From IMG/VR virus record IMGVR_UViG_2541047941_000003, positions 1-47,471 of that record: a stretch of 47,471 bases of DNA, one strand, 5' to 3'. This document shows, piece by piece, positions 1-47,471 of this stretch. Under the pieces are notes generated by a model. That model ran no database searches and was not told the origin of the DNA. It was given only the letters and a program-made list of their open reading frames with translations. How positions within the stretch are numbered: position 1 is the first letter of the stretch; each line of letters begins with the position of its first letter. This DNA is from a virus. Its lineage: Duplodnaviria > Heunggongvirae > Uroviricota > Caudoviricetes. Both the position numbers and the translations under genes were made by a program.

Positions 1-1194
1 ATGATCACCGACACAAAGCTCAGGAAGGCGCTCGGCAAGAAAAGAGATGATATCGAGATTATTTCTGATTCGCACGGGCTCAACGCCAGAATCAGCCAGG
101 CCGGAAAAATATCATTTTTCTATCGGTATCGCTGGGCCGGTAAAGCGGTAAAACTCAATGTTGGTGATTATCCTGCAATGAGTATCACCCAGGCAAGAGA
201 GCGTCGCCAACAATTCAGAAACTGGTTAACTGAGGGACTGGATCCGCGAGAGCAGGTGAAGCTGGATAAGCAGACCCGACAGGAAGCGATGTCCGTTGCC
301 GAAGCGTTCAATTACTGGATTGAAAGGCACTGTATCGCTAACGGGCTAGTTAAAGTCGATTACTATCGCCAGGTGTTTGAGAAACATATCGCCGAACCGA
401 TGAAGAATGTCAAAGTCGATAACACAGCGAAAATGCACTGGATCAACGTCTTCGATTCTATAGAAAGCAGGGTGATGGCTCATTACATGCTTTCGCTGTG
501 CAAACGGGCGTTTAGGTTCTGCGTTAACAGAAGTGTGATCGCCTCAAACCCACTCGAGGGATTACTGCCATCTGATGTCGGGCAAAAGCCTAAAAAGAGA
601 ACTCGCAGGATGGACGATGACGATCTGCGCAAAATCTATCAGTGGTTGAAAAGCCATATGTCGATAGAGTCCGTTTTCCTGGTGAAATTTATTATGCTTA
701 CCGGATGCCGTACGGCTGAGATTCGACTTAGTGAGAGATCATGGTTTCGATTGGATGATAATGAGTGGGTCGTGCCTGCGGGCAGTTATAAAACTCGGGT
801 ACATATTAGAAGGGGACTCTCAGACGCCGCCGTTAACCTGGTCAGAAATCACCTCAAGAAAATAAACACCAATCACCTGGTGACTTCACAACGTAAAATT
901 GATGGCGGGATCAAAGATTCGCCCGTTCATTCACCTGTGGCATCCAATTACGCCCGTTCTATTTGGAATGGAACAGGTATGGCAGAGTGGTCGCTTCATG
1001 ATATGAGGCGGACGATAGCCACAAATCTCTCTGAGTTAGGTTGCCCGCCGCACGTAATTGAAAAGCTGCTCGGGCATCAGATGGTGGGGGTTATGGCGCA
1101 TTACAACCTTCATGACTATATCGATGATCAGAAACACTGGCTCCGCGTTTGGCAGAGCCATCTTGAAGAGATCATCGGAGAGCCCTTCAGTTAA
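1..1194 (+). CDS. int: Tyrosine recombinase / phage integrase (P4-like family)
   Basis: 397 aa ORF; C-terminal HDMRRT (HxxR) and [10 protein letters not shown] (catalytic Tyr) motifs typical of tyrosine integrases; N-terminal arm-type domain; ORF starts at window base 1. Confidence 0.85.
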
Positions 1195-1433
1195 TTTATC
1201 TTCTTTTTATCCTCCCACTCTTTGATTGACTCAGAGCGCCAGCGGTTAGGGTTGCCGGGCCAGTCAGGGGGTGGGAACGGGCATACGAAGCCCCGAGGCA
1301 TTGTGTCTGCACTTTGCCATGACCAAAGGGTTTTGCGTGAAATTTTGTAGCGACTGGTCAGGTCTGACGTTACCAAAATATCATCCATAGCTCTCTCCAG
1401 TTGCCCGTTCGGGCCATTCAAAATCTTTTTCAA
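1191..1433 (-). CDS. AlpA/Xis-like small DNA-binding protein (putative excisionase)
   Basis: 80 aa, adjacent to int; Trp-rich C-terminus ([21 protein letters not shown]) resembling AlpA-type excisionases. Confidence 0.5.
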
Positions 1434-1672
1434 CCAACCTGCCCGGGCAGGGAGCGGAGACGGCGCATGCCGGTCATCGCTGTGGCCACGTAGCTCGCCT
1501 TTCGGTTCACCACCTCCACCCAGACTTTCACGCCTTCAACCTTCACCGTATAAGTCTCTTTCATCTTGCTTCGCCCATAGTCGCCATATGTTTGCAAGTG
1601 AGCTGCCAGCGCGATGTCGCATGCTTGGCGAGCTAAAGGTGATTGCTTACTTCCTCGATTGATCAGTCGCAT
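1430..1672 (-). CDS. Hypothetical protein
   Basis: 80 aa ORF in operon with recombination genes; start uncertain. Confidence 0.35.
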   Translation of the reverse strand: MRLINRGSKQSPLARQACDIALAAHLQTYGDYGRSKMKETYTVKVEGVKVWVEVVNRKASYVATAMTGMRRLRSLPGQVG

Positions 1673-1710
1673 ATAATCTCCTTGAGGGAGGGTTACCCCT
1701 CCCGGTCTCG

Positions 1711-2829
1711 TCAGGCCACGTATTCCGGTTTCATATCCGCCAGGGTGATGCTGAATTGATCGTGCAGTTCATCGCCTAAGTGACGCTTTGAAGATGCAAG
1801 CATGCGCTCGGCTTCAGCGAACCGTTCGGCTGCATGCGGCTCGTCGGGCTGGGGCAGGGATTTAATAGCCTCCTCAACCTTGTTGCGTGCATCCACTAGG
1901 TAATAACGCTTTACGGCTTTGTTTTTCAGCTCGGTGAATAGTGCGGATCCCAGCGTAGCTTTCGCCGTTTCAATGTCGGCACGCAGCGATTTGGCGCTAT
2001 CCACGTCCTGAGCAGATTCGATGCGTTCGCGGAAATCATCGGCAAGAGAGTCGACATTTACCGACGATTCCTGTGCGCTTTGCGTGGTTGTGACGGTGTC
2101 ACCTGAGATATCAGCCAGGCTAACGCGTTGCGGCGTTGGGTTGATCTCTTTTTCTGTGCGCTGTTCAATCTCATCAGGGGTGTACACACCAAGAACAACT
2201 GCAGGGCAATACAGGCGCGCCCAGTATTTGAGTGCCAGATAAGCGATCTGCTGTTTCGGGTTTGATACCCAAAGTGGAGAATTACGTGTGATTACGCTGG
2301 AGAGGAAAACAGGCTCTCCCCAGGTGATATCACTTTCACCGCGAATAACGGCACCTACCCGTACCGACAGTCCTTGTTCATCAGCACTTTCCCAACCGCG
2401 TACCATTTCTTTCTTGTCGTACGTCCCGCCACCTTTCGCAGGCTTTTTAACGGTTATCTCGCGGCTGCTGGCACATTTCGACCAGTCGCCCTCGTACTCA
2501 TAGTGAAAGCGGCCAACGATGGCGTTTGAGCTGGAGATCACCGCATTAACCAGTTGCGCTTCGTATCCCAGGACACCGTTAACCAGGTGCGTCTTTTGCG
2601 CCACGGCGTAAGGGTTCATACCCCACTGCATCGCCTGCATGATGATGGCCATGCAGTCTGCCGGATTGCCGCGGAGGTGCTCAGGCACCGTTACGGCTGC
2701 CTGTGCCATCAACCCGGCGACAGACTGAAGCTGGGTTAAAGCCTGCACGTTGAAAATGGCATTGCTGGCTGAGATCGTGTTTGGAGTCTGCTGTTCAGCG
2801 GTTACGATATTCGTGTTTTCCATCATCAT
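1711..2829 (-). CDS. recT: Single-strand annealing recombinase (RecT/Bet-like)
   Basis: 372 aa ORF immediately downstream of RecE-like exonuclease in same orientation, as in recET operons; family call by synteny and general sequence character. Confidence 0.5.
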   Translation of the reverse strand: MMMENTNIVTAEQQTPNTISASNAIFNVQALTQLQSVAGLMAQAAVTVPEHLRGNPADCMAIIMQAMQWGMNPYAVAQKTHLVNGVLGYEAQLVNAVISSSNAIVGRFHYEYEGDWSKCASSREITVKKPAKGGGTYDKKEMVRGWESADEQGLSVRVGAVIRGESDITWGEPVFLSSVITRNSPLWVSNPKQQIAYLALKYWARLYCPAVVLGVYTPDEIEQRTEKEINPTPQRVSLADISGDTVTTTQSAQESSVNVDSLADDFRERIESAQDVDSAKSLRADIETAKATLGSALFTELKNKAVKRYYLVDARNKVEEAIKSLPQPDEPHAAERFAEAERMLASSKRHLGDELHDQFSITLADMKPEYVA

Positions 2830-2834
2830 TCCCC

Positions 2835-5800
2835 TTATGCCTGAGTACGCAGCGCTTCAAGGCGGCGCAGGTCGAAGTCGTTCAGTTCGTCGGTGTAGTC
2901 AGCAGTGATTGGCGCTGGCCATTCACCTGTGTCGAATCCGGTTGCGATATTGCGCATCGCTTTGCGGTACTCGAGCATACCCAGCTCCAGTAGTTCAGCG
3001 GATGCCTCGATGATGGCGATCCAGTGGTAGTTCTCGTCTTTGTTGACGAAAATCCAGAAGAACTGATCCAGCGCTGCGGTTTCGCAGTACATAGCCGCGC
3101 TCAGGTGATAATCACGTTCAATAATTTCCCGGTGTAGCCTGGCGCGCAGGCTTTCCTGCTTAACATTCCACATGCTGATGGTTTTCAGGTCTGCACCTAT
3201 ACGCACGCCATCCAGGTCGATCTCAAGGTCAGGGCGCACACGAACTTCCAAGCCCGTCTCCTCGTCAAAACCAAAGTAGCTCACCTCAACGGCTCGGCTA
3301 GGGTGGGTCAGCAGCATGCCGGCGGTCGGGTGTGCCAGAAGCGCTTTTTGAATATTCAGCGCGGTGCTCAGCTGCTGGCGGGTGACCAGCACTTTTCCTT
3401 CCGGGTTATCGCGCCAGGCATCCAGCAGTTCGTCGGCAAATACGGCATCTGGTTTGACTGCCTTCACGGCCTGGATCATGTCTGCTTTGGTACCGGACAC
3501 TTTCAGTGGTGCCGGTTTCTGTGCTTCCTGAGCCACAAGGTCAGGGTTGATGATTGCCAACTGCTCCAGCAGCGCGTCACGGCTGCCGCTGGTTTTAACC
3601 GGCGGCGGCAGGGTGGCGTTGTACTCTTTAATGCATGCCTTCATTGCCGTCGCCGTCTGCTTCTGGTCACCATCAATACGCTGGAAGTCAGCTGGCAGCG
3701 CCATATAGTTCTGTGCCGTTTCTTCCAGGTTAGCGCCAAGCGGAACCTGCGGCGGCAGGGTGGCGTTGTACTCTTCCAGTAACACCTTGATGTCGTCGGC
3801 AGACAGCAGCGCCGGCAGGCTGGCATTGTGCTCATCGATAAAGGCGCGCAGGGTCGCGGCCGTTGTGAATGCGCCTTCAGGGATCACCGGTTCAACGCTG
3901 AATTCTGCGTCCAGTAGTTCAGGCTGCAACGCCAGCGCATGCACCAAGTTGCCCATGTCCAGCACCGCTGAGCGCTCTTTGACGATGGTTTTCTCTACGT
4001 GGCGCGCATTGAAGTACATCAGCGAAACGCGCGCATCTTTCACCTGGGTTGAGCTGATGCCGTTGGCGGCGTGGTAAACCTCGTTTGGCAGCCCTTCATA
4101 GCGGCCTGGCTCGAAATAAGCGGGATAAACAACAGCCGGTTCGTCAGATTGCGCTTCTGGCTCGGTTTGTGCTGCAACTGGTTCGGTTTGGCTTACAGAA
4201 TCGCTATTTTTGGCGACAGAATCCGTATTCTGGTTTACATCGTCCTTCTGGCTGGTATCTGACTCTTCACCAGACTCCAGACTGCTTTCGCCTGGCTGTA
4301 CTTCATCACCAGCTTGTTTTTCATCACTGACAGTTTCTTGAACCTGCACATTGCTGGTGGTCTCCGTAGCCTTTTTCGTGCCATGAGTTGCTGAGTTCTG
4401 CAGCAAAGCCGTAACGTCGAATATTCCGTTGCCGACATTTTTAACCAGTTCTTGTTCGACTTTCTGCGGTTGTGCTGCCGCTTCCTCTGCGCGGCGGCGT
4501 GCTCCTTCTTCACGCACGCGTTGCAGGTTCTCTTCGTGAGTGCAGAAGGATTTGCGCGGAGACTCCTTACCTTCAGGTTGGGGAATTTCCTGTGCTGCGG
4601 GTTCAGCCTCATGCAACGGCAATAACTCGACCGCGGAATTGAACGCGGCTGTCATGGTCTGGTTAACAAATTCCAGGTGAGCGACAGGAGTTAAATGAAT
4701 ATTTTCCGGTGCGATACGTACCAGGTTAAAAATAGCCGTGCGGTTAACACCCAGAACGCCTGGCTGATTGCGCAGGATGTTGCTCCATGATTTCCATGGT
4801 TCTTCTTTTTTGGTCACGATTTCTTTAGCGCGACGAAGAATGCTGCCCGGGATCTCGAAGTGGTTGAAGTCCATAGGCAGAAGGGCACACGCAATCTCTA
4901 AATCGAGAGTGTCCAGTGTGTGGTGTGCGTCAGGTCCACGGTCAGTGACGTAACCGCCGTCGGCATTAGTGCCGGAATCAGTACGCTGCACACTACTGAT
5001 GCGATTACCGGCGGCCCATTCGCGAACGAAGATACCGCGGTCGATGTGATCTGTAGCGAACCACAATTTCAAAAACTGGATTAAGGTTGCGAGTTCAGGG
5101 ATTTTTCCATCGACAGGGAAGACTTTCTTAACGGCATTCACGACTTTATGAATATCGTGCTCAATGGCTTTTTTGAATGCTTCCACATTCTCAGCTGCCA
5201 GCAGCAGGTTCTGGACGTACGCGTCATCGGTGTCCATCTCAAGGCGGACAATCTCATTTTTCTGCCCTGCGTCGATGTGATAGAGATATTCACCATCACC
5301 GATGAACTGAGCCAGTACGCGCTGGCGGAATGGCAGGGTGGCAACAACGATCAGGTTCGGTTGCTGTGTCTGCTGGGATTGCTCTTCGGTATCGACTTCA
5401 CCATCAACGACGCCACCTTCTGCCCGGCCGTTCTCGTCGGTCTGGATACCGTCCTCAACAGTGAGATCTTGACCCGTTGTAACGTCAGCAGCGTTGCTGG
5501 TTTCAGTTTTGAGCAACTGCAACTTACCACTGCGCCAGTCTTCTACCAGTTGATTGCGGTCACCGGCATCGGTGTTCACCCAGTCAGACATGAATGCAGC
5601 GATCAATCTTGGTTCGTGCTCTTCGTCTGGTGTGAAAATGTCCTTAACCGCCCGAATCATTTTCCACTCAGCATTCAGGCTGAGTTTGGCGGTCGCGGGC
5701 ACATCGTTCCTTGCCACAAGCAGGCTATGGAGATATGTATTGCCTTCATCCAGTGACATTTCGCTGGCAGCCAACTGCTGCTCTTTAGTGACGTGGGTTT

Positions 5801-6224
5801 GGTATTTATCGTTCATCAGATGGACGGCAAAGCGGACCGCTGGAGTACGGTTTTCAACCGGGACAATTTCGGACGCAGTCGCATCTTCAACGATTACGGT
5901 CGGAGTAGGTGTGTAGGGGGCGTAAACGGAACCAGTAGACACACCAGCGGCTTTTGGCAGCCAGGTGCGCCCATCGTCCTGAAGCTCGTAGCGATCACAC
6001 CAGGTAAAATCAACTTCACCTTCTTTCGGCAGGCCGTCGACAACTGGGAAATCAGTGCGAATCGGTTTGGCGTAGTCCTTACCCCGACCTGTTTCGATAC
6101 CTGCATCTTCCAGCGCAACATCCAGCATCAGATTGGCGCGAGCCTCGGTTTTAGCAGTGAACCAGACCACTGCATCTTGCTTTCCGGATTTCTGAGTGGC
6201 TTTAACCACATTAAAGAATTCCAT
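2835..6224 (-). CDS. recE: Exodeoxyribonuclease VIII (RecE-like), C-terminal PD-(D/E)XK/YqaJ-type nuclease domain
   Basis: 1129 aa; long acidic/low-complexity N-terminal region and conserved C-terminal nuclease-like region; followed by annealing protein. Confidence 0.65.
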   Translation of the reverse strand: MEFFNVVKATQKSGKQDAVVWFTAKTEARANLMLDVALEDAGIETGRGKDYAKPIRTDFPVVDGLPKEGEVDFTWCDRYELQDDGRTWLPKAAGVSTGSVYAPYTPTPTVIVEDATASEIVPVENRTPAVRFAVHLMNDKYQTHVTKEQQLAASEMSLDEGNTYLHSLLVARNDVPATAKLSLNAEWKMIRAVKDIFTPDEEHEPRLIAAFMSDWVNTDAGDRNQLVEDWRSGKLQLLKTETSNAADVTTGQDLTVEDGIQTDENGRAEGGVVDGEVDTEEQSQQTQQPNLIVVATLPFRQRVLAQFIGDGEYLYHIDAGQKNEIVRLEMDTDDAYVQNLLLAAENVEAFKKAIEHDIHKVVNAVKKVFPVDGKIPELATLIQFLKLWFATDHIDRGIFVREWAAGNRISSVQRTDSGTNADGGYVTDRGPDAHHTLDTLDLEIACALLPMDFNHFEIPGSILRRAKEIVTKKEEPWKSWSNILRNQPGVLGVNRTAIFNLVRIAPENIHLTPVAHLEFVNQTMTAAFNSAVELLPLHEAEPAAQEIPQPEGKESPRKSFCTHEENLQRVREEGARRRAEEAAAQPQKVEQELVKNVGNGIFDVTALLQNSATHGTKKATETTSNVQVQETVSDEKQAGDEVQPGESSLESGEESDTSQKDDVNQNTDSVAKNSDSVSQTEPVAAQTEPEAQSDEPAVVYPAYFEPGRYEGLPNEVYHAANGISSTQVKDARVSLMYFNARHVEKTIVKERSAVLDMGNLVHALALQPELLDAEFSVEPVIPEGAFTTAATLRAFIDEHNASLPALLSADDIKVLLEEYNATLPPQVPLGANLEETAQNYMALPADFQRIDGDQKQTATAMKACIKEYNATLPPPVKTSGSRDALLEQLAIINPDLVAQEAQKPAPLKVSGTKADMIQAVKAVKPDAVFADELLDAWRDNPEGKVLVTRQQLSTALNIQKALLAHPTAGMLLTHPSRAVEVSYFGFDEETGLEVRVRPDLEIDLDGVRIGADLKTISMWNVKQESLRARLHREIIERDYHLSAAMYCETAALDQFFWIFVNKDENYHWIAIIEASAELLELGMLEYRKAMRNIATGFDTGEWPAPITADYTDELNDFDLRRLEALRTQA
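3601..3836. repeat. Three imperfect copies of a ~28 nt coding repeat (cggcggcagggtggcgttgtactctt) inside recE-like gene, encoding E(Y/H)NA(T/S)LP motifs
   Basis: Direct sequence comparison of 3601-3628, 3747-3777, 3806-3836. Confidence 0.6.
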
Positions 6225-6363
6225 GTGAGATCCTCATTTTTGGGTGTTAGAATCCCCGGACCATTGATAGCGCCCATTGGGTTAACTTTGGTTTTAATGT
6301 TGTTTCCGGTGTAACTTTGGTCGGTACCACCGGACGTAGATCCCGCCTTGCGCGGGTTTTACG

Positions 6364-6525
6364 TTAGCCTTCGTGAGCCATCTGGTCGTGCGAAGCGCAA
6401 CGTTTGGAGCAATACTCTTTTTCTTTGCGCGCCAGCTGTGAGCCGTTGCGATAGAGAAGGGTGCTCTTGATTACTTCCTCCGTTTTAACCGGCTTGCCGC
6501 AATATCCGCATTTCTTGTCTAACAT
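6364..6525 (-). CDS. Small Cys4 zinc-ribbon protein (53 aa; below ORF-track cutoff)
   Basis: ATG..TAA ORF translating MLDKKCGYCGKPV...YCSKRCASHDQ with CxxC...CxxxC spacing; lies in early-left operon. Confidence 0.4.
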   Translation of the reverse strand: MLDKKCGYCGKPVKTEEVIKSTLLYRNGSQLARKEKEYCSKRCASHDQMAHEG

Positions 6526-6536
6526 GACATCCTCCG

Positions 6537-6887
6537 CTAGTGGCTGAGTCCATGCCCCAGACCGTTCAGATAAACTTCAACCAGCAAATCCTTGGTGTAA
6601 GTCATTTCTACGCCGCGATGCAGATACAAACGTCCGCGAGCGTTAGCTGATGCCGTCCAGGTTGAGTCTTTGTGTTTGACGAGCATCCCCGGCTGAACTG
6701 CGCCGCGGTTTACTGTCTGTGTACCGTAGTGCTGATGAACCATGATGTTCTCCAGTTTTTCTGAGTGAACTTCGCTGGTGATGCCGCGGCGCTGATCTTC
6801 ACGGTTGAGCGTTTTAACTCTGCAATTCACCACCGCGAAGCTCACTCTGTGCTTTGCCCTTGTCGCCAGGCTGGCGGAACGTTTCAA
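6537..6887 (-). CDS. Hypothetical early-left operon protein
   Basis: 116 aa ORF just downstream of OL-like operator region; start may be internal Met. Confidence 0.4.
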   Translation of the reverse strand: MKRSASLATRAKHRVSFAVVNCRVKTLNREDQRRGITSEVHSEKLENIMVHQHYGTQTVNRGAVQPGMLVKHKDSTWTASANARGRLYLHRGVEMTYTKDLLVEVYLNGLGHGLSH

Positions 6888-6988
6888 ACCTACTGCGCGT
6901 TAATCTCACCACCTCATTCCGGTCTTCGTATGCCCCGGACAGCTTCTTCGTGGGCGTCCTGCTTTGGTGGTTGTGTTGATGGAGTAAT

Positions 6989-7003
6989 TAAACACAATGT
7001 TTA
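6989..7003. promoter_or_regulatory. OL-like operator: palindrome TAAACAcaaTGTTTA, near-identical to OR site at 9059-9073
   Basis: Inverted repeat read directly; 14 of 15 positions match TAAACATAATGTTTA in cI-cro intergenic region. Confidence 0.55.
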
Positions 7004-7127
7004 TTTACGTGTCAACATAATGAGTGTTTTTATATAAACAAAAAGTTTAGTTGGTTGCGCTCGTTGGCACGAGTAGTATGTTTTGTGGTCTATTTTGTGG
7101 TTATAAAAAAATCGATGAGGGTGAGTT

Positions 7128-7334
7128 ATGGATCGTGACGAACTGGAAGAAGACCGCGCAGCGTTTATTGCGGGGGAGATTGGTGGCGCAGTTGTCAGTC
7201 TGATAGCTAACGGGATTGTGATCAGCCGCGATGCGATTGTGGATAGTCTAGAGGCTAAGCGCAGGGTAGTGGGAAACGTCATTCACAAGTGGGTATTGCG
7301 GGATGCGGCTGCTATGGTGAGAAAAGGGCAATAA
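7128..7334 (+). CDS. Hypothetical small protein (68 aa), convergent with cI operon
   Basis: ORF followed by bidirectional terminator hairpin. Confidence 0.4.
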   Translation: MDRDELEEDRAAFIAGEIGGAVVSLIANGIVISRDAIVDSLEAKRRVVGNVIHKWVLRDAAAMVRKGQ

Positions 7335-7336
7335 AA

Positions 7337-7364
7337 AACCCAGTTCGGTAACTGGGTTATTGCT
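7337..7364. terminator. Bidirectional intrinsic terminator (aacccagtt-cggt-aactgggtt flanked by A-run and T-run)
   Basis: 9 bp perfect stem, 4 nt loop, poly-A upstream and T-rich downstream; sits between convergent genes. Confidence 0.6.
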
Positions 7365-7790
7365 TTATTCAACAGATGATGGGGGGGTCGGTGCTTTCTT
7401 AAAGATCGACCACTGAGAAATGTAGGTCAGCAACCTTGAGCTTAACTCGAGTTCTTTTTGTAATATTTCGTCATAACGTTTATTTGCTGCTTGCATGGTC
7501 GCATCACTAGCGTGATTGTCATCCATAATGATCTTTAGCCTTTTCTTTTCTCGGCTTGAGCATATTGTAAATAACAGACCTGTAAATGACATTCCACCAA
7601 AATCCTTTAACGTTTTGATTACAAAAAGAAGAATCAAAGACAGAAAAGGAACAGATCTGTAGGCCCAATCACGAAACTCACCGTCAGGAAAGAAGATAGG
7701 AATAGCATCTGTAGCATAACCACATATGAGGGAGACAATTAGAAAAGGTAGTCCATTTTTAGCTACATTTTTAACGTTATCGTTAGCCAT
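7365..7790 (-). CDS. Small membrane protein (~141 aa, 2-3 predicted TM helices, charged C-terminal tail), cassette gene C
   Basis: Hydrophobic stretches GLPFLIVSLICGYATDAIPIFF, VPFLSLILLFVIKTL; ATG overlaps stop of upstream gene (ATGGCTAA); AT-rich. Confidence 0.5.
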   Translation of the reverse strand: MANDNVKNVAKNGLPFLIVSLICGYATDAIPIFFPDGEFRDWAYRSVPFLSLILLFVIKTLKDFGGMSFTGLLFTICSSREKKRLKIIMDDNHASDATMQAANKRYDEILQKELELSSRLLTYISQWSIFKKAPTPPSSVE

Positions 7791-8166
7791 GATTTTTTCC
7801 CGAGAACGATTTCGAGTCAACATGTAACTTTTGTGTTTTGACTACATAATACGCAAATCCAATCTTAACTAACCAATAAGCTACTGGTATGAGTGCTGCG
7901 TAAAGAGGGATATAGTACATAACCTTACCTCCTGTTAACCACACTATAACACCTAGCATCACTATTAGCGCGACAGAAAATGCTTTCAGCCCAACACAGC
8001 TATCAGGATGTGAAACACTGTTCCTTAGCAACAATATCCTGGATTCATCAAGTGTGTAAGGAATATCGCCAACATGATTTTCGATTTTTGGGAAGGTCTC
8101 AAATACTTCAACCCGATCAATCGAAATAATTGAGCTTGATTGATGATCTAAGCAAACTGCAGCCAC
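7783..8166 (-). CDS. Small membrane protein (127 aa, 2 C-terminal TM helices), cassette gene B
   Basis: GTG start preceded by GAGGG; TM segments AFSVALIVMLGVIVWL and IPLYAALIPVAYWLVKIGFAYYVV; AT-rich. Confidence 0.45.
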   Translation of the reverse strand: MAAVCLDHQSSSIISIDRVEVFETFPKIENHVGDIPYTLDESRILLLRNSVSHPDSCVGLKAFSVALIVMLGVIVWLTGGKVMYYIPLYAALIPVAYWLVKIGFAYYVVKTQKLHVDSKSFSGKNHG

Positions 8167-8168
8167 TG

Positions 8169-8492
8169 TTATCCCTCTCGAACCTTTAGTGATACTCGGT
8201 TAGCAGCAAATGTGGCAATGAAACCACATTCTACACATATAACAGGGAATGCCCATATACCTCGGCCAGCTGAATGAGGTAGAGGAAGGGTAATTATTGC
8301 AGGATAGTCTTGACTATCTTCTCGTGGAGGAACTCCCCAAAGCGTATGCTTACAAAGCGGACAGGCCATCTCGCCATGTTTTTCTTCGAGGCGTTGAAAA
8401 TAATCTCGAAATTCTTGTCTTGATATTGATAGCGTCAATGCTGTTGTATTGACACTTTCCTGACTTTTTTCTTCTTCAACCTGTTCGCCCAT
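8169..8492 (-). CDS. Small zinc-ribbon protein (~107 aa), cassette gene A
   Basis: CPLC...CVEC motif pair; first gene downstream of cI in same orientation; AT-rich. Confidence 0.45.
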   Translation of the reverse strand: MGEQVEEEKSQESVNTTALTLSISRQEFRDYFQRLEEKHGEMACPLCKHTLWGVPPREDSQDYPAIITLPLPHSAGRGIWAFPVICVECGFIATFAANRVSLKVREG

Positions 8493-8603
8493 CTCAGCTC
8501 TCAATATAATGATAATTAACTGGTAAGTGAATTTTGCATATCGTTAAGATGTATCCCATTGGTACAGAAACATCTGAGGGGTAAGTAGCTTTTAACTACC
8601 GTG

Positions 8604-8999
8604 CTACTCACCATCCCCCTTAATCCGCCGTCCCATGTACTTGGCGTACAGTTCATCGAGTTCTTTCAACCGTAGAGATACGATCCGCAACATGTTCTGT
8701 TGTTCTTCTTCGTTTGGGAGTTGATTATAGAGTTCCAACAGTCTCCGTTCGTCGTGTCTCAAACCGTCCTTAGCATCCACGTCCTGACCTAGAACCCACT
8801 CAAGACTTACGCCTAGCGCATCGGCAAGTTTTATTGCTGAGCTTTTTCCTATCGCTCCTCTGACAAACCAGTTGTTGACTGATTGTGCGCTCACACCACA
8901 GATTCTCGCTATATCCGCTTTGGATATGCGCTTCTTCTCGATGATTTCATTTAACCGCCGAACCTGCGGGTTATCTGTTTGGTGTGTGTTTTTTCTCAT
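8604..8999 (-). CDS. cI: cI-type prophage repressor, HTH_XRE family, no LexA-like S24 peptidase domain
   Basis: 131 aa; HTH ISKADIARICGVSAQSVNNW; divergent from cro-like gene across operator palindromes. Confidence 0.8.
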   Translation of the reverse strand: MRKNTHQTDNPQVRRLNEIIEKKRISKADIARICGVSAQSVNNWFVRGAIGKSSAIKLADALGVSLEWVLGQDVDAKDGLRHDERRLLELYNQLPNEEEQQNMLRIVSLRLKELDELYAKYMGRRIKGDGE

Positions 9000-9032
9000 A
9001 TATCAAGATTCTAAACTAAAAGTTTATCGCCT

Positions 9033-9049
9033 CAACATTCATAATGTTG
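9033..9049. promoter_or_regulatory. OR operator site: perfect palindrome CAACATTcatAATGTTG
   Basis: Inverted repeat in cI-cro intergenic region. Confidence 0.6.
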
Positions 9050-9058
9050 ACTTGAACA

Positions 9059-9073
9059 TAAACATAATGTTTA
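9059..9073. promoter_or_regulatory. OR operator site: perfect palindrome TAAACATaATGTTTA
   Basis: Inverted repeat in cI-cro intergenic region, 10 nt from first site. Confidence 0.6.
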
Positions 9074-9102
9074 ATTTGGTTCGTTATTACTTGGAGCCAA
9101 AT

Positions 9103-9336
9103 ATGAAAGCACTTGATAAAGCAATATGCATCGTAGGGGGTGCAACCCGTTTAGCAGAAAAGCTCAATGTATCCCCAATGACGGTCAGTCACTGGCGTCA
9201 CCGTGACAATGGATTCGTACCGGCTAACCGTGTCATTCCTATTTTCAATGCTACAGGTGTAACTCCACATGAGTTACGCCCTGATTTGTACCTCAACCCT
9301 ACGGATGGATTACCGGCTCAGGAAGCGAGGGCATAA
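9103..9336 (+). CDS. cro: Cro/YdaS-like HTH regulator
   Basis: 77 aa; GGAG RBS 8 nt upstream; divergent from repressor; HTH-like GGATRLAEKLNVSPMTVSHW. Confidence 0.7.
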   Translation: MKALDKAICIVGGATRLAEKLNVSPMTVSHWRHRDNGFVPANRVIPIFNATGVTPHELRPDLYLNPTDGLPAQEARA

Positions 9337-9338
9337 CC

Positions 9339-9878
9339 ATGCAGTCACTATCACTTCATCAAAATAGCGGATATCAAACGGCTGCGATGATAAATCGCAA
9401 TCAACCTGTCTCGGTAGATAAACATGACCAGATCCGCGATGCCGTTCGTGCGTGGGCGGGTGTAGATGGTCAGGATGTCGTTTCTGCTCTGATCATCGAA
9501 GAGTACCAGGCTCAAGGGGGAGACGAGATCACTTTCCCTGATGACCTCAGCCGACAGCGTCAGAAGCTTTTCCGCTTTCTGGATAACCATTTCAACAGCG
9601 AACGGTACCGCGAAAACGTTCGCCAGCTGACTCCGGCAATCCTCGCTGTCCTGCCGATTGAATACCGCAATCGTCTGCTACCAGAAGACAACGTAATGGC
9701 TCGTCTGGCAAGGCTGGAGAAGGAAACCAGCGAAGCGAAGATTGCTGTCGCAATGGATGCGCCACGTCATCAGAAGCTGAAAGAGTTGAGCGAGGGGATC
9801 GTGGAGATGTATCGCGTTGACCCTGGGTTAACCGGTCCGTTGATGGAAATGGTGCAGATTATGCTGGGGGCTATATGA
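9339..9878 (+). CDS. YdaT-like / CII-like early regulatory protein (putative)
   Basis: 179 aa immediately after cro-like gene, the position YdaT or CII occupies in lambdoid prophages; weak family assignment. Confidence 0.4.
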   Translation: MQSLSLHQNSGYQTAAMINRNQPVSVDKHDQIRDAVRAWAGVDGQDVVSALIIEEYQAQGGDEITFPDDLSRQRQKLFRFLDNHFNSERYRENVRQLTPAILAVLPIEYRNRLLPEDNVMARLARLEKETSEAKIAVAMDAPRHQKLKELSEGIVEMYRVDPGLTGPLMEMVQIMLGAI

Positions 9879-9962
9879 CCGGTTCAAAAATGGCGAAAGC
9901 CGCGGTGCTCGAACACCAACGGCTTTCAGGTGCAAAAACAGTGCGTAATTGCGGAGAACAGT

Positions 9963-10871
9963 ATGTCAAACACCGCTGAAATAATCAATTTCCCAAATAA
10001 AACCGAACAACCGGGAGGTCGTATGGCCGACCTGTCGAACGGGTATACCAAGGTCGCTAACGAGATCCAACAGCTTAAGCCTCGCCTGAGACTGTCAGGC
10101 CGGGAATGGCAATGTTTTGAGGCGGTGATCTGGCTTACCTACGGCTGGAACAAGAAACAGGACCGCGTGACAAATACGGTTATTGCCGAGCTTACGGGCC
10201 TGAGCGATACGCATGTATCGGACGCGCTTAAGTCTCTCGCAGAACGCAAAATCATCTTTTCACAGAAGCAGGGCATGATGAAAATCGTCGGTGTAAACAC
10301 TGACCTTTCAGCATGGATTTTAGACAAACCGGAAACGGGAAGAAAATTCCCGAAAACGGGAAAATCCTTCCCGAAATCAGGAATAACCTTCCCGAAAACG
10401 GTAGACACCCAATACAAGAACAAGAACAGTATTAAAAGATCTTCGTCCGAGAATTCTGACGAATCCTCTGACGCACGTCTGAAGAAATTTTTATCAACTC
10501 ATCCTGAAGCTGCGGTCTACACACCATCCGGTGCGAAGTGGGGCTCTGCTGAAGACCTCGAGACAGCTAAGTGGATTTCCTCCAGGGTGAAGCTGATTAA
10601 CCCAACCTGCAAAGCCCCGGACATGACCTCCTGGTCTAACACTGTTCGCCTGATGCGCCAGATAGACAACCGGTCGCACCAGGACATCTGCGCGCTGTAT
10701 GACTGGGCTAGCAAACACCACTTCTGGCAGACCAACATCCTGAGTCCCGAAAGCCTGCGTAAGCAGTGGGACAAGCTGACAATGCAGCGTAACGCCGGAG
10801 GTGAGCAGCGCGCTGTCAAGCCAGATCTGGACTTCAACAACACTGACTGGGCCTATGGGGTGATCCGATGA
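9963..10871 (+). CDS. Replication initiation protein (lambda O-like N-terminal domain)
   Basis: GGAG RBS; N-terminal REWQCFEAVIWLTYGWNKK...AELTGLSDTHVSDALKSL resembles phage O/replication-protein HTH; iterons inside gene. Confidence 0.7.
   Translation: MSNTAEIINFPNKTEQPGGRMADLSNGYTKVANEIQQLKPRLRLSGREWQCFEAVIWLTYGWNKKQDRVTNTVIAELTGLSDTHVSDALKSLAERKIIFSQKQGMMKIVGVNTDLSAWILDKPETGRKFPKTGKSFPKSGITFPKTVDTQYKNKNSIKRSSSENSDESSDARLKKFLSTHPEAAVYTPSGAKWGSAEDLETAKWISSRVKLINPTCKAPDMTSWSNTVRLMRQIDNRSHQDICALYDWASKHHFWQTNILSPESLRKQWDKLTMQRNAGGEQRAVKPDLDFNNTDWAYGVIR
10329..10402. repeat. Putative replication origin iterons (3-4 copies of TTCCCGAAAACGG-like unit) inside O-like gene
   Basis: ttcccgaaaacggg, ttcccgaaatcagg, ttcccgaaaacggt plus inverted ccggaaacgggaa; encodes repeated FPK(T/S)G peptide. 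Confidence 0.6.
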
Positions 10872-11557
10872 AATCTCTTGCAGAGCAGATGCGTAACCAC
10901 GACCGCGAGCAGATGAGCCGCATGGCCCATAACCTGCCAGAGCAGTACCAGGAGTGCGCGCCGGTCGAGCAGGTGGCGCAGGTATTCAACAAGCTGTTCA
11001 ACGAGCTGCGCGCCGCGTTCCCGGCCAGCATGGCGAACTTCCGCACCCAGGAAGACCTGAACGAATTCCGCCGTCAGTGGCTGCTGGCGTTTCAGGAGAA
11101 CGGGATCCACACCATGGCTCAGGTCGATGCCGGCATGCGCATTGCCCGCCGCCAGGAGCGCCCATTCCTGCCGTCGCCGGGCCAGTTCGTCGCCTGGTGC
11201 AAGCAGAGCGGCGGCGCGCTGGGCGTCAACGTTGACCAGGTGATCGCCGAATACTGGGACTGGCGTAACCGCTCGTTCGAATTCATCTCCAGCGAGCAAT
11301 TTCCATGGTCGCAGCCGGTCATGTACCACATTTGCGTAGAATTGCGCCACCGCAGCACCGAGCGCCAGTTAACGCATGGTGAACTGGCACGCGAGGCAGG
11401 CGATCTGCTGGACATGTGGGAAAGGCGCGTCACCGAGGGTAAGCCAGTGCCGCCGGTACGCCGGGCTATTGCCGCACCAGCTGCCGAGCAAGGGCCGACG
11501 CCGATCCAGCTGCTGCTGGCCAAGTACAACCGCAACAAGTCGAACGGGATGGTGTGA
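10868..11557 (+). CDS. Replication protein P-like (DnaB helicase loader)
   Basis: 229 aa; strong resemblance to lambda P (EQMRNHDREQM..., RPFLPSPGQFVAWC). Confidence 0.8.
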   Translation: MKSLAEQMRNHDREQMSRMAHNLPEQYQECAPVEQVAQVFNKLFNELRAAFPASMANFRTQEDLNEFRRQWLLAFQENGIHTMAQVDAGMRIARRQERPFLPSPGQFVAWCKQSGGALGVNVDQVIAEYWDWRNRSFEFISSEQFPWSQPVMYHICVELRHRSTERQLTHGELAREAGDLLDMWERRVTEGKPVPPVRRAIAAPAAEQGPTPIQLLLAKYNRNKSNGMV

Positions 11558-11558
11558 C

Positions 11559-11903
11559 ATGAACATAACAATCCGTGAGCAGGTGCTGGCAGCCCTGCGC
11601 AACAACCCAGGGTTGAACAACGCCAAACTGGCAGGGCTTATCGGCATGGACACCAAAAAGATATCCGGAACGGTGAGCACGCTGCTGGCAGACGGCCTGA
11701 TCCGCTGCGAAGGAAAATACGGCCAGCGCCTTTACAGCCTGACCAGCTACGGAATGCGCTTCGCCCCTGACACGATACCTGGCATGAAGCAGGGTAAGTC
11801 GAAGTTAATTCAGCGGACGGACACAAACGTGATCTGCCAGGAGTGCCGCAACAGCGCGGCGATGAGAAGGGTATTGATGGTTTGGGGGAGGGTAGGGGTA
11901 TGA
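11559..11903 (+). CDS. Hypothetical protein, possible winged-helix DNA-binding
   Basis: 114 aa, ATG 1 nt after P stop. Confidence 0.4.
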   Translation: MNITIREQVLAALRNNPGLNNAKLAGLIGMDTKKISGTVSTLLADGLIRCEGKYGQRLYSLTSYGMRFAPDTIPGMKQGKSKLIQRTDTNVICQECRNSAAMRRVLMVWGRVGV

Positions 11904-12097
11904 AAATCGAAGATATCAAAAACGTTGCGGTGTTCTTCAATATGAACGGCAAGACAGTAGCGTTACGAATGGATGCTGAGCAGAAGCGGATCGTCGCATT
12001 AATGGCGCTTAACACGGCTGATGCTCGGGCAGAACTGATTGAAGTGCCGCACATGACTTTACCAGCAGACCCAGCCATGGAGGAGGCCGCCCAATGA
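11900..12097 (+). CDS. Hypothetical protein
   Basis: 65 aa; ATGA overlap with upstream stop. Confidence 0.35.
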   Translation: MKIEDIKNVAVFFNMNGKTVALRMDAEQKRIVALMALNTADARAELIEVPHMTLPADPAMEEAAQ

Positions 12098-12471
12098 GCA
12101 ACATCGACAAACGTGGATTACGGGAAGTAGCGGAGAAGGCGACGAAAGGCCGGTGGGCTGTTGAGTTCGACGATGAGATTTACTCCACTGACGGCGTGAA
12201 CCATGAGCAAATAGCCATGGTATTCAGTGAAAACGAAGCGCGTGATGCTGCATTTATCGCCGCAGCCAACCCCGCCACCGTGCTGGCGCTGCTGGATGAG
12301 CTGGAATCCAAAGACAGGCGCAACGCTGAGCTGGAGGCAAAGTTAGCTAATCCCGTTTTGCTGCCAAAAACAAACGGCTACTGGACTGAGCAAGAAAAGG
12401 CTTATGAGGACGCTATCACACTAGCTAAGCGGCAGATTCGTCTGGCTGGATTCAGTGTGGAGGACATGTAA
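12094..12471 (+). CDS. Ead/Ea22-like protein
   Basis: 125 aa; PATVLALLDELE-type motif common in lambdoid nin-region proteins. Confidence 0.45.
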   Translation: MSNIDKRGLREVAEKATKGRWAVEFDDEIYSTDGVNHEQIAMVFSENEARDAAFIAAANPATVLALLDELESKDRRNAELEAKLANPVLLPKTNGYWTEQEKAYEDAITLAKRQIRLAGFSVEDM

Positions 12472-12713
12472 TGGCTATTTTTATGGAAGTACGTTGTGAA
12501 GGTGGTGAAGTTGATGGTTGCCATTCTTACCAGAACGCCGGGCCTGTGACGTCAGCTCATGAAAGCGTTAAGGGCGTTTCTGTGGCGCTGGCATTCCTTA
12601 AATCCGATTCAATCTATAACGGCTGGGTTTTGCACAAAGGTGAGCTTTATTGCCCGGTATGCGCCAAAGCAAAAGCATGGGACGCCGCTGGCATTGGCGT
12701 GAAGGGGGAATGA
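12471..12713 (+). CDS. Hypothetical protein
   Basis: 80 aa ORF in tightly packed nin-region operon. Confidence 0.35.
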   Translation: MAIFMEVRCEGGEVDGCHSYQNAGPVTSAHESVKGVSVALAFLKSDSIYNGWVLHKGELYCPVCAKAKAWDAAGIGVKGE

Positions 12714-12714
12714 G

Positions 12715-12918
12715 ATGTCAAAGTCACCAATGAAACTCATGCTACGGGCATGGAACAAAGAGCTTAAAAATCCAGAATGGGGCATGGGCAATCGTAAACA
12801 CCGCAAAGCTTGTGCTCGTGATTTTGCCGGAGCCAGCATAGAAACCGATGCTGATATCCCTAACCAAGCCGAAGCAGATGACCGCCTGGCGGAAGAACTT
12901 ACTTACTGGACGGACTAA
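12715..12918 (+). CDS. Hypothetical protein
   Basis: 67 aa ORF. Confidence 0.35.
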   Translation: MSKSPMKLMLRAWNKELKNPEWGMGNRKHRKACARDFAGASIETDADIPNQAEADDRLAEELTYWTD

Positions 12919-12921
12919 CCC

Positions 12922-13245
12922 ATGACAACTAACCACCCGGCGCACGGTCATGTATCACTCGATCGCCTGCACCAGATACGCGAAATACTCAGCAAAGCAT
13001 CCGCACAAAGCGACGGCGGTAATCTCGGCTACGCAATGGCTGATGCTGTGAAGGTGATTGATGAAGTGCTGGCGGCGCGCGCTGAAACCGTGAAGCTGCC
13101 GGCAGGGTACAACGTCCGACCTGGGCATCCAATTAACGAATCAGAGCGCGGCGTAATGATCCCCAAAGATAACGGCCAATGGCTTTCGCGTTTCGACGTT
13201 GAGCATGCCCTGCGAGTGGCGGGCGTCAGATTTAAGGAGGACTGA
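12922..13245 (+). CDS. Hypothetical protein
   Basis: 107 aa ORF. Confidence 0.35.
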   Translation: MTTNHPAHGHVSLDRLHQIREILSKASAQSDGGNLGYAMADAVKVIDEVLAARAETVKLPAGYNVRPGHPINESERGVMIPKDNGQWLSRFDVEHALRVAGVRFKED

Positions 13246-13502
13246 TGGAACCTCAACTGGAATACGCCACGAAACGCATCGTCGAACTGGAAAACCTGCT
13301 GCTGGTGGATGTGACCGAAACCGTCTGGCCTGCTGAGGTGGGAATGGTATATAGCCAGATTGAAAGTGCCGGGGATCTCCCGGCGCATCACCAGCGCCGC
13401 CTGAAGCATCACATCAACCGTATGTGGCTGGAGAAAATGCCGGTACCAGCCATCGTAAACGCCGCCCAGTCACTGGCCACCGCTATGGAGAAATACGCGT
13501 GA
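13245..13502 (+). CDS. Hypothetical protein
   Basis: 85 aa ORF. Confidence 0.35.
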   Translation: MEPQLEYATKRIVELENLLLVDVTETVWPAEVGMVYSQIESAGDLPAHHQRRLKHHINRMWLEKMPVPAIVNAAQSLATAMEKYA

Positions 13503-15382
13503 GAGAAATCATCGTTGATAACTTTGCCGGCGGCGGCGGGGCGAGCACGGGCATTGAGCTGGCGATCGGTCGTAGTGTGGATATTGCGATTAACCACGAC
13601 CCGAACGCTGTTGCGATGCACACTACGAACCACCCGGATACACTGCACTACTGCGAATCGGTGTTTGATGTCGATCCCATCGTAGCGACCGCTGGCCGCC
13701 CGGTGGGGCTGGCATGGTTTTCCCCTGATTGCCGTCACTTCTCAAAGGCTAAAGGTTCAAAGCCGGTAGAGAAAGAGATTCGTGGTTTGGCGTGGATTGT
13801 CATTCGCTGGGCGCTGGCGGTACGTCCCCGTGTGATGATGCTGGAGAACGTTGAAGAGTTCCGCACCTGGGGGCCGCTTATCGAATCTGCTGATGGTGGG
13901 TTACGTCCAAATCCCCTGCGTACTGGTGAGACCTTCGAGGCTTTCTGCGGCATGCTATCCGGTGGTATTCCTGCCGGTCATCCGGCGCTGGCGGAGTGCT
14001 GCGAGTTCCTGGGTATTACTGCCGACGGCGAACTGGCGCAGCAACTGGTGGCCGGGCTGGGTTACGCTGTTGATCATCGTGAGCTGCGCGCCTGCGACTT
14101 TGGCGCACCGACCATCAGGAAGCGTTTCTTCATGGTAATGCGTTGCGATGGTATGCCGGTGACCTGGCCGGACCCGACCCACGGCGACCCGAAATCTCCA
14201 GCTGTGCAGAGTGGAAAGTTGGCGCCATGGCGTACAGCTGCGGAGTGTATCGACTGGACCATTCCGGCACCGTCGATATTCGACCGCAAAAAGCCACTGG
14301 CTGAAAATACGCTCAAACGCATCGCTCGTGGCATCCAGCGGTTTGTGATCGAGAGCGCGTCGCCGTTCATCGTCAAGTGCAACCACACGACGACCAAAGG
14401 GAAATACGACTGTTTCCGTGGGCAGGCGCTGAGAGAGCCTCTGCAGACCATTACGAAAACCCACGGCTACGCGTTAGCCGTTCCACACCTGACAAAGTTC
14501 CGTACTGGCGCAACCGGGCAGCCCGTTACCGAACCCGTCCCGACGGTAACCGCTGGCACATCAAAACGTCCGGGCGGGAATGGGCATGCTCTGGGTATTG
14601 TTGAGGCAGCCATTGCGCCGTTTGTTGGTCGACAGTTTGGTGCGAGTGTCGGCCACCGGGCAGACGAACCGAGCGCAACCATCACCGCTGGCGGTGGCGG
14701 TAAATCTCAACTTGTAACGCCTACGCTGATCCAGATGGGTTATGGCGAACGACCTGGACAAGAACCGCGTGTGCTACGACTGGATAACCCGCTGGGGACC
14801 GTTACTGCAGGTGGAAATAAATTCGCGACGGTGAGCGCGTTTCTGGCGAAACACTACGGCGGCAACTATACGGGGCCGGGTGTCAGTATGGATGAGCCTA
14901 TGCACTCGGTTACGACTGTCGATCACCATGCAGTAGTTGCCTCTCATCTGGTGAAACTGCGTGGAACATGCCGCGACGGTCAACCATCCAGTGATCCAAT
15001 GCCAACAGTGACGGCGGGTGGGCTGCACGTAGGGGAGGTGAAAACCACTCTTGCGGTCGATGAATACGACGAACATCGCGCGCAGCTGGCGTTGGAGTTC
15101 CTGCGTAAGTACTGCGGTGAGGATTGCGACGGGCTGGTAGATATTGACAGAATCACTTTTCGCATCGTTGATATCGGTATGCGGATGCTGCAACCGCACG
15201 AGCTATACCGCGCGCAGGGCTTCCCGGAGTGGTACATCATCGATCAGGACTATCGGGGGCAGAAGTACGCGAAGGACAAGCAGGTTGCGCGTTGTGGCAA
15301 CGCAGTTCCGCCGCCATTCGCCGAGGCACTGGTGAGGGCTAATTTACCGGAGCTTTGTCAGCAGAAAGAGATCGCAGCTTAA
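13499..15382 (+). CDS. DNA (cytosine-5)-methyltransferase, phage orphan type
   Basis: GTG start overlapping upstream stop; motifs FAGGGGAS (AdoMet), SPDCRHFSKAKG (PC-like catalytic), MLENVEEF (ENV), RAQGFPEWY (C-terminal). Confidence 0.8.
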   Translation: MREIIVDNFAGGGGASTGIELAIGRSVDIAINHDPNAVAMHTTNHPDTLHYCESVFDVDPIVATAGRPVGLAWFSPDCRHFSKAKGSKPVEKEIRGLAWIVIRWALAVRPRVMMLENVEEFRTWGPLIESADGGLRPNPLRTGETFEAFCGMLSGGIPAGHPALAECCEFLGITADGELAQQLVAGLGYAVDHRELRACDFGAPTIRKRFFMVMRCDGMPVTWPDPTHGDPKSPAVQSGKLAPWRTAAECIDWTIPAPSIFDRKKPLAENTLKRIARGIQRFVIESASPFIVKCNHTTTKGKYDCFRGQALREPLQTITKTHGYALAVPHLTKFRTGATGQPVTEPVPTVTAGTSKRPGGNGHALGIVEAAIAPFVGRQFGASVGHRADEPSATITAGGGGKSQLVTPTLIQMGYGERPGQEPRVLRLDNPLGTVTAGGNKFATVSAFLAKHYGGNYTGPGVSMDEPMHSVTTVDHHAVVASHLVKLRGTCRDGQPSSDPMPTVTAGGLHVGEVKTTLAVDEYDEHRAQLALEFLRKYCGEDCDGLVDIDRITFRIVDIGMRMLQPHELYRAQGFPEWYIIDQDYRGQKYAKDKQVARCGNAVPPPFAEALVRANLPELCQQKEIAA

Positions 15383-15481
15383 TGTCCGAGTTTCAGAACA
15401 TGGTGTAACAAATCCTGCTACTTCAATGACGTAGATTCAAACCTGATATAATTAGGCTCTTCACAACACGAGGAGCCTAAA

Positions 15482-15718
15482 ATGCACCATTACATGATCC
15501 CTATCAACGGAACTGTTCACCTGATCAAGACTGACTCTCTAATCCCTGAAGGGACTGAGTATAGCTTTGAAGGAGAAAGTCTAATCTGCGCTCATGCCAC
15601 TTTTAAATCTGGGACGTATGGCTTCCTGATACCAAAGGGAAATCAGTTGAATAGAGAGCATGCGTTCTGGCATGTAAGTGGAATTCACCCTAATCCCCTG
15701 GGAATGGATAAATCGTAA
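15482..15718 (+). CDS. Hypothetical protein encoded in AT-rich insertion at methyltransferase 3' end
   Basis: 78 aa ORF with AGGAG RBS; flanked by duplicated methyltransferase 3' ends. Confidence 0.4.
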   Translation: MHHYMIPINGTVHLIKTDSLIPEGTEYSFEGESLICAHATFKSGTYGFLIPKGNQLNREHAFWHVSGIHPNPLGMDKS

Positions 15719-15728
15719 TCCATAATAT

Positions 15729-15763
15729 GCATGCCATCGTCCTGAACATACGGTGGCATGCAT
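15729..15763. other. Perfect 10 bp inverted repeat (atgcatgcca ... tggcatgcat) hairpin
   Basis: Read directly; 15 nt loop; not followed by T-run. Confidence 0.4.
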
Positions 15764-15989
15764 CCGGCACTACAACAGAAACGTTAAAGTGCAAACAATA
15801 CAATTCGAGCAATATTCAACCTGTCACAGATGGCGAATACCACCGCCATTTCGTGCATTCTGTGGTTTCTATTACCCATTGCGTTAATGCTGTCCAATCA
15901 TCAGCTCGCTGAGGCGCTGGTTAGGGCTAACCTACAGGAGCTTTGTCAGCAGAAACAAATAGCGGCGTAATAAAACATCGCTAATTCAA

Positions 15990-16016
15990 CCCGCTACGGC
16001 GGGTTTTCTTTTTTTA
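15990..16016 (+). terminator. Intrinsic terminator (cccgc-tacg-gcggg + T-run)
   Basis: GC stem followed by ttttcttttttt. Confidence 0.7.
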
Positions 16017-16077
16017 CTACTGACAGAAAATTAACAATTTGTGCTCTTAAAACGTTGATCATTTCCGCGCATAGGTA

Positions 16078-16097
16078 TACTGTATAAAAACACAGTA
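16078..16097 (+). promoter_or_regulatory. LexA box (SOS box) TACTGTATAAAAACACAGTA overlapping promoter of dinI-like gene
   Basis: CTGT-N8-ACAG with AT-rich spacer matches consensus TACTGTATATATATACAGTA; TTGATC -35-like hexamer 17 bp upstream. Confidence 0.8.
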
Positions 16098-16115
16098 CAT
16101 GCAATGGGGGCCATT

Positions 16116-16349
16116 ATGAAAGTTGAATTAACCATTGATCGCATGAAAGAACTTCCTAAAGGCGCAGTACCAGCACTGGAGAAAGAACTGCTTAAGCGCC
16201 TGAATGATCACTATGACAATTGCAGGCTCACAATCCGCCGTGCCGGGGCCGATGGGTTAAGTGTTTTTGGTGGTGACAAGGACGATAAAAAGAAAATTGA
16301 ATCAATCCTCCAGGATACCTGGGAAAGCGCTGACGACTGGTTTTATTAG
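16116..16349 (+). CDS. dinI: DinI-like SOS protein
   Basis: 77 aa; resembles E. coli DinI (VELTIDR..., ESILQDTWESADDWF); LexA box upstream. Confidence 0.75.
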   Translation: MKVELTIDRMKELPKGAVPALEKELLKRLNDHYDNCRLTIRRAGADGLSVFGGDKDDKKKIESILQDTWESADDWFY

Positions 16350-16466
16350 AATTGCGCTTAAGGCTGGCGCGCATTTTTCAGAATACCGCAATTTGCGTAA
16401 CCCTCTGATGCTGCTGCCGACAATCTTTAATCGCGTCTGTTAGTCGCTCGAAGGGAGAACATAAAT

Positions 16467-16715
16467 GTGAGTGATTCAGCTTTGCAAACGTCAGAAGACA
16501 ACTGGTATGACATTGTAAGAAGGTCTGACGGCTGCGTGGTGTTTAGCTTTCCTTCATCGGGCAGGCATCTAATTTATCGCGTCAATGGCATGGTTTCTAT
16601 GCGGCCTTTGCTGGATGATGAAGAGGTCTTTACTCCTAATGGTTTTATGCAGTTTATTCACCGTCTCGGCTACCGGGTAACCCCACCTTCTGATAATATG
16701 AAATCAACGGTCTGA
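16467..16715 (+). CDS. Hypothetical protein
   Basis: 82 aa ORF, probable GTG start. Confidence 0.3.
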   Translation: MSDSALQTSEDNWYDIVRRSDGCVVFSFPSSGRHLIYRVNGMVSMRPLLDDEEVFTPNGFMQFIHRLGYRVTPPSDNMKSTV

Positions 16716-16749
16716 ACAACCGTAACCTACTGCGCCACGGAGAGAAACC

Positions 16750-17349
16750 ATGGCGCACGAACTACAACTCATCAAGCATTCCTCAGGAATCCTGATCCCC
16801 GCTACGCCGGAGACCAGTGATTTACTGCAATCAAAAATCAAACTCGGCTCCGTACTGGTGGCTGAGTTCCGGCAGGTACGCAACCCGGCCTTTCACCGTC
16901 GTTTCTTCGCGTTACTCAATCTCGGTTTCGAATACTGGGAACCCACCGGCGGGGCAATCTCCTCCAACGAACGCAAGCTGGTAACCGGCTATGCCAAGTT
17001 CCTTGCCTCATTCGCGGGAAGTGAAGCAGCACTCCTGGATGCTGCTGAGCAATATCTGGACCGCATCGCCGATAAGCGCGCCGGTAGTATCAGCATCTGC
17101 AAATCCTATGACGCATATCGTGCATGGGTGATCATCGAGTCTGGCCACTACGACGCCATACAGCTTCCCGACGGCACCCTTCGCAAACACCCCCGCAGCA
17201 TTGCCTTTGCCAACATGGACGAAACCGAGTTCCAGCAGCTGTACAAAGCCGCGCTCGATGTTCTGTGGCGCTGGGTATTGTCCCGGGCATTCAAGGACCA
17301 GCGTGAAGCGGAAAACGCCGCATCGCAGCTCATGAGCTTTGCGGGGTGA
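16750..17349 (+). CDS. DUF1367-like nin-region protein
   Basis: 199 aa; position upstream of ninG typical for this family. Confidence 0.45.
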   Translation: MAHELQLIKHSSGILIPATPETSDLLQSKIKLGSVLVAEFRQVRNPAFHRRFFALLNLGFEYWEPTGGAISSNERKLVTGYAKFLASFAGSEAALLDAAEQYLDRIADKRAGSISICKSYDAYRAWVIIESGHYDAIQLPDGTLRKHPRSIAFANMDETEFQQLYKAALDVLWRWVLSRAFKDQREAENAASQLMSFAG

Positions 17350-17555
17350 TGGCGATGAAATATTCCTGGTTCCACCATCACGAATGCACAACCGATCAGG
17401 CCGACGAGCTGGTGGCCAGTTACCGTCGTCGTGGCGCCACGGTAGAACGTAGCCTGAATCGCGACAACATCACCTGGACTATCAGCGCAAAATTGCCTGA
17501 ATGCGAGCATCCGGCGCGTACACCAAGAACCTTTCGACAAAAGGTCTGGGGGTGA
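17346..17555 (+). CDS. Hypothetical protein
   Basis: 69 aa ORF overlapping neighbours by 4 nt. Confidence 0.3.
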   Translation: MMAMKYSWFHHHECTTDQADELVASYRRRGATVERSLNRDNITWTISAKLPECEHPARTPRTFRQKVWG

Positions 17556-17557
17556 TT

Positions 17558-18169
17558 ATGGCTAAGTTACCGCGCCGGAAGTGCGCCAACAAGGAATGCC
17601 GCCAGTGGTTCAATCCAGTACGCGACACGCAGACCGTCTGCGGTTATGAGTGCGCCAGCGCCGTCGGGAAAGAGCAGACCAGAAAAGCCCGGGAGGCTGC
17701 ACAACGCAAAGAGTCTGCCAAGCAGCGCGCCACTGAGAAGAAAGAACGTGCAGCCTGGCGCCAGCGTAAAGCTGCAGTTAAGCCGCTGAAGCACTGGATT
17801 GACCTGACGCAGCGTGCCGTAAATGACATTTGCCGCGAGACGGAGTTGGCGGAGGGGCGGGGCTGTATTTCCTGCGGAACTAAAACGGCGTTCGCCTGGC
17901 ATGCTGGCCATTATCGGACTACGGCAGCCGCTGGGCATCTGCGCTTCACTCGCTTCAACATCCATCTTCAGTGTGATGTCTGCAACGTCTACAAATCCGG
18001 GAATATCGAAGCATACCGAGCCGCGCTGGTGGAACGTTATGGCGAAGAGCTGGTACTAGCGCTCGAGAACAATAACGCTCCGCATCGTTGGACTATTGAA
18101 GAACTGAAGGAAATCAGACTGACCGCGCTGGCTGACCTGCGCGCGCTGAAAAAGCAGGAGGCAGCATGA
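17558..18169 (+). CDS. ninG: NinG (Rap) recombination-promoting nuclease
   Basis: Strong resemblance to lambda NinG: MAK..RR.C.N.EC..WF, CISCGT, WHAGHYRTTAAA, LRF...NIH.QC.VCN..KSGN, HRWTIEE. Confidence 0.8.
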   Translation: MAKLPRRKCANKECRQWFNPVRDTQTVCGYECASAVGKEQTRKAREAAQRKESAKQRATEKKERAAWRQRKAAVKPLKHWIDLTQRAVNDICRETELAEGRGCISCGTKTAFAWHAGHYRTTAAAGHLRFTRFNIHLQCDVCNVYKSGNIEAYRAALVERYGEELVLALENNNAPHRWTIEELKEIRLTALADLRALKKQEAA

Positions 18170-18299
18170 CATTCGAATCCTATTTTGCCGATCACCTCCG
18201 CGTTCGTTGGCAACGATTGCGCTTATACCACTTTCCGGGCTCTGTGCTGACGGATTACCGAATACTGAAGAACTACATCAAAACCATAGGCGGTGCAGT

Positions 18300-18989
18300 A
18301 TGAATACTCAATTTCTCGAATACGTGCGCCAGCAGTTGATGGTGGCCACCGCCGATTTAAGTGGTGCGACGAAAGGGCAGTTGATGGCGTGGCTTGAAAA
18401 CGCGCAGTTCGATACGGGAACGTTTAAACGTAAAAAGCCTCGAGTGCTGGATGAAGTGACCGGGGAAATGATTACGCTGGATAACCCGCCAATACCGGGC
18501 AAGCAGTCGCATACCAAGGGTTCGCATATTCCCCTGGTGCAGCCGGTTGAATACTCCAGCGCATCGTGGCGCCGCGCACTGATGTCACTCGAAGAACACC
18601 AGAAAGCGTGGCTGCTATGGAACTATAGCGAGAACGTGCGCTGGTGCTATCAGGTGGAAATCACTCAATGGGCGTGGGCAGAGTTCCGGGAGCAGCTCGG
18701 CGCGAAGAAGGTGGCCGGCAAAACGATGGAGCGCCTGAAGAAGCTTGTCTGGCTCGCGGCTCAGGACGTGAAAGCAGAGCTGGCAGGGCGTGAGACGTAC
18801 GAATATCAGGCGCTGGCGTCGCTGGTTGGCGTAACGCCAAAAAACTGGTCAGAGACCTTTACTGACCGCTGGGTTGAGATGCGCAGCATCTTCCTGCGAC
18901 TGGATAGCGGGGCTTTATTGCAGGTTACGCGATCACGTTCACAACAAAAGGCGACAAATTTAGACTCAAGTCTTGCAAAACTGGATTGA
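18300..18989 (+). CDS. Late-gene antiterminator Q-like protein
   Basis: 229 aa, position between ninG and lysis cassette, followed by tR'-like terminators. Confidence 0.55.
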   Translation: MNTQFLEYVRQQLMVATADLSGATKGQLMAWLENAQFDTGTFKRKKPRVLDEVTGEMITLDNPPIPGKQSHTKGSHIPLVQPVEYSSASWRRALMSLEEHQKAWLLWNYSENVRWCYQVEITQWAWAEFREQLGAKKVAGKTMERLKKLVWLAAQDVKAELAGRETYEYQALASLVGVTPKNWSETFTDRWVEMRSIFLRLDSGALLQVTRSRSQQKATNLDSSLAKLD

Positions 18990-19054
18990 AACGCATATAT
19001 TTCATGTAAATCTGATATCGTCGCCATAGCTTCGTAGGTCGACAAAGAATTAAG

Positions 19055-19086
19055 AGCCTCGCCATCGTGCGGGGCTTTTTTATTTG
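19055..19086 (+). terminator. tR'-like intrinsic terminator (copy 1)
   Basis: GC-rich imperfect hairpin followed by ttttttatttgcg. Confidence 0.5.
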
Positions 19087-19160
19087 CGGTACGCAGCACA
19101 CAGAACCCACTACCTGGGACCCTTCGGCCAGAGAGCCGACATTGCCTTACCCTCACATTG

Positions 19161-19184
19161 CCAGCCTGTCGCTGGCTTTTTTAT
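19161..19184 (+). terminator. tR'-like intrinsic terminator (copy 2)
   Basis: ccagc-ctgtc-gctgg hairpin followed by the same ttttttatttgcg tail. Confidence 0.55.
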
Positions 19185-19258
19185 TTGCGATGTCCGGTCG
19201 TTGTTTCCTGGCATCCTTCCACTCTACACAAACAGCACCCCGTTCCTTCGGAGGTGAT

Positions 19259-19576
19259 ATGGCAAAGCGTATGAATGACGACCACAAAATTGTAGGCCTG
19301 TCCTGGTTAGTCCTGCTCGGCATTGCATGCTGGGGCGGTTTAGTTCGCTACCTGATCGACGTAAAGCAGAATAAAGCGACATGGAGCTGGATAAACGCGC
19401 TGGCACAGATCGCTGTCTCCGGCTTTACCGGTTTGATTGGCGGGTTGATAAGCGTGGAGAGTGGGTTGAGTTTTCACATGATCCTTGTCACGTCCGGCAT
19501 TAGCGGGGCGATGGGTTCAGTGGCTCTGACCTATTTCTGGGAACGCTTGACGGGGATGAAGAATGCAAACCAGTGA
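19259..19576 (+). CDS. Holin with dual-start motif (MAKRM)
   Basis: GGAGG RBS; two Met codons separated by basic residues; TM segments; immediately upstream of lysozyme. Confidence 0.65.
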   Translation: MAKRMNDDHKIVGLSWLVLLGIACWGGLVRYLIDVKQNKATWSWINALAQIAVSGFTGLIGGLISVESGLSFHMILVTSGISGAMGSVALTYFWERLTGMKNANQ

Positions 19577-20003
19577 TAAAGGCATTGCCCTGATCAAAGA
19601 GTTCGAAGGTTGCAAGCTCACTGCCTATCAGGACAGCGTCGGCGTTTGGACGATCGGTTATGGCTGGACTCAGCCCGTCGACGGGAAACCAATCCGTGCC
19701 GGGATGACAATTAAGCAGGAAACGGCAGAACGCCTGCTGAAGACAGGAATGGTCAGTTACGAAAGTGACGTGTCACGACTGGTTAAAGTTGGCCTGACTC
19801 AGGGGCAATTCGATGCCCTGGTGTCGTTCACGTATAACCTCGGTGCGCGGTCATTGTCGACATCGACTCTCCTGCGAAAACTCAACGCCGGAGATTACGC
19901 TGGTGCAGCCGATGAGTTCCTGCGCTGGAATAAAGCTGGTGGGAAGGTGCTGAATGGGCTGACACGTCGGCGGGAGGCAGAGCGAGCTCTGTTCCTGTCA
20001 TGA
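19563..20003 (+). CDS. Endolysin (phage lysozyme, GH24-like)
   Basis: 146 aa; [22 protein letters not shown] motif typical of T4/P21-type lysozymes. Confidence 0.85.
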
Positions 20004-20470
20004 TTAGCGCACTGGTTAAGCGTTACTGGCTGCAGTTGCTGGTGCTGGCGTTAATCGGCGCACTGGCTTTCTTCGTGAACCACTACCGCGACAACGCCAT
20101 CACTTACAGAGACCAGCGCGATAAGGCCACTGAGAAACTCCTCCTGGCGACCGCCACCATTAAAGACATGCAGACCCGCCAGCGTGATGTCGCTGCACTG
20201 GATGCCAAATACACCGGAGAACTGGCTGATGCGAAAGAAACCATTGAGCGTCTGCATAGCGATGTCATTGCTGGCCGTAAGCGGCTGCAGCTCAACGCAA
20301 ACTGTCCCGCGAACGGAACGACCAGCACCGGCGGCCTGGGCGATGTTACCGGCCCCCGACTTACTGACTCCGCTGAACGGGATTATTTCACCCTCAGAGA
20401 GCGAATCGTCACAGTGACGAAACAGGTTGGATATTTGCAGGAATACATCAAAGAGCAGTGCTTAAATTGA
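20000..20470 (+). CDS. i-spanin (Rz-like)
   Basis: 156 aa, N-terminal TM then coiled-coil region; follows endolysin. Confidence 0.7.
20229..20417 (+). CDS. o-spanin (Rz1-like lipoprotein) embedded in +1 frame of Rz
   Basis: Lipobox LAVSGC, Pro-rich mature region, fully nested inside Rz gene. Confidence 0.65.
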
Positions 20471-20502
20471 TGTTAAATTAACCTTTTACATACGGAGGGG
20501 TT

Positions 20503-20907
20503 ATGCAAATAGATCAAGAATACCTTAAAGGTTTGCTCGAGGCTTTCGAGGCATCGGATTCACCTGATACCGATATTATTCGATTAAAGGATTTAGGGTT
20601 CAATTGTGAAACTGACACATTTGTGTTTCATATGCGTTTGCTTGAGGATAGAGGGCTGATTATCAGGAGTGATGGGGAGCCCGGCTTTGGTGCTATTCAG
20701 TCTTTAGACGGAATGACTCACTGGGCTGTAATGCCCTTGCGATTGACCGCGATGGGGCATGACTTCTTGGATGCTCTCCGTAACAAAGAGGTTTGGGCAA
20801 CATTAAAAACCGGATTCAAAGATGCCAGTATGGGCACGCTGATGACAGTTTCGAAGGAGCTGTTTAACCGAGCTCTAGCTAAGCAACTTGATAAAATGTT
20901 CGACTAA
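20503..20907 (+). CDS. Hypothetical moron protein (134 aa)
   Basis: Lower-GC ORF between lysis and packaging modules with own terminator. Confidence 0.45.
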   Translation: MQIDQEYLKGLLEAFEASDSPDTDIIRLKDLGFNCETDTFVFHMRLLEDRGLIIRSDGEPGFGAIQSLDGMTHWAVMPLRLTAMGHDFLDALRNKEVWATLKTGFKDASMGTLMTVSKELFNRALAKQLDKMFD

Positions 20908-20929
20908 CCGCCTACGGGCGGTTTTTTAT
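20908..20929 (+). terminator. Intrinsic terminator (ccgcc-tacg-ggcgg + tttttt)
   Basis: Perfect 5 bp GC stem and T6 run directly after stop codon. Confidence 0.75.
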
Positions 20930-20983
20930 TGTCAACTTTATGAGCAAACTGATCTTAATTACTGTAACTAGGTGGTCAATGAT

Positions 20984-21625
20984 ATGGCAACGCTTAAGGA
21001 CCTTTCCAGTCAGTTAAGACAGCTGCAGAAGCAAATACCGTTTGCGACTGCCCAGGCTATGACTAAAGTGGTTCGCCAGATAGAAGCGGCCCAAAAAACA
21101 GCATTTGAGCGGAATCTGGATAATCCAACACCTTTTACAGTTAAATCGGTTGGGTCAGTTGGTGTCAGGAAAAACAGCCTTCGTGCGAAGGTGTTTGTTC
21201 GTGATACTGCTGCTGGTTACCTTGAACCCTTCGAGTTCGGCGGAGAGCACAAGCTTAATGGTAGTGCTTTGCTTAACCCGAAAGACATAAAGCTTAATAA
21301 ATACGGCAACCTGCCGCGTAATAAGCTCTCTCAGCTCAAAGCAAAGCCAAACGTATTTATTGGTGACGTTGGTGGCGTGAATGCCGTGTGGCAGAGAAAA
21401 AAGCCGAAAACCAAAAAAGGGAAGAAACGGGCAAAACGTTCTCCGAACGGCACGCGCAGAGACAAGATTAAGCAACCTGCACCAAAATTGCTCATTCGGT
21501 TTGGAGACTCGCTTCCAGTCAAACCAACGCTCGGCTATATGGACAGGGCAAACACCATGGCCAACGCATTGTTACCCTCAGCGCTGCACCAGGCGATTGC
21601 TGAGGCGATCAGCTCGGCCAGATAG
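20984..21625 (+). CDS. Hypothetical basic protein (Lys/Arg-rich segment), possibly DNA-binding
   Basis: 213 aa ORF upstream of terminase; KKPKTKKGKKRAKR tract. Confidence 0.4.
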   Translation: MATLKDLSSQLRQLQKQIPFATAQAMTKVVRQIEAAQKTAFERNLDNPTPFTVKSVGSVGVRKNSLRAKVFVRDTAAGYLEPFEFGGEHKLNGSALLNPKDIKLNKYGNLPRNKLSQLKAKPNVFIGDVGGVNAVWQRKKPKTKKGKKRAKRSPNGTRRDKIKQPAPKLLIRFGDSLPVKPTLGYMDRANTMANALLPSALHQAIAEAISSAR

Positions 21626-21714
21626 CCCCCCAGGGGTTTTGGGTCCTTCCTGAGCCTTTTGTAAGGCACGGGCATTGCGCGCCGCAGTGTTTTCCTAGCT
21701 ACAAACTTTTATTT

Positions 21715-21865
21715 TGTGTCCCATGTCCCACCCCAAGGGATCGCCAGCCACGCCAGAGCCAGCACGGATTATTCCATTTATTCCAGTGGGACATTCGTGT
21801 GGGACATTGAAAAAATGTCCCAGGTAAATGTCCCACCCCAAAAATGTCCCAGGTGATGTCCCATG
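21715..21865. repeat. Array of at least 8 copies of (A)TGTCCCA in both orientations; candidate cos/pac terminase-binding sites
   Basis: gtccca at 21718, 21725, 21818, 21831, 21846, 21859; inverted gtgggac at 21786 and 21798; last copy overlaps terminase small subunit start. Confidence 0.6.
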
Positions 21866-22426
21866 ACCACGATGAACCAGAGTCAGTACGCGCAACATTC
21901 AGGCGTCGATCGCAAGACTATTGGCCGATGGATCAAGGCTGGTCGGTTTATCGTCATGGATGGCGACCTGATTGATGTTGAGGCGAGCGATGCCGCGCTG
22001 AAGAAAAACCGTGATGGAAAAGATCCGCGGGCATCAAACGCGAAGAAGAAAAAAGCCCCAGCACCCCGGAATGATGGCGACGATGAAATTGATGAAACCG
22101 TTCGCCAGATAATGTTTACAGAAGGTGCAGTCCTTTCCAGGGAAGAGGCCGCGCGGATCCGTGAAAATTACATGGCCCTGCAGGCAAAGCTCCAGTATGA
22201 AAAAGACAGCGGCCAGACAATTGAATTGGCCATCGCCGAGGAGGTTCTGTTTAACGCCTTTCGCCAGCAGCGTGATGCCTGGCTGAACTGGCCTTCACGC
22301 GTGGCACCGCTGATAGCCGCCGATCTGAATGTGCCGGCGGACAGGATGACAGAGGTGCTGATTGAACATGTCCACAAACATATCTCAGTCCTCGGAGAAC
22401 CAGAGTTTAACCCAGCGGAAGATTGA
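21863..22426 (+). CDS. Terminase small subunit (Nu1-like, N-terminal HTH)
   Basis: 187 aa; HTH QYAQHSGVDRKTIGRWIKAG; precedes and overlaps terminase large subunit. Confidence 0.6.
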   Translation: MTTMNQSQYAQHSGVDRKTIGRWIKAGRFIVMDGDLIDVEASDAALKKNRDGKDPRASNAKKKKAPAPRNDGDDEIDETVRQIMFTEGAVLSREEAARIRENYMALQAKLQYEKDSGQTIELAIAEEVLFNAFRQQRDAWLNWPSRVAPLIAADLNVPADRMTEVLIEHVHKHISVLGEPEFNPAED

Positions 22427-24494
22427 GCGTCTTCAACTGAGTGTCCGGAAAGGGTGGACACCGCCGCCGCGGATCAGCGTCCCGCAATGGGCCGATGACT
22501 ACCGGAAGCTGGCGAAAGAAGCTGGCAGTACCTCCGGGAACTGGGAAACATCAACGGTTGAAATTGCCCGCGGTCCTATGCTGGCCGCGACGGAATCGGG
22601 CGTCCACATTATCACCGTGATGTGCTGTACCCAGTTAATGAAAACCGCGCTGCTGGAAAACCTGTTTGGTTATTTTGCGCACCTCGACCCATGTCCGATT
22701 TTGCTCCTGCAGCCGAAGGAAGAGGCCGCTGAGCAGTTTTCCAAAGAACGCATCAGCCCGCTGGTTAGGGTAACGCCAGTTCTGCGTAACATCATAGGTG
22801 ACTCAAAGCAGAAGAGTTCAAAAGAAACCATTCTGTATAAAGCTTTCACCGGCGGATTTCTGGCGCTGGCCGGCGCCGGTAGTCCAGATAACCTTGCGCG
22901 CCGTCCGATCCGTGTTCTGCTGGCAGATGAGGTGGATAAATATCCGATTACCCGTGAGGGCGATCCCATCGCTCTGGCGGAAGAGCGAACCGCCACATTT
23001 GGCCTTAACTGGCTGTCCGTGCGGGCTTGTTCGCCGACGGTCGAAGATGAAAGCCGGATTGCTGACAGTTACGAAGATTCAGATCAGCGGCGGGCCTCTG
23101 TAGTTTGCCCCCATTGCGGGCACCGACAGTTCCTTGATTTCTTCAAACATGTTCAATGGCCAAAAGAAGGTGATAAGCACCTGACCAAAGCGGCCATGAT
23201 CCATTGTGAATGTTGTGGTGCTGGCTGGTCAGAGGGTGAGCGTCTGCGGGCATTACAGACAATCCGCTGGCATCAGACCAAACCGTTTGAATGTTGTGGT
23301 TCCCGCCATTCACCATTAATGGAATACGACCAGAAATGGCATGAAGGAGACGAGGGCAGTGTTGATGCCGTCTGGCGCTGGTCAGAGTCGGAACGGCATG
23401 CCGTATACCGGGCGATTTGCCCGGACTGCGGGGCCGAGGCGCTGGATAATCACCACGCCGGGTACCAGGCGTCAAAACTCTTCAGTCCCTGGCAAAAAGA
23501 TAAGCCATCGGACATTGCAAAGAAATACCTCGATGCGAAAGGGGATCCGGATAAGGAACAGGCCTGGTGGAACACCCAGATGGGGTTGCCGCACCGGCCT
23601 AACCACGGGAAACAGCTCCCGGTTGATGTCCTGCTGGCGCGCCGTGAAGTCTTCCCGGCCGTCGTTCCTGATGGCGTGGCATTGTTAACTGCGGGCGTCG
23701 ATACCCAGGATGACCGATTCGAAATCACGATCACTGGCTGGGGGCGGGACGAGGAATCGTGGTCAGTTGCGCATGACGTCATTTATGGCGATCTGGAGAC
23801 TGAGGAACCCTGGAAGCGCCTCGATGCGTACCTGAAACAGATATGGCGACGCGGCGACGGGCGAGGGCTGAATATTCTGGCTGCATGTATGGACTCCGGC
23901 GGTCACCACACGCAAAAGGTTTATGAGTTCTGCAAAGATCGCCTTGGGCGCCGCGTCTGGGCTATCAAGGGCGAATCTGCGCAGGGTGGGAAACGCAACC
24001 CCGTCTGGCCAACCAAGCGACCGACATCGAAAAGTAAAGCCAGCTTCAGGCCAATTATACTTGGCGTGAACTCTGCGAAAGATGTTGTCCGTGGTCGTCT
24101 GCATCTTGAACCGCCAGCTTTAGGTACTGCCGGTGCGGGCTATATGCACTTCCCGGATGATCGTGACCTCGGATATTTCAACCAGCTGCTGGCCGAGCGA
24201 CTGGTTTATAAAGTGGTGGCCGGTCAGCGATTCAGTGTCTGGGAGCCTATCCCCGGACGGGCGAACGAAGCACTCGACTGCCTCGTTTACAGCTATGCCG
24301 CGTTGTGTGGGCTGAAACATATGGGATTAAAACTCAATGTTCGGGCCGCTAACCTTCAGGCCGATCCCGATAAGTTCCTGCCGGCGCCAGCCGAGCCAGA
24401 AGAAAAAATCAATTACGAATTACCGGGTGCCATCGTGGATGAGGCTATGGCTCCTGTTAAGCGTAAGAACATTTCTAAACTCCTGCCGCAATAA
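22362..24494 (+). CDS. Terminase large subunit (gpA-like)
   Basis: 710 aa; size, position and Cys-rich central region consistent with lambda A family. Confidence 0.8.
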   Translation: MNMSTNISQSSENQSLTQRKIERLQLSVRKGWTPPPRISVPQWADDYRKLAKEAGSTSGNWETSTVEIARGPMLAATESGVHIITVMCCTQLMKTALLENLFGYFAHLDPCPILLLQPKEEAAEQFSKERISPLVRVTPVLRNIIGDSKQKSSKETILYKAFTGGFLALAGAGSPDNLARRPIRVLLADEVDKYPITREGDPIALAEERTATFGLNWLSVRACSPTVEDESRIADSYEDSDQRRASVVCPHCGHRQFLDFFKHVQWPKEGDKHLTKAAMIHCECCGAGWSEGERLRALQTIRWHQTKPFECCGSRHSPLMEYDQKWHEGDEGSVDAVWRWSESERHAVYRAICPDCGAEALDNHHAGYQASKLFSPWQKDKPSDIAKKYLDAKGDPDKEQAWWNTQMGLPHRPNHGKQLPVDVLLARREVFPAVVPDGVALLTAGVDTQDDRFEITITGWGRDEESWSVAHDVIYGDLETEEPWKRLDAYLKQIWRRGDGRGLNILAACMDSGGHHTQKVYEFCKDRLGRRVWAIKGESAQGGKRNPVWPTKRPTSKSKASFRPIILGVNSAKDVVRGRLHLEPPALGTAGAGYMHFPDDRDLGYFNQLLAERLVYKVVAGQRFSVWEPIPGRANEALDCLVYSYAALCGLKHMGLKLNVRAANLQADPDKFLPAPAEPEEKINYELPGAIVDEAMAPVKRKNISKLLPQ

Positions 24495-24502
24495 GGAAAA
24501 CC

Positions 24503-24766
24503 ATGTTTAACCGAAACACGAGCTTACTTGCTGGTGGGATGACTGATGAGCAGCTCAGAGACGCTCTGCAGAAAGCGCAGCAGGCTTATATCGACCTGAC
24601 TACCGGCAGCCGTGGCGTCTCATTCTCCTATACGCAGGGTGATGGGACGCGCTCTGTCTCCTATCAGCAAAGCTCTCTCGCCGACCTGCTGGCGCTGATT
24701 CAGTTGCTGCAGGCGCAACTGGGAATTGTCGCCCGGCCACGGAAGCCAGTGAGGTTCAGATTCTGA
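24503..24766 (+). CDS. Head-tail joining protein W-like
   Basis: 87 aa between terminase and portal. Confidence 0.55.
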   Translation: MFNRNTSLLAGGMTDEQLRDALQKAQQAYIDLTTGSRGVSFSYTQGDGTRSVSYQQSSLADLLALIQLLQAQLGIVARPRKPVRFRF

Positions 24767-26400
24767 TGAATAAAGTGCAAATCCTTGGTCCTGACGGGAG
24801 ACCTTATCAGGCACCAAAACCCAGCATGTTGACGGGCGGTAGCCGGGTGCCATATGACGCCGCGGATTCCTTCAGCGATCAACTGGCGAACTGGCAGCCC
24901 GCACTATGGTCACCGGATAACGAAATTAATATCTACCGTGACCGTATAGTTTCCCGTGCGCGGGATCTGGTCCGAAATGATGGATGGGCCAATGGTGCCA
25001 TAACTCGCCTGCTTGATAATGCGGTCGGCGCCAATTTCCGTCCGATCATGAAGCCTGACTATCGTGTATTACGGATGATGACAGGTAATAAAAGTTTTGA
25101 CGCAGTATGGGCGGAAGAGTACGGAAAAGCACTCGCTTCCCACTGGAGAACCTGGGCATACGACACAGGCCGTTATTGTGACGTTGAGCGCAAGCTAACC
25201 GTTCCACAAATGTTGCGTCTGGCCTTTCGCCACAAGCTGATTGATGGCGATGCCCTGATGGTGCTTCAGTATCGCACCGATCGCCTTGGACCAGGTAAGG
25301 GGCGTTATGCCACGACGGTGCAGGTTGTTGATCCCGACAGACTCAGTAACCCGCAGCAGAATTTTGATATGCCGAATATCCGCGGCGGCGTTGAAATTGA
25401 TGCTGACGGCGCACCTGTGGCTTATCACATACGTGAAGCACATATCGGTGACTGGTGGAGTGGCGCCAAAACAATGACATGGCGACGAATCCCGCGCGAA
25501 ACCGCATGGGGGCGCCCGCACGTTGTGCACGACTTTGACCATGAGCGTGGAGCTCAGCATCGGGGGAATGGCATTCTGACTCCAGTAGTGCAACGTCTGA
25601 AGATGCTGGTGAAGTACGACCAGAGCGAGCTGGAAGCAGCAATTCTGAATGCTATCTTCGCCGCGTATATTGAGTCTCCATACGATCCCGAAATGATCCA
25701 GTCCGCGCTGGGGGAAAACTTCGAAGAGGGATTGGGAGCATACCAGGATGGTCGTGCAGAGTTTCATAATGATCGCCGTTTGACGCTGCAGAATGGCGCC
25801 CGTATGCCGATCCTTTATCCAGGGGAGAGAATAACAACGGTCAACGCTGCCCGCCCTTACAGCAACTTTGAGGTTTTCGAGTCTGCAGTATTGCGTAATT
25901 TCTCATCCGGTACGGGGTTATCTCCTCAGCAGGTTACACAGGACTGGTCTGATGTGAATTACAGCTCTGCGCGATCTTCCTTGCTGGAGGCATGGAAAAC
26001 GCTCACCCGCCGACGTGATGATTTTTCCATGGGTACCGCTCAGCCGCTTCTGACGGCCTTTGTGGAGGAAGTTCACGATAACGAGGATTTACCTCTACCT
26101 AATGATGCCCCTGATTTTGTTGATGCCCGGGCTGCGTATTCCCGTGCGCGCTGGATGGGGCCGGGGCGAGGATGGGTTGATCCGGTGGCAGAGAAAAAAG
26201 GCGCCATTCTCGGCCTCGATGCCGGCCTTTCCACTCTCGAAATTGAAGTGGGTGAAAACGTGGGTGAGGACTGGGAAGAGATACTTGATCAGCGCCAGCG
26301 GGAAATTGAGTCCTGCCTGAAGCGCGGACTTCCATTACCTAGCTGGGCGCAGGCGGACCAGTTCGCCAGCCAGACAATTACCGATCCGGAGGAAAAGTGA
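24766..26400 (+). CDS. Portal protein (lambda B family)
   Basis: 544 aa following W-like gene. Confidence 0.8.
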   Translation: MNKVQILGPDGRPYQAPKPSMLTGGSRVPYDAADSFSDQLANWQPALWSPDNEINIYRDRIVSRARDLVRNDGWANGAITRLLDNAVGANFRPIMKPDYRVLRMMTGNKSFDAVWAEEYGKALASHWRTWAYDTGRYCDVERKLTVPQMLRLAFRHKLIDGDALMVLQYRTDRLGPGKGRYATTVQVVDPDRLSNPQQNFDMPNIRGGVEIDADGAPVAYHIREAHIGDWWSGAKTMTWRRIPRETAWGRPHVVHDFDHERGAQHRGNGILTPVVQRLKMLVKYDQSELEAAILNAIFAAYIESPYDPEMIQSALGENFEEGLGAYQDGRAEFHNDRRLTLQNGARMPILYPGERITTVNAARPYSNFEVFESAVLRNFSSGTGLSPQQVTQDWSDVNYSSARSSLLEAWKTLTRRRDDFSMGTAQPLLTAFVEEVHDNEDLPLPNDAPDFVDARAAYSRARWMGPGRGWVDPVAEKKGAILGLDAGLSTLEIEVGENVGEDWEEILDQRQREIESCLKRGLPLPSWAQADQFASQTITDPEEK

Positions 26401-27263
26401 ATCTACCTCATCTGGCCCAGCGCCTTTTTAATACACCGCTGGCGCTGCACCCAAGTAAAGCTGAAGTCATCATGGCATCCGTTATGGACCGGTTTGGCAT
26501 CAGTAAAATCGAATCCTCTCTTGCCATGGATGATGACTGGTATGGATACGACGATAACCGGGGGCGGGAATCCCGTAGCGACCCGGGTTATGACAATGTT
26601 TTGGGCGTCGCTGTCATCCCGATATGTGGGACCCTGGTGCAGAAGCTGGGTAGCCTGCGCCCATACAGTGGCATGACAGGCTATGACGGCATTCGTCAGG
26701 CCTTCCTGACTGCGATGGAAGACCCCGATATTACAGGGATCTGCCTGGATATTGATTCGCCAGGAGGCGAGGTCGCCGGATGTTTCGATCTGGTCGATGT
26801 CATTTATGGCGCCCGCGGGAAAAAGCCCATCCATGCCATTCTGACGGAAAGCGCCTATTCCGCCGCCTATGCGATTGCCAGTGCGGCGGACCGGATTTCT
26901 GTTCCCCGAACCGGTGGTGTGGGTTCAGTTGGTGTGATCACTATGCACCTTGACTGGACCCAGCGGATAAAAGATGACGGCCTCAAAGTCACCATCATCA
27001 CCTACGGTTCCCGTAAGGCTGAGGGGTCACCGCTGAGAGAGCTGTCAGATGAAGCGCTGGCGGCTATTCAGCAGGACATCAACACCATGGGCGAATTGTT
27101 TGTGAATACCGTCGCCAGAAATCGGGGGATTAGCGCAAAGGTTATCAAAAGTACTCAGGCTGCCTGTTTTATGGCTGCTGATGGTGTGGAACTTGGACTG
27201 GCTGATGAGGTGTGTCCTCCTGATGCTGCGTTCAGAAACTTACTTGAAAAAACAGGAGCCTGA
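26397..27263 (+). CDS. Head maturation protease (S49/ClpP-like, lambda C family)
   Basis: 288 aa; SppA-like DSPGGEV and GxSAAY motifs. Confidence 0.8.
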   Translation: MNLPHLAQRLFNTPLALHPSKAEVIMASVMDRFGISKIESSLAMDDDWYGYDDNRGRESRSDPGYDNVLGVAVIPICGTLVQKLGSLRPYSGMTGYDGIRQAFLTAMEDPDITGICLDIDSPGGEVAGCFDLVDVIYGARGKKPIHAILTESAYSAAYAIASAADRISVPRTGGVGSVGVITMHLDWTQRIKDDGLKVTIITYGSRKAEGSPLRELSDEALAAIQQDINTMGELFVNTVARNRGISAKVIKSTQAACFMAADGVELGLADEVCPPDAAFRNLLEKTGA

Positions 27264-27264
27264 A

Positions 27265-27855
27265 ATGGCGAAGAAAAAGACTTTTAGTTTTGCTCATCTT
27301 ATTGGCCGTGGCGCGACTGCTTCCGAAGAGGAAGAGGACAAAAAGGCCAAAAAAGCGAAAGGCCGTCGCGCGGAAGAGGATGAGCGCGAAGATGATGCCG
27401 GGGACGATGAACGCGAAGATGACGCGGAAAACGACGATCGTGATGATGACGCTGAAGATGACGGTGACGACCCGGATGCGGCTGAAGACGATGACGATTC
27501 CGAAGATGACGGCGACGATGACCGCAAAGAAAGCAAAGCGGTGAAAAATGCCCGCGCCGCCGAGCGTAAACGTTGCGCCCGTATCTTCGGCAGTAAGCAC
27601 GCTGCGGCGAATCCGTCACTGGCCGCTTCACTCGCATTCAATACCGGGATGAGCTCTGCCGCCGCTATCGATGTTCTGGCATCCACGGCGCCAGCCTTGC
27701 AACCAAAGGCAACGCGCGGGCGCTCTCTCGATCAGCGCATGCAGGAAAGCCATGATGTCCGTCTGAATCCGGATGGCGGCAAGAAAGAGAACGGTAAATC
27801 GGCACTGGTAAACCAGATGACCGGCCTCTACAACTCCATTAAAGGAGAGAAATAA
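27265..27855 (+). CDS. Putative capsid scaffolding protein with highly acidic D/E-rich low-complexity region
   Basis: 196 aa between protease and decoration protein; long Asp/Glu tract. Confidence 0.45.
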   Translation: MAKKKTFSFAHLIGRGATASEEEEDKKAKKAKGRRAEEDEREDDAGDDEREDDAENDDRDDDAEDDGDDPDAAEDDDDSEDDGDDDRKESKAVKNARAAERKRCARIFGSKHAAANPSLAASLAFNTGMSSAAAIDVLASTAPALQPKATRGRSLDQRMQESHDVRLNPDGGKKENGKSALVNQMTGLYNSIKGEK

Positions 27856-28262
27856 TGGATCAATTTGGTCAGAATGCCTTTGCACCTGGCATGAAGAGTT
27901 CAGTGTTTGTGCCGGATCAGTTAATTGCCGGTACGCTGCAACTGGTCACTGACACCGGCACGATCACCGGCGGTGTGTATAAGCGTGGCACTGTGCTTGG
28001 CATGATCACCGCCAGTGGCAAATATACAGCCAGTGTGAAAACCGCAACGGATGGTAGCGAGACGCCAGCGGCCATTCTGGTTGATGATGTTGACGCTTCC
28101 ACCCATGGCGATCAGTCCGGCGGCCTGTACCTGATGGGCGAGTTCAACCAGAATCATATTATTTTTGACGATTCCTGGACTGCGCCGGAACTGAAAACAG
28201 CACTACGTCCGCTGGCCATCTTCCTGAAAGACAGCGCCCAGGCACCTTTAACCACCTCCTGA
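27855..28262 (+). CDS. Head decoration protein (lambda D-like)
   Basis: 135 aa immediately upstream of major capsid gene. Confidence 0.6.
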   Translation: MDQFGQNAFAPGMKSSVFVPDQLIAGTLQLVTDTGTITGGVYKRGTVLGMITASGKYTASVKTATDGSETPAAILVDDVDASTHGDQSGGLYLMGEFNQNHIIFDDSWTAPELKTALRPLAIFLKDSAQAPLTTS

Positions 28263-28360
28263 TTTATCCCTCATTTATCCTGGCGAATGCTTTAACCGGC
28301 AGGCGCTGACCTATTTAAAATTTATGCCAGCGTCTAGCTGGCATTATCAAGAGACTGAAT

Positions 28361-29410
28361 ATGGAAAATATTTATGATACCAGTGTGCTGGTGCAGGTCG
28401 TTCCTAACCTGAAAACCAGTCAGAACTGGCTGCTTGATCGCTTCTTCCCGAACGTCGTGACTTATGAGACCGAAGAAGTAGCGATTGACGTGGATGTCGG
28501 CCTACGTCGTATGGCGCCATTCGTCTCCCCGCTGGTGGAAGGTAAGCTGGTCGAGTCCCGTAAATACCAGACCAATACGTTCAAACCGGCGTACATCAAA
28601 GACAAGCGGGCGCCGGACCTGCGTAAACCTATTCGCCGCCAGATTGGTGAGCGTATTGGCGGTGAATATACCGCCGCAGAACGCGAAATGTTGAACCTGC
28701 AGTTTGAGATGACTGATCAGATTGACATGATCAACCGTCGGCTGGAATGGATGGCGGCCAGCGCGCTGGTGTCCGGTACCGTCACGGTTGCCGGGGAAGG
28801 CTATGAAACCAAAGTGGTGGATTTCGGGCGCTCTCCGGATTTGACTATCACTCTGAGTGGTTCAGATAAGTGGCCGTTGACGGTTGCCGCGGGTGCCACT
28901 AATACCCAGCCCTCTGATGATATTGAAATCTGGCAGACGCTTTTCCTGAAAGAATCCGGTTCCGTCGCGACAGATCTGGTGTTCACAAGCAAGTCATGGC
29001 GTGCTTTCCGACTGGACACCACCATCAAAGATAACGCCATCACGTTCCCGGCGCTGAGCCCGTTTGGTAACCAGATTAATGCTGGTCCACAGGCGATGAA
29101 GGGCGCTATTTATAAAGGTCGCTGGGGTAACTTTGACCTCTGGTTATATAACGACTGGTTTATTGACCCACTTGATAATGTCGAGAAGCCGATGATCCCC
29201 GACGGCGCCGTTATTATGTCTGGCGCTGATCTGATGGGTACCCGCGCTTTTGGCGTTATCCTGGACCCGGCATTTAACTACGGTCCCCTGGCCTATGCGC
29301 CAAAATCCTGGGTGAAAGAAGATCCGGCCCAGCGTCTTATCCTGATGCAATCCTCCCCGCTGGTTATTCCGAGCCGGGTAAACGCATCCCTCTGCGCGAC
29401 GGTGGTCTGA
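28361..29410 (+). CDS. Major capsid protein (lambda E family)
   Basis: 349 aa; size and position. Confidence 0.8.
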   Translation: MENIYDTSVLVQVVPNLKTSQNWLLDRFFPNVVTYETEEVAIDVDVGLRRMAPFVSPLVEGKLVESRKYQTNTFKPAYIKDKRAPDLRKPIRRQIGERIGGEYTAAEREMLNLQFEMTDQIDMINRRLEWMAASALVSGTVTVAGEGYETKVVDFGRSPDLTITLSGSDKWPLTVAAGATNTQPSDDIEIWQTLFLKESGSVATDLVFTSKSWRAFRLDTTIKDNAITFPALSPFGNQINAGPQAMKGAIYKGRWGNFDLWLYNDWFIDPLDNVEKPMIPDGAVIMSGADLMGTRAFGVILDPAFNYGPLAYAPKSWVKEDPAQRLILMQSSPLVIPSRVNASLCATVV

Positions 29411-29411
29411 T

Positions 29412-29789
29412 ATGGCAAAAATCTCTAAAACCGAGCAGGTCGATGATCTGAATGCTGAAGGCGCCACCGAAGACGCCCTGAATATCGACGACCTGAATGC
29501 CGGCGGCAGCGTTCAGATGACGCATCAGTATGACGAAAAAGACAGCGATTCATCTGATGATCAGGATGACGATGAAGAAGATTTTCAGGAAGTAGCGGAA
29601 CCTGAGTTTGTGGTCCTGAAAGGGAACTGCATTCGCCATGACGGTGAGGTTTACCGGGAAAACTCCCTAATTCCGGTCTCCGGTAAGGATGCCGAGCGTC
29701 TGCTGGCCGCAGGTGTAATTGCCGATGTCCATGCTCTGCGACAGCGCGCGTTATCTGCTGCGCGTGGTGTGAAAATAACAACGGAGTGA
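29412..29789 (+). CDS. Hypothetical head-associated protein (possible FI-like packaging factor)
   Basis: 125 aa with acidic middle region after capsid gene. Confidence 0.35.
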   Translation: MAKISKTEQVDDLNAEGATEDALNIDDLNAGGSVQMTHQYDEKDSDSSDDQDDDEEDFQEVAEPEFVVLKGNCIRHDGEVYRENSLIPVSGKDAERLLAAGVIADVHALRQRALSAARGVKITTE

Positions 29790-29793
29790 GCAT

Positions 29794-30153
29794 ATGGGCG
29801 TGGACTGGGATTTACATCTTCTGAGTCCGCTCCATGGCGTGTTTGGCGATGAGCATGAGTACCGTCCCCGCAACGGTACTCCTTTTACGATTAACGGTAT
29901 TTTTGACCGTGGCTATGCGCAGGTTGCAGAAAATCTTGATGGTGATTCAGAAATTAACACCTCCAGCCCAATGCTTGGGGTGCGCGATGCTGAATTTCGT
30001 CAGTTGGGTAAACCGCAACCTGCCGTATCTGACCGTGTGTTTATCAAAACGGTCGGAGGTCAGATCATCAATCAGTTATTTGTTGTGTCCAACGTCGAAC
30101 CGGACAGCCATGGCGGCTCACGTCTTGTTCTCAATGTGGCGAAAACCCGATGA
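29794..30153 (+). CDS. Putative head completion / head-tail connector protein
   Basis: 119 aa; position. Confidence 0.4.
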   Translation: MGVDWDLHLLSPLHGVFGDEHEYRPRNGTPFTINGIFDRGYAQVAENLDGDSEINTSSPMLGVRDAEFRQLGKPQPAVSDRVFIKTVGGQIINQLFVVSNVEPDSHGGSRLVLNVAKTR

Positions 30154-30695
30154 ATGCTTCCGCAATACGACACATGGTCGTGGCAGCGCTGAAAGATAAA
30201 ACGGCTGCCGCCGATCGTGTGTATTCCCCGCGTGACTGGGCAACTTCGCCGGACCTGTACCCAGCGTTGCTTGTTCAGACGCCATTTGATCACAAAAAGG
30301 CGCAGGGGAGAAATGTCCCGGCCTTTACCTCTTTGACCACCGTTCGCATTACTGGCCGGGTTCAGGAGTACGACAGTGAAACCACTGATGATGGCGCCAT
30401 GCGCGCGGAGGTTGCGCTGGAAGAGCTCCGGGAACAGGTAGAAAGGGCGGTGATTAACAGCTACGAGTTAACCCGGAACATCCAGAAATATGCGGAGGTC
30501 CGCTCGACGATTGATGTTGATGCGGATGGTGAAGCGCATATGGGCCAGCTGCTTATCGAAATTGATATTGAGCACTATCAGGGACCGGAAGACTTTTATC
30601 CGGTCGATACGGTGCCGCTGGCGGGGATCGACATCACCATCGACATGCCGGACGGTACGCTGCAGCCGGTCGTAAAAATAGACCTTCAGGAGTAA
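30150..30695 (+). CDS. Putative tail completion/neck protein
   Basis: 181 aa; position between head and sheath genes. Confidence 0.4.
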   Translation: MNASAIRHMVVAALKDKTAAADRVYSPRDWATSPDLYPALLVQTPFDHKKAQGRNVPAFTSLTTVRITGRVQEYDSETTDDGAMRAEVALEELREQVERAVINSYELTRNIQKYAEVRSTIDVDADGEAHMGQLLIEIDIEHYQGPEDFYPVDTVPLAGIDITIDMPDGTLQPVVKIDLQE

Positions 30696-30697
30696 TC

Positions 30698-30883
30698 ATG
30701 TTTGTAAAACCGAAGGACGGGCTCAGCGTTCGCTGCCCTGTCAGGGGGGAGCCTTTGCCCAAAGATGGCGCGGAGGTACCTGATAATACGTTCTGGCGTC
30801 GCCGCCTGAAGGATGGCGACGTCAGTCTGGTACCGGAAAAGGGCGTTAAAAACGCCGTAAAAAAAGAGGGCGTAATTAAATGA
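30698..30883 (+). CDS. Small conserved phage protein upstream of tail sheath
   Basis: 61 aa; translationally coupled to sheath gene. Confidence 0.4.
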   Translation: MFVKPKDGLSVRCPVRGEPLPKDGAEVPDNTFWRRRLKDGDVSLVPEKGVKNAVKKEGVIK

Positions 30884-32391
30884 CCGTTCCATTTTCGCGA
30901 GTTCCCGGCAATTTACGTGTGCCGCTTTTTTATGTGGAGTTTGATAACTCCATGGCCAACACGGCGACGGCTACACAACGAACGCTGTTGATTGGTCAGA
31001 TGCTGGCATCAGGCTCTGCACAGGAAAAAATCCCGGTAAAAGTCTCCTCTCCCAATGCGGTGGGTGAGCTCACCGGAAAAGGATCAATGCTGCATGGCAT
31101 GATGACGGCGTATCAAAAAAACGATACTGCTGCGGAGGTCTGGATCCTTCCGCTGGCTGATGATGCGGATTCGATGGCAGTGGCAACTGGCAGTATCAAG
31201 GTTGCCACACAGGCGGCAGAAACCGGCGTTATCTCTCTTTATATTGCTGGCGTTCGCGTACAACTGACCGTACTGGCGACTGACACTCCGGCTCAGATTG
31301 CCACTGCGCTGGTCGCGGCGATTACCCGCAAAACGGAACTGCCGGTGACAGCTGCTGTAAAAGCCGATGCAACGGATACCGTGACACTGACGGCCAAAAA
31401 TGCCGGGTTGCTGGGCAATGGTATTGATATCAGGCTGAATTATCTCGGTGTTCAGGGTGGTGAGGTGACGCCCGCGGGCCTGACACTCACCATCACGGGC
31501 ATGACCGGCGGCGCCGGCGCGCCGGATTTTGTTGATGCCCTTGGCAACCTGCAGGATAAGACCTTTGATTTTGTCATCAACCCTTATGATGACACCGCAT
31601 CACTGGATGCCATCAGAGAATTTCTGAACGATGCAACCGGCCGCTGGGCATGGGATAAACAGCTTTATGGCCACGCATTCACCACTACCAACGGCACTTA
31701 CGCCGAGCTTGGCACCAAAGGGGAAACCCGTAATAACCAGCATGAGTCACTGCTTGGTGTGTATCGCTCACCGTCACCGCGTTATATCTGGGCGGCGGCA
31801 CTGACAGGGGCCGCCGCACCCAGCCTGCGTAATGACCCCGCACGTCCGCTACAAAGTCTGCCTGTTTATGGCGTGCTGGCACCGGACCTGGCGGATCGCT
31901 TTGAACTGACAGAGCGCAATAACCTGCTGTACAGCGGCATCTCCACTTACACCGTGGGTGATGACGGGACGGTGATGATTGAAAACCTGATTACCACCTA
32001 CCAGAAAAACAGCTATGGCGACGAAGACGACAGTTACCTGCAGGTGGAAACGCTCTTCAGCCTGATGTTTGTCACGCGATATCTCCGCACTGCAGTGACC
32101 AGTAAATTTGGTCGCATGAAGCTGGCCGCGGATGGCACGCGTTTTGCGCCGGGGGCGGCGATTGTGACGCCAAACATCATCAGAGCCGATCAGATCGCGG
32201 AATACCAGACGCTGGTCTTTAACGGCTACGCGCAGGACGCTGAGGCCTTCGCCAGAAACATTATCGTGGAGCAGAACAAAACAAACCCGAACCGCGTCGA
32301 TGTGTTGTGGCCGGGAACGCTTATGAACCAGTTGCGCATCTTCGCGCTGCTTAACCAGTTCCGCCTGCAGGCTGAATCAACAGGAGCATAA
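30880..32391 (+). CDS. Contractile tail sheath protein (Mu gpL-like)
   Basis: 503 aa; followed by tube, frameshifted chaperone and tape measure genes. Confidence 0.75.
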   Translation: MTVPFSRVPGNLRVPLFYVEFDNSMANTATATQRTLLIGQMLASGSAQEKIPVKVSSPNAVGELTGKGSMLHGMMTAYQKNDTAAEVWILPLADDADSMAVATGSIKVATQAAETGVISLYIAGVRVQLTVLATDTPAQIATALVAAITRKTELPVTAAVKADATDTVTLTAKNAGLLGNGIDIRLNYLGVQGGEVTPAGLTLTITGMTGGAGAPDFVDALGNLQDKTFDFVINPYDDTASLDAIREFLNDATGRWAWDKQLYGHAFTTTNGTYAELGTKGETRNNQHESLLGVYRSPSPRYIWAAALTGAAAPSLRNDPARPLQSLPVYGVLAPDLADRFELTERNNLLYSGISTYTVGDDGTVMIENLITTYQKNSYGDEDDSYLQVETLFSLMFVTRYLRTAVTSKFGRMKLAADGTRFAPGAAIVTPNIIRADQIAEYQTLVFNGYAQDAEAFARNIIVEQNKTNPNRVDVLWPGTLMNQLRIFALLNQFRLQAESTGA

Positions 32392-32394
32392 AAC

Positions 32395-32766
32395 ATGGCT
32401 GGAGATACCACTAGTCGCCTGGCAGGTACCGCTTATGTCACCGTAAACGGGGTGACAGTTATGGTGGAGGGCTCATTCAAGTATCAGACCTCCACTGTTA
32501 ACCGTACCACGCTGACAGGCATGGACGGTGTGCATGGCTACAAAGAAAAGCCGGTTGCCCCGTATATTTCTGCCCGTCTTCGCGACAGCGGCGGTACCAA
32601 CGTACTGGGTTTTAACAAACAGACGAACGTCAACGTGATCGCCGAACTGGCGAACGGAAAGACTATTATCGGTCGCGCGCTATGGACGGTGAACGTTCAG
32701 GAAGTGGAAAGCGAAGATGCAGTGTTTGATGTTCGCTGGGAAGGCCGGGACGTAACGGAGAACTAA
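32395..32766 (+). CDS. Tail tube protein (Mu gpM-like)
   Basis: 123 aa directly after sheath. Confidence 0.65.
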   Translation: MAGDTTSRLAGTAYVTVNGVTVMVEGSFKYQTSTVNRTTLTGMDGVHGYKEKPVAPYISARLRDSGGTNVLGFNKQTNVNVIAELANGKTIIGRALWTVNVQEVESEDAVFDVRWEGRDVTEN

Positions 32767-32767
32767 G

Positions 32768-33046
32768 ATGGCAGAACTTGAACGCACCAAAGTCATTCCC
32801 CTCATCAAGCCTCTGGTCGATGAGGCGCAAAAAACACGCTATGAGCAACTGGAGCTGAAGGCGCCGACGCTCAGCCAGGCAGAGCAGTTCTACGAAAAGC
32901 AGGCATCGTCCACTTCACTGGCGGCGATGCGCCTGCTGATCTCGCTGGTCACGGATACGCGGGAAAGTGTGCTTCAGCCGATGGATTTTATCGACTTCCG
33001 AAAATGCGAGGAGTTTTTGCTCGGTTTTTTGACCTGGAAGCCCTGA
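32768..33046 (+). CDS. Tail assembly chaperone (short product of frameshift pair)
   Basis: 92 aa ORF ending just after slippery TTTTTTG. Confidence 0.6.
   Translation: MAELERTKVIPLIKPLVDEAQKTRYEQLELKAPTLSQAEQFYEKQASSTSLAAMRLLISLVTDTRESVLQPMDFIDFRKCEEFLLGFLTWKP
33025..33031 (+). other. Programmed -1 ribosomal frameshift slippery heptamer T_TTT_TTG
   Basis: X_XXY_YYZ heptamer in zero frame near end of chaperone ORF; -1 frame stays open to 33195. Confidence 0.6.
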
Positions 33047-33195
33047 CCGCCTGGCAGGAAACGGCGGCTGACGTCACATTTTATTTCCGCTGGACAGAAG
33101 ACAGGGCATGGGGCATGACCTATGCCCGTCTGAAGTGGTGGGTATCGCAGGCCTCCCGTATCAATAAACTCAGGAATCCCGAACCCGATGAGTAA
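33030..33195 (+). CDS. C-terminal extension of tail assembly chaperone made by -1 frameshift (fusion product 32768..33195)
   Basis: Overlapping ORF in -1 frame ending with TAA that overlaps ATG of tape measure ORF. Confidence 0.5.
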
Positions 33196-33409
33196 TTCTT
33201 TCGACTTTGAGCTGGTGGCCAGCGACTAGGCGACGGAAGCCATTGAGCGTATCAATGAGGCTATCCGTGATCTGGAACCAAAGCTGGATAAAACCAAAGA
33301 GGGACTCCAGTTAGGAGGGCAGGAGACCCTCGATGGACTGAACGGCTTTATTTCCCGCTTCGAAAATCTGTCCAAAAATGCCCGTGATAATGTTCAGTAC
33401 ATCGGGGAC

Positions 33410-35041
33410 ATGGTACCGCCGCTGAAGATGGTCGGTGAGCTCTCCGGTAAGCTGGCATCGCTGGGGGTGGTTGGAGCGGCGGGATATGGGCTAAAACAGA
33501 TTGCCTACGGTTTCCATGAGGCCTCAAGGGAAGCCTATAACCTCGATGTCGCCGCGAAAAATGCGGGTATGCGAGTGGACGATTTTTCCCGCCTGTCCGG
33601 TGCCATGCGGATACTGGGTGCTGATGGCGACAGTGCAAATTCCTCCATTGAGGGGATGGCTAAAAGCCTGAAGGAGGCCGCCAGCGGTGCCAACAGCCAG
33701 GTACTCGGCGCATTGTCACAGATTGGCGTTCAGATCCAGAAAAACAACGATGGATCCGTTGATACGCTGAGAACGCTGGAGTCGATAGCACGCGTTTTCC
33801 CGAGTCTGCGACCGGACCAGCAGAAATCAGTTTCCGATGCCCTCGGGTTGACGCCGGAAATGCTGGCGCTGATGCGTGAAGGCGTACGGATGAAAGCATT
33901 GCTGGCTAAATCTGATGAACTTGGCCTGACGGTTGATCCGGAGCTTAACCGGCAATTGTCCGAAGTTAACGGCTCCATGAATGAGCTGGGCGCTGCATGG
34001 GATGGGCTGAAAAACCGTTCGAAAAACTCTCTGTTTAAAGGATTGCTTTCCGATGGTTCGGTGAAAGACGGCCTTGAAGGAGTGACCGACTTGTTCACGA
34101 ATGGCGATTTCACCGGGCTGTCGCATGCGCTGGGGTTTATCAGTAGCAAGGATGCCGGGAAGCTACGCCGCATTCAGGGTGATAAGGCGCTGTATAACAC
34201 CCTTTCCCGGCGCGAGCGCGGAGCGGTGGATGCCGGCTTTATGACTGATGCCGTCCGTAAACGCTATGACGCGCAATATGGCGCCAGTGACAGAGCTGAA
34301 CAACTCCGAAATGATTTGTCTGTCATCCTGCCAGCAGGTGCAGCAGCTCCACGCGGAGAGGTGAATTACAGCCAGCCATCTAACCAGGCACTGGGCCTGA
34401 GAAATAATAACCCCGGCAATCTCCGGATAGCGCCTAATGCGACCGGGGTGAATCGTGGTTTCGTCACTTATGACAACAGCAGAGACGGGCTGGCGGCAAT
34501 GGCCCGGCAACTGATGTTATATGGCGATCGTGGGAATAACACGCTGAACAGCATGATCCACACTTATGCGCCACGCTCGGAAAATGATACGCAGTCCTAT
34601 ATCAATTCAGTATCGGCCGCGACAGGTATTCAGCCCCATCAGCGGGTGGATCTGCATAACCCGGAGGTGCTGAAGTCAGTCATGGCGGCCATGATTCAGC
34701 ATGAGAATGGGGCGCAGCCATATTCTGAAGATGAGATACGGGCGGCAATTCAGACGGCTATCAGTGATCCGCGCTGGTCTGGTCTTCGTGACAGCCGAGT
34801 GCTCAGCCAGCAGAGAGAGAACATCCTCGTACCGCAACCGGACAAGTTTGACAGTACCTCAATCCTGACAGCTTCCGGTAATGGGAGAGACACTGTCAGT
34901 GAAAACCTGACCCGGTCTCTCAAAGAGGCGATGGCCGATCAGAAAATGAAGCTGGAAATCACCCTGGTCAATGATAAGGGGGAGAAGAAAACCTATAACG
35001 TCGAGGATAACGGCAGAATAACAACCGCCATGAATTACTAA
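33410..35041 (+). CDS. Tail tape measure protein (first ATG after in-frame TAG; upstream coding-like extension from 33188)
   Basis: 543 aa from ATG 33410; same frame is coding-like from ATG 33188 but interrupted by TAG at 33227-33229. Confidence 0.6.
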   Translation: MVPPLKMVGELSGKLASLGVVGAAGYGLKQIAYGFHEASREAYNLDVAAKNAGMRVDDFSRLSGAMRILGADGDSANSSIEGMAKSLKEAASGANSQVLGALSQIGVQIQKNNDGSVDTLRTLESIARVFPSLRPDQQKSVSDALGLTPEMLALMREGVRMKALLAKSDELGLTVDPELNRQLSEVNGSMNELGAAWDGLKNRSKNSLFKGLLSDGSVKDGLEGVTDLFTNGDFTGLSHALGFISSKDAGKLRRIQGDKALYNTLSRRERGAVDAGFMTDAVRKRYDAQYGASDRAEQLRNDLSVILPAGAAAPRGEVNYSQPSNQALGLRNNNPGNLRIAPNATGVNRGFVTYDNSRDGLAAMARQLMLYGDRGNNTLNSMIHTYAPRSENDTQSYINSVSAATGIQPHQRVDLHNPEVLKSVMAAMIQHENGAQPYSEDEIRAAIQTAISDPRWSGLRDSRVLSQQRENILVPQPDKFDSTSILTASGNGRDTVSENLTRSLKEAMADQKMKLEITLVNDKGEKKTYNVEDNGRITTAMNY

Positions 35042-35051
35042 CCCGATTAAA

Positions 35052-35074
35052 CCGCCACCCAGGCGGTTTTTTAA
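35052..35074 (+). terminator. Intrinsic terminator (ccgcc-accca-ggcgg + tttttt)
   Basis: GC stem and T-run 11 nt after tape measure stop. Confidence 0.7.
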
Positions 35075-35087
35075 TTCAGGAGGCCTG

Positions 35088-36488
35088 ATGGCAATTATCC
35101 AGGATGCAATAACTTCTCTGATGGGGGGCGGTGGTAGCGAGGACTGGTTGAGCCAGCTACGTCCCGGCTCGTTCCGGGGCGTGCCTTTTGCTGTGGTGAA
35201 TGAGGAAGGCAGTCATGGCCGGCGGCAGGCGGTTCATGAATATCCCTGGCGTGATACCGCCTGGGTTGAGGATATGGGCCGCGGGACACGGCGATTTATT
35301 ATCCGTGGCTTTATCGTCCAGAACAGCCTGGTATATGGCGGTGGCGACGTTATTTCTCAGCGCCAGTCATTGATCAATGCGTGTGAAGCTAAGGGGAGCG
35401 GTACGCTCATTCACCCCACGCTGGGGGAGATGACCGTTTCCATACCTGAGAACGGGTTAAGGCTTTCCGGCTCCGCCGACAACGGCCGTTCGTTTGAATT
35501 TACCCTGATGGTCATTGAGTCGGGGTTAAAGGTCTTTGCCGTTACCGACAGTGCCGCCGCGGGGGATACCGTTGGCACCAACTATCTGAAGCTGGTTAGT
35601 ACGACGGTTGCCAGTACCCTCGCGAGAATTAAAAGCGAGATCCGCGGTGTGTCGCAGGGGATTCAGACCATCAGGGGAACCGTGACGTTCTGGACCAATA
35701 TGGTGGATAACACCATCAGTGAGGTAACAAACGTCAGTAACGTGCTGGATTCTACTTTCGGGAATAATCGTTACGGGCGGTACAGCAAGGGGACCGTAGG
35801 CGGGAGCTCTTCGGGTATTAACGGCAATCGTGATGCCGATGACTCAGAAGACCATCAGGCATTGTCTGAACAGGTTACCGCCCGGGCGGTGATGGATCGC
35901 CAGGCTGTGCTCGATACAACGGCTGCACTGAATGAATCTGTATCGGTCGAGGAATTTGTTCAGGGCGTTGCCGATGTGATTAATCGCATTCTGTCCAGCG
36001 CCGGTAGCGTGAGTGACAAAATTGCCGCATTTGAAAAACTGGCGGCTTCAACCAGTACCGGATACCAGCGTTCCCAAAGCAGCCAGCAACTGGCTGGCAC
36101 CATGAACACGCTGATCGTAGTGCTATGTACCGGAGCCATGACGGATGCTGCTGCAGATTACAACCCAACCAGTCGTAATGAGGCCGAAGAAATCACTCAA
36201 CGCGTGGCCGGGCAACTGGATACCGCGTTACTACTGGCGGGCGACCGTGGCGATGATGATCTTTATACGGCATTGATGGACGTGAGAACCGCTTTTCTGA
36301 ATACCATGGCTCAGACTTCATCCGGACTGAGTGAGTTGATGCAAATCAATACTGCGGTGCCGGTTCCTGCCCTGGTACTGGCCAACCGCCTGTATCAGGA
36401 TGCCTCGCGGGCAAATGAACTGATACAGGAGGCCAGCGTACCGCATCCGGCATTTATGCCGACGACGATGAAGGTGTTGAGACAATGA
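35088..36488 (+). CDS. DNA circularisation protein (Mu gpN-like)
   Basis: 466 aa; position after tape measure in Mu-like tail module. Confidence 0.65.
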   Translation: MAIIQDAITSLMGGGGSEDWLSQLRPGSFRGVPFAVVNEEGSHGRRQAVHEYPWRDTAWVEDMGRGTRRFIIRGFIVQNSLVYGGGDVISQRQSLINACEAKGSGTLIHPTLGEMTVSIPENGLRLSGSADNGRSFEFTLMVIESGLKVFAVTDSAAAGDTVGTNYLKLVSTTVASTLARIKSEIRGVSQGIQTIRGTVTFWTNMVDNTISEVTNVSNVLDSTFGNNRYGRYSKGTVGGSSSGINGNRDADDSEDHQALSEQVTARAVMDRQAVLDTTAALNESVSVEEFVQGVADVINRILSSAGSVSDKIAAFEKLAASTSTGYQRSQSSQQLAGTMNTLIVVLCTGAMTDAAADYNPTSRNEAEEITQRVAGQLDTALLLAGDRGDDDLYTALMDVRTAFLNTMAQTSSGLSELMQINTAVPVPALVLANRLYQDASRANELIQEASVPHPAFMPTTMKVLRQ

Positions 36489-37570
36489 GTACGGATAATG
36501 ATCAGGATATTGTCTCCCTGACAGTGGGCGGAAAAATCATTGAAGGATGGGACTCTGTGCGGGTGACCCGTGGCATTGAGCGTTTTCCCTCCGATTTTGA
36601 CCTGGGACTGATGGATTATTTTCCGGGAAGTGACCAGAAGCAGCTGGTAAAGGAAGGGATGCCTTGTCAGGTAAAGCTTGGTAACGACCTGGTAGTGACG
36701 GGGTATGTTGATGACTGGTCGCCTGCTATTTCCCGTTCGCGCCATGAAGTCAGAGCCTCAGGCCGCAGTAAGTGCGCAGATCTCGTTGATTGCTCTGCTG
36801 AATGGCCAAATAACGTCATCAATAACAGTAATGCGCTTGATATAGCCTCCCGCCTCGCATCCCATTACAACATTGGCGTAAGTACAGACGTTGATGATCT
36901 GGTGAAAGTTCCGCAATTTTCCCTGAACTGGGGGGAATCGCCACAGGAAATACTTGATCGTGTCTCCCGCTGGTCGGCATTGCTTTATTACGATCAGCCT
37001 GACGGTAACTTATTTCTGACCCGGGTGGGGACAAAGCGCGCGGCCAGCGGTATCGCAGAAGGGGTAAATATCGAACAGGCTTATTACCGCCGTTCGATGG
37101 CTGACCGCTTTTCTGATTACGTCGGCGTATCGATGAGCATTTCGCCGATTGCAGGATTCTCGCCAGATACGGCTTATGATTCGGTGACGCTGGCGACGGC
37201 CCGCGATCCTGAGGCGGCCAGTATGCGTTACCGAAAACGGATCATTATTGTTGAAAGTACACTGATGGCTTCACAACAGGCTCAGCGAGCGATTGACTGG
37301 GAGATGAACCGCCGATACGGCCGTTCCCGTCAGTTAACGGTGACGATTGATTCCTGGCGCGATAAATCCGGGAAATTATGGGAGCCGAATACGCTTATCC
37401 CGGTCAACATCCCGAGTCTGCAGCTGCCTGACACCGAATTGCTTATCGCAGAGGTGACTTATATCAGAGACAGTGACGGCACCCATGCGCGCCTTTATCT
37501 GATGCCCCCGGAGGCTTTCGCTGTCCAGCCTTATGCTTTCTACCAGCAAATACCCGGACTAAACCAATGA
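36485..37570 (+). CDS. Baseplate hub/tail protein (Mu gpP-like)
   Basis: 361 aa; synteny. Confidence 0.6.
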   Translation: MSTDNDQDIVSLTVGGKIIEGWDSVRVTRGIERFPSDFDLGLMDYFPGSDQKQLVKEGMPCQVKLGNDLVVTGYVDDWSPAISRSRHEVRASGRSKCADLVDCSAEWPNNVINNSNALDIASRLASHYNIGVSTDVDDLVKVPQFSLNWGESPQEILDRVSRWSALLYYDQPDGNLFLTRVGTKRAASGIAEGVNIEQAYYRRSMADRFSDYVGVSMSISPIAGFSPDTAYDSVTLATARDPEAASMRYRKRIIIVESTLMASQQAQRAIDWEMNRRYGRSRQLTVTIDSWRDKSGKLWEPNTLIPVNIPSLQLPDTELLIAEVTYIRDSDGTHARLYLMPPEAFAVQPYAFYQQIPGLNQ

Positions 37571-38148
37571 ATCAAAATTTAAAGAAATCGGCCACGCGCA
37601 TCGCCGGCATGCTGGGCATTGGCCGTATTACCACGCAGAAAGATAGCGGGGTTGTGCAGGAAATCCAGTACCAGACTCCGCTGGAAGTGGCCAGCGCCCC
37701 ACGGCTCTCTGATTTTGGTTTTTCATCGGGGTTACCGGCGGGATCGGATGTGCTTATTGCCTTTCTCGGCGGGGACCGCTCCAGTCCTGTCGTCATTGCC
37801 TCTAACCATCAAAGCTTCCGGTATACCGGGCTTAAGCCAGGCGAAACCGTGGTCTATAACCAGCAGGGGATGAATATTCATCTGACCGAGGAGGGAATTT
37901 TCATTGATGCGAAAGGCAAAGATGTAGAGATCAATAATGCCAGAAACATCACCGCGACGGCAACGGAACAGGTAAAGCTGGTTACCCCCAAACTCCTGGT
38001 GACGGGTGACATCATCGATAACTGCGAGACGAACAATTCAACGCTCAAAGCGCTGCGGGATGCTCACAACGATCATGACCATGACGTTAAAAAAGTTCAG
38101 TCCGGCGATAGCACGATCATAAGCGAAAAAACAGAGAGTCAGGTATGA
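37567..38148 (+). CDS. Baseplate assembly protein V / spike (Mu gp45-like)
   Basis: 193 aa; C-terminal HNDHDHD metal-binding-like apex motif. Confidence 0.6.
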   Translation: MNQNLKKSATRIAGMLGIGRITTQKDSGVVQEIQYQTPLEVASAPRLSDFGFSSGLPAGSDVLIAFLGGDRSSPVVIASNHQSFRYTGLKPGETVVYNQQGMNIHLTEEGIFIDAKGKDVEINNARNITATATEQVKLVTPKLLVTGDIIDNCETNNSTLKALRDAHNDHDHDVKKVQSGDSTIISEKTESQV

Positions 38149-38594
38149 GTGATATTTCCTCATTCTGGGATGTGGATGCCATTCATGCTGACTGGCAAAC
38201 CGGTAACGGCGTACTGACATCTGAGAATGATATGCACACGGCCATAATTATCAGTTTGTTTACTGACGGACTGGCGCGCGCTGATGATGATTATGAAGGA
38301 ACTGACCGCCGCGGCTGGTGGGGGGATCTGGACAACGACCGGAATATTGGCTCAAGGCTGTGGCTACTGCGGCGTGAAAAACTGACGCGCGAAGTGGCGA
38401 TGAGAGCTGAAGATTATGCCGAAGAGGCTCTGGCCTGGATGAAGTCGGATGGTATTGCAGCAGCGATAGAGGCTCAGTCAGAGATTGTTTTCCCGAATAG
38501 GCTGAACCTCATCATCCGGTATTTGCCGCCGGCGGGGGACTGGCAGGAGTTCAAATTCTTCTGGCTATGGGAGCAACTGAATAATGCCATTTAA
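38145..38594 (+). CDS. Baseplate protein GP46-like
   Basis: 149 aa; synteny. Confidence 0.55.
   Translation: MSDISSFWDVDAIHADWQTGNGVLTSENDMHTAIIISLFTDGLARADDDYEGTDRRGWWGDLDNDRNIGSRLWLLRREKLTREVAMRAEDYAEEALAWMKSDGIAAAIEAQSEIVFPNRLNLIIRYLPPAGDWQEFKFFWLWEQLNNAI

Positions 38595-47471: not shown

What the first reader, a model, noticed from the sequence alone, without database searches (positions are those of the whole stretch)
3601..3836. Internal nucleotide and peptide repeats in the RecE-like exonuclease linker region
Three imperfect copies of a ~28 nt unit encode repeated EYNATLPP-type motifs in the non-catalytic part of the protein. Such repeats can mediate partner binding or length variation by slippage.
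Basis: seen in the sequence. Interest (0 to 1): 0.2.

Follow-up and report, generated by a model that had tools for sequence, protein, structure and literature searches.

The report
Repeated SAP-like helices in RecE loop
Three repeated peptide motifs in a prophage RecE exonuclease are real: they are building blocks of a helical, SAP-like module array inserted in the enzyme's presumed DNA-entry loop, and recombination between the repeats has produced natural alleles that gain or lose a 49-residue block, which is a modest but new twist on a well-known enzyme.

Summary
A 32-nt direct repeat lies at 3597-3628 and 3744-3775 (31/32 identical, 147 nt apart). A 75% copy lies at 3804-3835. They encode FIDEHNASLP, LEEYNATLPP and IKEYNATLPP in the minus-strand RecE gene (2835-6224, 1129 aa).

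The repeats are not in the linker. They sit inside the PD-(D/E)XK nuclease domain, between the active-site His762 and the PD..DxK motif. The ~174-aa insertion replaces the 34-aa loop (residues 665-698) that, in Rac RecE, projects from the rim of the tetramer channel.

AlphaFold2 predicts the insertion as a confident eight-helix module (pLDDT 86.6). Each motif ends a 14-residue helix and starts a proline-rich connector. In distant relatives the same loop is a canonical SAP domain (Pfam 37 bits). I therefore read the array as an expanded, degenerate SAP/HeH array, probably for capturing DNA ends; that function is inferred.

Length variation is real. Near-identical E. coli alleles carry 0, 1 or 2 copies of the 147-nt unit, and other relatives duplicate other units. 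The paralogous repeats evolve in concert.

This is a new variant of a known enzyme family, of modest interest.

The parts
2835..6224 (-). RecE-family exodeoxyribonuclease gene (1129 aa) that contains the finding
   Evidence: ORF list and translation. Pfam Exonuc_VIII PF06630 scores 112.7 bits at aa 4-98; DUF3799/PDDEXK PF12684 scores 39.3 bits at aa 952-1104. There is weak similarity to Rac RecE structure 3H4R. The gene is 95-99.9% identical to genes annotated RecE in phage HK225 and in E. coli prophages.
2838..4136 (-). C-terminal nuclease domain (aa 697-1129), with His762, D999 and D1012-x-K1014
   Evidence: Alignment to 3h4r_A. His652 of RecE corresponds to chain index 51, which aligns to window H762. 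The PD-DXK signature of RecE is described in PMC11611040.
3381..3902 (-). Loop insertion (aa 775-948, 174 aa) replacing the Rac RecE loop 665-698; predicted eight-helix module with architecture A1-A2-B-A3-C1-C2
   Evidence: The gap in the alignment to 3H4R lies between chain residues ~64 and ~97. The review describes 665-698 as long loops at the rim of the channel. AF2 on the insertion alone gives mean pLDDT 86.6 and pTM 0.65; within the 433-aa domain model it reaches pLDDT 86-95. Coordinates were checked by translation.
3801..3860 (-).
   Evidence: Unit profile 39.2 bits. Helix H15-28 of the insertion model. Translation check.
3741..3800 (-). A2 unit, ADDIKVLLEEYNATLPPQVP (aa 809-828)
   Evidence: Unit profile 38.1 bits. 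Helix H35-48. Translation check.
3654..3740 (-). B spacer, LGANLEETAQNYMALPADFQRIDGDQKQT (aa 829-857), with one short helix
   Evidence: Helix H59-67. It contains the conserved Y..LP..FQ.I motif in the 164-aa class.
3597..3653 (-). A3 unit, ATAMKACIKEYNATLPPPV (aa 858-876); the best-conserved element of the whole domain
   Evidence: Unit profile 40.7 bits. Helix H84-97. Mean identity to 28 relatives is 66%, against 57-58% for the nuclease core.
3504..3596 (-). C1 unit, KTSGSRDALLEQLAIINPDLVAQEAQKPAPL (aa 877-907); resembles SAP helix 2
   Evidence: The C-type unit profile finds 1-3 copies in 49 relatives. Helices H108-118 and H120-127. The unit contains the invariant K, T, G, R and D columns in A1.
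3411..3503 (-). C2 unit, KVSGTKADMIQAVKAVKPDAVFADELLDAWR (aa 908-938); homologous to helix 2 of a canonical SAP domain in distant relatives
   Evidence: Pfam SAP 14.2 bits, E 0.036, on GTKADMIQAVKAV. BLASTP to the SAP-bearing loop of P0319 gives 47% identity over 34 aa, E 2e-8 for the single comparison.
3597..3628 (+). DNA direct repeat, copy 1 (AACCGGCGGCGGCAGGGTGGCGTTGTACTCTT); encodes the end of A3
3744..3775 (+). DNA direct repeat, copy 2 (31/32 identical to copy 1); encodes the end of A2
3804..3835 (+). DNA direct repeat, copy 3 (75% identical); encodes the end of A1
3597..3743 (.). 147-nt (49-aa) recombination unit that is deleted or duplicated in natural alleles
   Evidence: CUWW10 has +147 nt with a hybrid junction KACIKEYNATLPPQV. 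730V1 has -147 nt with junction LLEEYNATLPPPVKTSG. The loop-length classes 112/115, 161/164 and 210 appear.

Best explanation
What it is (shown). The three EYNATLPP-type motifs are the C-terminal ends of three 14-residue alpha-helices plus the start of proline-rich connectors. I call these 20-aa pieces 'A-type' units. They belong to a ~165-174-aa all-helical module with architecture A1-A2-B-A3-C1-C2. The module is inserted within the catalytic PD-(D/E)XK domain of a RecE-family 5'-3' exonuclease. It sits exactly where Rac RecE has the long, flexible loop (residues 665-698) that projects from the rim of the tetramer's central channel.

Relationship to SAP (partly shown, partly inferred). In distant RecE-family relatives, the loop at this position is a single canonical SAP domain: helix, extended loop with a conserved Gly-Lys, helix. 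In this lineage the half-motifs have been duplicated. A-type units correspond to helix 1 plus the extended loop. C-type units (LKtSGsR/KdaLL...) correspond to the end of the loop plus helix 2. The window's own array has diverged below the Pfam SAP threshold.

Likely function (inferred). With four such arrays per tetramer, the module would form a crown at the presumed DNA-entry rim that helps capture or hold DNA ends. Ku70's SAP domain on the Ku ring is the analogy.

DNA-level behaviour (shown). The two best-conserved copies form a 32-nt direct repeat 147 nt apart. Unequal recombination or replication slippage between them removes or duplicates one 49-aa block in frame while preserving unit boundaries. 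Alleles with 0, 1 and 2 blocks exist in near-identical E. coli prophages. Gene conversion, or repeated cycles of duplication and deletion, keeps the two copies homogenised.
For: Position in the enzyme:
- The alignment to 3H4R and the His652 register place the array in the 665-698 loop.
- That loop is described as projecting from the channel rim and presumed to capture dsDNA (PMC11611040 section 2.3).

Structure:
- AF2 predicts eight helices with pLDDT 86.6 and pTM 0.65 for the insertion.
- The A-unit profile hits exactly three sites at 38-41 bits.

SAP link:
- Pfam SAP hits the C-type units in 8 of 10 relatives' loops. The P0254 loop reaches 26.0 bits, above the 23.9 cut-off.
- 15 of 31 loops hit SAP at E <= 0.05. 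Only SAP-named families and Ish1 recur in more than two loops: SAP_new25 in 6, Ish1 in 4. Thymopoietin (2), FANC_SAP (1) and SDE2_2C (1) also appear.
- The short-loop relative P0319 has a full SAP match of 37.2 bits, E 2.2e-9, covering profile positions 6-35 of 37. P0321 scores 25.4 bits.
- The P0319 SAP helix 2 aligns to window C2 at 47% identity over 34 aa.
- A profile of C units finds the MKL1 SAP structure 2kvu at E 0.002.
- The invariant Gly followed by Lys/Arg before the helix matches the DNA-contacting Gly/Lys at the end of the SAP loop (PMC9399289).

Functional constraint:
- The loop length of 162-167 aa is kept in relatives down to 25-37% identity.
- Loop identity averages 49%, against 57-58% for the core. 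A3 averages 66%.
- The Gifsy recET orthologues, which carry the same insertion, are genetically active (PMC3121763).

Length variation:
- CUWW10 +147 nt; 730V1 -147 nt.
- P0148 and P0241 carry the deletion; P0013 carries a diverged duplication; P0015, P0113, P0123 and P0212 carry extra 21-aa A units and 31-aa C units.

Concerted evolution:
- Paralogue identity is 29/30, 30/30 and 27/30 in the window, L004 and L007.
- Orthologue identity between lineages is 22-28/30.
Against: - The window's own loop scores only 14.2-14.3 bits on Pfam SAP, below the 23.9 cut-off.
- The A-unit profile does not significantly match helix 1 of the canonical SAP in P0319, scoring -2.2 bits. 'A-type = helix 1' therefore rests on position and residue pattern only.
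- The insertion is net acidic, with 25 D+E against 15 K+R and pI 4.5. That is unusual for a DNA-binding element.
- No DNA-binding or activity data exist for this loop variant.
- The 0- and 2-unit alleles are single assemblies each, and P0148 comes from a 519-nt contig. An assembly artefact cannot be excluded for any individual case.
Confidence: 0.6

Rival explanations
1. Partner-docking platform. The repeated helices are multivalent binding sites for a protein partner, such as the cognate RecT annealase, SSB or another host or phage factor. On this reading they do not bind DNA, and copy number tunes how many partner molecules are recruited per tetramer.
For: - The module is net acidic, pI 4.5.
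- RecT is encoded immediately downstream at 1711-2829.
- Exonuclease-annealase pairs interact specifically; the review describes the lambda Exo-Red beta CTD complex.
- SAP domains can serve as protein-binding modules; the SLX4 SAP switches from DNA binding to MUS81 binding (PMC13171448 abstract).
Against: - The loop lies on the rim where dsDNA is presumed to enter. In the lambda model, the annealase is loaded at the face where ssDNA exits.
- The conserved residues are mostly helix-packing or capping positions plus the Gly-Lys/Arg of the SAP loop.
- Co-variation with RecT was not examined.
Confidence: 0.25
2. Neutral, tolerated expansion. The loop is a permissive site where repeats accumulate by duplication without specific function. 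The repeats matter only as recombination substrates.
For: - The site is a hot spot. Loop lengths of 13-25, 41-67, 95, 115, 133-144, 162-167, 189 and 215-217 aa occur across the family.
- A different subfamily carries unrelated ~23-aa tandem repeats there.
- In-frame loss or gain of 49 aa is tolerated in annotated intact genes.
Against: - The 162-167-aa length class is conserved down to 25-37% identity.
- The loop is nearly as conserved as the catalytic core, and A3 is more conserved.
- The predicted structure is confident.
Confidence: 0.1
3. The repeat acts at the nucleic-acid level, as a regulatory or protein-binding DNA site, a structured RNA, or part of an antisense gene. On this reading the peptide repeat is incidental.
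For: The two copies are identical at synonymous sites within a genome. A 159-codon ORF exists on the + strand at 3303-3782.
Against: - Synonymous sites differ freely between orthologues: GAG/GAA, ACC/ACT, CCG/CCA/CCC. This fits gene conversion rather than sequence constraint.
- The antisense ORF carries 1-4 stop codons in six relatives.
- No Rfam family reaches its gathering score in 2800-6300.
- No other copy of the repeat occurs in the 47-kb window.
Confidence: 0.03

Closest known systems
Rac prophage RecE (exonuclease VIII), nuclease domain structure PDB 3H4R
   Same: - Same family, with Pfam Exonuc_VIII at the N-terminus and DUF3799/PDDEXK at the C-terminus.
- Same active-site His and PD-DXK signature.
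- An adjacent recT gene.
- A loop at the same position of the fold that projects from the channel rim.
   Different: - Rac RecE has a 34-aa, largely disordered loop (665-698) with no A- or C-type units.
- The window protein has a 174-aa, confidently predicted eight-helix array there.
- Sequence similarity to 3H4R is weak: E 0.0023, in two ~10-bit stretches.
- The protein is 1129 aa long, against 866 aa.
Gifsy-1/Gifsy-2 RecE orthologues of Salmonella, and RecE of coliphages HK225 and mEp237
   Same: The Gifsy-type nuclease domain shares the A1-A2-B-A3-C1-C2 insertion at 88% identity; HK225 is 95% identical in DNA and mEp237 99%. The Gifsy recET genes suppress recB recombination defects when derepressed (PMC3121763).
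   Different: These are simply members of the same subfamily. They differ in the degree of repeat homogenisation: 24-26/30 identity between the paralogous cores, against 29/30 in the window.
SAP domain (Pfam PF02037) and related helix-extended-loop-helix motifs, e.g. Ku70 C-terminal SAP, RAD18, SDE2, MKL1
   Same: - The C-type units match the second half of the SAP profile in most relatives. Distant relatives carry a full canonical SAP at the same loop.
- An invariant Gly followed by a basic residue precedes the helix, as in SAP.
- It is an appendage on a ring-shaped protein that handles DNA ends, as with Ku70 SAP (PMC13347266 abstract).
   Different: - The window's own sequence is below the Pfam threshold.
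- The linkers are longer, with 11 residues from the capping Asn to the Gly. A canonical SAP, from my recollection of the consensus, has about 6.
- Half-motifs are duplicated separately, giving three A units and two C units rather than whole SAP repeats.
- The module is net acidic.
- Fold searches do not give significant SAP matches.
Lambda exonuclease (Red alpha)
   Same: It is a toroidal, processive 5'-3' dsDNA exonuclease of the PD-(D/E)XK superfamily, paired with an annealase.
   Different: It is a trimer and lacks long rim loops. It has nothing equivalent to the repeat array.

Membership tests
RecE family exodeoxyribonuclease (exonuclease VIII) | N-terminal Exonuc_VIII domain (PF06630) above the curated threshold | tested here: met
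   112.7 bits against a cut-off of 25, at aa 4-98.
RecE family exodeoxyribonuclease (exonuclease VIII) | C-terminal PD-(D/E)XK-like nuclease domain (PF12684/DUF3799) above the threshold | tested here: met
   39.3 bits against a cut-off of 26, at aa 952-1104. The first half of the domain is split off by the insertion. 3H4R aligns on both sides of it.
RecE family exodeoxyribonuclease (exonuclease VIII) | Active-site His (RecE His652) and the PD...DxK motif | tested here: met
   H762 in NLVHALAL aligns to His652. RVRPD gives D999 and GADLK gives D1012/K1014. The signature is as described in PMC11611040.
RecE family exodeoxyribonuclease (exonuclease VIII) | Genetic pairing with a RecT-family annealase | tested here: met
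   ORF 1711-2829 (minus strand) matches Pfam RecT at 125.5 bits and lies directly downstream.
RecE family exodeoxyribonuclease (exonuclease VIII) | 5'-3' dsDNA exonuclease activity and a toroidal tetramer | not testable with these tools
   The AF2 monomer model of the core was poor, with pLDDT below 50 from a shallow alignment. No multimer prediction or assay was available.
SAP domain (PF02037) | Pfam score at or above the gathering threshold on the window's own sequence | tested here: not met
   14.2-14.3 bits against 23.9; only profile positions 19-32 are matched, on the C2 unit.
SAP domain (PF02037) | The homologous loop in relatives is a recognisable SAP domain | tested here: met
   P0319 loop: 37.2 bits, covering profile 6-35 of 37. 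P0321 loop: 25.4 bits. P0254 loop: 26.0 bits. 15 of 31 loops hit at E <= 0.05. P0319 SAP helix 2 aligns to window C2 at 47% over 34 aa.
SAP domain (PF02037) | Helix, extended loop and helix, with a conserved Gly (followed by a basic residue) just before helix 2 | tested here: inconclusive
SAP domain (PF02037) | Binds DNA | not testable with these tools
   The net acidic composition, pI 4.5, is a caution.
Slippage-prone tandem repeat (contingency-type locus) | Head-to-tail tandem array of the short unit | tested here: not met
   TRF finds no array at 3597-3835. The copies are 147 and 60 nt apart.
Slippage-prone tandem repeat (contingency-type locus) | Copy number differs between closely related genomes | tested here: met
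   Among the 34 E. coli complete genomes with at least 99% identity, one has +147 nt and one has -147 nt.

The most novel reading that the evidence does not exclude
RecE-family exonucleases carry, on the rim of their toroid, a copy-number-variable 'crown' built from duplicated halves of a SAP motif. Short direct repeats kept alike by gene conversion make the crown length switch in frame between 0, 1 and 2 blocks within otherwise identical prophages. This switching would adaptively tune DNA-end capture, or partner or host-factor engagement. The same loop has independently been expanded by an unrelated tandem repeat in another subfamily, which would make variable rim arrays a general, previously unrecognised design feature of these recombination nucleases.
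Probability: 0.2. Interest if true: 0.55.

Novelty: new variant of a known kind. Interest (0 to 1): 0.35.

Why it matters
RecE/RecT is a workhorse of recombineering. Yet the only solved RecE nuclease domain, from Rac, has a short disordered loop where this large subfamily has a structured, conserved ~165-aa helical array. That subfamily includes the Gifsy prophages, HK225 and many enterobacterial prophages.

If the array is a DNA-end-capturing SAP-like crown, it gives a concrete handle on how RecE engages its substrate. It also supplies a natural allelic series (0, 1 or 2 blocks, plus variants with extra units) for testing how rim length affects processivity and recombination efficiency.

The finding is also a clean small example of in-frame modular length change and concerted evolution driven by a 32-nt intragenic repeat. 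None of this overturns what is known about RecE, so the significance is moderate.

Tried and rejected
- **Foldseek of the 433-aa domain model against PDB.** Only noise was returned, because the nuclease core was modelled at pLDDT below 50.
- **afdb50 library.** It was unavailable.
- **Protein search with the insertion alone.** It returned only enterobacterial RecE fragments. The module was not found in other protein contexts at that sensitivity.
- **Profile of C-type units against PDB.** The top hit was the N-WASP WH2 repeats (GRDALLDQIRQ, E 7e-5). I rejected it as a short-motif coincidence: it covers 11-13 residues, belongs to a eukaryotic actin-binding motif, and gains its score from summing three repeats.
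They are a second unit type.
- **DNA- or RNA-level function.** There is no Rfam hit, the antisense ORF 3303-3782 is not conserved, and orthologues vary at synonymous sites.
- **Partial matches H93 and H95 in E. coli genomes.** These are prophage decay; EC2001 has an IS26-associated truncation. They are unrelated to the repeats.
- **Literature search for RecE together with SAP.** No paper linking the two was found. The search term 'RecE' also matched unrelated words, so this is weak negative evidence.
Full report
**1. The observation**

The finding lies in a 1129-codon ORF on the minus strand (2835-6224). The repeat finder reports one family of three direct copies on the + strand:
- 3597-3628 and 3744-3775, which are 31/32 nt identical and 147 nt apart;
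- 3804-3835, which is 24/32 identical and 60 nt further on.

Tandem Repeats Finder finds no head-to-tail array here, so these are dispersed repeats. The 32-mer with up to 3 mismatches occurs twice in the 47-kb window, against 0.00 expected in shuffles.

On the coding strand the copies encode RAFIDEHNASLPALL, KVLLEEYNATLPPQV and KACIKEYNATLPPPV. A profile built from 121 such units of relatives hits exactly three sites in the protein (aa 789-808, 809-828, 858-877) at 38-41 bits. Shuffled neighbouring sequence never exceeds 3.2 bits.

**2. The gene and where the repeats sit**

The protein is a RecE-family exonuclease:
- Pfam Exonuc_VIII scores 112.7 bits at the N-terminus, and DUF3799/PDDEXK scores 39.3 bits at the C-terminus.
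- A RecT gene lies directly downstream at 1711-2829, with an integrase at the window start.
- The DNA is 95% identical to the RecE gene of coliphage HK225 and 99.9% identical to RecE genes of E. coli prophages.

The alignment to the Rac RecE crystal structure 3H4R is split in two. The first stretch ends just after the active-site histidine; window H762 is equivalent to RecE His652, which fixes the numbering. The second stretch resumes at GKVLVT. The catalytic PD...DxK residues (D999, D1012, K1014) lie further downstream.

The repeats therefore lie inside the nuclease domain. They sit in a 174-aa segment (aa 775-948; window 3381-3902) that replaces RecE residues 665-698. The real acidic linker is upstream, and it carries its own small repeats at 4157-4229.

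**3. Anatomy of the insertion**

AlphaFold2 on the 433-aa domain gave a poor model of the nuclease core (pLDDT below 50, shallow alignment). The insertion within it reached pLDDT 86-95. The insertion modelled alone gave mean pLDDT 86.6 and pTM 0.65, with eight helices.

The three reader motifs are the C-terminal halves of three equal 14-residue helices (AATLRAFIDEHNAS, ADDIKVLLEEYNAT, ATAMKACIKEYNAT), each followed by a proline-rich connector. I call these A-type units.

Downstream are two copies of a second, ~31-aa unit type:
- C1: KTSGSRDALLEQLAIINPDLVAQEAQKPAPL
- C2: KVSGTKADMIQAVKAVKPDAVFADELLDAWR

The A profile does not detect these units. A C-unit profile finds them in 1-3 copies in 49 relatives. 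The overall architecture is A1-A2-B-A3-C1-C2, with coordinates verified.

**4. Relatives: length variation**

*E. coli complete genomes.* 34 records hold this segment at 99% identity or more.
- Thirty are colinear with the window.
- Strain CUWW10 has exactly 147 extra nucleotides. The 49-aa block is duplicated, and the junction copy KACIKEYNATLPPQV is a hybrid of copies 3 and 2, as expected for unequal exchange within the repeat.
- Strain O19:H7 730V1 lacks exactly those 147 nt. Its junction is LLEEYNATLPPPVKTSG, and the gene is annotated intact.
- Two others show unrelated truncations.

*The 5.8-billion-protein collection.* 124 cluster representatives span the loop.
- 119 have 160-162 aa between the chosen anchors.
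- One has 112 aa, carrying the same 49-aa deletion (P0148, from a tiny contig).
- One has 210 aa, with two diverged copies of the block (P0013), so this is an older event.
- Two have 212-213 aa (P0113 from Klebsiella, P0015 from E. coli), with an extra 21-aa A unit and an extra 31-aa C unit.

A Gifsy-like deletion allele (P0241) and a 215-aa variant (P0212) appear among the 50%-identity representatives.

**5. Concerted evolution**

I compared the 30-nt core of copies 2 and 3 within and between genomes.
- The orthologous copies differ between these lineages, at 22-28/30. The differences include synonymous sites (GAG/GAA, ACC/ACT, CCG CCG / CCA GCA / CCC GCC).
- In phage PHB10 the copies have drifted apart, to 18/30.

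This is the signature of gene conversion, or of repeated cycles of duplication and deletion. It also explains why synonymous sites are identical within a genome without any DNA-level function.

**6. What the module is related to**

An exhaustive HMMER search of 1.84 billion representatives, followed by anchoring on both sides of the loop, shows that this loop is a hot spot in the family.
- Lengths of 13-25 aa occur, resembling the short Rac type, along with 41-67, 95, 115, 133-144, 162-167, 189 and 215-217 aa.
- The 162-167 class is kept down to 25-37% identity (P0257, P0259, P0275, P0299, P0312, P0322), with recognisable A and C units.
- P0250 and P0254 have four A units and three C units.

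Pfam scans gave a consistent signal.
- The SAP domain (PF02037) hits the C-type units in 8 of 10 loops. The P0254 loop is above threshold, at 26.0 bits against 23.9.
- 15 of 31 loops hit SAP at E <= 0.05. SAP_new25 recurs in 6 loops and Ish1 in 4. Thymopoietin (2), FANC_SAP (1) and SDE2_2C (1) also appear among mostly one-off weak hits to unrelated families.
- In short single-domain relatives the loop is a full canonical SAP domain. P0319 scores 37.2 bits, E 2.2e-9, covering profile positions 6-35 of 37; P0321 scores 25.4 bits.
- The SAP helix 2 and the following segment of P0319 align to the window's C2 unit at 47% identity over 34 residues.
- A profile of C units retrieves the solved SAP domain of MKL1 (2kvu, E 0.002) from the PDB.

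A 66-aa class (P0239 and similar) has one A unit directly followed by one C unit: DSLKAFIREYNADKPKAEQLKLTGKKEELQDAIRAV. This bridges the canonical SAP and the expanded array.

The canonical SAP is two amphipathic helices joined by an extended loop, with a conserved Gly shortly before helix 2. The DNA-contacting residues concentrate in that loop, including a Gly and a Lys at its end (PMC9399289). The C units have an invariant Gly followed by Lys/Arg at that position.

This step is inferred from position and residue pattern. The A profile does not significantly match helix 1 of P0319.

**7. Limits of the SAP reading**

- The window's own loop is below the Pfam threshold, at 14.3 bits.
- Foldseek against BFVD and PDB gives nothing.
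- The module is net acidic, pI 4.5.

I therefore do not file the window's array as a SAP domain. I file it as a diverged, expanded derivative of a SAP-bearing loop.

**8. Is it functional?**

- Across 28 relatives of the 164-aa class, the loop averages 49% identity to the window, against 57-58% for the nuclease core. A3 averages 66%, more than the core.
- The length class is conserved over large distances.
- The Gifsy-1/-2 recET orthologues carry the same insertion (88% identity). They suppress recB recombination defects when derepressed (PMC3121763).

The insertion is therefore compatible with activity and is under constraint.

**9. Mechanism proposed**

*Shown:*
- the repeat units, their helical prediction and their position in the fold;
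- the relatedness of the C2 unit to SAP helix 2 of relatives;
- the natural 0-, 1- and 2-block alleles, and the concerted evolution.

*Inferred:*
- Four arrays per tetramer surround the presumed DNA-entry rim and help capture or retain a DNA end. The extended loops and the Gly-Lys/Arg turns would be the contact elements. Ku70's SAP domain on the Ku ring is the analogy (PMC13347266 abstract).
- The 147-nt indels arise by replication slippage or unequal homologous exchange between the 32-nt repeats. I could not tell which.
- Deleting the block joins A2 directly to C1. That recreates the same junction as A3-C1, because the ends of A2 and A3 are identical. This explains why the products stay modular and in frame.

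**10. Rivals**

- *A partner-docking role (RecT, SSB or another factor)* is the main rival. The acidic charge favours it, as does the fact that SAP domains can bind proteins (PMC13171448 abstract). The loop's position at the presumed DNA-entry side counts against it.
- *A neutral expansion* is unlikely, given the conservation.
- *A DNA- or RNA-level role* is rejected. Orthologues vary at synonymous sites, there is no Rfam match, and the antisense ORF carries stop codons in all six relatives examined.

**11. Novelty and score**

RecE, its rim loops and SAP motifs are all known. I found no description of a structured repeat array, SAP-related or otherwise, in the RecE loop, nor of its copy-number polymorphism. 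This negative result comes from searches of limited power.

I rate this a new variant of a known kind. A RecE or recombineering specialist would find it moderately interesting. It is not a surprise at the level of mechanism, so I give it an interest score of 0.35.

Noticed in passing
window 4157-4229 (minus-strand aa ~666-689): There are short 21-nt tandem or near-tandem repeats in the true acidic linker (TRF period 21, 2 copies, plus repeat family D19). They encode NTDSVAK/NSDSVSQ and TEPVAAQ/TEPEAQ.
   Followed up: partly
window 5289-5302 and 5397-5410 (repeat D12, spacing 108 nt); locus L002: A second direct repeat in the same gene (13/14 nt, encoding ..DGE..) coincides with an exact 36-aa (108-nt) in-frame deletion in the RecE of E. 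coli UPEC85 (aa 274-309, between GGVV and DGEYLY). This is another repeat-bounded indel, here in the N-terminal region.
   Followed up: partly
proteins P0263, P0283, P0264, P0276 (RecE-family representatives), same loop position: Another RecE subfamily fills the same rim loop with an unrelated ~23-aa tandem repeat (KPSDKxIxxVExWxxAGKPENQxL). Its loop lengths are 52, 95, 142 and 189 aa, in steps of about 47 aa. Pfam gives no significant family for it.
   Followed up: partly
locus L009 (E. coli O19:H7 730V1 RecE, 920 aa): Besides the 49-aa deletion, this allele differs from the window protein by several large gaps in aa 98-286 and by 94 mismatches. Its C-terminal part, however, is 99.8% identical in DNA. 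The gene is therefore mosaic, with the N-terminal region and the nuclease domain exchanged independently.
   Followed up: no
window C1 unit, 3504-3596 (GSRDALLEQL): The C-unit profile's best PDB hit is the WH2 actin-binding repeats of N-WASP (GRDALLDQIRQ, E 7e-5). I judged this a short-motif coincidence, but the similarity is striking.
   Followed up: partly
models meba3473364e8 and m400f0b1b56e2 (window aa 697-1129 and 775-948): With the same shallow, closely related alignment, AlphaFold2 modelled the insertion at pLDDT 86-95 but failed on the PD-(D/E)XK core (below 50). This is the opposite of what one expects for a 'loop'.
   Followed up: no
locus L010 (E. coli EC2001): This is a decayed copy of the prophage. 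recT and recE are both truncated next to an IS26 and an ISNCY transposase fragment. The recE breakpoint, at window position ~3732, lies 12 nt from repeat copy 2 but appears unrelated to it.
   Followed up: partly
window 1-2829: The context is the left arm of a lambdoid prophage: a tyrosine integrase with an Arm DNA-binding domain (1-1194, +), a DUF4060 protein (1430-1672, -) and RecT (1711-2829, -). Several small ORFs upstream of recE (6364-8504) have no Pfam match.
   Followed up: partly

What the first reader, a model, noticed from the sequence alone, without database searches (positions are those of the whole stretch)
7365..8492. AT-rich three-gene cassette in the rexAB-equivalent slot downstream of cI: candidate lysogen-expressed exclusion or abortive-infection module
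Three small co-oriented genes lie between the cI-type repressor and a bidirectional terminator, bracketed by OR (9033-9073) and an OL-like operator (6989-7003). They encode a zinc-ribbon protein (CPLC...CVEC) and two small membrane proteins, and the genes are tightly coupled (2 nt gap; 8 nt ATGGCTAA overlap). GC content is clearly lower than the rest of the prophage, arguing for horizontal acquisition. In lambda this position holds rexA-rexB, a sensor plus membrane effector expressed in lysogens. I recognise none of the three proteins as a known family.
Basis: partly seen in the sequence, partly recalled or inferred. Interest (0 to 1): 0.8.

Follow-up and report, generated by a model that had tools for sequence, protein, structure and literature searches.

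The report
Unknown three-gene cassette behind prophage repressor
A rare, conserved operon of three small genes of unknown families (one zinc-ribbon protein, two membrane proteins) sits directly behind the repressor of a Rac-like E. coli prophage, in the slot where phage lambda keeps rexAB, which makes it a good but untested candidate for a new prophage-encoded phage-exclusion system.

Summary
Three minus-strand genes, A (8169-8492), B (7783-8166) and C (7365-7790), lie between an HTH-only repressor and a bidirectional terminator. They have a 2-nt gap and an 8-nt overlap, and GC is 0.40 against 0.517 for the window.

All three are real genes. The trio recurs in the same order in every related locus examined, down to 33-50% identity, with dN far below dS. 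It always sits directly downstream of a prophage repressor. That repressor can be any of several types: HTH-only ones ranging from identical to about 55% identical, and unrelated cI types with an S24 peptidase domain.

Prophages with the same backbone carry at least three other cargos in this slot, one with HicAB, so it is a variable accessory slot.

None of the proteins matches Pfam, NCBIfam, PADLOC, RexA/RexB, SieB or any solved fold.

New here: A belongs to a wider family of about 100-aa zinc-ribbon proteins. In Yersinia, Pseudomonas and other phages, these also follow cI. They are usually paired with one membrane/coiled-coil protein whose N-terminus resembles that of B.

A defence function is plausible from position and architecture but is untested.

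The parts
8169..8492 (-). Gene A: 107-aa cytoplasmic zinc-ribbon protein (two N-terminal helices, then C44-x2-C47 ... C86-x2-C89)
   Evidence: ORF and translation. The four Cys, W52 and the GRGxW motif are invariant in the close homologues. The Cys and a Trp are also kept across 46 representative clusters of about 100 aa. AF2 model pLDDT is 71.7. There is no Pfam, NCBIfam, PADLOC or PDB match.
7783..8166 (-). Gene B: 127-aa inner-membrane protein with a roughly 57-aa cytoplasmic N-domain (MAAxC...PKIENxVGDIPY), then a 2-TM hairpin with a near-invariant GGKVMYYIPLY turn
   Evidence: The start is conserved as ATG, GTG or TTG with a ribosome-binding site in homologues. The N-terminal 40 aa match the N-terminus of the single-gene partners of distant A homologues (hhalign probability 65%, E 6e-5).
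7365..7790 (-). Gene C: 141-aa inner-membrane protein with a 2-TM hairpin (invariant CGYAT..IP..FP.G..R.WAYR), an amphipathic helix and a helical cytoplasmic C-terminal half ending in PTPP
   Evidence: AF2 predicts helices at 4-33, 38-63, 69-89 and 96-125. No family or fold match was found.
7337..7358 (.). Bidirectional intrinsic terminator that ends the cassette transcript (t_imm equivalent)
   Evidence: Every homologous locus has a strong GC hairpin plus T-run immediately after C.
8604..8999 (-). Prophage repressor (131 aa, HTH_3 / Phage_CI_repr HTH, no S24 domain), the first gene of the presumed transcript
   Evidence: The annotation in RefSeq relatives agrees.
8503..8531 (-). Weak promoter-like site (TTCACT-17-TATATT) between the repressor and gene A, a possible cassette-own promoter
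   Evidence: This is a consensus scan only, with 8 sites found against 5.5 expected in the region. The TTCACTTA motif recurs upstream of A in L014, L017 and L026.
9008..9072 (.). P_RM-like promoter (minus strand, 9035..9008) and O_R operator palindromes (9032-9050, 9060-9072)
6989..7048 (.). O_L-like operator cluster at the left edge of the immunity region
   Evidence: One search gives hits at 6990-7002, 7014-7025 and 7037-7048.

Best explanation
The three genes form one mobile accessory operon (a 'moron') attached to the 3' end of the prophage repressor gene. It is probably transcribed in the lysogen from the repressor's maintenance promoter, perhaps also from a weak promoter of its own, and it ends at the terminator at 7337-7358. 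It encodes a membrane-anchored complex. A is a small cytoplasmic zinc-ribbon protein that probably docks on the cytoplasmic N-domain of B. B and C are each 2-TM hairpin inner-membrane proteins with both ends in the cytoplasm. I think the most likely function is protection of the lysogen, and so of the prophage, against other phages. In that model A acts as the cytoplasmic sensor or regulator. B and C act as the membrane effector, either collapsing membrane function (Rex-like abortive infection) or blocking genome entry. What is shown: gene reality, strict co-inheritance of the trio, linkage to the repressor, terminator-bounded operon structure, cargo-slot variability, topology predictions, and the absence of known homologues. 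What is inferred: transcription in lysogens, the A-B contact, and the anti-phage function.
For: The trio keeps the order A-B-C in every related locus examined, down to 33-50% identity, and dN is far below dS. It lies directly downstream of, and co-oriented with, the repressor in every one of them. The repressor types include HTH-only forms (from identical or 94% identical down to about 55-77%) and unrelated HTH+S24 cI forms. No terminator lies between the repressor and A, and the intergenic RNA is unstructured with z = -0.57. A strong terminator follows C in all loci. The same repressor and backbone occur in 12 of 5426 E. coli genomes, but the slot holds four different cargos: this trio, YoaK+HicAB+141 aa, and two other pairs of a soluble protein plus a coiled-coil membrane protein. 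GC is low. The lambda equivalent of the slot is rexAB, and the cI-N region is a known mosaic hotspot that also holds the abortive-infection gene bstA (PMC8585504). Membrane proteins are typical suicide effectors in known defence systems (PMC9122126). Distant A homologues follow cI in 7 of 10 independent contexts, with different partner genes, which is the modular sensor/effector pattern typical of defence systems.
Against: There are no expression data and no phenotype. None of the three proteins matches any of the 5027 PADLOC defence models, RexA/RexB or SieB. No enzymatic or pore-forming domain is recognisable. The AF2 models are of moderate confidence and the fold searches gave nothing. AT-rich foreign DNA in E. 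coli is often silenced by H-NS (general knowledge), which could limit expression. Known entry blockers are usually single small proteins without a cytoplasmic partner.
Confidence: 0.45

Rival explanations
1. The cassette is a toxin-antitoxin-like addiction module. The membrane proteins B and C are toxic, and A neutralises them. Its main role would be to stabilise the prophage rather than to exclude other phages.
For: A HicA/HicB toxin-antitoxin pair occupies the same slot in an otherwise identical prophage. The genes are small and translationally coupled. The cassette is retained in prophages that have lost their late regions (L001).
Against: No protein matches any toxin or antitoxin family in Pfam or NCBIfam. 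Three genes, two of them highly conserved membrane proteins, are more than a simple toxin-antitoxin pair needs. Many toxin-antitoxin modules in prophages act as abortive-infection systems anyway, so this rival overlaps with the main explanation.
Confidence: 0.15
2. The cassette is a lysogenic-conversion module that changes host envelope physiology, such as stress tolerance, transport or colonisation. It would have no role in phage-phage conflict.
For: Two of the three products are inner-membrane proteins with very conserved transmembrane and loop residues. Prophage morons often act on host fitness; lambda bor and lom are examples (general knowledge). The same window carries another low-GC moron, an acyltransferase.
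Against: The trio is very rare: 5 of 5426 complete E. coli genomes, and none found in two pattern scans of 185,579 species-representative genomes, the scan with gene A patterns and the scan with gene C patterns. It is found only in prophage immunity regions. The periplasmic loops are tiny, so there is little surface for envelope interactions.
Confidence: 0.15
3. The cassette is an accessory part of the lysis-lysogeny switch. The A-family protein would work with the repressor, for example as a membrane-tethered modulator of repressor stability or induction.
For: A-family genes sit immediately after the repressor in all close loci and in 7 of 10 distant contexts, whatever the partner gene is.
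Against: The adjacent repressors are unrelated in sequence and mechanism, HTH-only in some loci and S24 autocleaving in others. Seven of 12 E. coli prophages with the same repressor lack the cassette altogether. A homologues also occur away from any repressor (L031, L043). BstA shows the same positional conservation without being part of the switch (PMC8585504).
Confidence: 0.1
4. The ORFs are chance reading frames or decaying pseudogenes in AT-rich spacer DNA.
For: All three are annotated only as 'hypothetical protein'. B starts with GTG.
Against: All three are conserved at 33-75% amino-acid identity in many loci, with saturated dS and low dN (dN/dS 0.09-0.27 where computable). Start sites and ribosome-binding sites are conserved.
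Confidence: 0.01

Closest known systems
Lambda RexA-RexB (abortive infection, cI-rexA-rexB operon ending at t_imm)
   Same: The genomic slot and operon logic are the same: downstream of and co-oriented with the repressor, and ended by a terminator before O_L. Both combine a soluble cytoplasmic protein with small polytopic inner-membrane protein(s). C, at 141 aa, is about the size of RexB (144 aa).
   Different: There is no sequence relationship. hhalign probability is at most 1% for A vs RexA and for B and C vs RexB, and there is no PADLOC hit. This cassette has three genes, not two. A is 107 aa with a zinc ribbon, whereas RexA is 279 aa. B and C are predicted as 2-TM proteins, whereas RexB has 4 TM (general knowledge).
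BstA of Salmonella prophage BTP1 (abortive infection, downstream of cI)
   Same: It is positionally locked to the prophage repressor across diverse phages. It was highly expressed from the prophage in lysogeny and presumed to share the repressor's promoter (PMC8585504).
   Different: BstA is a single large DNA-associated cytoplasmic protein with a cis-acting aba self-immunity element. Here there are three small proteins, two of them membrane proteins, and no homology.
Superinfection-exclusion membrane proteins (SieB of lambda/Rac/P22, P22 SieA, HK97 gp15, T4 Imm)
   Same: They are small prophage-expressed inner-membrane proteins located in or beside the immunity region. In K-12 Rac, sieB lies next to this very slot.
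   Different: There is no homology to Rac SieB. The known examples act as single proteins, whereas this is an obligate trio that includes a cytoplasmic zinc-ribbon component.
ydaG-ydaF of E. coli K-12 Rac prophage
   Same: They hold the exact positional counterpart, downstream of racR and convergent with the plus-strand gene in the sieB position.
   Different: They are two very small proteins (44 and 51 aa) of unknown function, unrelated in size and architecture.
Two-gene modules 'A-family zinc ribbon + single-pass coiled-coil membrane protein' in other temperate phages
   Same: The A proteins are homologous (E down to 1e-39 and up to 1e-3). The position after cI is the same. The N-terminus of the partner resembles that of B.
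   Different: The partner is a single protein with one TM and a C-terminal coiled coil that is probably periplasmic. In the Yersinia phage vB_YenM_30.14 and L031 variant, the partners are two soluble proteins. C has no detectable counterpart. None of these modules has been characterised either.

Membership tests
RexAB (lambda-type abortive infection) | A RexA homologue (about 279-aa cytoplasmic sensor) | tested here: not met
   hhalign of the A family against lambda RexA gives probability 0.07%. No PADLOC hit at E<=1.
RexAB (lambda-type abortive infection) | A RexB homologue (144-aa, 4-TM inner-membrane protein) | tested here: not met
   hhalign of C against RexB gives probability 1.0%, and of B against RexB 0.09%. 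No PADLOC hit.
RexAB (lambda-type abortive infection) | Located in the repressor operon, between the repressor and O_L, and ended by a terminator | tested here: met
   compared with the lambda map.
RexAB (lambda-type abortive infection) | Exclusion of T4 rII and other phages with loss of membrane potential | not testable with these tools
   This needs infection assays.
SieB superinfection exclusion | Sequence homology to SieB | tested here: not met
   hhalign of C against Rac SieB gives probability 1.1%. No PHROG or Pfam Sie family was hit.
Any catalogued anti-phage defence system (PADLOC-DB v2.0.0) | A match of at least one component to a defence-system HMM | tested here: not met
   Zero families for A, B and C at E<=1. 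Systems described after 2023 were not testable.
Type II toxin-antitoxin modules | A recognisable toxin or antitoxin domain | tested here: not met
   No Pfam or NCBIfam match.
Phage 'moron' (accessory transcription unit added to a conserved backbone) | Present or absent among otherwise near-identical phages, with deviant base composition | tested here: met
   Five of 12 same-repressor E. coli prophages carry it, and others carry three alternative cargos. GC is 0.40 against 0.517.
Phage 'moron' (accessory transcription unit added to a conserved backbone) | Own terminator and own promoter | tested here: inconclusive
   The terminator is clear. The promoter is only a weak consensus match at 8531..8503, so read-through from the repressor promoter is equally possible.
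A-family zinc-ribbon proteins (new, uncharacterised; partly overlaps phrog_4293) | About 100 aa, with an N-terminal helix, CxxC...CxxC and a conserved W, usually encoded right after a prophage repressor | tested here: met
   Profile search found 46 representative clusters. Alignments are, contexts. The phrog_4293 hit has E 3.7e-7 over residues 81-105.

The most novel reading that the evidence does not exclude
The A-family zinc-ribbon proteins would mark a previously undescribed family of repressor-linked prophage immunity modules. The family would be spread across temperate phages of Enterobacteriaceae, Yersinia and Pseudomonas. A conserved small cytoplasmic sensor or adaptor would be combined with interchangeable effectors: a pair of 2-TM proteins as here, a single-pass coiled-coil membrane protein, or two soluble proteins. 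That would make it a new class of abortive-infection or exclusion system unrelated to Rex, Sie or BstA.
Probability: 0.3. Interest if true: 0.75.

Novelty: new variant of a known kind. Interest (0 to 1): 0.55.

Why it matters
The slot behind the prophage repressor is where rexAB and bstA were found, and genes there are expressed in every lysogenic cell. A conserved module in that slot with no known homologues is a cheap candidate for a new anti-phage mechanism. It is only 1.1 kb and three genes, so it can be cloned directly and challenged with phages. The wider A family, whose partners are swapped between phages of three genera, offers a natural series of variants for finding out which part senses and which part acts. 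If the function turns out not to be defence, the strict linkage to the repressor would point to an unrecognised layer of lysogeny control. Either outcome would give a function to proteins that are currently annotated only as 'hypothetical'.

Tried and rejected
- **Family searches.** Pfam, NCBIfam, PADLOC and PHROGs gave no informative hit for A, B or C. The only result was a C-terminal match of A to phrog_4293, which has unknown function.
- **PDB sequence search.** A profile of A against PDB sequences gave a best E of 0.5, to RNase P Rpp21. This reflects only the generic helix plus zinc-ribbon architecture.
- **Fold searches.**
  - BFVD for A gave a best E of 8e-3 to an unnamed protein, plus generic TFIIS-type ribbons.
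  - Foldseek against PDB for C gave nothing.
  - The afdb50 library was unavailable.
- **Collection scans.**
  - Two scans of species-representative genomes, one with C patterns and one with A patterns, found no relative.
  - Viral-contig scans with the distant A homologues P0042 and P0039 found nothing.
  - The diverse A alignment was too variable to make search patterns.
- **Rex and Sie homology.** Tested with hhalign and rejected.
- **FPKIE motif.** I suspected that the motif shared by B and the 103-aa Yersinia-phage protein indicated homology. hhalign gave probability 1.4%, so it is not supported.
- **B or C against the Pseudomonas 170-aa partner.** Not supported.
- **YafO idea.** I suspected that the 123/124-aa soluble partner in the Yersinia and L031 variant was a YafO-like toxin. 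BLASTP gave E of 1.4-4.8, so it is not supported.
- **Split-partner idea.** I considered that C is the detached C-terminal half of the single-gene partner. There is no detectable similarity.
- **RNA elements.** Rfam found nothing credible in 6300-9400.
- **Literature.** Searches by protein accession, by phage name and by keywords found no description of these proteins. The library holds open-access papers only.
- **Spurious profile hits.** P0051 (a cystatin-like repeat protein) and P0079 are artefacts of the A profile search.

Full report
**1. What is in the sequence**

The window is a Rac-like lambdoid prophage of E. coli. To the left lie RecE (2835-6224, minus strand), YdaE (6364-6525) and Kil (6537-6887; phrog_294). 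To the right lie an HTH repressor (8604-8999, minus strand) that diverges from a YdaS/Cro-like gene, then YdaT and replication genes O and P.

Three minus-strand ORFs sit between the repressor and a hairpin at 7337-7358:
- A, 8169-8492, 107 aa.
- B, 7783-8166, 127 aa, with a GTG start preceded by GAGGG.
- C, 7365-7790, 141 aa.

The gene spacing is as reported: 2 nt separate A and B, and B and C share ATGGCTAA. The hairpin scores as a terminator in both directions. No terminator-like site lies between the repressor stop codon and A. The 114-nt spacer RNA folds no better than shuffled sequence (z = -0.57).

GC content of the cassette is 0.40 against 0.517 for the window, which puts it in the lowest 2.5% of equal-sized windows.

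Operator-like sequences cluster at 6990-7048 and at 9032-9072. The motif search gave 13 matches against 3.35 expected.

The repressor has only an HTH domain and lacks an S24 peptidase domain. It is only distantly related to K-12 RacR, with 41% identity over a 27-aa HTH stretch.

**2. The genes are real and travel as a unit**

Protein searches found only a few dozen clusters of homologues. The named ones come from Enterobacteriaceae: Klebsiella, Kluyvera, Cedecea and Enterobacter.

tblastn found A, B and C together, in that order, in every related locus fetched up to that point. These were two E. coli chromosomes, five contigs found through homologues and 18 IMG/VR viral contigs. The trio holds together even where identities fall to 42% (A), 33% (B) and 43% (C). 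Escherichia phage PHB10 also carries all three genes behind its regulator gene.

Non-synonymous divergence is 0.18-0.68, while synonymous sites are saturated. Where dN/dS could be computed it was 0.09-0.27.

The start of B is ATG in most homologues and keeps a ribosome-binding site.

A strong GC-rich terminator follows C in every locus inspected.

**3. Genomic behaviour**

The trio always lies immediately downstream of the prophage repressor and in the same orientation. The repressor itself varies:
- HTH-only proteins, identical or near-identical in some loci and 55-77% identical in others.
- HTH-only proteins 94% identical to the window's, next to a cassette that is only 42-52% identical (L019, L025).
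- Unrelated cI proteins with HTH plus S24 peptidase domains (Cedecea L003/L016, L020-L024).

This pattern shows modular exchange of the cassette.

In 5426 complete E. coli genomes, the near-identical cassette occurs in 5. The same repressor with the same Kil/YdaE/replication backbone occurs in 12. In these backbones the slot between repressor and terminator holds four different cargos:
- this trio;
- a 149-aa soluble protein plus a 136-aa coiled-coil protein with a C-terminal TM (L036);
- YoaK + HicA/HicB + a 141-aa protein (L037);
- a 101-aa protein plus a 217-aa coiled-coil/TM protein (L038).

K-12 Rac has ydaG-ydaF in this position, and lambda has rexA-rexB.

The slot is therefore a typical accessory-gene (moron) position, and the trio is one rare occupant. 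Two pattern scans of 185,579 species-representative genomes found no relative.

**4. The proteins**

*Protein A.* A has a disordered acidic N-terminus, two helices and a zinc ribbon. The ribbon comprises C44-x2-C47 and C86-x2-C89, and all four cysteines are invariant. The AF2 model has pLDDT 71.7.

*Protein B.* B has a soluble N-domain of about 57 aa with the motifs MAAxC and PKIENxVGDIPY. Two adjacent hydrophobic helices follow, joined by an invariant GGKVMYYIPLY segment, and the C-terminal tail is lysine-rich. By the positive-inside rule, both ends should be cytoplasmic. This is an inference.

*Protein C.* C has a lysine-containing N-terminus and two TM helices joined by an invariant loop, FP.G..R.WAYR. 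An amphipathic helix follows, then the strongly basic stretch REKKRLK and a long helix ending in PTPP. Again both ends should be cytoplasmic.

None of the three matches Pfam, NCBIfam or PADLOC. A profile of A found nothing significant among PDB sequences. The fold searches gave nothing useful:
- BFVD for A gave only generic ribbons.
- Foldseek for C gave nothing.

Direct profile comparisons with lambda RexA, lambda RexB and Rac SieB were negative, with probability at most about 1%.

**5. A wider family**

A profile of A searched against 1.84 billion representative proteins found 46 clusters at E of 1e-3 or better. Nearly all are about 100 aa and keep the four cysteines and a tryptophan. Two hits were artefacts. 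Named members come from Yersinia and Pseudomonas.

Contexts could be read for ten independent distant members.

In seven of them, the A homologue lies directly after a cI repressor with HTH and S24 domains. In one of these a lipoprotein gene is interposed. The seven are:
- Yersinia phage vB_YenM_30.14
- Pseudomonas phage Aurca01, where the ORF is not annotated
- L029/30
- L032
- Yersinia nurmii L034
- L041
- L042

.

The other three are elsewhere:
- L031 lies near DinI and tail-fibre genes.
- L043 lies in a prophage remnant.
- L033 has an unknown context.

The usual partner is a single protein of 139-170 aa that overlaps A by about 4 nt. It has a cytoplasmic N-region carrying MxxxC and ENHDG motifs, one TM helix and a C-terminal coiled coil.

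A profile-profile comparison links the first 40 residues of B to the N-terminus of this partner family (probability 65%, E 6e-5). C shows no similarity to it.

In the Yersinia phage and in L031, the partners are two soluble proteins. My guess that one of them is YafO-like was not supported.

The conserved core therefore appears to be A plus the B-type N-domain, with variable downstream parts. This is the sensor-plus-swappable-effector pattern common in defence systems, but it is an analogy, not a test.

**6. Most likely mechanism and rivals**

The best-supported reading is a lysogen-expressed membrane complex. A would bind the N-domain of B at the inner face of the membrane, and the B and C hairpins would form the effector. 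The complex would exclude or abort infection by other phages.

The structural parts are well supported: an operon, an accessory cargo, and a membrane complex with a cytoplasmic zinc-ribbon partner. The function is inferred from position, from the architectural analogy with RexA/RexB, and from the cargo in the same slot in other phages. I give the defence function about 0.45.

Rivals are:
- a toxin-antitoxin or addiction role (0.15), which overlaps with abortive infection;
- a host-physiology conversion function (0.15);
- a role in the lysis-lysogeny switch (0.10), weakened because unrelated repressor types carry the cassette and 7 of 12 identical-repressor prophages lack it.

Chance ORFs are excluded.

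**7. Novelty**

The kind of element is known: an accessory operon in the repressor-to-O_L slot combining a soluble protein with membrane proteins. It is not a member of the Rex, Sie, BstA or any PADLOC family, and no open-access paper mentions these proteins.

I rate it a new variant of a known kind. A specialist would not be surprised to find unknown genes in this slot. However, the conserved repressor-linked A family with modular partners is a concrete and easily testable lead.

Noticed in passing
window 7128-7334 (+): A conserved 68-aa ORF (full-length match to phrog_3975, E 1e-34, unknown function) converges on the cassette and shares its bidirectional terminator. It occupies the position that sieB has in K-12 Rac and lies just right of the O_L-like operators. 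It may be a second lysogeny-expressed accessory gene.
   Followed up: partly
L036 2054-2916, L037 1565-2954, L038 1987-2951 (E. coli chromosomes with the same repressor): The same slot holds three alternative cargos: a 149-aa soluble protein plus a 136-aa coiled-coil tail-anchored protein; YoaK + HicA/HicB + a 141-aa protein; and a 101-aa protein plus a 217-aa coiled-coil/TM protein with a Pro-Ala repeat. Two of them repeat the theme of a small soluble protein with a coiled-coil membrane protein, and they have no known family.
   Followed up: partly
L027 5980-6979 (Yersinia phage vB_YenM_30.14) and L031 1088-2057: This variant of the A-family module has two soluble partner proteins (90-103 aa and 123-124 aa; the latter are 55% identical between the two loci and contain WHYHIG...LDYHPPF). 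In L031 the module lies near DinI and tail-fibre genes, not next to a repressor. A YafO-like toxin relationship was tested and not supported.
   Followed up: partly
L028 4968-5306 (Pseudomonas phage Aurca01, PP179334.1): A 112-aa A-family zinc-ribbon ORF directly after cI is not annotated in the GenBank record. A 170-aa membrane/coiled-coil protein follows it, with overlapping stop and start codons.
   Followed up: yes
L029 4397-4969 and L033 2356-2901: Predicted lipoproteins (lipobox LTGC / LSGC; one has a weak DUF4156 match) lie just upstream of the A homologue. In L029 this puts the lipoprotein between cI and A. Prophage lipoproteins in this region are often exclusion proteins.
   Followed up: no
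window 40650-42900, especially 41194-42285 (-): This is the only other region of the window with GC as low as the cassette. It encodes a 363-aa multi-pass membrane acyltransferase beside tail-fibre-like genes, probably an O-antigen-modifying lysogenic-conversion moron.
   Followed up: no
L001 (E. coli B18271, NZ_CP144710.1) 9627-10428: In two of the five E. coli genomes with the cassette, the prophage is deleted from within ydaS to a baseplate J gene, and recE is frameshifted. The repressor and the cassette nevertheless remain intact. The cassette is therefore retained in decaying prophages.
   Followed up: no
L019 and L025 (IMG/VR contigs): The repressor is 94% identical in protein to the window's, but with dS of about 2. 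The adjacent A, B and C are only 42-52% identical. This shows a recombination boundary right at the end of the repressor gene.
   Followed up: partly

Follow-up and report, generated by a model that had tools for sequence, protein, structure and literature searches.

A predicted Gifsy-1-type repressor–antirepressor circuit in a lambdoid Escherichia coli prophage

Antirepressors of other prophages

Induction of the Salmonella Gifsy prophages runs through antirepressors under LexA control. For GfoA, binding to the repressor, displacement of the repressor from DNA, dependence on LexA and a role both sufficient and necessary for induction have all been reported for the Salmonella orthologues (PMC3121763). 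In all Gifsy prophages the LexA box is preceded by terminator-like palindromes (Lemire 2011, PMC3121763). Gifsy-2 carries the pair GtgR (GftR) and GftA, and GtgR is reportedly insensitive to GfoA. The cryptic prophage Qin of E. coli K-12 encodes the repressor DicA together with Rem, a tested DicA antirepressor that causes a 165-fold derepression of a DicA-controlled promoter; LexA control of rem is not reported in that study (PMC10448788). In coliphage 186, a P2-like phage (Peduoviridae), the non-cleavable CI is bound by the LexA-repressed antirepressor Tum, a single protein of 146 aa in which the antirepressor is fused to a DinI-like module.

Here we compare these systems with a lambdoid E. 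coli prophage contained in a stretch of 47,471 nucleotides (IMG/VR record IMGVR_UViG_2541047941_000003; hereafter the window), the features of which are collected in Table 1. It is very probable that the window carries an induction circuit of the Gifsy-1 type, built from two separated modules, namely a repressor predicted to be non-cleavable and a LexA-controlled antirepressor. The mechanism is already proven for Salmonella Gifsy-1, and the annotation is solid.

Table 1 Features of the immunity region and of the two LexA-controlled operons of the window
Feature	Position	Strand	Details
Prophage repressor, GfoR orthologue	8604..8999	-	ATG start, 131 aa; HTH, no S24
Candidate operator palindromes (three)	9012..9073		inverted repeats in repressor/cro intergenic region
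Candidate operator 1	9012-9026		inverted repeat TAAACTaaaAGTTTA
Candidate operator 2	9032-9050		inverted repeat TCAACATTcatAATGTTGA
Candidate operator 3	9059-9073		inverted repeat TAAACATaATGTTTA
Putative rightward early promoter	9047..9075	+	TTGACT, 17 nt, TTTAAT, read from sequence
Cro-like lytic repressor, YdaS family HTH	9103..9336	+	Pfam YdaS_toxin, E=7.6e-16; phrog_35
CII-like protein, YdaT family	9339..9878	+	Pfam YdaT_toxin, E=1.9e-25; phrog_163, CII-like
Rho-independent terminator	15988..16005	+	hairpin aligned with the same one in Gifsy-2
Putative SOS promoter	16055..16081	+	-35 TTGATC, 15-nt spacer, -10 TATACT
LexA box 1	16078..16097		TACTGTATAAAAACACAGTA, 38 nt upstream of dinI ATG
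DinI homologue, first SOS operon gene	16116..16349	+	77 aa; Pfam DinI, E=3.8e-26
Conserved dinI-antirepressor leader	16350..16466	+	terminator-like hairpin 16353-16371
Predicted antirepressor, GfoA orthologue	16467..16715	+	82 aa, GTG start, second box 1 operon gene
DUF1367/irsA homologue, third operon gene	16750..17349	+	phrog_319, NinB/Orf-like
LexA box 2	45636..45655		TACTGTATATAAAAACAGTG, 19 nt upstream of small gene pair
79-aa protein, first gene of second SOS operon	45674..45913	+	phrog_3893
UmuD'-like protein	45913..46200	+	95 aa; phrog_3469; NCBIfam HumD, E=7e-11

The repressor and its immunity region

In Pfam the repressor matches HTH families alone (HTH_3 at residues 18-69, E=2.9e-8; Phage_CI_repr, E=1.6e-5), and Peptidase_S24 (PF00717) is absent from them. 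The best 120 homologues listed are likewise proteins of 112-135 aa with HTH domains only and no PF00717. The AlphaFold2 model (pLDDT 86) consists of helices throughout, a five-helix HTH being followed by C-terminal helices at residues 82-92 and 97-127, and the beta-rich S24 fold is not present in it. These data assign about residues 11-70 to an N-terminal HTH domain and about residues 76-131 to a two-helix domain at the C terminus, and they bear out an earlier note on this DNA, which had described a 131-aa HTH-only repressor without an S24 domain. Structural matches of the model were restricted to the repressors of 434, P22 (c2) and lambda (cI), in each case to the N-terminal domain. With the CI proteins of lambda, P22 and phi80 the repressor shares this N-terminal fold (rmsd ~2-3 Å to the N-terminal domains of P22 c2 and 434) and a divergent repressor/cro arrangement with multiple, here candidate, operators, but unlike them it has no S24 domain and ends in two helices of ~55 aa. 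The features of lambda CI/LexA-type self-cleavage, that is S24, the Ser/Lys dyad and an Ala-Gly or Cys-Gly site in the linker, were not found. Since the protein comprises only an HTH and a short helical C-terminal domain, RecA-stimulated autocleavage should not be possible.

Over 127 aa the repressor shares 74% of its residues with a Gifsy-1 protein of equal length (P0152), which we identified as GfoR because its termini, MKEKTHQIN... and ...EKYMKGRIRTRED, agree with the ends that the published gfoR primers encode. The alignments with GtgR (26% identity, E=5e-9) and DicA (30% identity, E=7e-9) both include a C-terminal LLxLFxxLP motif, and the C-terminal region LLxL(F/Y)xQLPxxEQ is common to the repressor, GfoR, GtgR and DicA. 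In its sequence the repressor conforms to the GfoR/GfhR/GtgR/DicA type, with a length in the range of ~125-155 aa, a single Cro/CI-type HTH and no S24 module. As in that type, its gene runs divergently from the Cro-like gene in an immunity region of lambdoid type that contains operator repeats, and the candidate operators overlap with the putative rightward early promoter. The early gene order (RecE/RecT, YdaE, repressor, YdaS-like cro, O, P) is similar to that of Gifsy-1 of strain ATCC14028. Unlike Gifsy-1, the prophage resides in E. coli, has no parA after the repressor, contains a YdaT-type gene where Gifsy-1 has a CII-type gene (PF05269), carries an additional ~4.5 kb of genes, one of them for a cytosine methyltransferase, in the P-dinI interval, and has a different late region with baseplate-type tail genes.

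Two LexA-controlled operons

The pattern CTGT-N8-ACAG occurs twice in the window, compared to 0.53 expected occurrences, and the 20-mer TACTGTATATATATACAGTA, with up to three mismatches allowed, matched only at boxes 1 and 2 and not once in 100 shuffles. Exactly two LexA boxes are therefore present, as had been claimed. Related loci have the box at positions -35 to -40 relative to dinI in 17 of 18 cases, and the same applies to all 19 further genomes that have dinI.

Box 1 belongs to an operon with the Gifsy layout, in which a terminator, the LexA box, dinI, a leader, a small ORF with a non-AUG start and DUF1367/irsA follow each other. This series aligns with Gifsy-2, where the layout is identical, and fits the description of Lemire 2011. 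The terminator shields the SOS operon from early transcription upstream. The -10 element of the putative SOS promoter overlaps LexA box 1; the promoter was assigned from its alignment with TTGAAT-15-TATACT of Gifsy-2, while a consensus scan of 15400-17000, which needs a spacer of 16-18 nt, found no sigma-70 promoter. The DinI homologue shows 66% identity to its Gifsy-2 counterpart, and the DUF1367/irsA homologue occupies the position of STM1020. By our own alignment count the leader is ~93% identical to that of Gifsy-2, far above the flanking coding sequence. An Rfam search with the dinI-gfoA leader returned no RNA family, and its predicted fold had no added stability compared to shuffled sequences (z=0.39), so that we do not claim a structured RNA element.

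The second gene of this operon, an ORF of 82 aa that the earlier note did not list, is 92.7% identical to the GfoA copy of SEN34, which is in turn identical in sequence to the ORF that separates dinI from DUF1367 in a GfoR-carrying Salmonella Gifsy-1 (L017). The published primers for cloning and tagging of gfoA match at 16468-16490 and 16661-16695 with two mismatches each and with 0 chance matches. Besides its similarity to GfoA, the ORF has the non-AUG start of the GfoA/GfhA type (GTG here, TTG in Gifsy-1), lies between dinI and irsA/DUF1367, and is part of a transcription unit in which a terminator is followed by a LexA box overlapping the promoter, located ~38 nt upstream of dinI as in Gifsy-1. 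RefSeq labels it 'hypothetical protein' here, in ~1% of complete E. coli genomes (52/5,426) and in phage mEp237.

The ORF matches phrog_340 (E=4e-20), which also holds Rem of Qin at a comparable level (~1e-20), although in hhalign the narrow GfoA-type alignment failed to match Rem taken as a single sequence. GftA of Gifsy-2 is assigned to another group (PHROG 4847) and has no significant BLASTP similarity to the ORF; a profile-profile comparison of both families was weak but collinear over 52 columns (P=7e-4). The decisive orthology link, as judged from sequence, is that to GfoA and not that to GftA. Towards the N-terminal antirepressor half of Tum no homology was detected by hhalign (P=0.18), and unlike the Tum fusion the window has two genes, in reverse order, in a prophage that is lambdoid and not P2-like. 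Tum is an analogue of the window antirepressor and no member of its family. NCBIfam, Pfam and PADLOC hold no model for the ORF or for the 79-aa protein of the second operon. PDB searches with the ORF by sequence and by fold, the latter with a structure model of moderate confidence (pLDDT 70), found no relatives, and PDB sequence searches with the repressor and the 79-aa protein gave nothing useful. Genes of the Ant, KilAC or Bro type (Pfam, PHROG) were absent from the ORFs of the immunity region, the P-dinI interval, the box 1 operon and the right end. We conclude that the 82-aa ORF is the predicted antirepressor and assign the prophage, on sequence grounds, to the GfoR/GfoA (DicA/Rem) repressor-antirepressor family.

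The earlier note had looked for the antirepressor among the two other LexA-controlled candidates, the DinI gene and the right-end genes at 45674-46200, and in both cases it was probably wrong. The right-end genes form a separate SOS operon of two overlapping genes, and it is improbable that the antirepressor, or an additional one with a redundant or trans-acting role, is encoded there. Their good LexA box, and the fact that small trans-acting antirepressors such as FsoA of Fels-1 can sit anywhere in a prophage, would speak for such a role, but the products have no similarity to any known antirepressor and the 95-aa protein is UmuD'/HumD-like. The phage records with the operon (95-aa gene, n=114; 79-aa gene, n=45) and those with a GfoR-type repressor (n=24) form, in the rows listed, largely different sets. 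Moreover, phage HK225 has a homologue of the 79-aa gene with a LexA box of its own, and its 257-aa CI contains Peptidase_S24. Since HK225 pairs the gene with an S24 repressor, it is not tied to the short repressor type, and it probably stands outside the immunity switch. For these reasons the right-end operon was rejected as the source of the antirepressor.

The 95-aa protein resembles UmuD' and P1 HumD in that it begins at the position equivalent to Gly25 of UmuD, and would thus be made already 'processed', as well as in its GFPSPAxDYVEQR arm and in the LexA box upstream of its gene. It differs from them in length (95 aa versus 115 aa in UmuD' and 129 positions in the HumD model), in the replacement of the catalytic Ser60 by Val and in having the 79-aa protein as a partner. 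The alignment with UmuD does not extend beyond the 43 N-terminal residues, the protein scores 42.1 bits against the HumD model, which has a cut-off of 120, and the full S24 fold with Ser60/Lys97 was not found. From its sequence the protein is predicted to be catalytically dead. It is conceivable, though rather doubtful, that the operon at 45636-46200 is no inert cargo but a portable SOS feedback module consisting of a dead UmuD' mimic and its 79-aa partner. If so, RecA filaments, Pol V or LexA cleavage would be the targets of both proteins, and the operon would tune the duration of LexA cleavage and hence the amount of GfoA-type antirepressor. It would then, as a second phage-encoded layer beside DinI, determine the threshold at which antirepressor-dependent prophages are induced.

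Proposed induction circuit and its distribution

In the circuit that we propose, the GfoR orthologue would bind to the palindromic operators between its own gene and cro, while 7.5 kb rightward, insulated by the terminator, a LexA-repressed promoter would drive dinI, the 82-aa antirepressor and DUF1367/irsA. Upon DNA damage, active RecA would promote self-cleavage of LexA and the box 1 operon would be transcribed. The accumulating antirepressor would form a stoichiometric complex with the repressor, in Gifsy one of dimer with dimer, and strip it from the operators, so that the early promoters PL and PR could fire. The repressor would be neither cleaved nor degraded, and for this reason the switch would in principle be reversible. 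The weak GTG/TTG start together with the leader hairpin may hold the basal level of antirepressor low. The circuit function is assigned by analogy with the Salmonella orthologues, at identities of 74% for the repressor and 93% for the antirepressor. The previous proposal of induction without self-cleavage, through a LexA-controlled antirepressor as in Gifsy, is strongly supported by the GfoR/GfoA orthology.

Alternatively, the circuit might be a relic of a defective prophage, its LexA-controlled genes serving only as host SOS accessory genes. O and Q are annotated with internal stops in the near-identical E. coli prophage EC17CM13, and deletions at related loci join recT to cro or to P. In the window, however, O, P and Q as well as the ORFs for lysis and morphogenesis read as intact, and the isolated phage mEp237 has a 98.8% identical antirepressor allele and, in tandem, two genes for repressors of this family. 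We give this alternative little weight.

The linkage of the Gifsy-1-type pair is found beyond the window. Among 50,697 phage records, 15 of the 17 with an antirepressor homologue also have a repressor homologue (our own tally), including an Aeromonas phage in which each of the two proteins is ~35% identical. Of 28 species-representative genomes that encode a GfoA relative, 27, among them eight without dinI, have a LexA box ahead of the gene. In 17 of the 28 the 10 kb upstream contain a repressor of the GfoR family; most of the other 11 show no marker, or nothing but the end of P or O, where the flank ends. An Enterobacter prophage (L026) couples the LexA-dinI-GfoA-like module to a 210-aa CI bearing an S24-type GDSM motif, as read by eye, and the linkage to the short repressor is therefore not absolute.

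The eight genomes that lack dinI but have the LexA box and the gfoA homologue also bear on the possibility that the DinI homologue itself is the antirepressor, which we regard as very unlikely. Its gene directly follows LexA box 1, and the protein aligns (32% identity, E=9e-15) with the DinI-like C-terminal half of Tum. DinI, however, belongs to a family that binds RecA filaments, and in Gifsy-1 and Gifsy-3 non-polar deletions of dinI had no significant effect on induction, while the minimal inducing segment in Gifsy was mapped to the dinI-irsA interval (PMC3121763). In PSP3, a relative of 186, tum is split in two and the antirepressor activity resides in the gene that is not DinI-like (Lemire 2011, PMC3121763). 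DinI is dispensable for Gifsy induction and was rejected as the antirepressor. We likewise rejected, as very unlikely, a direct inactivation of the repressor by RecA-dependent cleavage or SOS-induced proteolysis with no role of an antirepressor, the default lambda paradigm, since the Cys-Gly dipeptide at residues 34-35 is situated within the HTH, the catalytic Ser/Lys module and the beta-rich C-terminal fold are missing, and the orthologues GfoR and GtgR stay uncleaved and at a constant level during induction with mitomycin C (PMC3121763).

In E. coli one antirepressor allele is found with at least four different HTH types of repressor, the C-terminal domains of which are at least 73% identical, whereas identity in the HTH domain drops to 44%. 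Antirepressor identity correlates with the identity of both the N- and the C-terminal domain (rho 0.74 and 0.78); as both values are high, they do not show which domain is contacted, and we infer from the conservation pattern alone that the conserved C-terminal helical domain may serve as a docking or dimerisation surface.

For annotation, these results mean that the induction gene of this prophage is most probably the 82-aa ORF, and neither DinI nor the right-end SOS operon. If the GfoR/GfoA-type circuit operates as proposed, induction would depend on LexA and should be blocked in lexA(Ind-) backgrounds, and unlike lambda-type induction it would in principle be reversible. The Gifsy-1 circuit recurs with little change in E. 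coli, Citrobacter, Klebsiella and Enterobacter, and extends at ~35% identity to an Aeromonas phage. With one antirepressor allele distributed over several heteroimmune repressors that share their C-terminal domain, SOS cross-induction of co-resident prophages is predicted, as has been demonstrated for co-resident heteroimmune prophages in Salmonella.

Immunity repressor and its genetic setting

The repressor had been described in the earlier note as a 131-aa protein with an HTH but no S24 peptidase domain, and this holds on all counts. The ORF check agreed, Pfam returned HTH families only (HTH_3 at residues 18-69, E=2.9e-8; Phage_CI_repr, E=1.6e-5) without a Peptidase_S24 match, and the best 120 of 707 homologues from a database of 5.8 billion proteins are 112-135 aa long with HTH domains only. 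The AlphaFold2 model (mean pLDDT 86) is all helix, with five HTH helices followed by helices 82-92 and 97-127, and in structure comparison it matches the N-terminal domains of the 434, P22 c2 and lambda repressors. Judged from sequence and model, the protein has no part predicted to be capable of autocleavage.

The repressor ORF is divergent from a Cro-like gene, behind which come a CII-like YdaT gene and O and P genes of lambda type; this setting identifies the ORF as immunity repressor of a lambdoid prophage. Three palindromes at 9012-9026, 9032-9050 and 9059-9073 are candidate operators and overlap a putative promoter (TTGACT-17-TTTAAT). The window is 99-100% identical to E. coli chromosomes, and in one matching strain the prophage adjoins kch. 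A near-identical prophage in E. coli EC17CM13 has O and Q annotated with internal stops and is without a 4.5-kb block that separates P from dinI in the window. The lineage occurs in intact and in decaying forms. The block itself, missing in relatives, holds a 652-aa ORF and several unknown genes (13424-15382, 15830-15970). By the annotation of the relative CUWW10, the large ORF looks like a DNA cytosine methyltransferase; the 46-aa ORF at 15830-15970 repeats its C-terminus (...AEALVRANLQELCQQKQIAA) and looks like a scar of module exchange.

Directly downstream of the repressor gene, three minus-strand genes (7365-8504; 111, 127 and 152 aa) had no Pfam match above threshold and no PADLOC match. 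Their position is like that of lambda rexAB, and by this analogy they may be accessory or exclusion genes expressed in the lysogen.

Features of the repressor region and of the two LexA-boxed operons
Feature	Position	Remarks
Immunity repressor ORF	8604-8999	minus strand; ATG start, 131 aa
Cro-like YdaS-family gene	9103-9336	divergent from repressor gene
Terminator	15988-16005	upstream of LexA box 1
LexA box 1	16078-16097	overlaps putative TATACT -10 element
dinI	16116-16349	DinI family, Pfam E=3.8e-26
dinI-to-small-ORF leader	16350-16466	117 nt
Small ORF	16467-16715	GTG start, 82 aa
DUF1367 gene	16750-17349	followed by NinG and Q genes
LexA box 2	45636-45655
Box 2 operon	45674-46200	two overlapping genes behind LexA box 2

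The LexA box 1 operon encodes a GfoA orthologue

Both SOS boxes of the earlier note were recovered: allowing at most 3 mismatches, the 20-mer LexA consensus matches the window only at boxes 1 and 2 (0 matches in 100 shuffles), and the core pattern is also matched. The Gifsy induction locus consists of a terminator-like palindrome, a LexA box adjoining a dinI homologue, a small ORF and an irsA homologue; the small ORF has a non-canonical start codon and its product is the antirepressor GftA, GfoA or GfhA (Lemire 2011, PMC3121763). When aligned with Gifsy-2, the terminator, box, dinI and leader of the window are in register. The proposal of an antirepressor under LexA control was sound in kind, but dinI, one of the two candidates named, does not fit, as it belongs to the DinI family and non-polar deletions of dinI or irsA did not significantly change induction in Gifsy (PMC3121763). 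The wrong genes had been pointed at because the real antirepressor gene starts with GTG.

Gifsy-2 GftA had no BLASTP similarity to the small ORF product, and profile-profile comparison of the two gave a weak signal (P=7e-4, 52 collinear columns). Because GfoA and GfhA are only distant relatives of GftA (PMC3121763), GfoA was chosen as comparison. Published primers define the ends of gfoA (5', ATG-AGTAATTCAGCTTTGCAAAAG; 3', ...TCGTCTCGGCTACCGGGTAACACCACCTTCTGATA) and match the start (16468-16490) and near end (16661-16695) of the window ORF with two mismatches each, where none is expected by chance. A genome encoding P0152, the Salmonella protein taken as GfoR, has a Gifsy-1-type prophage that adjoins rseC, carries parA after the repressor gene in agreement with the published description (PMC3121763), and contains the published Gifsy-1 primer sequence upstream of dinI. 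Between dinI and DUF1367 this prophage has an ORF with a TTG start (LSNSALQK...PPSDNMKSTA), identical in sequence to the copy of phage SEN34, which in turn shares 92.7% identity with the window ORF. The window ORF falls into phrog_340 (E=4e-20), as does Rem of the Qin prophage (E=1.6e-20), which was discovered by PSI-BLAST from GfoA and derepressed a DicA-controlled promoter 165-fold (PMC10448788).

The repressor agrees with this assignment. It is 74% identical over 127 aa to P0152, also 131 aa long, whose termini (MKEKTHQIN... and ...EKYMKGRIRTRED) are those encoded by the gfoR primers. More distant matches are GtgR of Gifsy-2 (26% identity, E=5e-9) and DicA of Qin (30%, E=7e-9), and a C-terminal LLxL(F/Y)xQLPxxEQ region is common to all three. 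The window therefore encodes repressor and antirepressor of the Gifsy-1 type.

The leader is about 93% identical to Gifsy-2 (counted on the alignment), far above the flanking coding sequence, although the antirepressor genes 3' of it cannot be aligned. It contains a terminator-like hairpin (16353-16371) with a T-run and a tiny ORF (ATG 16411 to TAG 16446). In Klebsiella and PHB10 the leader sequence is divergent; reading by eye, a short hairpin is still possible at the same place in Klebsiella. Neither an Rfam match nor a fold better than that of shuffled sequences gave a sign of structured RNA. Possible roles of the leader are those of attenuator, H-NS site or recombination joint.

Further downstream, an Rfam isrJ match (19005-19078; 68.7 bits, gathering score 37) lies immediately behind the Q antiterminator gene, which ends at 18989, at the expected place of a lambdoid late-promoter (PR') leader.

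Conservation of the repressor-antirepressor pairing

Among 50,697 phage records, antirepressor homologues are present in 17 and repressor homologues in 24; counted from the two tables, 15 of those 17 have both, including SPN3UB and an Aeromonas phage with ~35% identity for both proteins. All inspected loci share one layout, with short repressor, cro and cII-type gene, and further right dinI, small ORF and DUF1367. In 17 of 18 loci dinI is preceded by a LexA box at a distance of 35-39 nt.

An independent set comprised 28 species-representative genomes with a GfoA relative. In the 19 with dinI the box is at -36 to -40 without exception, while eight Enterobacteriaceae genomes (L038-L042, L045-L047) have no dinI but still a LexA box, placed 171-350 nt ahead of the antirepressor gene. 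The antirepressor ORF, and not dinI, is thus the conserved cargo of the SOS promoter. Seventeen of the 28 encode a GfoR-family repressor at most 10 kb upstream. The remaining 11 comprise four with only the P or O end at the flank edge, four without any marker (two on short contigs), two deletion remnants and one Enterobacter quasihormaechei locus (L026). The latter has the LexA-dinI-GfoA-like module (antirepressor 69% identical) and a 210-aa CI (1047-1679), in whose sequence reading by eye shows an S24-type GDSM motif. It resembles Fels-1, which carries FsoA. The L026 antirepressor would then be redundant or would target other prophages in trans, which is what FsoA does.

Of 5,426 complete E. 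coli genomes, 52 carry the dinI-gfoA module, and the repressors paired with it have at least four different HTH types. In GfoA-type phages identity is 73% or higher for the repressor C-terminal domain (mean 83%) and as low as 44% for the HTH domain (mean 64%). This is in line with the published inactivation of GfoR as well as of the heteroimmune GfhR by GfoA, and suggests the helical C-domain as a docking or dimerisation surface, with the reservation that correlations with the antirepressor do not separate it from the HTH.

Tandem repressor paralogues, two each, occur in mEp237 (gp38/gp39, L003 4155-5034), SEN34 (L007 898-1710) and E. coli AR_0118 (L005 5728-6523). The cro-proximal copy has a different HTH and the second copy that of the window (N-terminal domain 71-77% identical); the second copy could confer another specificity of immunity or serve as antirepressor decoy.

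The LexA box 2 operon and the induction switch

The other candidate of the earlier note, the operon behind LexA box 2, is also unlikely to encode the antirepressor. Its first gene encodes a 79-aa protein (phrog_3893, function not assigned) and its second a 95-aa 'UmuD-like' protein (phrog_3469), which scores far under the HumD family cut-off. Since the alignment of the latter with UmuD begins exactly at Gly25, it mimics processed UmuD'; the catalytic Ser60 is replaced by Val. Homologues occur in 114 (95-aa gene) and 45 (79-aa gene) phage records, among those listed largely distinct from phages with GfoR-type repressors. HK225 has the 79-aa gene behind its own LexA box, located between this gene and a divergent dinI, together with a 257-aa CI carrying a Peptidase_S24 domain. 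This makes the operon a portable accessory module under SOS control, for which a connection to RecA or Pol V is more likely than a link to the window repressor; action in trans is highly improbable.

A Gifsy-1-type GfoR/GfoA switch very probably explains induction here. The window holds, as read from its sequence, a putatively non-cleavable HTH repressor and a terminator-insulated, LexA-boxed operon for DinI, the GfoA orthologue and DUF1367. In the orthologous systems induction depends on LexA cleavage; once DNA is damaged, antirepressor builds up, enters a stable complex, probably A2B2, with the repressor and releases it from DNA, and the repressor level stays constant (PMC3121763). Transferred to the window, cleavage of LexA would let the antirepressor accumulate, bind the repressor, presumably at its C-terminal domain, and release it from DNA. 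The non-AUG start, found in 7/9 aligned versions with the other two not assessable, and the leader hairpin may keep basal antirepressor low.

The system is that of Gifsy-1, here in an E. coli prophage. Homologues of gfoR/gtgR had already been noted in most E. coli genomes (PMC3121763), and later work in K-12 tested the DicA/Rem pair (PMC10448788). Tum of phage 186 is only an analogue: its C-terminal half is matched by the window DinI, but its antirepressor part has no detectable homology to that of the window. The mechanism is not new; the outcome is a correct and useful annotation.

Follow-up and report, generated by a model that had tools for sequence, protein, structure and literature searches.

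A moron is a promoter-gene-terminator unit inserted between two genes that are direct neighbours in related phages, and such units were reportedly defined for HK97 and HK022 by Juhala et al. and Hendrix et al. in 2000. The modular view of phage evolution is said to go back to Susskind and Botstein in 1978, and for HK620 Clark et al. reportedly discussed in 2001 the boundary sequences, short conserved linkers between mosaic modules. A transposable element is recognized by terminal inverted repeats, a transposase and an identical target duplication of 2-14 bp. For IS10 (and IS50) Davis, Simons and Kleckner are said to have described in 1985 a fold-back inhibition of transposase translation in read-through transcripts.

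The DNA analysed here, which we call the window, is a stretch of 47,471 nucleotides from a tailed-phage record (IMGVR_UViG_2541047941_000003). It contains a full-length methylase gene whose last nucleotides are found a second time on the other side of a cassette with a small gene; the two copies are called A and B, and the features are collected in Table 1. We consider it very probable that two alternative modules, which in other phages can each follow the methylase gene, have been stacked by one illegitimate joint, that the composite then spread by homologous recombination, and that B is a fossil of the old gene end.

Table 1. Features of the methylase-dinI region, in positions of the window
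Feature	Position	Strand	Remarks
Orphan C5 DNA cytosine methyltransferase gene, full-length, 652-aa ORF	13424..15382	+	Pfam PF00145, PHROG
Repeat copy A	15318..15383	+	Functional 3' tail of the methylase gene; encodes FAEALVRANLPELCQQKEIAA-stop, just past motif X (GNAVPPP)
19-nt core GGAGCTTTGTCAGCAGAAA	15349..15367 (A), 15937-15955 (B)	+	Identical in A and B
Promoter-like element	15426..15452	+	ATGACG (15426-15431), 15-nt spacer, TG (15444-15445), TATAAT (15447-15452); read from sequence
5' hairpin TTAGGCTCTTC / GAGGAGCCTAA	15452..15480	+	Folding dG -16.4, z -6.7; 5' arm 15452-15462
ORF78, 78 aa (PHROG 30079; gp47 of mEp237)	15482..15718	+	Homologues, PHROG match
3' stem-loop	15727..15763	+	Directly after ORF78 stop codon; arms 15727-15740 / 15750-15763
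Orphan AT-rich spacer, 142 nt	15764..15905	+	Found only inside the composite; no methylase homology
46-aa hydrophobic ORF	15830-15970		Begins in spacer, ends in B; MANTTAISCILWFLLPIALMLSNHQLAEALV...
Repeat copy B	15906..15971	+	Probable fossil of the 3' tail from a second methylase allele; 5' side abuts spacer
Intrinsic terminator	15988..16012	+	Stem 15988-16005 + T-run; dG -12.8, z -4.4
LexA box TACTGTATAAAAACACAGTA	16078..16097	+	Exact match, ahead of dinI
dinI-family gene	16116..16349	+	Pfam PF06183 E=3.8e-26; NCBIfam; RefSeq annotation in relatives

The gene ending in A can be assigned to the C5 DNA cytosine methyltransferase family on its match to PF00145 (E=1.7e-19, 70.9 bits against a cut-off of 22) and on the C-terminal motif X (GN.VP), which the translation places before tail A as ...ARCGNAVPPPFAEAL...; it also matches PHROG DNA methyltransferase families. 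Judged from its relatives the gene is itself a mosaic: positions 12908-14607 are 98.4% identical to E. coli H5, and the sequence from 15013 onward is 99.9% identical to phage mEp237.

An earlier sequence-only reading had described the last ~64 nt of this gene as recurring ~580 bp downstream at ~80% identity. The repeat finder gives one direct-repeat family with two copies of 66 nt, 83% identical (55/66) and 588 nt apart from start to start, a match of which ~4e-12 would be expected by chance anywhere in 47 kb. The encoded tails are, as that reading had them, AEALVRANLPELCQQKEIAA-stop for A and AEALVRANLQELCQQKQIAA-stop for B. Nine of the 11 differences between the copies are synonymous and two non-synonymous (pS 0.64 vs pN 0.04, P=7e-5), and this bias implies that the copies diverged under selection at the protein level. 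Furthermore, B-type tails are found as lone single tails in other loci (98% identity in L006, 95% in L005); such tails sit on methylase stubs, and the 3' half of B is also present on full-length methylases. The synonymous pattern and the lone B-type tails together show that A and B are the ends of two diverged functional alleles set side by side. Of the claim that the 3' end had been "duplicated" the repeat stands and the literal duplication falls.

Duplication in place would mean that the last 66 nt were copied as the target-site duplication of a mobile element or other insertion and then drifted apart. It would account for a cassette that is bracketed by direct repeats and AT-richer than its surroundings, but a redundant non-coding copy would not drift in so synonymous a manner, and it leaves the single B-type tails elsewhere to be explained. 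In addition 66 nt far exceeds known target-site duplications, the cassette has no terminal inverted repeats at its ends and no transposase or integrase in or beside it, and its promoter and ORF are also found without a flanking repeat (L040, L039). We therefore regard this origin as highly improbable. A transposable element with a target-site duplication was rejected as a candidate, there being no inverted repeats and no transposase ORF around these 66-nt, mostly synonymously differing copies.

Since B corresponds to a region downstream of motif X, it has no catalytic motif at all, and in one lineage (L008) its frame contains a stop codon. When the spacer was aligned locally with the 3' region of the methylase gene, the score reached only the level of shuffled sequences; residual methylase homology upstream of B was absent. 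The 11-mer CCACCGCCATT at 15840, which resembles an 11-mer just before A (repeat family D6), was for this reason taken as a chance likeness and rejected as true homology.

The order methylase, terminator, dinI without any cassette occurs behind full-length genes in L056 (a 704-aa open frame) and L072 (678 aa), and also behind methylase stubs. The insertion-free alleles which the sequence-only reading had hoped to find among related prophages thus exist in both forms, and the arrangement is not a conserved fusion without such variants. The reverse situation is found in E. coli H5, where a full-length methylase is followed by the promoter and an ORF78 homologue, theta and NinB without any copy B; MSB1_9D has the same downstream arrangement, but behind a methylase stub. 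The composite of A, cassette and B is present in mEp237 and in 23 of 24 IMG/VR loci, among whose variants spacer and B have diverged by up to 13-19%; the 522-nt insert is found at 99.8% identity or more in 32 of 5,426 E. coli genomes. The earlier proposal that a cassette was joined by recombination inside the gene end, leaving the old 3' end as a remnant, is supported by the cassette-free variants, by the lack of catalytic motifs in B and by the stop in L008.

The reading that we prefer proposes the following course of events. Module 1 would be a moron consisting of promoter, hairpin, the 78-aa ORF and 3' hairpin, with its native site directly past the methylase stop codon; module 2 would be made up of dinI with the terminator and LexA box ahead of it, a set that in other phages, too, directly follows a full-length methylase. 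At the left edge of each module the tail of a methylase gene would remain, B marking the old joint of the second. The donor segment would have comprised module 1, preceded by a methylase allele ending in tail A and followed by ~140 nt of unrelated DNA. One illegitimate event would have joined it to the resident genome at a point 66 nt short of the stop codon in the resident methylase allele. A join at this point makes tail A the working gene end and tail B a non-coding fossil. Because the native position of the cassette, as seen in H5, is right after the methylase stop, A and the cassette would have arrived together, and only the right-hand joint would then be an illegitimate junction inside the resident gene; it would lie at 15905/15906. 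A donor in which cassette and spacer run on into non-methylase DNA was not found, the spacer being seen only inside the composite, and the founding illegitimate event is consequently one that we infer and do not observe. The composite would later have spread by homologous recombination, and most of the methylase gene would subsequently have been deleted in many prophages. The A/B direct repeat would also serve as a substrate for homologous recombination, by which the cassette could be precisely lost or regained.

Single-copy chimeric tails are found in WEM25, AR_0119, GPEC60 and M172-1, all of them behind an idiosyncratic replication-P/methylase junction at 15214. In the first three the crossover lies in the 19-nt core, which is the crossover interval of what we call the WEM25-type tail; in M172-1 it lies between the first two polymorphic sites. 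Two different crossover points imply that recombination does happen within the repeat. AR_0118 (with cassette) and AR_0119 (without) were considered as a sister pair of before and after and rejected; their prophage immunity regions differ and they give no direct comparison of this kind. The WEM25-type tail encodes ...PELCQQKQIAA, the protein tail of natural full-length alleles, and could be the ancestral allele that received the cassette by recombination rather than a product of deletion; given the shared 15214 junction, the deletion and the acquisition scenarios each need two events.

This leads to a second alternative, in which the WEM25-type tails are ancestral, the cassette entered the 19-nt core by Campbell-type or double-crossover recombination from a tail-carrying donor or circle, and the repeat is an integration scar. 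The full-length methylases located before terminator-dinI share the WEM25 tail, as this alternative would have it, and the 3' halves of the tails are tightly linked to the module that follows while the 5' halves assort freely, which suggests that crossovers recur at the core in both directions. The donor would, however, already have to hold both tail halves, so the founding illegitimate event is still needed. M172-1 crosses over elsewhere behind the same 15214 junction, from which it follows that the two single-copy types cannot both be ancestral, and among these prophages the composites outnumber the single-copy genomes by 32 to 4. We find this alternative unlikely, and retain the stacking of two modules.

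The intervening DNA is AT-rich, as had been noted, with 42-47% GC compared to 55-64% in the methylase gene. Its promoter-like element has an extended -10 (TGaTATAAT) and a poor -35 (4/6). A simple promoter scan, which permits only spacers of 16-18 nt, did not report it; the element recurs in every variant, also in distant homologues that sit in other surroundings (L006, L039), and mEp237 carries a promoter annotation for it. The inverted repeat of the cassette, seen earlier as a perfect 10 bp, can be extended to a stem of 14 bp with one G-U pair (dG -22.4, z -3.6). This 3' stem is largely retained in diverged variants, whose G-U pairs work only in RNA of the + strand. Having no U-tract it is not a canonical terminator. 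The canonical terminator of the window, the strong one recognized in the sequence-only reading, comes only after B, and the MSB1_9D homologue has one of its own. A search for known RNA families in 15200-16500 gave none apart from a sub-threshold anti-hemB over the terminator (E=0.29).

It should be noted that the cassette has a second hairpin, at its 5' end, which was absent from the earlier description. This hairpin covers the Shine-Dalgarno sequence of ORF78, and its 5' arm overlaps the -10 hexamer. All variants can fold a like hairpin over GGAG (dG -8.9 to -15.5); the conservation was judged by individual folds, the distant homologue aligning out of register for formal pair counting. ORF78 may be made mainly from its own predicted promoter. 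Transcription would start near 15459, ~7 nt past the -10 hexamer, too late for the transcript to include the 5' arm needed to occlude the ribosome-binding site. RNA reading through from the methylase gene would have this arm and would be translated poorly. The start near 15459 and a fold-back logic resembling that of IS10 are what we infer.

ORF78 does have a ribosome-binding site of its own, as claimed, with GAGGAG 6 nt upstream of the ATG. Homologues at 39-42% identity have the same length and share 18 invariant residues, and the homologue in L039 adjoins xis/int with promoter and hairpin kept. The AlphaFold model (pLDDT 80.5) has five strands and one helix. From its sequence ORF78 is predicted to be a real small protein, of a narrow conserved family. 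Pfam, NCBIfam and PADLOC gave no match, the sole PHROG match is 30079, a family without assigned function, the best E-value against PDB sequences was only 0.64, and a fold search in BFVD gave nothing at E <= 0.001; the proposed homology and structure searches have thus yielded a small conserved family and no functional or fold relative. Two Thermoleophilia matches to the ORF78 profile in a scan of species-representative genomes were weak (34% over 56 residues) and are regarded as spurious. Among close variants dN/dS is uninformative, there being only 1-6 synonymous changes. The companions of ORF78 are dinI and theta-like genes, and it often remains where the neighbouring methylase has been lost. 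That ORF78 might be the first of a new class of small prophage effectors (for example anti-restriction, anti-defence, or modulating SOS or replication), synthesized only from its own promoter by way of the fold-back hairpin and acting in the lysogen and not in lytic read-through, is a speculation to which we give a small chance.

The spacer and B together contain a 46-aa hydrophobic ORF, and B could accordingly be imagined to belong to a small gene with a function, whose product, such as a type I toxin or small membrane protein, would use the methylase tail as its C-terminus. The frame is open in the window and encodes a clear transmembrane-like segment, and between the window and L008 the changes in its first 24 codons are mostly synonymous. 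This promise was lost on aligning more variants: the frame is broken by a 1-nt deletion in L033, starts with ATT in L036 and has lost its start in a 51-nt deletion in L010, a failure of reading frame conservation which led us to reject it as a gene and as a type I toxin-like peptide. The frame of the C-terminal part differs by lineage, further variants have many non-synonymous changes, the ATG has no Shine-Dalgarno sequence upstream, and Pfam and PHROG gave no match. The 46-aa ORF is probably not a gene, and a function for B of this kind seems to us hardly credible.

The dinI-family gene is the second accessory module, located downstream of B. From its position next to the full-length methylases of L056 and L072, the terminator is seen to belong with the B tail and the dinI module. 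The window has two LexA sites, the exact one ahead of dinI and another with one mismatch, where 0.02 would be expected by chance.

The locus is ordinary lambdoid mosaicism and a well-resolved example of module swapping. One short locus displays the stacking of modules: an illegitimate joint, homologous spread, erosion of a neighbouring gene, and a repeat by which the cassette may be gained or lost. For annotation, the pseudogene stubs of 99-168 nt labelled "DNA methyltransferase" in many E. coli prophages can be understood, together with the 66-nt copy B, as fossils of one recurrent module boundary, and the 78-aa gene is one that the RefSeq pipeline calls in none of the 32 E. coli genomes carrying it. 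The potential for discovery is limited to ORF78, with its narrow conserved family lacking functional or structural assignment.

A close described relative is the gp46-gp48 segment of mEp237 (NC_019704 / JQ182730), 99.9% identical from A through the cassette and B to dinI. Its annotated features are a C-terminal piece of a methylase, a promoter, a hypothetical protein and DinI; mEp237 keeps a 134-aa methylase fragment, unlike the full-length gene of the window, and its copy B is unannotated. A literature search for mEp237 found no paper on the methylase-cassette-dinI locus.

Like the lambdoid morons, the cassette adds a gene between two elements that adjoin each other in relatives, the methylase tail and terminator-dinI (L056, L072, stubs); it has a promoter-like element, a 3' stem-loop and a distinct base composition, with GC below that of its neighbours, and other phages carry it in different surroundings. 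It differs from them in having on its flanks a 66-nt direct repeat formed by two allelic gene tails, in a 3' stem-loop without U-tract, and in a -10 that overlaps the hairpin sequestering the ribosome-binding site. As with the lambdoid linkers, phages with different downstream modules have the methylase tail, above all its 19-nt core, in common, and crossovers map inside it; here, however, what is shared is coding sequence from the tail of a non-essential gene, and it is present twice in one genome, so that intramolecular loss of the cassette is also possible. The likeness to IS10 lies in a sequence that pairs with the ribosome-binding site and is located upstream of the element's own predicted start, so that only external transcripts could form the hairpin; unlike in IS10, the fold-back is read purely from the sequence, and what it would regulate is an accessory gene of a phage and not a transposase.

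The finding of a methylase-tail repeat around a cassette is real, and lambdoid phages offer well-documented events of this kind; GenBank already has the locus, with the repeat and its meaning unannotated. A repeat search gives two direct copies of 66 nt, A at the end of the C5-methyltransferase gene and B downstream, identical at 55 of 66 positions and 588 bp apart. They form the one direct-repeat family which stands out in 15000-16300, and about 4e-12 matches of this quality are expected by chance in the window. In the methylase frame A translates to AEALVRANLPELCQQKEIAA-stop and B to AEALVRANLQELCQQKQIAA-stop. The similarity to the methylase ends at the left edge of B, and for the 142-nt spacer 5' of B, alignment to the 3' part of the methylase is as poor as with shuffled sequences. 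Motif X (GNAVPPP) of the gene, a full-length C5 methyltransferase (Pfam PF00145), directly precedes A, so B is without any catalytic motif. The recurring tail and the strong terminator after its second copy had both been recognized correctly from the sequence.

Of the 11 differences between A and B, 9 are synonymous and 2 non-synonymous (pS 0.64, pN 0.04, binomial P=7e-5), which is unlike a redundant non-coding copy and marks both as ends of working genes. On the evidence of these substitutions A and B are two alleles and not a duplication made in place. Single methylase tails of the B type exist in other prophages (E. coli MSB1_9D, 98% identity; ECCWS199, 95%), and in the L008 lineage an in-frame stop has arisen within B, with a 1-nt deletion just upstream of it. 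The cassette insertion proposed in the sequence-only reading is essentially right, with two changes: the copies are allelic tails and not "duplicated", and the cassette came together with copy A. A transposon-style target duplication was considered and rejected; terminal inverted repeats and a transposase are absent, the repeat spans 66 nt, and most differences between its copies are synonymous.

Features of the repeat region and its neighbours, with positions in the window
Feature	Position	Strand	Description
Copy A	15318-15383		tail of the methylase gene (13424..15382)
Identical core of A	15349-15367		19 nt
Promoter-like element	TG 15444-15445, TATAAT 15447-15452		extended -10; weak -35 (ATGACG), 15-nt spacer
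5' hairpin	15452-15480		TTAGGCTCTTC pairs with GAGGAGCCTAA; dG -16.4, z -6.7
ORF78	15482-15718		78 aa; GAGGAG upstream
3' stem-loop	15727-15763		14-bp stem, directly after ORF78 stop codon
Copy B	15906-15971
Terminator after B	15988-16005 (stem)		canonical intrinsic terminator; stem + T-run
LexA-box-like site	16078-16097	+	TACTGT-N8-ACAGTA, exact; before dinI
82-aa ORF	16467-16715	+	between dinI and DUF1367/NinB-like gene
isrJ match	19005-19078	+	Rfam, Hfq-binding sRNA; 68.7 bits vs gathering score 37
LexA-box-like site	45636-45655	+	one mismatch; near right end

Between A and B the DNA is built like a lambdoid "moron". It was described earlier as AT-rich with a 78-aa ORF, an RBS of its own and an inverted repeat, and all of this was found again: the GC content is 42-47%, against 55-64% in the methylase gene. 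The promoter-like element was annotated as a promoter by the depositors of phage mEp237; a simple promoter scan did not report it, because the scan was restricted to spacers of 16-18 nt. The 3' stem-loop is kept in diverged variants, with G-U pairs that are functional in the + strand RNA only. Even in a distant homologue which adjoins xis and int (L039), the ORF still has its promoter and 5' hairpin, and the conservation, starting at the -35-like hexamer, defines the mobile unit. No known RNA family matched in the region. A 46-aa hydrophobic ORF running into B (15830-15970) was rejected as a gene, being broken in three related lineages.

Each part of the arrangement is also found alone. Two loci (L056 and L072) have a full-length methylase (open frames of 704 and 678 aa) followed directly by the terminator-dinI sequence that comes after B in the window. 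In E. coli H5 the promoter and an ORF78 homologue come straight after a full-length methylase, a theta-like gene and NinB are next, and a B copy is absent; MSB1_9D has an H5-like downstream arrangement behind a methylase stub. The A-cassette-B composite, with terminator and dinI behind it, occurs in phage mEp237 (99.9% identical to the window), and the composite is present in 23 of the 24 IMG/VR loci encoding ORF78; the 522-nt insert at >=99.8% identity is carried by 32 of 5,426 complete E. coli genomes. Several lineages keep the arrangement despite 13-19% divergence in spacer and B, and a different gene after B in one diverged lineage places the end of homology at the stop codon of B. Two alternative downstream modules are therefore stacked in the window, and a methylase tail stands at the left edge of each.

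The dinI module looks SOS-regulated, as predicted from its LexA box; two such sites were found in the window against 0.02 expected by chance. The 82-aa ORF beyond dinI matches PHROG 340 and PHROG 1813 (unknown function) and is a hypothetical protein in the annotation of all relatives. The isrJ match lies just 3' of an ORF (18207-18989) that takes the place of antiterminator Q in related loci.

Remnants of the methylase are common. In mEp237 it is reduced to a C-terminal fragment of 134 aa; some 30 Rac-like prophages of E. coli retain just its last 168 nt, which abut the replication P region at 15214; and in other dinI modules the stub measures roughly 33 to 105 nt. These remnants make the methylase tail a recurrent module boundary, and many RefSeq pseudogene calls "DNA methyltransferase, incomplete" are fossils of this boundary. 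The 15214 junction is identical in the prophages sharing it (L002/L043 and relatives), with replication gene P and ~74 nt before the 168 nt, and a RefSeq call, the 66-aa hypothetical protein WP_001299077.1, spans the joint.

Four E. coli genomes have the 15214 junction with a single tail and no cassette. The tail of WEM25, AR_0119 and GPEC60 is A-type until the 19-nt identical core and then B-type, while M172-1 switches between the first two polymorphic sites; with two distinct crossover points, recombination must have happened at least twice inside these 66 nt. As the source of the single-copy tails we favour recombination between A and B that looped out the cassette. The WEM25-type tail could instead be ancestral and the cassette gained by homologous exchange, and natural full-length methylases do share its ...PELCQQKQIAA ending; each scenario takes two events, so that this count favours neither direction. 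In both, the methylase tail serves as a site of homologous recombination.

The simplest origin of the composite would be a single illegitimate joint at 15905/15906, by which a segment with methylase, tail A, moron and spacer would have been joined to a resident genome at a point 66 nt short of the stop codon of the resident's own methylase. The joint is inferred, because no donor in which the spacer runs on into other DNA was found in searches that took in the 5,426 complete E. coli genomes. The methylase gene is itself mosaic: 12908-14607, which takes in the first ~1.2 kb of the gene, matches E. coli H5 at 98.4% identity and 14615-15459 at only 79%, and starting at 15013 the match to mEp237 is 99.9%. 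This fits a composite spreading by homologous crossovers inside the gene.

Judged by sequence comparison, ORF78 is a genuine gene: its length and 18 invariant residues are kept in homologues of 39-42% identity, and four credible relatives, one a fusion protein, came out of an exhaustive search through 1.8 billion cluster representatives. The fusion, a 142-aa predicted protein (P0003), has a YdaT-toxin-like N-terminus (Pfam PF06254) fused to the last 60 residues of ORF78, and is another mosaic joint, inside the ORF. The 32 RefSeq E. coli genomes have no annotated feature over the insert, so that a conserved 78-aa gene is systematically unannotated in them; the counterparts in mEp237 (gp47) and MSB1_9D (a diverged homologue) are annotated. 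Between the window and L008 the ORF78 segment (15349-15720) is 97.9% identical, far more than its flanks, with 86.8% for the spacer, 81.5% for B and a reduced identity also over the 5' half of A. The pattern suggests that the ORF78 segment is a recent exchange tract with the 19-nt core as its left end.

Of the whole locus, only the uncharacterised ORF78 family and the chance that its translation is promoter-specific call for experimental work. Pairing in the 5' hairpin buries the Shine-Dalgarno sequence, and the -10 hexamer overlaps the 5' arm, a geometry present in all three diverged lineages. A transcript starting ~7 nt past the -10, near 15459, would be without most of this arm and leave GAGGAG free; in read-through transcripts from the methylase gene the full 11-bp stem would form. 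ORF78 is thus probably expressed mainly from transcripts of its own promoter, while in read-through the RBS would be hidden. The geometry resembles that of the fold-back inhibition of the IS10 transposase.

Follow-up and report, generated by a model that had tools for sequence, protein, structure and literature searches.

A probable late-operon leader with two different terminators in series between a Q82-family antiterminator gene and the lysis genes of an Escherichia coli lambdoid prophage

In an Escherichia coli lambdoid prophage two terminator-like hairpins with the same tail stand between the gene for the antiterminator Q and that for the holin, and the question is whether one is a copy of the other or whether two different elements have come to lie side by side. 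We addressed this on a stretch of 47,471 nucleotides (IMG/VR record IMGVR_UViG_2541047941_000003), hereafter the window, in which the parts from Q to the holin described below all lie on the + strand. We consider it probable that the region serves an E. coli lambdoid prophage with a Q82-family antiterminator as its late-operon leader and that it carries two different terminators in series. The 401 nt around the two hairpins recur with 100% identity in E. coli ET881 and 20KM2222, where PGAP leaves the gap from Q to the holin unannotated.

A repeat search of positions 18900-19300 found the 16-mer GGCTTTTTTATTTGCG in two exact copies, at 19073-19088 and 19174-19189, 101 nt apart. The 47-kb window holds no third copy when two mismatches are allowed, and none of 100 shuffles of the window reached two matches. 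In a consensus scan each copy proved to be the last stem bases and T-tract of a GC-rich terminator-like hairpin, the first (T1) with 11 pairs at 19052-19079 and the second (T2) with 6 pairs at 19160-19176, which when folded alone gave -16.7 kcal/mol (z -3.0) and -10.9 kcal/mol (z -3.4), respectively. Both lie inside the gap from Q (18300-18989) to the holin gene (19259-19576). The two hairpins with a common tail that a preliminary description had placed ahead of the late (lysis) operon are thus real, with a shared tail longer than was stated there; of the spacing given, the two sites stand but the figure of about 105 bp does not. Beyond the 16-mer the two units have little in common. The only other repeat within 18900-19300 is one 13-nt, 92% two-copy match between 18907-18919 in the Q coding sequence and 19069-19081 in T1, of a kind flagged as often due to chance, and with a seed of 7 no similarity was found there between the stems of T1 and T2 or the sequences upstream of them. 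The stems differ (GAGCCUCGC/GCGGGGCUU in T1 versus GCCAGC/GCUGGC in T2) and the loops are unrelated too.

The identity of T1 follows from its surroundings. The gene upstream (18300-18989) encodes a protein of Pfam family PF06323 (E 5e-101), which is the Q82 family (PMC9388147). The same ORF is called by PGAP in E. coli ET881, and the protein is 71% identical to AntQ of Gifsy-1 (STM2617) over residues 1-221, diverging beyond; a search for a solved structure of the Q protein found none. A PR'-like late promoter (18973-19001; consensus scan, 9/12 matches) overlaps the end of the gene, its -35 hexamer TTGCAA (18973-18978) lying within the last Q codons and being followed, after a 17-nt spacer, by the -10 hexamer TATATT (18996-19001). 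We compared 41 genome loci from Kluyvera, Citrobacter, Enterobacter, Leclercia and others, fetched by Q protein similarity alone (63-85% protein identity), and across them both hexamers keep an identical spacing from the Q stop codon and are conserved in sequence. We regard this promoter as PR'-type and predict that it is constitutively active.

Downstream of the promoter lies an IsrJ-family leader RNA of about 74 nt (19005-19082, predicted start 19008). The match to Rfam RF01393 isrJ spans 19005-19078 and model positions 1-75 of 75, with 68.7 bits against a gathering score of 37 (E 1e-10). In most of the 41 loci the IsrJ-like leader sets in about 19 nt beyond Q; in about ten its 5' end has diverged and gives no blastn match, and the gathering score of RF01393 was reached in 9 of 20 diverse loci in one batch and in 5 of 9 relatives in a second. 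IsrJ of Salmonella Gifsy-1 is a 74-nt RNA with a mapped 5' end, expressed in Salmonella from a plasmid under its own promoter, the Hfq-associated expression at about 74 nt having been recorded for the Salmonella copy only (PMC2330248), and its 3' end is a rho-independent terminator (PMC4825925). The first hairpin of the leader (19020-19043; Rfam consensus structure and fold) occurs in three different versions among relatives.

A candidate sigma70-dependent pause element occupies 19013-19025 and consists of TG at 19013-14, a -10-like TATCGT at 19016-21 (+9 to +14 from 19008) and CGCC directly behind it. When 26 diverse leaders are aligned, no variation is seen in GATAT, in the sixth hexamer position (T) or in the GC of the GCC next to it. 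In pR' of phage 82 the pause element, an extended -10-like sequence, lies 9 bp downstream of the place it has in lambda and is accompanied by GCC at +15-17 and an AT-rich stretch, and polymerase pauses at +25/26 (PMC5001585). The TATCGT element stands in the register of phage 82 pR' and may therefore, judged by position and invariance, serve in pausing and Q loading.

The leader ends in T1 (19052-19085; consensus scan, Rfam model and fold), with a stem of 19052-19062 and 19069-19079 and a T-tract at 19076-19085. At least six different self-complementary versions of this stem were counted by eye in relatives; support for T1 and for leader hairpin 1 consists of such alternative stems and of the Rfam model, as MAFFT shifts the columns of the stem versions. 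Taken together, the IsrJ-family match, the Q82-family Q and the anatomy of promoter and pause element lead us to interpret T1 as the tR' equivalent of a Q82-type late leader and the IsrJ-like RNA as its 6S-like short product. The short 6S-like transcript suggested earlier is in this way given a family and a source, T1 being the terminator of an IsrJ-family RNA whose PR'-like promoter extends over the stop codon of Q. In order, the region shows a Q82-family Q upstream, a predicted sigma70 promoter, an extended -10-like element with GCC, a terminator and lysis genes, and the arrangement is the standard anatomy of a Q82-type lambdoid late leader, with a known RNA family at T1.

T2 (19160-19186; consensus scan, fold and covariation) is of another kind. 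Its stem pairs 19160-19165 with 19171-19176 around a loop at 19166-19170, and the tail U6AUUU (19177-19186) follows directly. Upstream lies a conserved block (19105-19159; delimited from IMG/VR copies and column identity), made up of the helices P1 (19106-19109/19115-19118) and P2 (19124-19128/19135-19139) and the single-stranded motif CAUUGCCUUACCCUCACAUU (19140-19159). The 23-mer core of the block, CCTGGGACCCTTCGGCCAGAGAG, has at least 120 exact copies among IMG/VR contigs, and block columns are at least 90% identical across 90 distinct sequences, a conservation that is partly imposed, the sequences having been selected by the exact 23-mer. In the same 90 sequences four of the six T2 pairs change on both sides (CG53/GC31, CG69/UA20, GC51/AU26/CG5) and the stem is 96.7% paired, a value that none of 500 shuffles and none of six slid controls came close to. 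A covariance model built from the alignment of these block and T2 sequences recovered the element downstream of Q, on the + strand, in about 30 of the 41 loci chosen by Q similarity and also in the P22-like phage ST64T. Among the 20 most diverse matches all six T2 pairs and all five P2 pairs change on both sides, counts that lean towards the model since the alignment was fitted to it; in the unbiased alignment the compensatory changes of P2 rest on single sequences, and P1 shows no covariation in either the 90-sequence alignment or the diverse model-fitted set. The motif (U)UACCCUCAU, located 4-6 nt before the T2 stem, is present in every diverged member.

With its GC-rich hairpin, direct U-tract and compensated stem, T2 has the features of an intrinsic terminator, and we interpret it as the terminator of a separate conserved element of about 85 nt that is unrelated to T1. 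The roughly 55 nt upstream of T2, near-invariant beside a stem that has changed repeatedly, exceed what a plain terminator needs. The block with T2 belongs to no Rfam family at gathering scores or at E up to 10; the only matches were weak and terminator-driven, such as RyhB at 14 bits, and were rejected as evidence of a known RNA family. Within E. coli the block is found in 33 of 5426 complete genomes, and in the 25 matches listed it carries no annotation, except for two partial matches under a hypothetical-protein CDS.

What lies between the two terminators varies greatly among relatives. From the isrJ core to the block the distance is 103-830 nt among the fetched relatives, and ARAGORN predicted 0-3 tRNAs in this slot in 66 block copies with an upstream isrJ core (52 distinct segments), the tRNAs being those for Asn, Thr, Phe, Gly, Arg and Met. 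Many cargo-bearing relatives have the start of their first slot tRNA about 8-10 nt beyond T1, and a tRNA that closes the cargo ends about 10 nt before the block core. Three tRNA genes separate T1 and the block in Enterobacter phage ENT1, and the slot of CobraSix holds an ORF, a tRNA-Arg and about 300 nt of other sequence; a diverged block with T2 sits in the same place in Klebsiella phage ST15-VIM1phi2.1 and in ST64T, whose Q is Q21-like. The window has no tRNA or tmRNA. Its T1 and T2 are adjacent because the slot is empty, and the junction (19086-19104, GCGGTACGCAGCACACAGA) resembles the 3' end of a tRNA-bearing variant: the form T-tract-GCGG(T/C)(A/G)CGC.GCACACAGAACCC is found behind T1 or leader types of at least three kinds, and tRNA-bearing relatives have ..CGATCGCCACACACAGAACCC at this place. 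The empty slot would thus have arisen by loss of tRNA cargo.

Two further kinds of cargo were seen in passing. In another class of block copies, about 300 nt of tRNA-less cargo, ending ..GCCGGCCACCACAAACC, precede the block (36 of 132 IMG/VR copies, and CobraSix [L003] 2110-2365). A T-arm-like GGTTCGACTCC occurs in this element together with a long hairpin, ACAACAGGAAAGAGCA..TGCTCTGTCCGTTGT; the element as a whole has a fold z of -2.3, and neither Rfam (E up to 1) nor tRNA prediction gave a match to it. In other relatives the slot between Q and the lysis genes carries the Rfam RNAs STnc100 (RF02076) and isrI (RF01392) (L006 2171-2368, L020 4671-4858, L010 4214-4310 and L013 4779-4875), and it would therefore seem to be a general landing place for small-RNA and tRNA cargo.

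The relatives also account for the matching tails. Within the 16-mer, GGC is the stem end, TTTTTTATTT a common tail and GCG the only three specific bases. T2 occurs with three tail types: A, TTTTTTATTTTCAGGCyCCGGGAA; B, TTTTTTATTC(C)AGGCCGCAGACA; and C, TTTTTTATTTGCGATGTCCGG, the type of the window. The tail TTTTTTATTT is exact in types A and C and in several T1 variants, type B having the shorter TTTTTTATTC. Among 132 IMG/VR copies the upstream class is empty in 45, tRNA in 46 and other cargo in 36, and the tail type is A in 71, B in 31 and C in 25. All nine combinations of upstream class and tail type occur, and both 16-mers are found together in 10 of the 132 copies. The type C tail, present in 25 IMG/VR contigs, always follows T2, in five different upstream contexts.

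A tandem duplication, in which T2 was copied from T1 and the locus makes one transcript family with a duplicated 3' end, would explain why 16 nt are exactly identical at a distance of 101 nt, which shuffles never matched. It leaves unexplained why stems, loops and upstream sequences are unrelated, with homology ending at the 16-mer and no other repeat at seed 7, and why most of that 16-mer is the generic TTTTTTATTT. Moreover, there are contigs in which a T2 bearing this tail has a tRNA or other cargo, and not T1, as its nearest upstream neighbour, and T1 with the same tail is also paired with T2 tails of types A and B. We give the duplication hardly any credence, and the wording of the preliminary description, "tandemly duplicated" with a "duplicated 3' end", does not hold, for only 16 nt are common and the units assort separately in relatives. 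Since T2 tail types combine freely with T1-side junctions, the identical tails are better read as a generic T-tract with 3 further nt, brought about by a mosaic of a T1-side junction with a T2 tail type. The type C tail may have been copied long ago from a T1 tail.

Two different terminators in series thus remain the preferred reading, and they suggest the following course of events. Transcription from the constitutive PR'-type promoter overlapping the end of Q would start near 19008, and polymerase would pass the sigma70-dependent pause element, the presumed Q loading site. Without Q it would mostly stop at T1 and release an IsrJ-family RNA of about 74 nt, the counterpart of lambda 6S RNA or StxS. 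Polymerases leaking past T1 would meet T2 101 nt further on as a back-up stop, and in cargo-bearing relatives T2 would end the cargo transcript and shield the holin, endolysin and spanin genes. Polymerase modified by Q would pass T1 and T2 alike. The slot tRNAs of relatives would be made from read-through or Q-modified transcripts, because the 8-10 nt after T1 leave no room for a promoter. The two serial barriers would thereby be likely to keep constitutive late-promoter transcription from the lysis genes before Q is present.

Published work on related phages bears on several of these steps. The late promoter is constitutive in lysogens of lambda, 82 and Stx phages (PMC7547250), and read-through of the IsrK terminator has been documented (PMC4825925). 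In BTP1 lysogens expression is high for the two tRNAs that lie between Q and the lysis genes, and the lytic operon directly after them is silent (10.1101/787010); a stop is therefore needed at the position of T2. Counting against the scheme are the T2 stem, which has only 6 bp and -10.9 kcal/mol, and the near-invariance of the block before it, for which the scheme offers no explanation. What we computed here is anatomy, family membership, conservation, covariation and modular assortment, and from these we infer the start site, pausing, termination efficiencies, Q read-through and insulating role.

The conservation of the block has two readings that do not exclude one another, namely an RNA function or a shared recombination junction between modules. 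On the first, block and T2 (19105-19186) would form a regulatory sRNA with UUACCCUCAU as its seed, made from read-through or tRNA-cargo transcripts in the manner of a tRNA 3' external transcribed spacer or of a 3'-end-derived Hfq-binding sRNA; we consider this a tentative possibility, and one compatible with the serial terminators preferred above. Pointing to it are about 55 nt at least 90% conserved in 90 copies next to a stem with at least three compensated versions, the order of hairpin, C/U-rich conserved single strand, terminator hairpin and U-tail, and the compensatory changes in P2. The block also starts right at the tRNA 3' end in relatives, and it keeps company with three holin types and several Q or leader types, as a module of its own would. 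A precedent is StxS, an sRNA that arose as a by-product of an antiterminated late promoter (PMC7547250). The case is weakened by the missing Rfam family, by P1, which lacks covariation, and by P2, whose unbiased support comes from single sequences; besides, a search of the window for the complement of the motif gave nothing above chance, the window holds no tRNA from which the RNA could be processed, and recombination may account for the conservation instead. Pairing of the motif with the holin ribosome-binding site was tried by hand and dropped, as it reached only 4-6 bp.

On the second reading the block would be a DNA-level junction at which Q/cargo and lysis modules are swapped, with no RNA function and with T2 alone functional. 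The free assortment of upstream classes and tail types around a nearly invariant core fits such a junction, as do the mosaic nature of the window itself and the case of the relative L042, where the block is 100% identical though the Q protein is only 63% identical. It would not explain the compensatory changes in P2 or the survival of the motif in diverged members, and identity is something that recombination needs and does not create. We regard a junction of this kind as unlikely.

Much less probable still is a conditional attenuator, riboswitch-like or under protein control, by which block and T2 would gate the lysis genes independently of Q. A structured conserved segment directly before a terminator and a lethal gene set is what such a device would look like. 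In the 90-sequence alignment, however, no alternative pairing tracks the T2 stem variants, and GGCCAG in P2, the sole candidate for a competing strand, does not change along with the T2 arms; no Rfam riboswitch matched at E up to 10, and the element is short. Coding readings were discarded as well: both a 57-aa ORF (19084-19257) and an extension of the holin frame upstream from 19067 are contradicted by close relatives, in which the T2 tail differs by 1-nt indels and stems have been swapped. The consensus scan placed no promoter within 19090-19260. The P22 sncRNA 'P22E' lies upstream of gene 13 and has a different sequence, making it only a loose analogue.

Set against known systems, the leader is closest to IsrJ of Gifsy-1 (RF01393), with which it shares 5' sequence, hairpin, A-rich linker and terminator at about 85% DNA identity and, in both cases, a prophage setting downstream of a Q82-family Q. 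The two differ in host, which is Salmonella for Gifsy-1 and E. coli for the window; in that isrK-orf45-anrP stands between AntQ and isrJ in Gifsy-1, whereas the leader directly follows Q in the window and the 41 loci; and in that the role reported for IsrJ in SPI-1 effector translocation in Salmonella has no obvious counterpart in the window. In the Gifsy-1 locus (L002, 600-1620) the last 17 nt or so of a window-type Q gene (TTGCAAAACTGGATTAA) recur after anrP (STM2616) and before isrJ, and isrK-orf45-anrP therefore appears to be an insertion that has parted AntQ from the late promoter and leader it originally had. An insertion of this cassette predicts that the isrJ promoter is the natural AntQ loading site.

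With phage 82 pR' and lambda PR'-qut-tR' the window shares the order of Q, constitutive promoter, -10-like element, terminator and lysis genes, and with phage 82 also, by comparison with the published description, an extended -10-like hexamer followed by GCC, here at +9 to +14. Its leader would be, like lambda 6S RNA, a short terminated RNA. Unlike either phage, the window has a second conserved terminator further downstream. StxS/EcOnc15 of Stx phages, an Hfq sRNA of the PR'-tR' interval, is likewise a short RNA from an antiterminated late promoter, and the tRNA genes that Stx phages carry downstream of tR' are matched by those between the first terminator and the late genes in relatives of the window; however, no sequence similarity to the window leader was detected, and the Stx slot holds toxin genes. 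RNAs derived from tRNA 3' external transcribed spacers exist, an example being 3'ETS-leuZ. In many relatives the block with T2 is likewise the trailer from the last tRNA to the operon terminator; 3'ETS-leuZ, however, comes from a core-genome operon, and the block in the window is a prophage element with no tRNA before it.

The analysis allows the gap between Q and holin to be labelled as a late promoter, an IsrJ-family leader with its terminator, an empty tRNA/cargo slot and a second conserved terminator, with a very conserved block upstream of T2 that is absent from Rfam. IsrJ, which has been studied as a stand-alone virulence-linked Salmonella sRNA, stands directly after Q in most of the 41 loci, and this position predicts that AntQ of Gifsy-1 loads at the isrJ promoter. 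In many enterobacterial lambdoid phages two terminators bracket a tRNA/cargo slot, so that cargo could be expressed in lysogens without the lysis genes being switched on. The current understanding of Q antitermination is unchanged. A wider joint reading, of which we are doubtful, would make block and T2 an undescribed, widespread prophage family of regulatory RNAs that act in trans on host or phage mRNAs through an invariant UUACCCUCAU, with IsrJ a generic 6S-like by-product of Q82-type (AntQ-type) promoters and the isrJ promoter the AntQ loading site.

The lysis genes that follow T2 begin with the holin gene (19259-19576, PF16083), the first late gene, which has two in-frame starts, at 19259 (MAKRM..) and at 19271 (MNDD.., the PGAP start); a lysozyme gene and an Rz-like gene come after it. 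The starts (19236-19275) resemble the dual-start motif of a holin/antiholin pair. By prediction the ribosome-binding site GGAGGUG pairs with CACCCCG upstream of it, and the holin leader is the same as in P22-like gene 13 regions (ST64T and phage L). The leader of the lysis genes opens with a hairpin at 19189-19215 (GAUGUCCGG..CCUGGCAUC, from folding), which belongs to the type C tail. In each of the three tail types a hairpin stands right behind the T-tract of T2, A and B forming long-range stems of about 12 bp (CAGGCCCCGGGA..TCCCGAGGGCCTG in A, AGGCCGCAGACA..TGTCTGACGGCCT in B), and these hairpins may be processing or stabilising structures of the late mRNA.

The window as a whole is a mosaic prophage. 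Its replication/nin region (within 10000-17500) matches E. coli phage mEp237 at 98% identity, the nearest relatives of the Q-leader module are in Enterobacter and Klebsiella phages, and the contractile-tail genes for sheath and tube (30000-33200) are about 75% identical to Citrobacter phage phiNP. At 40001-44000 the GC content is 0.43, against about 0.54 in the rest of the window, and this part may be accessory cargo near the prophage end. Directly after the Rz-like gene lies an ORF of the DUF2513 family (20503-20907) with a strong terminator-like hairpin at 20906-20923, and the pair, situated between the lysis and structural genes, looks like a moron.

What the first reader, a model, noticed from the sequence alone, without database searches (positions are those of the whole stretch)
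21715..21865. Dense array of TGTCCCA motifs in both orientations upstream of and overlapping the terminase small subunit start
At least six direct and two inverted copies of (A)TGTCCCA occur within ~150 bp of non-coding DNA, the last spanning the small terminase ATG. This is not CRISPR-like and is not explained by coding sequence. It resembles cosB/pac-type binding-site arrays for the HTH-containing small terminase and may also autoregulate terminase translation.
Basis: partly seen in the sequence, partly recalled or inferred. Interest (0 to 1): 0.45.

Follow-up and report, generated by a model that had tools for sequence, protein, structure and literature searches.

The report
Heptamer-array packaging site (cosB) of prophage
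The eight TGTCCCA repeats are very probably the landing pad that this E. coli prophage's small terminase uses to recognise its own DNA next to the cutting site for packaging: a lambda-style cosB built from short heptamers. Related phages swap the heptamer together with the DNA-binding domain of the terminase.

Summary
Eight of the nine TGTCCCA copies in the window lie in 21717-21863: six direct and two inverted, the last overlapping the terS ATG. Chance probability is about 3e-19.

The array sits in the cosB position of a lambda-type cos site. GGGTCCT, identical to the lambda cosQ heptamer, lies at 21641-21647. The 12-mer GCATTGCGCGCC at 21672-21683 is identical to the experimentally mapped 5' cohesive end of the related Serratia phage BZS1. 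Counted from the cohesive end, the heptamer groups fall where lambda has R3(+), R2(-) and R1(+), and terS starts at bp 192 (lambda Nu1 at 191).

In relatives the heptamers are conserved while the spacers drift. The heptamer sequence switches with the N-terminal winged-HTH domain of TerS only:
- TGTCCCA goes with DBD type A and GGTAACA with type B, in 79 of 79 unique loci.
- About six further DBD/heptamer pairs occur in other Proteobacteria.
- The TerS C-terminal domain, TerL and the upstream genes do not track the heptamer.

Satellite-like islands carry the same cosQ, cosN and heptamer array with no adjacent terS.

No IHF site, promoter or conserved RNA element was found, and translational autoregulation has no support. 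I judge this a new variant of a known kind. I found no description in the papers searched. Binding itself was not tested.

The parts
21641..21647 (+). cosQ-like heptamer GGGTCCT
   Evidence: Identical to the GGGTCCT that lies 30 nt before the right end of lambda DNA. Invariant in 33 unique close relatives and present as GGGTCC[TC] in all heptamer classes. That this lambda heptamer is cosQ rests on my own knowledge; PMC4669245 says only that the 7-bp cosQ is highly conserved.
21672..21683 (+). cosN: predicted 12-nt 5' cohesive end GCATTGCGCGCC, with nicks at 21671/21672 (top strand) and 21683/21684 (bottom strand); uncertainty of 1 nt
   Evidence: Identical to the cohesive end of Serratia phage vB_SspM_BZS1, mapped with PhageTerm and end sequencing (PMC7556043). 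The GenBank record starts with it and annotates it as cosL. The lambda register and its conserved 'CG|' nick rule would place the overhang at 21671-21682.
21684..21716 (+). cosN-to-first-heptamer spacer, with conserved TAGCTA (21696-21701) and an A/T-rich run
   Evidence: About 90% column conservation in close relatives. (T/C)AGCTA and an A/T-rich run recur in all heptamer classes. Lambda has CGCTAT plus an A/T-rich run at the same place.
21717..21730 (+). Heptamers 1 and 2, tandem TGTCCCATGTCCCA (bp 46-59 from the cohesive end): the R3 equivalent
   Evidence: The lambda R3 core CGTTTCC lies at bp 53-59 and N15 R3 at bp 48-59. A first group starts at bp 45-47 in classes A-D and in both layouts.
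21731..21786 (.). 56-bp spacer between the R3-like and R2-like groups, including a conserved TTATTCCA doublet (21769-21776, 21778-21785)
   Evidence: Same length as the lambda R3-R2 spacer. Poorly conserved apart from TTTATTCCA next to heptamer 3. No IHF consensus at one mismatch or fewer, although the same scan finds lambda I1.
21787..21806 (-). Heptamers 3 and 4, inverted (TGGGACA at 21787 and 21800; bp 116-122 and 129-135): the R2 equivalent
   Evidence: The lambda R2 core lies at bp 114-120 on the minus strand.
21816..21863 (+). Heptamers 5-8, direct (21816, 21829, 21845, 21857; bp 145-192): the R1 equivalent. AGGTGA (21851-21856), a likely SD, lies between heptamers 7 and 8, and heptamer 8 ends on the A of the ATG.
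   Evidence: The lambda R1 core lies at bp 155-161. Class B1 relatives have the same layout (GGTGA-GGTAACA-ATG).
21863..22426 (+). terS, small terminase (187 aa): winged-HTH DNA-binding domain at about residues 1-51, disordered linker 52-72, helical core and C-terminal domain
22362..24494 (+). terL, gpA-type large terminase (start codon uncertain)
   Evidence: Pfam GpA_ATPase 9e-66 and GpA_nuclease 3e-81. TerL type tracks the TerS C-terminal type, not the heptamer.

Best explanation
The TGTCCCA array is the cosB subsite of a lambda-type cos site (cosQ 21641-21647, cosN 21672-21683, cosB 21717-21863). Each heptamer (extended form R-TGTCCCA) is most likely bound by one N-terminal winged-HTH domain of the small terminase encoded immediately downstream. 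By occupying the tandem pair at bp 46-59, the inverted pair at bp 116-135 and the four direct copies at bp 145-192, TerS would anchor the TerS-TerL holoenzyme next to cosN. TerL could then make the staggered nicks 34-45 bp away, and the complex would stay on the left end to start packaging, as in lambda Complex I. The heptamer sequence sets packaging specificity. Shown here: the anatomy, the positional homology, the conservation, and the co-variation with the TerS DNA-binding domain. Inferred: the physical binding, one domain per heptamer, and the nick positions in this prophage.
For: (1) Position. GCATTGCGCGCC at 21672-21683 is identical to the experimentally mapped 12-nt 5' cohesive end of phage BZS1, whose genome map matches this window: lambda-like head genes, Mu-like tail genes, and Q followed by a lysis cassette upstream of cos. 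GGGTCCT lies 30-31 nt upstream, as in lambda.
(2) Collinearity with lambda, counted from bp 1 of the cohesive end. The heptamers lie at 46-59(+), 116-135(-) and 145-192(+), and terS starts at bp 192. Lambda has R cores at 53-59(+), 114-120(-) and 155-161(+), and Nu1 starts at bp 191.
(3) Selection on the heptamers. In 33 unique close relatives, 6 of 56 heptamer columns vary against 59 of 91 other columns in the array (Fisher p = 3e-11). More distant class-A phages have unrelated spacers but keep 6-9 heptamers.
(4) Specificity swap. Phages with the same cosQ, cosN and upstream genes carry GGTAACA in the same 2(+)/2(-)/3-4(+) layout.
(5) Natural domain swaps. TerS is a mosaic of N-domain type A or B and C-domain type X or Y, and all four combinations exist. 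The heptamer follows the N-domain in 44 of 44 and 35 of 35 unique loci. The C-domain follows the TerL type.
(6) The upstream DUF2513 protein has the same accession, and the 213-aa protein is 97.7-99.5% identical, in class A and class B phages.
(7) An independent scan of genomes with the TerS profile, not baited on cosN, found about six further DBD/heptamer pairs, including GTTCGCA, GTCCGCA, GTGCGCA, GTTTGCA, GGTTTCA and CCGCAAC. In 55 of 76 loci some heptamer occurs at least 5 times around the terS start.
(9) Satellite-like islands carry cosQ, a cosN variant and 7-10 TGTCCCA heptamers with no adjacent terS. They encode, 2-4 kb away, a TerS-like protein with a class-A-like DNA-binding domain.
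Against: No binding, footprint or virion-end data exist for this prophage or for any TGTCCCA-class phage. cosN is assigned by identity to a relative, and the nick position is uncertain by 1 nt. No IHF core site was found where lambda has I1, so how the R3-like and R2-like groups would be brought together is unknown. TerS does not match Pfam Phage_Nu1, and its profile similarity to gpNu1 is weak (hhalign E 0.002, probability 13%). The structure model has only moderate confidence (pLDDT 71.6, pTM 0.29). The loci compared are related sequences, so the counts are not independent events, and the viral-contig set was baited with the cosN 18-mer. Some family members show no clear heptamer array (for example L017, L049, L085, and the VSRQAVLNWKREG and CDVKQVRRAIERG DNA-binding-domain types).
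Confidence: 0.85

Rival explanations
1. The array is an operator or promoter element. A phage or host transcription factor, or TerS acting as a repressor, would bind the repeats to control transcription of terS-terL and the late operon, including the reader's idea of autoregulation at the start codon.
For: The last copies flank the likely SD and overlap the ATG. Winged-HTH proteins of this fold, such as BldC, Xis and AlpA, regulate through arrays of direct repeats. Any TerS bound here could act as a roadblock.
Against: There is no sigma-70-like promoter on the + strand in 21626-21862. The relative BZS1 has a Q antiterminator and a lysis cassette upstream, so terS is probably read through from a late promoter as in lambda. 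The first heptamer group is fixed relative to cosN (bp 45-59), not to the gene start, which moves from bp 192 to bp 74 in short-layout relatives. Satellite islands keep the array with no gene behind it. The upstream genes do not co-vary with the heptamer. A regulatory side effect of TerS binding is not excluded.
Confidence: 0.07
2. The repeats act at the RNA level. The inverted copies would form a hairpin in the late transcript that controls terS translation or mRNA stability.
For: The RNA 21684-21890 folds better than shuffles (MFE -55.9 kcal/mol, z = -2.9), with a stem made from heptamers 3 and 4 pairing with 5 and 6.
Against: The stem is the automatic consequence of inverted binding sites. 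Only the heptamers pair, not the 6-nt spacers between them. The SD and AUG are unpaired in the centroid structure. Short-layout relatives have no inverted copy upstream of the ATG. Heptamers 1 and 2 and 7 and 8 are equally conserved but lie outside the stem. The satellite arrays are not followed by a gene.
Confidence: 0.03
3. The repeats are iterons of a replication origin or sites for a recombinase or partition protein that happen to lie near terS.
For: Dense arrays of short direct and inverted repeats are typical of iterons and of parS or recombination sites.
Against: The heptamer co-varies with the TerS N-domain only. In BZS1 the replication genes (O-like) and a ParB-like gene lie elsewhere. 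The array position is locked to cosN across classes.
Confidence: 0.02

Closest known systems
Bacteriophage lambda cos (cosQ-cosN-cosB with R3-I1-R2-R1), and the lambda versus phage 21 packaging-specificity pair
   Same: Same order and almost the same coordinates: the cosQ heptamer is identical and lies 30-31 nt before the nick, the overhang is a 12-nt 5' end, the repeat groups run +/-/+ at about bp 53-59, 114-135 and 145-192, and terS starts at bp 191/192. TerS has an N-terminal winged HTH and a C-terminal region that follows TerL, and TerL is gpA-type. As with lambda and 21, relatives share cosQ and cosN but differ in cosB and in the TerS recognition domain (PMC4669245).
   Different: The repeat units are 7-8 bp and present in 8 copies, as doublets or a quartet, rather than three 16-bp R sites. 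The tandem pair is spaced by 7 bp. No IHF consensus lies between the R3-like and R2-like groups. The cohesive-end sequence differs (GCATTGCGCGCC versus GGGCGGCGACCT). TerS is not a Pfam Phage_Nu1 member.
Phage N15 'simple' cosB versus Monarch 'complex' cosB (Feiss et al. 2015, PMC4669245)
   Same: The same dichotomy exists in this family. Long-layout phages, including this window, have all sites upstream of terS. Short-layout relatives (BZS1, phiNP) keep only the R3-position group before an early ATG (bp 74; N15 gene 1 starts at bp 89) and have an inverted copy about 200 bp downstream inside terS, like N15 rR2 at bp 249-260.
   Different: The window itself has the complex layout. In short-layout relatives the internal sites are a whole cluster (one inverted plus 3-6 direct) encoded in the TerS linker, not a single rR2.
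Serratia phage vB_SspM_BZS1 and Citrobacter phage phiNP (nearest sequenced phages)
   Same: Same cosQ and cosN; the BZS1 cohesive end was mapped experimentally. Same gene order and the same TerS family.
   Different: They belong to the GGTAACA class with the short layout and a Y-type TerS C-domain. TerS is 30-33% identical to the window protein over the matched part. The BZS1 paper describes neither repeats nor cosB.
Multi-site pac regions (SPP1 pacL/pacR; phage P1 pac with seven TGATCA/G hexamers)
   Same: Several short TerS recognition elements flank the cleavage site (SPP1 as summarised in PMC4669245 and PMC9611059; P1 from my own knowledge).
   Different: Those are headful (pac) systems with imprecise cuts and terminal redundancy. 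Here TerL is gpA-type and a relative has defined cohesive ends.
E. coli PICI cos sites used with Rpp (Fillol-Salom 2019; PMC9026076)
   Same: Satellites carry helper-like cosQ and cosN at the end of the island. The islands found here (L212, L213) do the same for this phage family.
   Different: Published PICI cos sites lack repeated R sequences and rely on Rpp to retarget the helper TerS. The islands here keep the helper-type TGTCCCA array and encode their own TerS-like protein with a class-A-like DNA-binding domain.

Membership tests
lambda-type cos site (cosQ-cosN-cosB) | cosN nicked to give 12-nt 5' cohesive ends | not testable with these tools
   No virion DNA is available. Indirect support: 21672-21683 is identical to the mapped 12-nt 5' end of phage BZS1.
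lambda-type cos site (cosQ-cosN-cosB) | Conserved 7-bp cosQ about 30 bp upstream of the nick | tested here: met
   GGGTCCT at 21641-21647 lies 30-31 nt before the predicted nick and is identical to the lambda heptamer 30 nt before its right end. It is invariant in relatives.
lambda-type cos site (cosQ-cosN-cosB) | Repeated TerS recognition sequences between cosN and terS in +, -, + orientation, the first at about bp 48-65 | tested here: met
   The heptamers lie at bp 46-59(+), 116-135(-) and 145-192(+); the lambda cores lie at 53-59(+), 114-120(-) and 155-161(+).
lambda-type cos site (cosQ-cosN-cosB) | IHF site (I1) between R3 and R2 (complex cosB) | tested here: not met
   WATCAANNNNTTR with at most one mismatch gives no hit in bp 1-200 of the window or in most relatives. 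The same scan finds lambda I1 at bp 79. This is a simple consensus scan only.
lambda-type cos site (cosQ-cosN-cosB) | Recognition sequence co-varies with the TerS recognition domain (packaging specificity) | tested here: met
   DBD type A goes with TGTCCCA in 44 of 44 unique loci and type B with GGTAACA in 35 of 35, independent of the C-domain and TerL type. About six further pairs were found.
lambda-type cos site (cosQ-cosN-cosB) | TerS physically binds the repeats and this is needed for cos cleavage and packaging | not testable with these tools
   This needs EMSA or footprinting and packaging genetics.
lambda-type terminase | gpA-family large subunit directly downstream of terS and overlapping it | tested here: met
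   Pfam GpA_ATPase 9e-66 and GpA_nuclease 3e-81; the ORF 22362-24494 overlaps terS.
lambda-type terminase | TerS with an N-terminal winged-HTH DNA-binding domain of the gpNu1 type (fold) | tested here: met
Pfam Phage_Nu1 (PF07471) | Sequence match to the family model above the gathering score | tested here: not met
   No hit even at E <= 10, whereas lambda Nu1 scores 333 bits. hhalign of the TerS profile against Nu1 gives E 0.002 and probability 13%, N-terminus only. No PDB sequence hit.
pac site of a headful packaging phage | Headful-type terminase with imprecise series-initiating cuts and no fixed cohesive ends | tested here: not met
   TerL is of the gpA (cos) family. The cosN 12-mer is identical to a mapped cohesive end, and cosQ is present.
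N15-type simple cosB | A single R3 before an early terS start, plus a remote inverted copy inside terS | tested here: not met
   The window has all eight sites upstream of an ATG at bp 192, and no further copy with at most one mismatch in terS. The feature is met by the short-layout relatives BZS1 and phiNP.
Replication-origin iterons | Repeats co-vary with, and lie in or next to, the initiator gene | tested here: not met
   The repeats co-vary with the TerS N-domain and are locked to cosN. In BZS1 the replication genes lie elsewhere.

The most novel reading that the evidence does not exclude
This TerS family (phrog_57, no Pfam model) may use a simple, readable recognition code: one winged-HTH domain binds one heptamer, and about eight natural DBD/heptamer pairs are already visible. 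The cosB arrays hold roughly eight sites, which would let every DNA-binding domain of an oligomeric terminase engage DNA at once; a [TerS2:TerL1]4 assembly has eight such domains. That would make the family a tractable model for how TerS oligomers wrap or loop DNA, and possibly a reprogrammable packaging signal. In addition, a previously undescribed type of satellite would exploit the system by carrying the helper-type heptamer array together with its own TerS-like protein, rather than an Rpp-type adaptor.
Probability: 0.3. Interest if true: 0.7.

Novelty: new variant of a known kind. Interest (0 to 1): 0.5.

Why it matters
How small terminases recognise viral DNA is still described as unclear and controversial (review PMC9611059). 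Specific binding has been hard to show outside lambda. This family offers several things that help:
- An unusually legible case: short exact heptamers in a fixed geometry next to a mapped cosN.
- Natural N-domain and C-domain swaps, which separate DNA recognition from TerL binding.
- Several DBD/heptamer pairs that differ by one or two bases and a few residues (GTTCGCA, GTCCGCA, GTGCGCA, GTTTGCA).

These features make the specificity determinants, the stoichiometry and the role of multi-site arrays directly testable.

On the practical side, the finding gives the cos site and the predicted genome ends for a widespread group of Enterobacterales prophages whose TerS is annotated 'hypothetical protein'; 63 of 5,426 complete E. 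coli genomes carry this intergenic region. It also gives a rule for predicting which prophages, satellites and cosmids can be packaged by which terminase.

Tried and rejected
- IHF site between the R3-like and R2-like groups: none found by the consensus scan, although lambda I1 is found.
- Promoter in the array: none on the + strand.
- RNA element: a hairpin with z = -2.9 exists, but it is explained by the inverted sites, is absent in short-layout relatives and leaves the SD and AUG free.
- Genome-wide avoidance of the cognate heptamer. The window has only one copy outside cos, but non-cognate heptamers are equally scarce, a higher-order Markov model expects 2.0, and BZS1 shows no GGTAACA depletion. 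Rejected.
- Upstream genes as the cognate binder. The DUF2513 protein has the same accession, and the 213-aa protein is 97.7-99.5% identical, in phages with different heptamers. Rejected.
- Pfam and PDB sequence searches for TerS: nothing.
- DNA search of GenBank phages with 21400-22500: only a 187-bp match in phiNP, in the upstream ORF.
- Literature searches for the repeats and for repeat-type cosB: nothing relevant. The BZS1 paper mentions neither cosB nor the repeats.
- Coding explanation for the array (46-aa ORF 21716-21856): rejected because the spacers diverge freely and carry 1-nt indels in relatives.

Full report
OBSERVATION. Exact TGTCCCA occurs nine times in the window on both strands, and eight copies lie in 21717-21863. 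The + copies are at 21717, 21724, 21816, 21829, 21845 and 21857, and the - copies at 21787 and 21800. Shuffles give 5.9 copies for the whole window, so about 0.018 are expected in 147 bp, and P(>=8) is about 3e-19. The 8-mer ATGTCCCA occurs seven times exactly, all inside the array. Across 361 sites in 48 unique related arrays the base before the heptamer is A (82%) or G (16%), so the unit is R-TGTCCCA. The stretch is intergenic (21626-21862). The last copy ends on the A of the ATG of ORF 21863-22426.

CONTEXT. ORF 21863-22426 (187 aa) has no Pfam family and no PDB sequence relative. It does match PHROG phrog_57 'terminase small subunit' (E 2.6e-34). It overlaps a gpA-type large terminase, which is followed by gpW and a lambda-type portal. 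Upstream lie holin, lysozyme and Rz genes, a DUF2513 gene and a 217-aa ORF. The region belongs to an E. coli prophage: 63 of 5,426 complete E. coli genomes contain the intergenic segment at 60-99% identity.

THE cos SITE. A full-text search for the GC-rich 12-mer found the paper on Serratia temperate myovirus vB_SspM_BZS1. Its 5' cohesive end was determined with PhageTerm and end sequencing as GCATTGCGCGCC (PMC7556043). The GenBank record begins with that 12-mer, annotated cosL, and ends with ...ATGGGTCCTTCC...GCACGG. The window carries the identical 12-mer at 21672-21683, preceded by GGGTCCTTCC at 21641. BZS1 also has the same gene order: terS, terL, gpW, portal, Mu-like tail genes, and Q plus a lysis cassette upstream of cos.

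Fetching the lambda ends showed that GGGTCCT lies 30 nt before the lambda right end. That heptamer is cosQ to my knowledge; PMC4669245 says only that the 7-bp cosQ is highly conserved. The 12-nt overhang and the following CGC...TTTTC also line up with the window sequence. The lambda register and its conserved 'CG|' nick rule would put the overhang one base to the left, at 21671-21682. I therefore give the nick positions an uncertainty of 1 nt.

COLLINEARITY WITH LAMBDA cosB. Positions are counted from the first base of the cohesive end. The window heptamers lie at bp 46-52 and 53-59 (+), 116-122 and 129-135 (-), and 145-151, 158-164, 174-180 and 186-192 (+). terS starts at bp 192. In lambda the repeated core CGTTTCC lies at 53-59 (+, R3), 114-120 (-, R2) and 155-161 (+, R1), and Nu1 starts at bp 191. 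Feiss et al. place N15 R3 at bp 48-59 and stress that the cosN-to-R3 distance is critical. The array is thus a cosB in which each R site is replaced by a doublet, or by a quartet, of heptamers.

CONSERVATION. I scanned viral contigs with the cosN 18-mer, so cosN conservation in that set is by construction, and I also used the E. coli hits. This gave 33 unique close relatives. Only 6 of 56 heptamer columns vary, against 59 of 91 other columns within the array (Fisher p = 3e-11). cosQ is invariant. More distant class-A phages (L020, L029, L031, L089, L106 and others) have unrelated spacer sequences but keep the tandem pair at bp 46-59 and 6-9 heptamers in all.

SPECIFICITY SWAP AND NATURAL DOMAIN SWAPS. 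E. coli ES2 (L002) is 99% identical to the window up to 21709. From there it carries GGTAACA/TGTTACC in the same 2(+)/2(-)/3(+) layout, with the last copy abutting the ATG, and it has a different TerS. An alignment of TerS proteins shows a mosaic. The N-domain is either type A (YAxHxGV[DN]RKT...RW[IV]KAG) or type B (FAxLHGVSRKTVTxWKxRGW). The C-domain is either type X (NWPSRVA...) or type Y (AIAPEHGP...), and all four combinations occur. Among unique loci the heptamer follows the N-domain without exception: A with TGTCCCA in 44 of 44 and B with GGTAACA in 35 of 35, whichever C-domain is present. The C-domain follows the TerL type instead: X pairs with window-type TerL (79-100% identity) and Y with BZS1-type TerL (73-100%).

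The upstream genes do not co-vary with the heptamer. The DUF2513 protein has the same accession in class A and class B phages. The 213-aa protein is 97.7-99.5% identical between the classes. By contrast TerS residues 1-52 are 46% identical between the classes and 100% identical within class A.

OTHER CLASSES. A genome-wide scan with the TerS profile, independent of cosN, found the same principle in Burkholderiales, Xanthomonadales, Sphingomonadales and other orders:
- CSDTLVRRA goes with GTTCGCA.
- C[DS][ED]K[QL]VRRA goes with GTCCGCA.
- CSEGLVRRA goes with GTGCGCA.
- VSDTLVHRA goes with GTTTGCA.
- VSHTAVxKW goes with GGTTTCA.
- ASRQAAxKW goes with CCGCAAC.

In 55 of 76 loci some heptamer occurs at least five times within 680 bp around the terS start; mononucleotide shuffles of the same regions peaked at 3-7 copies, mostly 4-5, so the threshold of five is not far above chance. 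A minority of loci show no clear array.

SATELLITES. Two weak E. coli hits turned out to be cos sites with no terminase gene beside them, each at the end of an integrase- and primase-bearing island. Neither island has capsid or TerL genes. One is in E. coli EC12 next to tRNA-Ile and the other in 2015C-4136CT1 next to thiM. Each site has GGGTCCT, the cosN variant GCATTGCGCGAG and 7-10 TGTCCCA/TGGGACA heptamers, and no gene follows it. Each island encodes, 2-4 kb away, a 177-aa TerS-like protein whose DNA-binding domain resembles class A (DYARHAGVTRTTVYKWLKA). That gene is preceded by a 118-aa protein resembling only the Y-type TerS C-terminal half. This shows that the array is kept as a cis-acting site independent of terS expression. 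It also suggests a hijacking route different from the published Rpp-dependent PICIs, whose cos sites lack repeated R sequences.

RIVALS. No promoter-like site lies on the + strand in the array. The RNA hairpin (z = -2.9) is made only of the inverted heptamers, leaves the SD and AUG unpaired, and has no counterpart in short-layout relatives. In those relatives (BZS1, phiNP and many contigs) the first heptamer group stays at bp 47-72 while the ATG moves to bp 74. The inverted and direct copies then lie inside the terS linker region, where they encode GNK-type repeats. The array is therefore anchored to cosN, not to the gene start. This parallels the N15 (simple, with rR2 inside gene 1) versus Monarch (complex) cosB dichotomy. 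Translational autoregulation is unsupported, although a side effect of bound TerS on transcription cannot be excluded. Genome-wide avoidance of the cognate heptamer was tested and rejected. No IHF core site was found.

VERDICT. The array is best explained as cosB, the small-terminase recognition subsite of a lambda-type cos (confidence 0.85). Its anatomy is new:
- eight 7-8-bp units in a 2/2/4 arrangement;
- no recognisable IHF site;
- a TerS outside the Nu1 family;
- a family-wide heptamer/DNA-binding-domain code;
- long and short layouts;
- satellites that carry the array.

I found no description of it in the papers searched. It is a new variant of a known kind. It would not surprise a packaging specialist in principle, but it is a clean and testable system. 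Direct binding, stoichiometry and the virion ends remain to be shown.

Noticed in passing
L003 2518-2760 (E. coli EC12, island L212 3054-18619); L213 9010-9260 (E. coli 2015C-4136CT1): A cos site with no terminase gene beside it (GGGTCCT, GCATTGCGCGAG and 7-10 TGTCCCA heptamers) lies at the end of integrase/Icd/primase/PerC islands that have no capsid or TerL genes. Each island encodes, 2-4 kb from cos, a 177-aa TerS-like protein with a class-A-like DNA-binding domain, preceded by a 118-aa protein resembling only the TerS C-terminal half. These look like phage satellites that exploit this packaging specificity by a route unlike the published Rpp PICIs.
   Followed up: partly
L128 (BZS1) bp 47-72 and 217-302; also L011, L012, L014, L030, L046, L066: In the 'short' cosB layout only the first heptamer group precedes terS (ATG at bp 74). 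One inverted and 3-6 direct heptamers are embedded in the terS linker at a 12-nt period, so the DNA sites are read as GNK/GNR peptide repeats. This is a dual-use coding region, analogous to N15 rR2.
   Followed up: partly
window 21863-22426 and relatives: TerS is a recombinational mosaic. Two N-domain types and two C-domain types occur in all four combinations. The C-domain type always matches the TerL type (window-type or BZS1-type, about 40% identical over the first 400 residues compared).
   Followed up: yes
window 21769-21785: The direct doublet TTATTCCA-N-TTATTCCA lies immediately 5' of inverted heptamer 3. TTTATTCCA is invariant in the 33 close relatives but absent in other subgroups. 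No explanation; it could be a host-factor site or a bend.
   Followed up: no
window 20972-21625 (and 20503-20907): A 217-aa ORF (phrog_1924 'minor tail protein', homologue of BZS1 p72) and a DUF2513 gene sit between the lysis cassette and cos, far from the tail genes. The BZS1 authors also noted this conserved position. Their function is unknown, and they do not co-vary with the heptamer.
   Followed up: partly
L001 (E. coli HS NC_009800.1 2077552-2083824): In E. coli HS the prophage appears truncated just upstream of cos. An integrase fragment abuts a partial copy of the 217-aa ORF, while cos, terS and terL are intact (98.5% identity to the window array).
   Followed up: no
window 21670-21684: There is a one-base discrepancy between the BZS1-mapped overhang (GCATTGCGCGCC, 21672-21683) and the register expected from lambda spacing and its conserved CG| nick rule (GGCATTGCGCGC, 21671-21682).
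   Followed up: partly
L017, L049, L085 (GC-rich viral contigs); L159, L174, L210, L188, L189, L193: Some relatives have the same cosQ and cosN or the same TerS family but show no obvious heptamer array (DNA-binding-domain types GISQQAVSDLLRR, VSRQAVLNWKREG, CDVKQVRRAIERG). Their recognition sites may be degenerate or organised differently.
   Followed up: no

Follow-up and report, generated by a model that had tools for sequence, protein, structure and literature searches.

A premature amber codon in the tape measure protein gene of an Escherichia coli prophage, most likely arisen by C-to-T change at a Dcm site

The region downstream of the tail assembly chaperone gene of an E. coli prophage raised the question of where the gene for the tape measure protein (TMP) begins and what an amber codon is doing close to its apparent 5' end. 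The DNA analyzed here (the window, 47,471 nucleotides) carries lambda-like early and head genes together with a Mu/P2-like contractile tail module. The first-pass annotation of this sequence had left two alternatives, a TMP gene starting at ATG 33410 or an amber mutation in a TMP gene starting at ATG 33188. Our analysis makes it highly probable that a recent C-to-T change at a Dcm site, at position 33227, generated an amber codon in a TMP gene that starts at ATG 33188, with a presumed loss of tails, and that the prophage has thereby entered an early stage of decay. The coordinates of the features are collected in Table 1.

Table 1. Features of the chaperone and tape measure region of the prophage (positions in the window).
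Feature	Position	Strand	Remarks
Tail assembly chaperone gene (P2 gpE / Mu gp41 type), 92 aa	32768..33046	+	Pfam PF10109 Phage_TAC_7, PHROG 166
Slippery heptamer T_TTT_TTG close to the 3' end of the chaperone gene, for predicted -1 programmed frameshifting	33025..33031	+	From reading of the sequence
Chaperone -1 frame extension (E+E'/GT-like product, predicted)	33028..33195	+	ORF 33004..33195; ends with TAA 33193-33195
Tape measure protein (TMP) gene	33188..35041	+	617 codons plus stop; amber at codon 14; corresponds to 1854-nt CDSs of relatives, PHROG 2276
Amber TAG, TMP codon 14	33227..33229	+	Ancestral CAG (Gln14); mutated base 33227, C to T
Former Dcm methylation site	33226..33230	.	Reads CTAGG in the window; every close relative has CCAGG
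Residual longest ORF, 543 aa	33410..35041	+	Deposited as WP_021571830.1 / EQZ16877.1, E. coli UMEA 3355-1

The ATG at 33188-33190 lies inside the motif ATGAGTAA, and the TAA in the same motif (33193-33195) ends the ORF 33004..33195 as read from the sequence; the local junction with both codons reads ...CCCGATGAGTAATTCT.... Translation from 33188 gives MSNSFDFELVASD*ATEAIERINEAIRDLEPKLDK... (ATEAIE... directly after the stop), with 13 sense codons preceding the TAG, which is the sole stop in this frame ahead of TAA 35039-35041. Between the TAG and ATG 33410 no in-frame ATG, GTG or TTG was found, as the first-pass annotation had stated, just ATT, ATC and CTG codons; the nearest ATG after the TAG, at 33256, is out of frame. 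By our own arithmetic, a stop-free run of 60 codons is expected in random sequence with a chance of about 0.056 (roughly 6%). The open run is thus weak evidence when taken alone, and the case for coding must rest on comparison and homology.

The gene upstream of the junction matched the Pfam family PF10109 (Phage_TAC_7; E=5.6e-07, over the curated cut-off) as well as PHROG 166 (tail protein), and its product is identical to WP_000818812.1 of the relatives. The ORF 33004..33195 lies in the -1 frame relative to the chaperone ORF. The slippery heptamer, located at nucleotide 258 of the 279 of the chaperone gene, is also present in E. coli MIN9, E. coli 100416 and Citrobacter phage phiNP. The -1 extension matched PHROG 10636 (E=2.8e-20), and its tail FDLEALTAWQ...DE* is kept in divergent relatives and ends with ...DE* in all of them. 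This chaperone therefore appears to be of the type with a conserved -1 frameshift (lambda G/GT, P2 E/E+E', Mu gp41), and a frameshift is predicted for it. The earlier statement that ATG 33188 overlaps the stop of a frameshifted chaperone product agrees with these observations. Chaperones of the G/GT type bind tape measure proteins (PMC5009743). The order of the tail module is sheath (30880), tube (32395), chaperone (32768), -1 extension (to 33195), TMP (33188) and DNA_circ_N (35088), followed by the baseplate genes gpP/gp45/gp46/gp47, which places the TMP gene directly after the chaperone pair.

With positions 32700-33900 as the query, megablast hit the chromosomes of 19 complete E. coli genomes; phage phiNP was picked up by a search of higher sensitivity. 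In all relatives whose annotation was read, the annotated TMP start is the base equivalent to 33188 and the products have 603-637 aa; the close relatives have a TMP CDS of 1854 nt (617 aa), and the lengths for E. coli 100416 and phiNP are 1812 and 1914 nt, respectively. The stretch from 33150 to 33430 was aligned with four relatives, three complete E. coli genomes and phiNP. The ATGAGTAA junction was invariant across these four, and codon 14 was CAG in 4/4 of them and TAG in the window. Moreover, 76 IMG/VR contigs were recovered with a degenerate pattern built on the junction. Their codon 14 was CAG in 74 contigs, CAT in two and TAG in none, and their complete ORFs from the common ATG encode 601-665 aa, save for one disrupted copy. 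The 543-aa protein encoded from ATG 33410 belongs to a 90%-identity cluster of 590 members; the cluster members listed have 617 aa (one of them 610 aa), begin with MSNSFDFELVASDQ and all have Q at position 14. The 74-codon stretch from 33188 is thus kept as protein in the relatives, and no homologue examined begins at the equivalent of 33410 with unrelated sequence upstream.

The protein with Gln14 restored matched PHROG 2276 (tail length tape measure protein) with E=8.3e-142, its residues 1-582 being aligned to positions 1-673 of the 673 of the profile. Several more distant TMP profiles of PHROG align starting at residues 13-14 and cover residues 13-74. The Pfam model PhageMin_Tail (PF10145) gave 19.6 bits on the TMP, below its cut-off of 33.2, a result without bearing on the identity of the protein because the model covers only some TMP families; the identification follows from the PHROG 2276 match and from synteny. 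Comparison of codons 1-74 with those of E. coli MIN9 revealed eight differing codons that are synonymous and one that is not, the amber codon itself. The comparison with E. coli 100416 gave 26 synonymous and 12 nonsynonymous codons, and the differences fall 5/8/34 at codon positions 1/2/3. Such a pattern shows that codons 1-74 evolve under purifying selection.

A native start at ATG 33410, with the upstream 222 nt as a coding-looking but non-coding spacer, must be weighed against these results. The longest uninterrupted ORF does run from 33410, and this ORF is the public call for the source strain (WP_021571830.1). Nevertheless, in all homologues examined the frame is open and begins at the base corresponding to 33188, the PHROG 2276 profile is aligned from residue 1 and the selection apparent in codons 1-74 is that of coding sequence. 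In addition, an intact allele is only one base away, and the Shine-Dalgarno sequence of ATG 33410 is weak and abuts the start codon. ATG 33410 was rejected as the native start because of the homologue starts and the profile alignment, and this alternative of the first-pass annotation retains practically no probability. Because of the homologue starts, the open frames, the alignment to PHROG 2276 from residue 1 and the coding-type substitutions, the native TMP start is, as judged by comparison with relatives, ATG 33188 and not 33410. The frame from 33188, previously described as coding-like except for TAG 33227-33229, can now be regarded as a coding frame with a single stop, and it is the other alternative, an amber mutation in a TMP gene starting at 33188, that fits the CAG or CAT at codon 14 of the homologues and the intact alleles one base away. 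The TMP gene of the window is a member of its family by descent but a null allele, its frame being interrupted at codon 14, and it would behave as a pseudogene in a host that lacks amber suppression.

How the amber allele relates to intact alleles was apparent from close relatives. An exact look-up revealed that the window protein with Gln14 is identical to an existing public protein (P0016), which is found on at least 32 contigs and is labeled MULTISPECIES Enterobacteriaceae. In the contig index this protein occurred in 63 blocks, and the truncated 543-aa product on three contigs. Five loci encoding the intact protein (L088-L092) were compared with the window over the 1854-nt gene, and in 5/5 the only difference was C versus T at 33227. 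In L088 and L090 this base is the sole difference over a colinear stretch of about 15 kb, and L089 differs from the window at three positions in 21.8 kb. Because the background is otherwise identical to that of intact copies, the amber codon is best explained by a one-step and very recent C-to-T change. An exact-pattern scan of the GTDB species-representative genomes for either allele gave no match and is hence uninformative; the plasmid collection gave no match either. Against five complete genomes, the window has 39 window-specific SNPs, mostly clustered at 33418-35399, and these private SNPs are accounted for by mosaicism. The idea that they mark a diverged window allele was dropped, as against the exact-allele relatives L088-L092 only 33227 differs.

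A single base that differs from many otherwise identical sequences might also result from an error of sequencing or assembly in a strain that truly has CAG. The Logan assembly of a separate ENA run, ERR4556442, which represents either an independent isolate or the same strain re-sequenced, also has the TAG and matches the window without a difference along 7632 nt. A base-calling error is unlikely, because this assembly shares the TAG and the truncated product is present on three contigs, besides its NCBI record. Moreover, the site is not a homopolymer but a known biological mutation hotspot. An artefact as the source of the TAG is consequently given very little probability.

The Dcm context of the mutated base is a point absent from the first-pass annotation. 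The ancestral GAC-CAG-GCG holds the pentamer CCAGG, and the base changed from C to T at 33227 is its internal C, which we take to be the base that Dcm methylates at C5. The dcm gene is widespread in E. coli. Single-base nonsense changes are possible at 1936 places in the 23 late genes, 484 of them being GC-to-AT transitions and 23 falling on a Dcm-methylated C; for the TMP gene alone, 3/178 possible nonsense changes fall on such a base. The chance that a nonsense change hits a Dcm-methylated C is thus p ~0.012 under uniform mutation and ~0.05 among GC-to-AT transitions, values that refer to one event only. In lacI, GC-to-AT changes at the second C of CCAGG dominate the spontaneous amber mutations (PMC12606429), as 5-methylcytosine deaminates to thymine (Coulondre, Miller, Farabaugh and Gilbert 1978, summarised in PMC12606429). 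The T:G mismatch in CTWGG/CCWGG is a specific substrate of Vsr-dependent very-short-patch (VSP) repair (PMC2715241). From this single event we infer that the amber codon most likely originated by deamination of 5-methylcytosine in the lysogen, in a lesion that would have escaped very-short-patch repair; an ordinary replication error at 33227 is possible as an alternative origin. As a separate observation, the prophage encodes a C5 methylase of its own.

In order to assess the state of the remaining prophage, the window was compared gene by gene with the 46 annotated CDSs of the prophage locus of E. coli 23CRST046. These comprise the repressor region, replication, NinG, Q, lysis, terminase, portal, protease, decoration and capsid genes as well as those for sheath, tube, chaperone, TMP, DNA circularisation protein, baseplate, distal acyltransferase and recombinase; the left arm (1-8600), a 3.6-kb insert (~11557-15214) and the distal fibre region beyond ~43011 lie outside this comparison. 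Matches in the window were obtained for 45/46 CDSs. One match, to a small distal ORF (76% identical), showed a single-base gap, and the other matches were without indels. Among the CDSs common with 23CRST046 no further premature stop was found, TMP codon 14 being the only one, and a generally decayed prophage was for this reason rejected as a description of the window. No tRNA genes were found in the window, which ruled out a phage-encoded suppressor tRNA.

Tape measure proteins are needed to start the polymerization of the tail tube on the baseplate and to set its length. The following course of events is therefore proposed for the prophage. A single C-to-T transition at 33227 would have turned Gln14 (CAG) into an amber codon (TAG), and in a non-suppressing host translation would stop after a peptide of 13 residues, leaving the phage without TMP. 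Tube and sheath would then not be assembled to length on the baseplate, and induction would be expected to lyse the cell and release filled heads that lack tails, and hence nothing infectious, as predicted from the known role of TMP. Lysis is still expected because the lysis genes are intact. The prophage is accordingly likely to be tail-less and non-infectious in a non-suppressing host, and the amber mutation, apart from which the genes compared showed no disruptive lesion, would represent an early step of its decay. That the full-length protein belongs to a functional virion is illustrated by phiNP, a plaque-forming temperate myovirus with a full-length TMP homologue (PMC6456863).

Initiation at ATG 33410 might still provide a 543-aa TMP and a somewhat shorter yet functional tail. 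Shine-Dalgarno pairing is at least as strong at ATG 33410 (-4.5 kcal/mol) as at the native start (-4.3 kcal/mol), against a median of -6.3 kcal/mol for the 23 late genes, and internal deletions in TMP shorten tails roughly proportionally (PMC5099701). However, the G-run lies 1 nt from ATG 33410 and abuts the start, which is poor spacing. No homologue lacks the N-terminal segment, the products from the common ATG having 601-665 aa, and the missing residues 13-74 align to several TMP profiles of PHROG. Furthermore, in the TMP of TP901-1, infectivity is lost when parts of the N-terminal 154 residues are deleted, and no tails form without residues 2-31 (PMC5099701), although TP901-1 is an unrelated siphophage and the comparison an analogy only. 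A functional tail made with the truncated protein is therefore considered improbable. Small amounts of protein might arise through low-level near-cognate read-through of the UAG or through inefficient internal initiation at ATG 33410, the 543-aa product being possible at a low level because its Shine-Dalgarno score about equals that of the native start.

Alternatively, the prophage might be functional, the amber codon being decoded by a suppressor tRNA (a supE-type one inserts Gln) or by adequate natural read-through. The change from CAG to TAG is exactly the one reversed by a glutamine-inserting suppressor, and a supE suppressor would be expected to restore the wild-type Gln; position 14 is Gln or His in the relatives, which indicates that both are tolerated there, and the other prophage genes compared are intact. 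Such a conditional prophage would make virions by means of a suppressor tRNA of the host or of a co-resident element, or by basal read-through with Gln. Basal read-through may suffice, given that TMP is needed in only few copies per tail, and the lineage would then retain a low and tunable release of infectious particles. Against this, natural isolates seldom carry amber suppressors, E. coli reads through UAG only at a low basal rate, and the window itself encodes no tRNA. In addition, the amber allele is rare (three contigs against 63 index blocks for the intact one), and TAG is absent from the 76 IMG/VR relatives, the complete-genome relatives and the cluster members listed. A conditionally productive prophage is on these grounds quite improbable. 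Since no relative carries the TAG, it is not a conserved recoding signal, and a conserved read-through signal or special start site at this codon was likewise rejected. An amber codon that abolishes TMP synthesis thus remains the preferred reading, and suppressor-dependent virion production by this allele is a prediction only.

For the annotation of this locus it follows that the ORF start at 33410 is an artefact of the amber mutation and no genuine start of a gene. The truncated product has already been deposited under the incorrect description of a hypothetical protein of 543 aa; this entry, WP_021571830.1, represents what is left of a TMP gene of 617 aa and ought to carry a pseudogene flag. 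The prophage looks complete, yet it should be scored as probably defective. TMP codon 14 is a premature UAG in an essential gene with the ancestral codon one step away. The gene family, the module, the type of lesion and the type of hotspot are all known, and the case is an ordinary, recent gene inactivation of an already known kind; it raises no new biological question and would not surprise a specialist. Its value is illustrative: two textbook processes, the onset of prophage decay by point mutation and the conversion of CAG to TAG at the C that Dcm methylates, are seen together in one clear natural case.

The locus can be compared with several known systems. The gene order of sheath, tube, -1 frameshift chaperone, TMP, DNA circularisation protein and baseplate is shared with phiNP, and its TMP (WOZ57174.1, in OR565852; PHROG 2276) shares with the window the ATGAGTAA junction and Gln at codon 14, as the ancestral residue. 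Unlike the window gene, the phiNP gene is intact, encodes 637 aa and has about 69% nucleotide identity. The amber hotspots of lacI (PMC12606429) resemble the window mutation in being GC-to-AT changes at the second C of CCAGG that convert CAG to TAG, with CTAGG as the context of VSP repair; in contrast to them, the mutation described here occurred naturally, in a clinical isolate, and affects a structural gene of a prophage, and its origin is deduced from one event. The amber (sus) mutants of lambda gene H likewise have an early UAG in an essential TMP gene of an otherwise intact genome, and the conditional lethality of such mutants, with rescue by an amber suppressor, is predicted for the window as well. 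The window amber, by contrast, is a spontaneous mutation of a resident prophage rather than the product of selection on a suppressor host. Finally, the loss of an essential virion gene from an integrated prophage is shared with prophage decay in general, which in the relatives takes the form of large deletions (L088, L090 and L091), a remnant in E. coli HS and internal stops in a neighbouring prophage of EC17CM13. Unlike these relatives, the window appears to represent the earliest stage of the process, a single point mutation on a background identical to that of intact copies.

The prophage lineage to which the window belongs has undergone repeated decay, by differing routes. Several genomes carried a tail module nucleotide-identical to that of the window, with an intact tail tape measure protein (TMP) gene, yet large parts of the remaining prophage were gone. 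Head genes were missing from one of these loci (L088), and in a second (L090) a truncated replication gene ran straight into the tail genes. A third (L091) was devoid of the Q, lysis and terminase genes and had an inverted fibre region. In E. coli HS (matches H48-H51), about half of the query was left, in two pieces. The retention of the tail module in these deleted copies might reflect a tailocin-like domestication.

Besides the amber codon of the window, a second disruption of the TMP gene was found in one of 76 IMG/VR relatives (L060, IMGVR_UViG_2806310720_000002). In this record the TMP gene begins at 2120 and its reading frame is broken about 274 residues in by unrelated sequence. The gene was thus disrupted here independently of the window, and the cause may be an insertion or a rearrangement.

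Of the two products of the tail assembly chaperone gene, only the rare one, made by -1 frameshifting, has a stop codon that overlaps the start codon of the TMP gene (ATGAGTAA, window 33188-33195). The stop of the chaperone itself, the abundant product, is separated from the TMP start codon by 141 nt. The Shine-Dalgarno interaction at this start (window 33170-33187) is weak, with -4.3 kcal/mol versus a median of -6.3. The junction was unchanged across the aligned divergent relatives, which had been collected by homology and not by junction pattern. With this layout, part of TMP initiation could be coupled to frameshifted ribosomes. The C-terminal third of TMP matched phrog_873 (E=9e-42) and phrog_7182 (E=6e-15), PHROGs whose labels read endolysin or tail injection transglycosylase. 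These matches, together with the annotation of the homologue in strain 100416 as an SLT-domain protein, suggest that a peptidoglycan-degrading domain is embedded within the tape measure protein.

Additional predicted features of the window
Feature	Window position	Strand	Basis or location
Putative peptidoglycan-degrading domain in TMP (residues ~390-530)	~34355-34765	+	PHROG matches
652-aa ORF, C-5 cytosine DNA methylase domain	13424-15382	+	Pfam PF00145, E=1.7e-19
Acyl_transf_3 acyltransferase	41194-42285	-	between baseplate and fibre genes, opposite strand
726-aa and 267-aa ORFs	42581-45566	+	downstream of acyltransferase

The acyltransferase gene is likely an O-antigen-modifying moron. The two ORFs following it had no match in Pfam, and this distal position is highly variable across the relatives, where SGNH/GDSL hydrolase, CotH kinase or beta-helix proteins are found instead.

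The methylase ORF scored under the cut-off of the TIGR00675 model, and its closest solved structure is 3g7u. This predicted C5 methylase would create additional 5mC sites in the genome of its own prophage and, because of these, more deamination hotspots. The ORF is among the small nin-region-type genes of a 3.6-kb insert (~11557-15214) that is found in L088 and missing in the prophages of strains 23CRST046 and EC17CM13.

The prophage of E. coli EC17CM13 (L083, NZ_CP190333.1) occupies the same chromosomal locus, adjoining yciI-tonB. In its annotation, internal stops make pseudogenes of the replication protein and antiterminator genes (9963-10871 and 14717-15526). The left arm with integrase, RecT, RecE and the repressor region is common to this prophage and the window, whereas the structural module is completely different.
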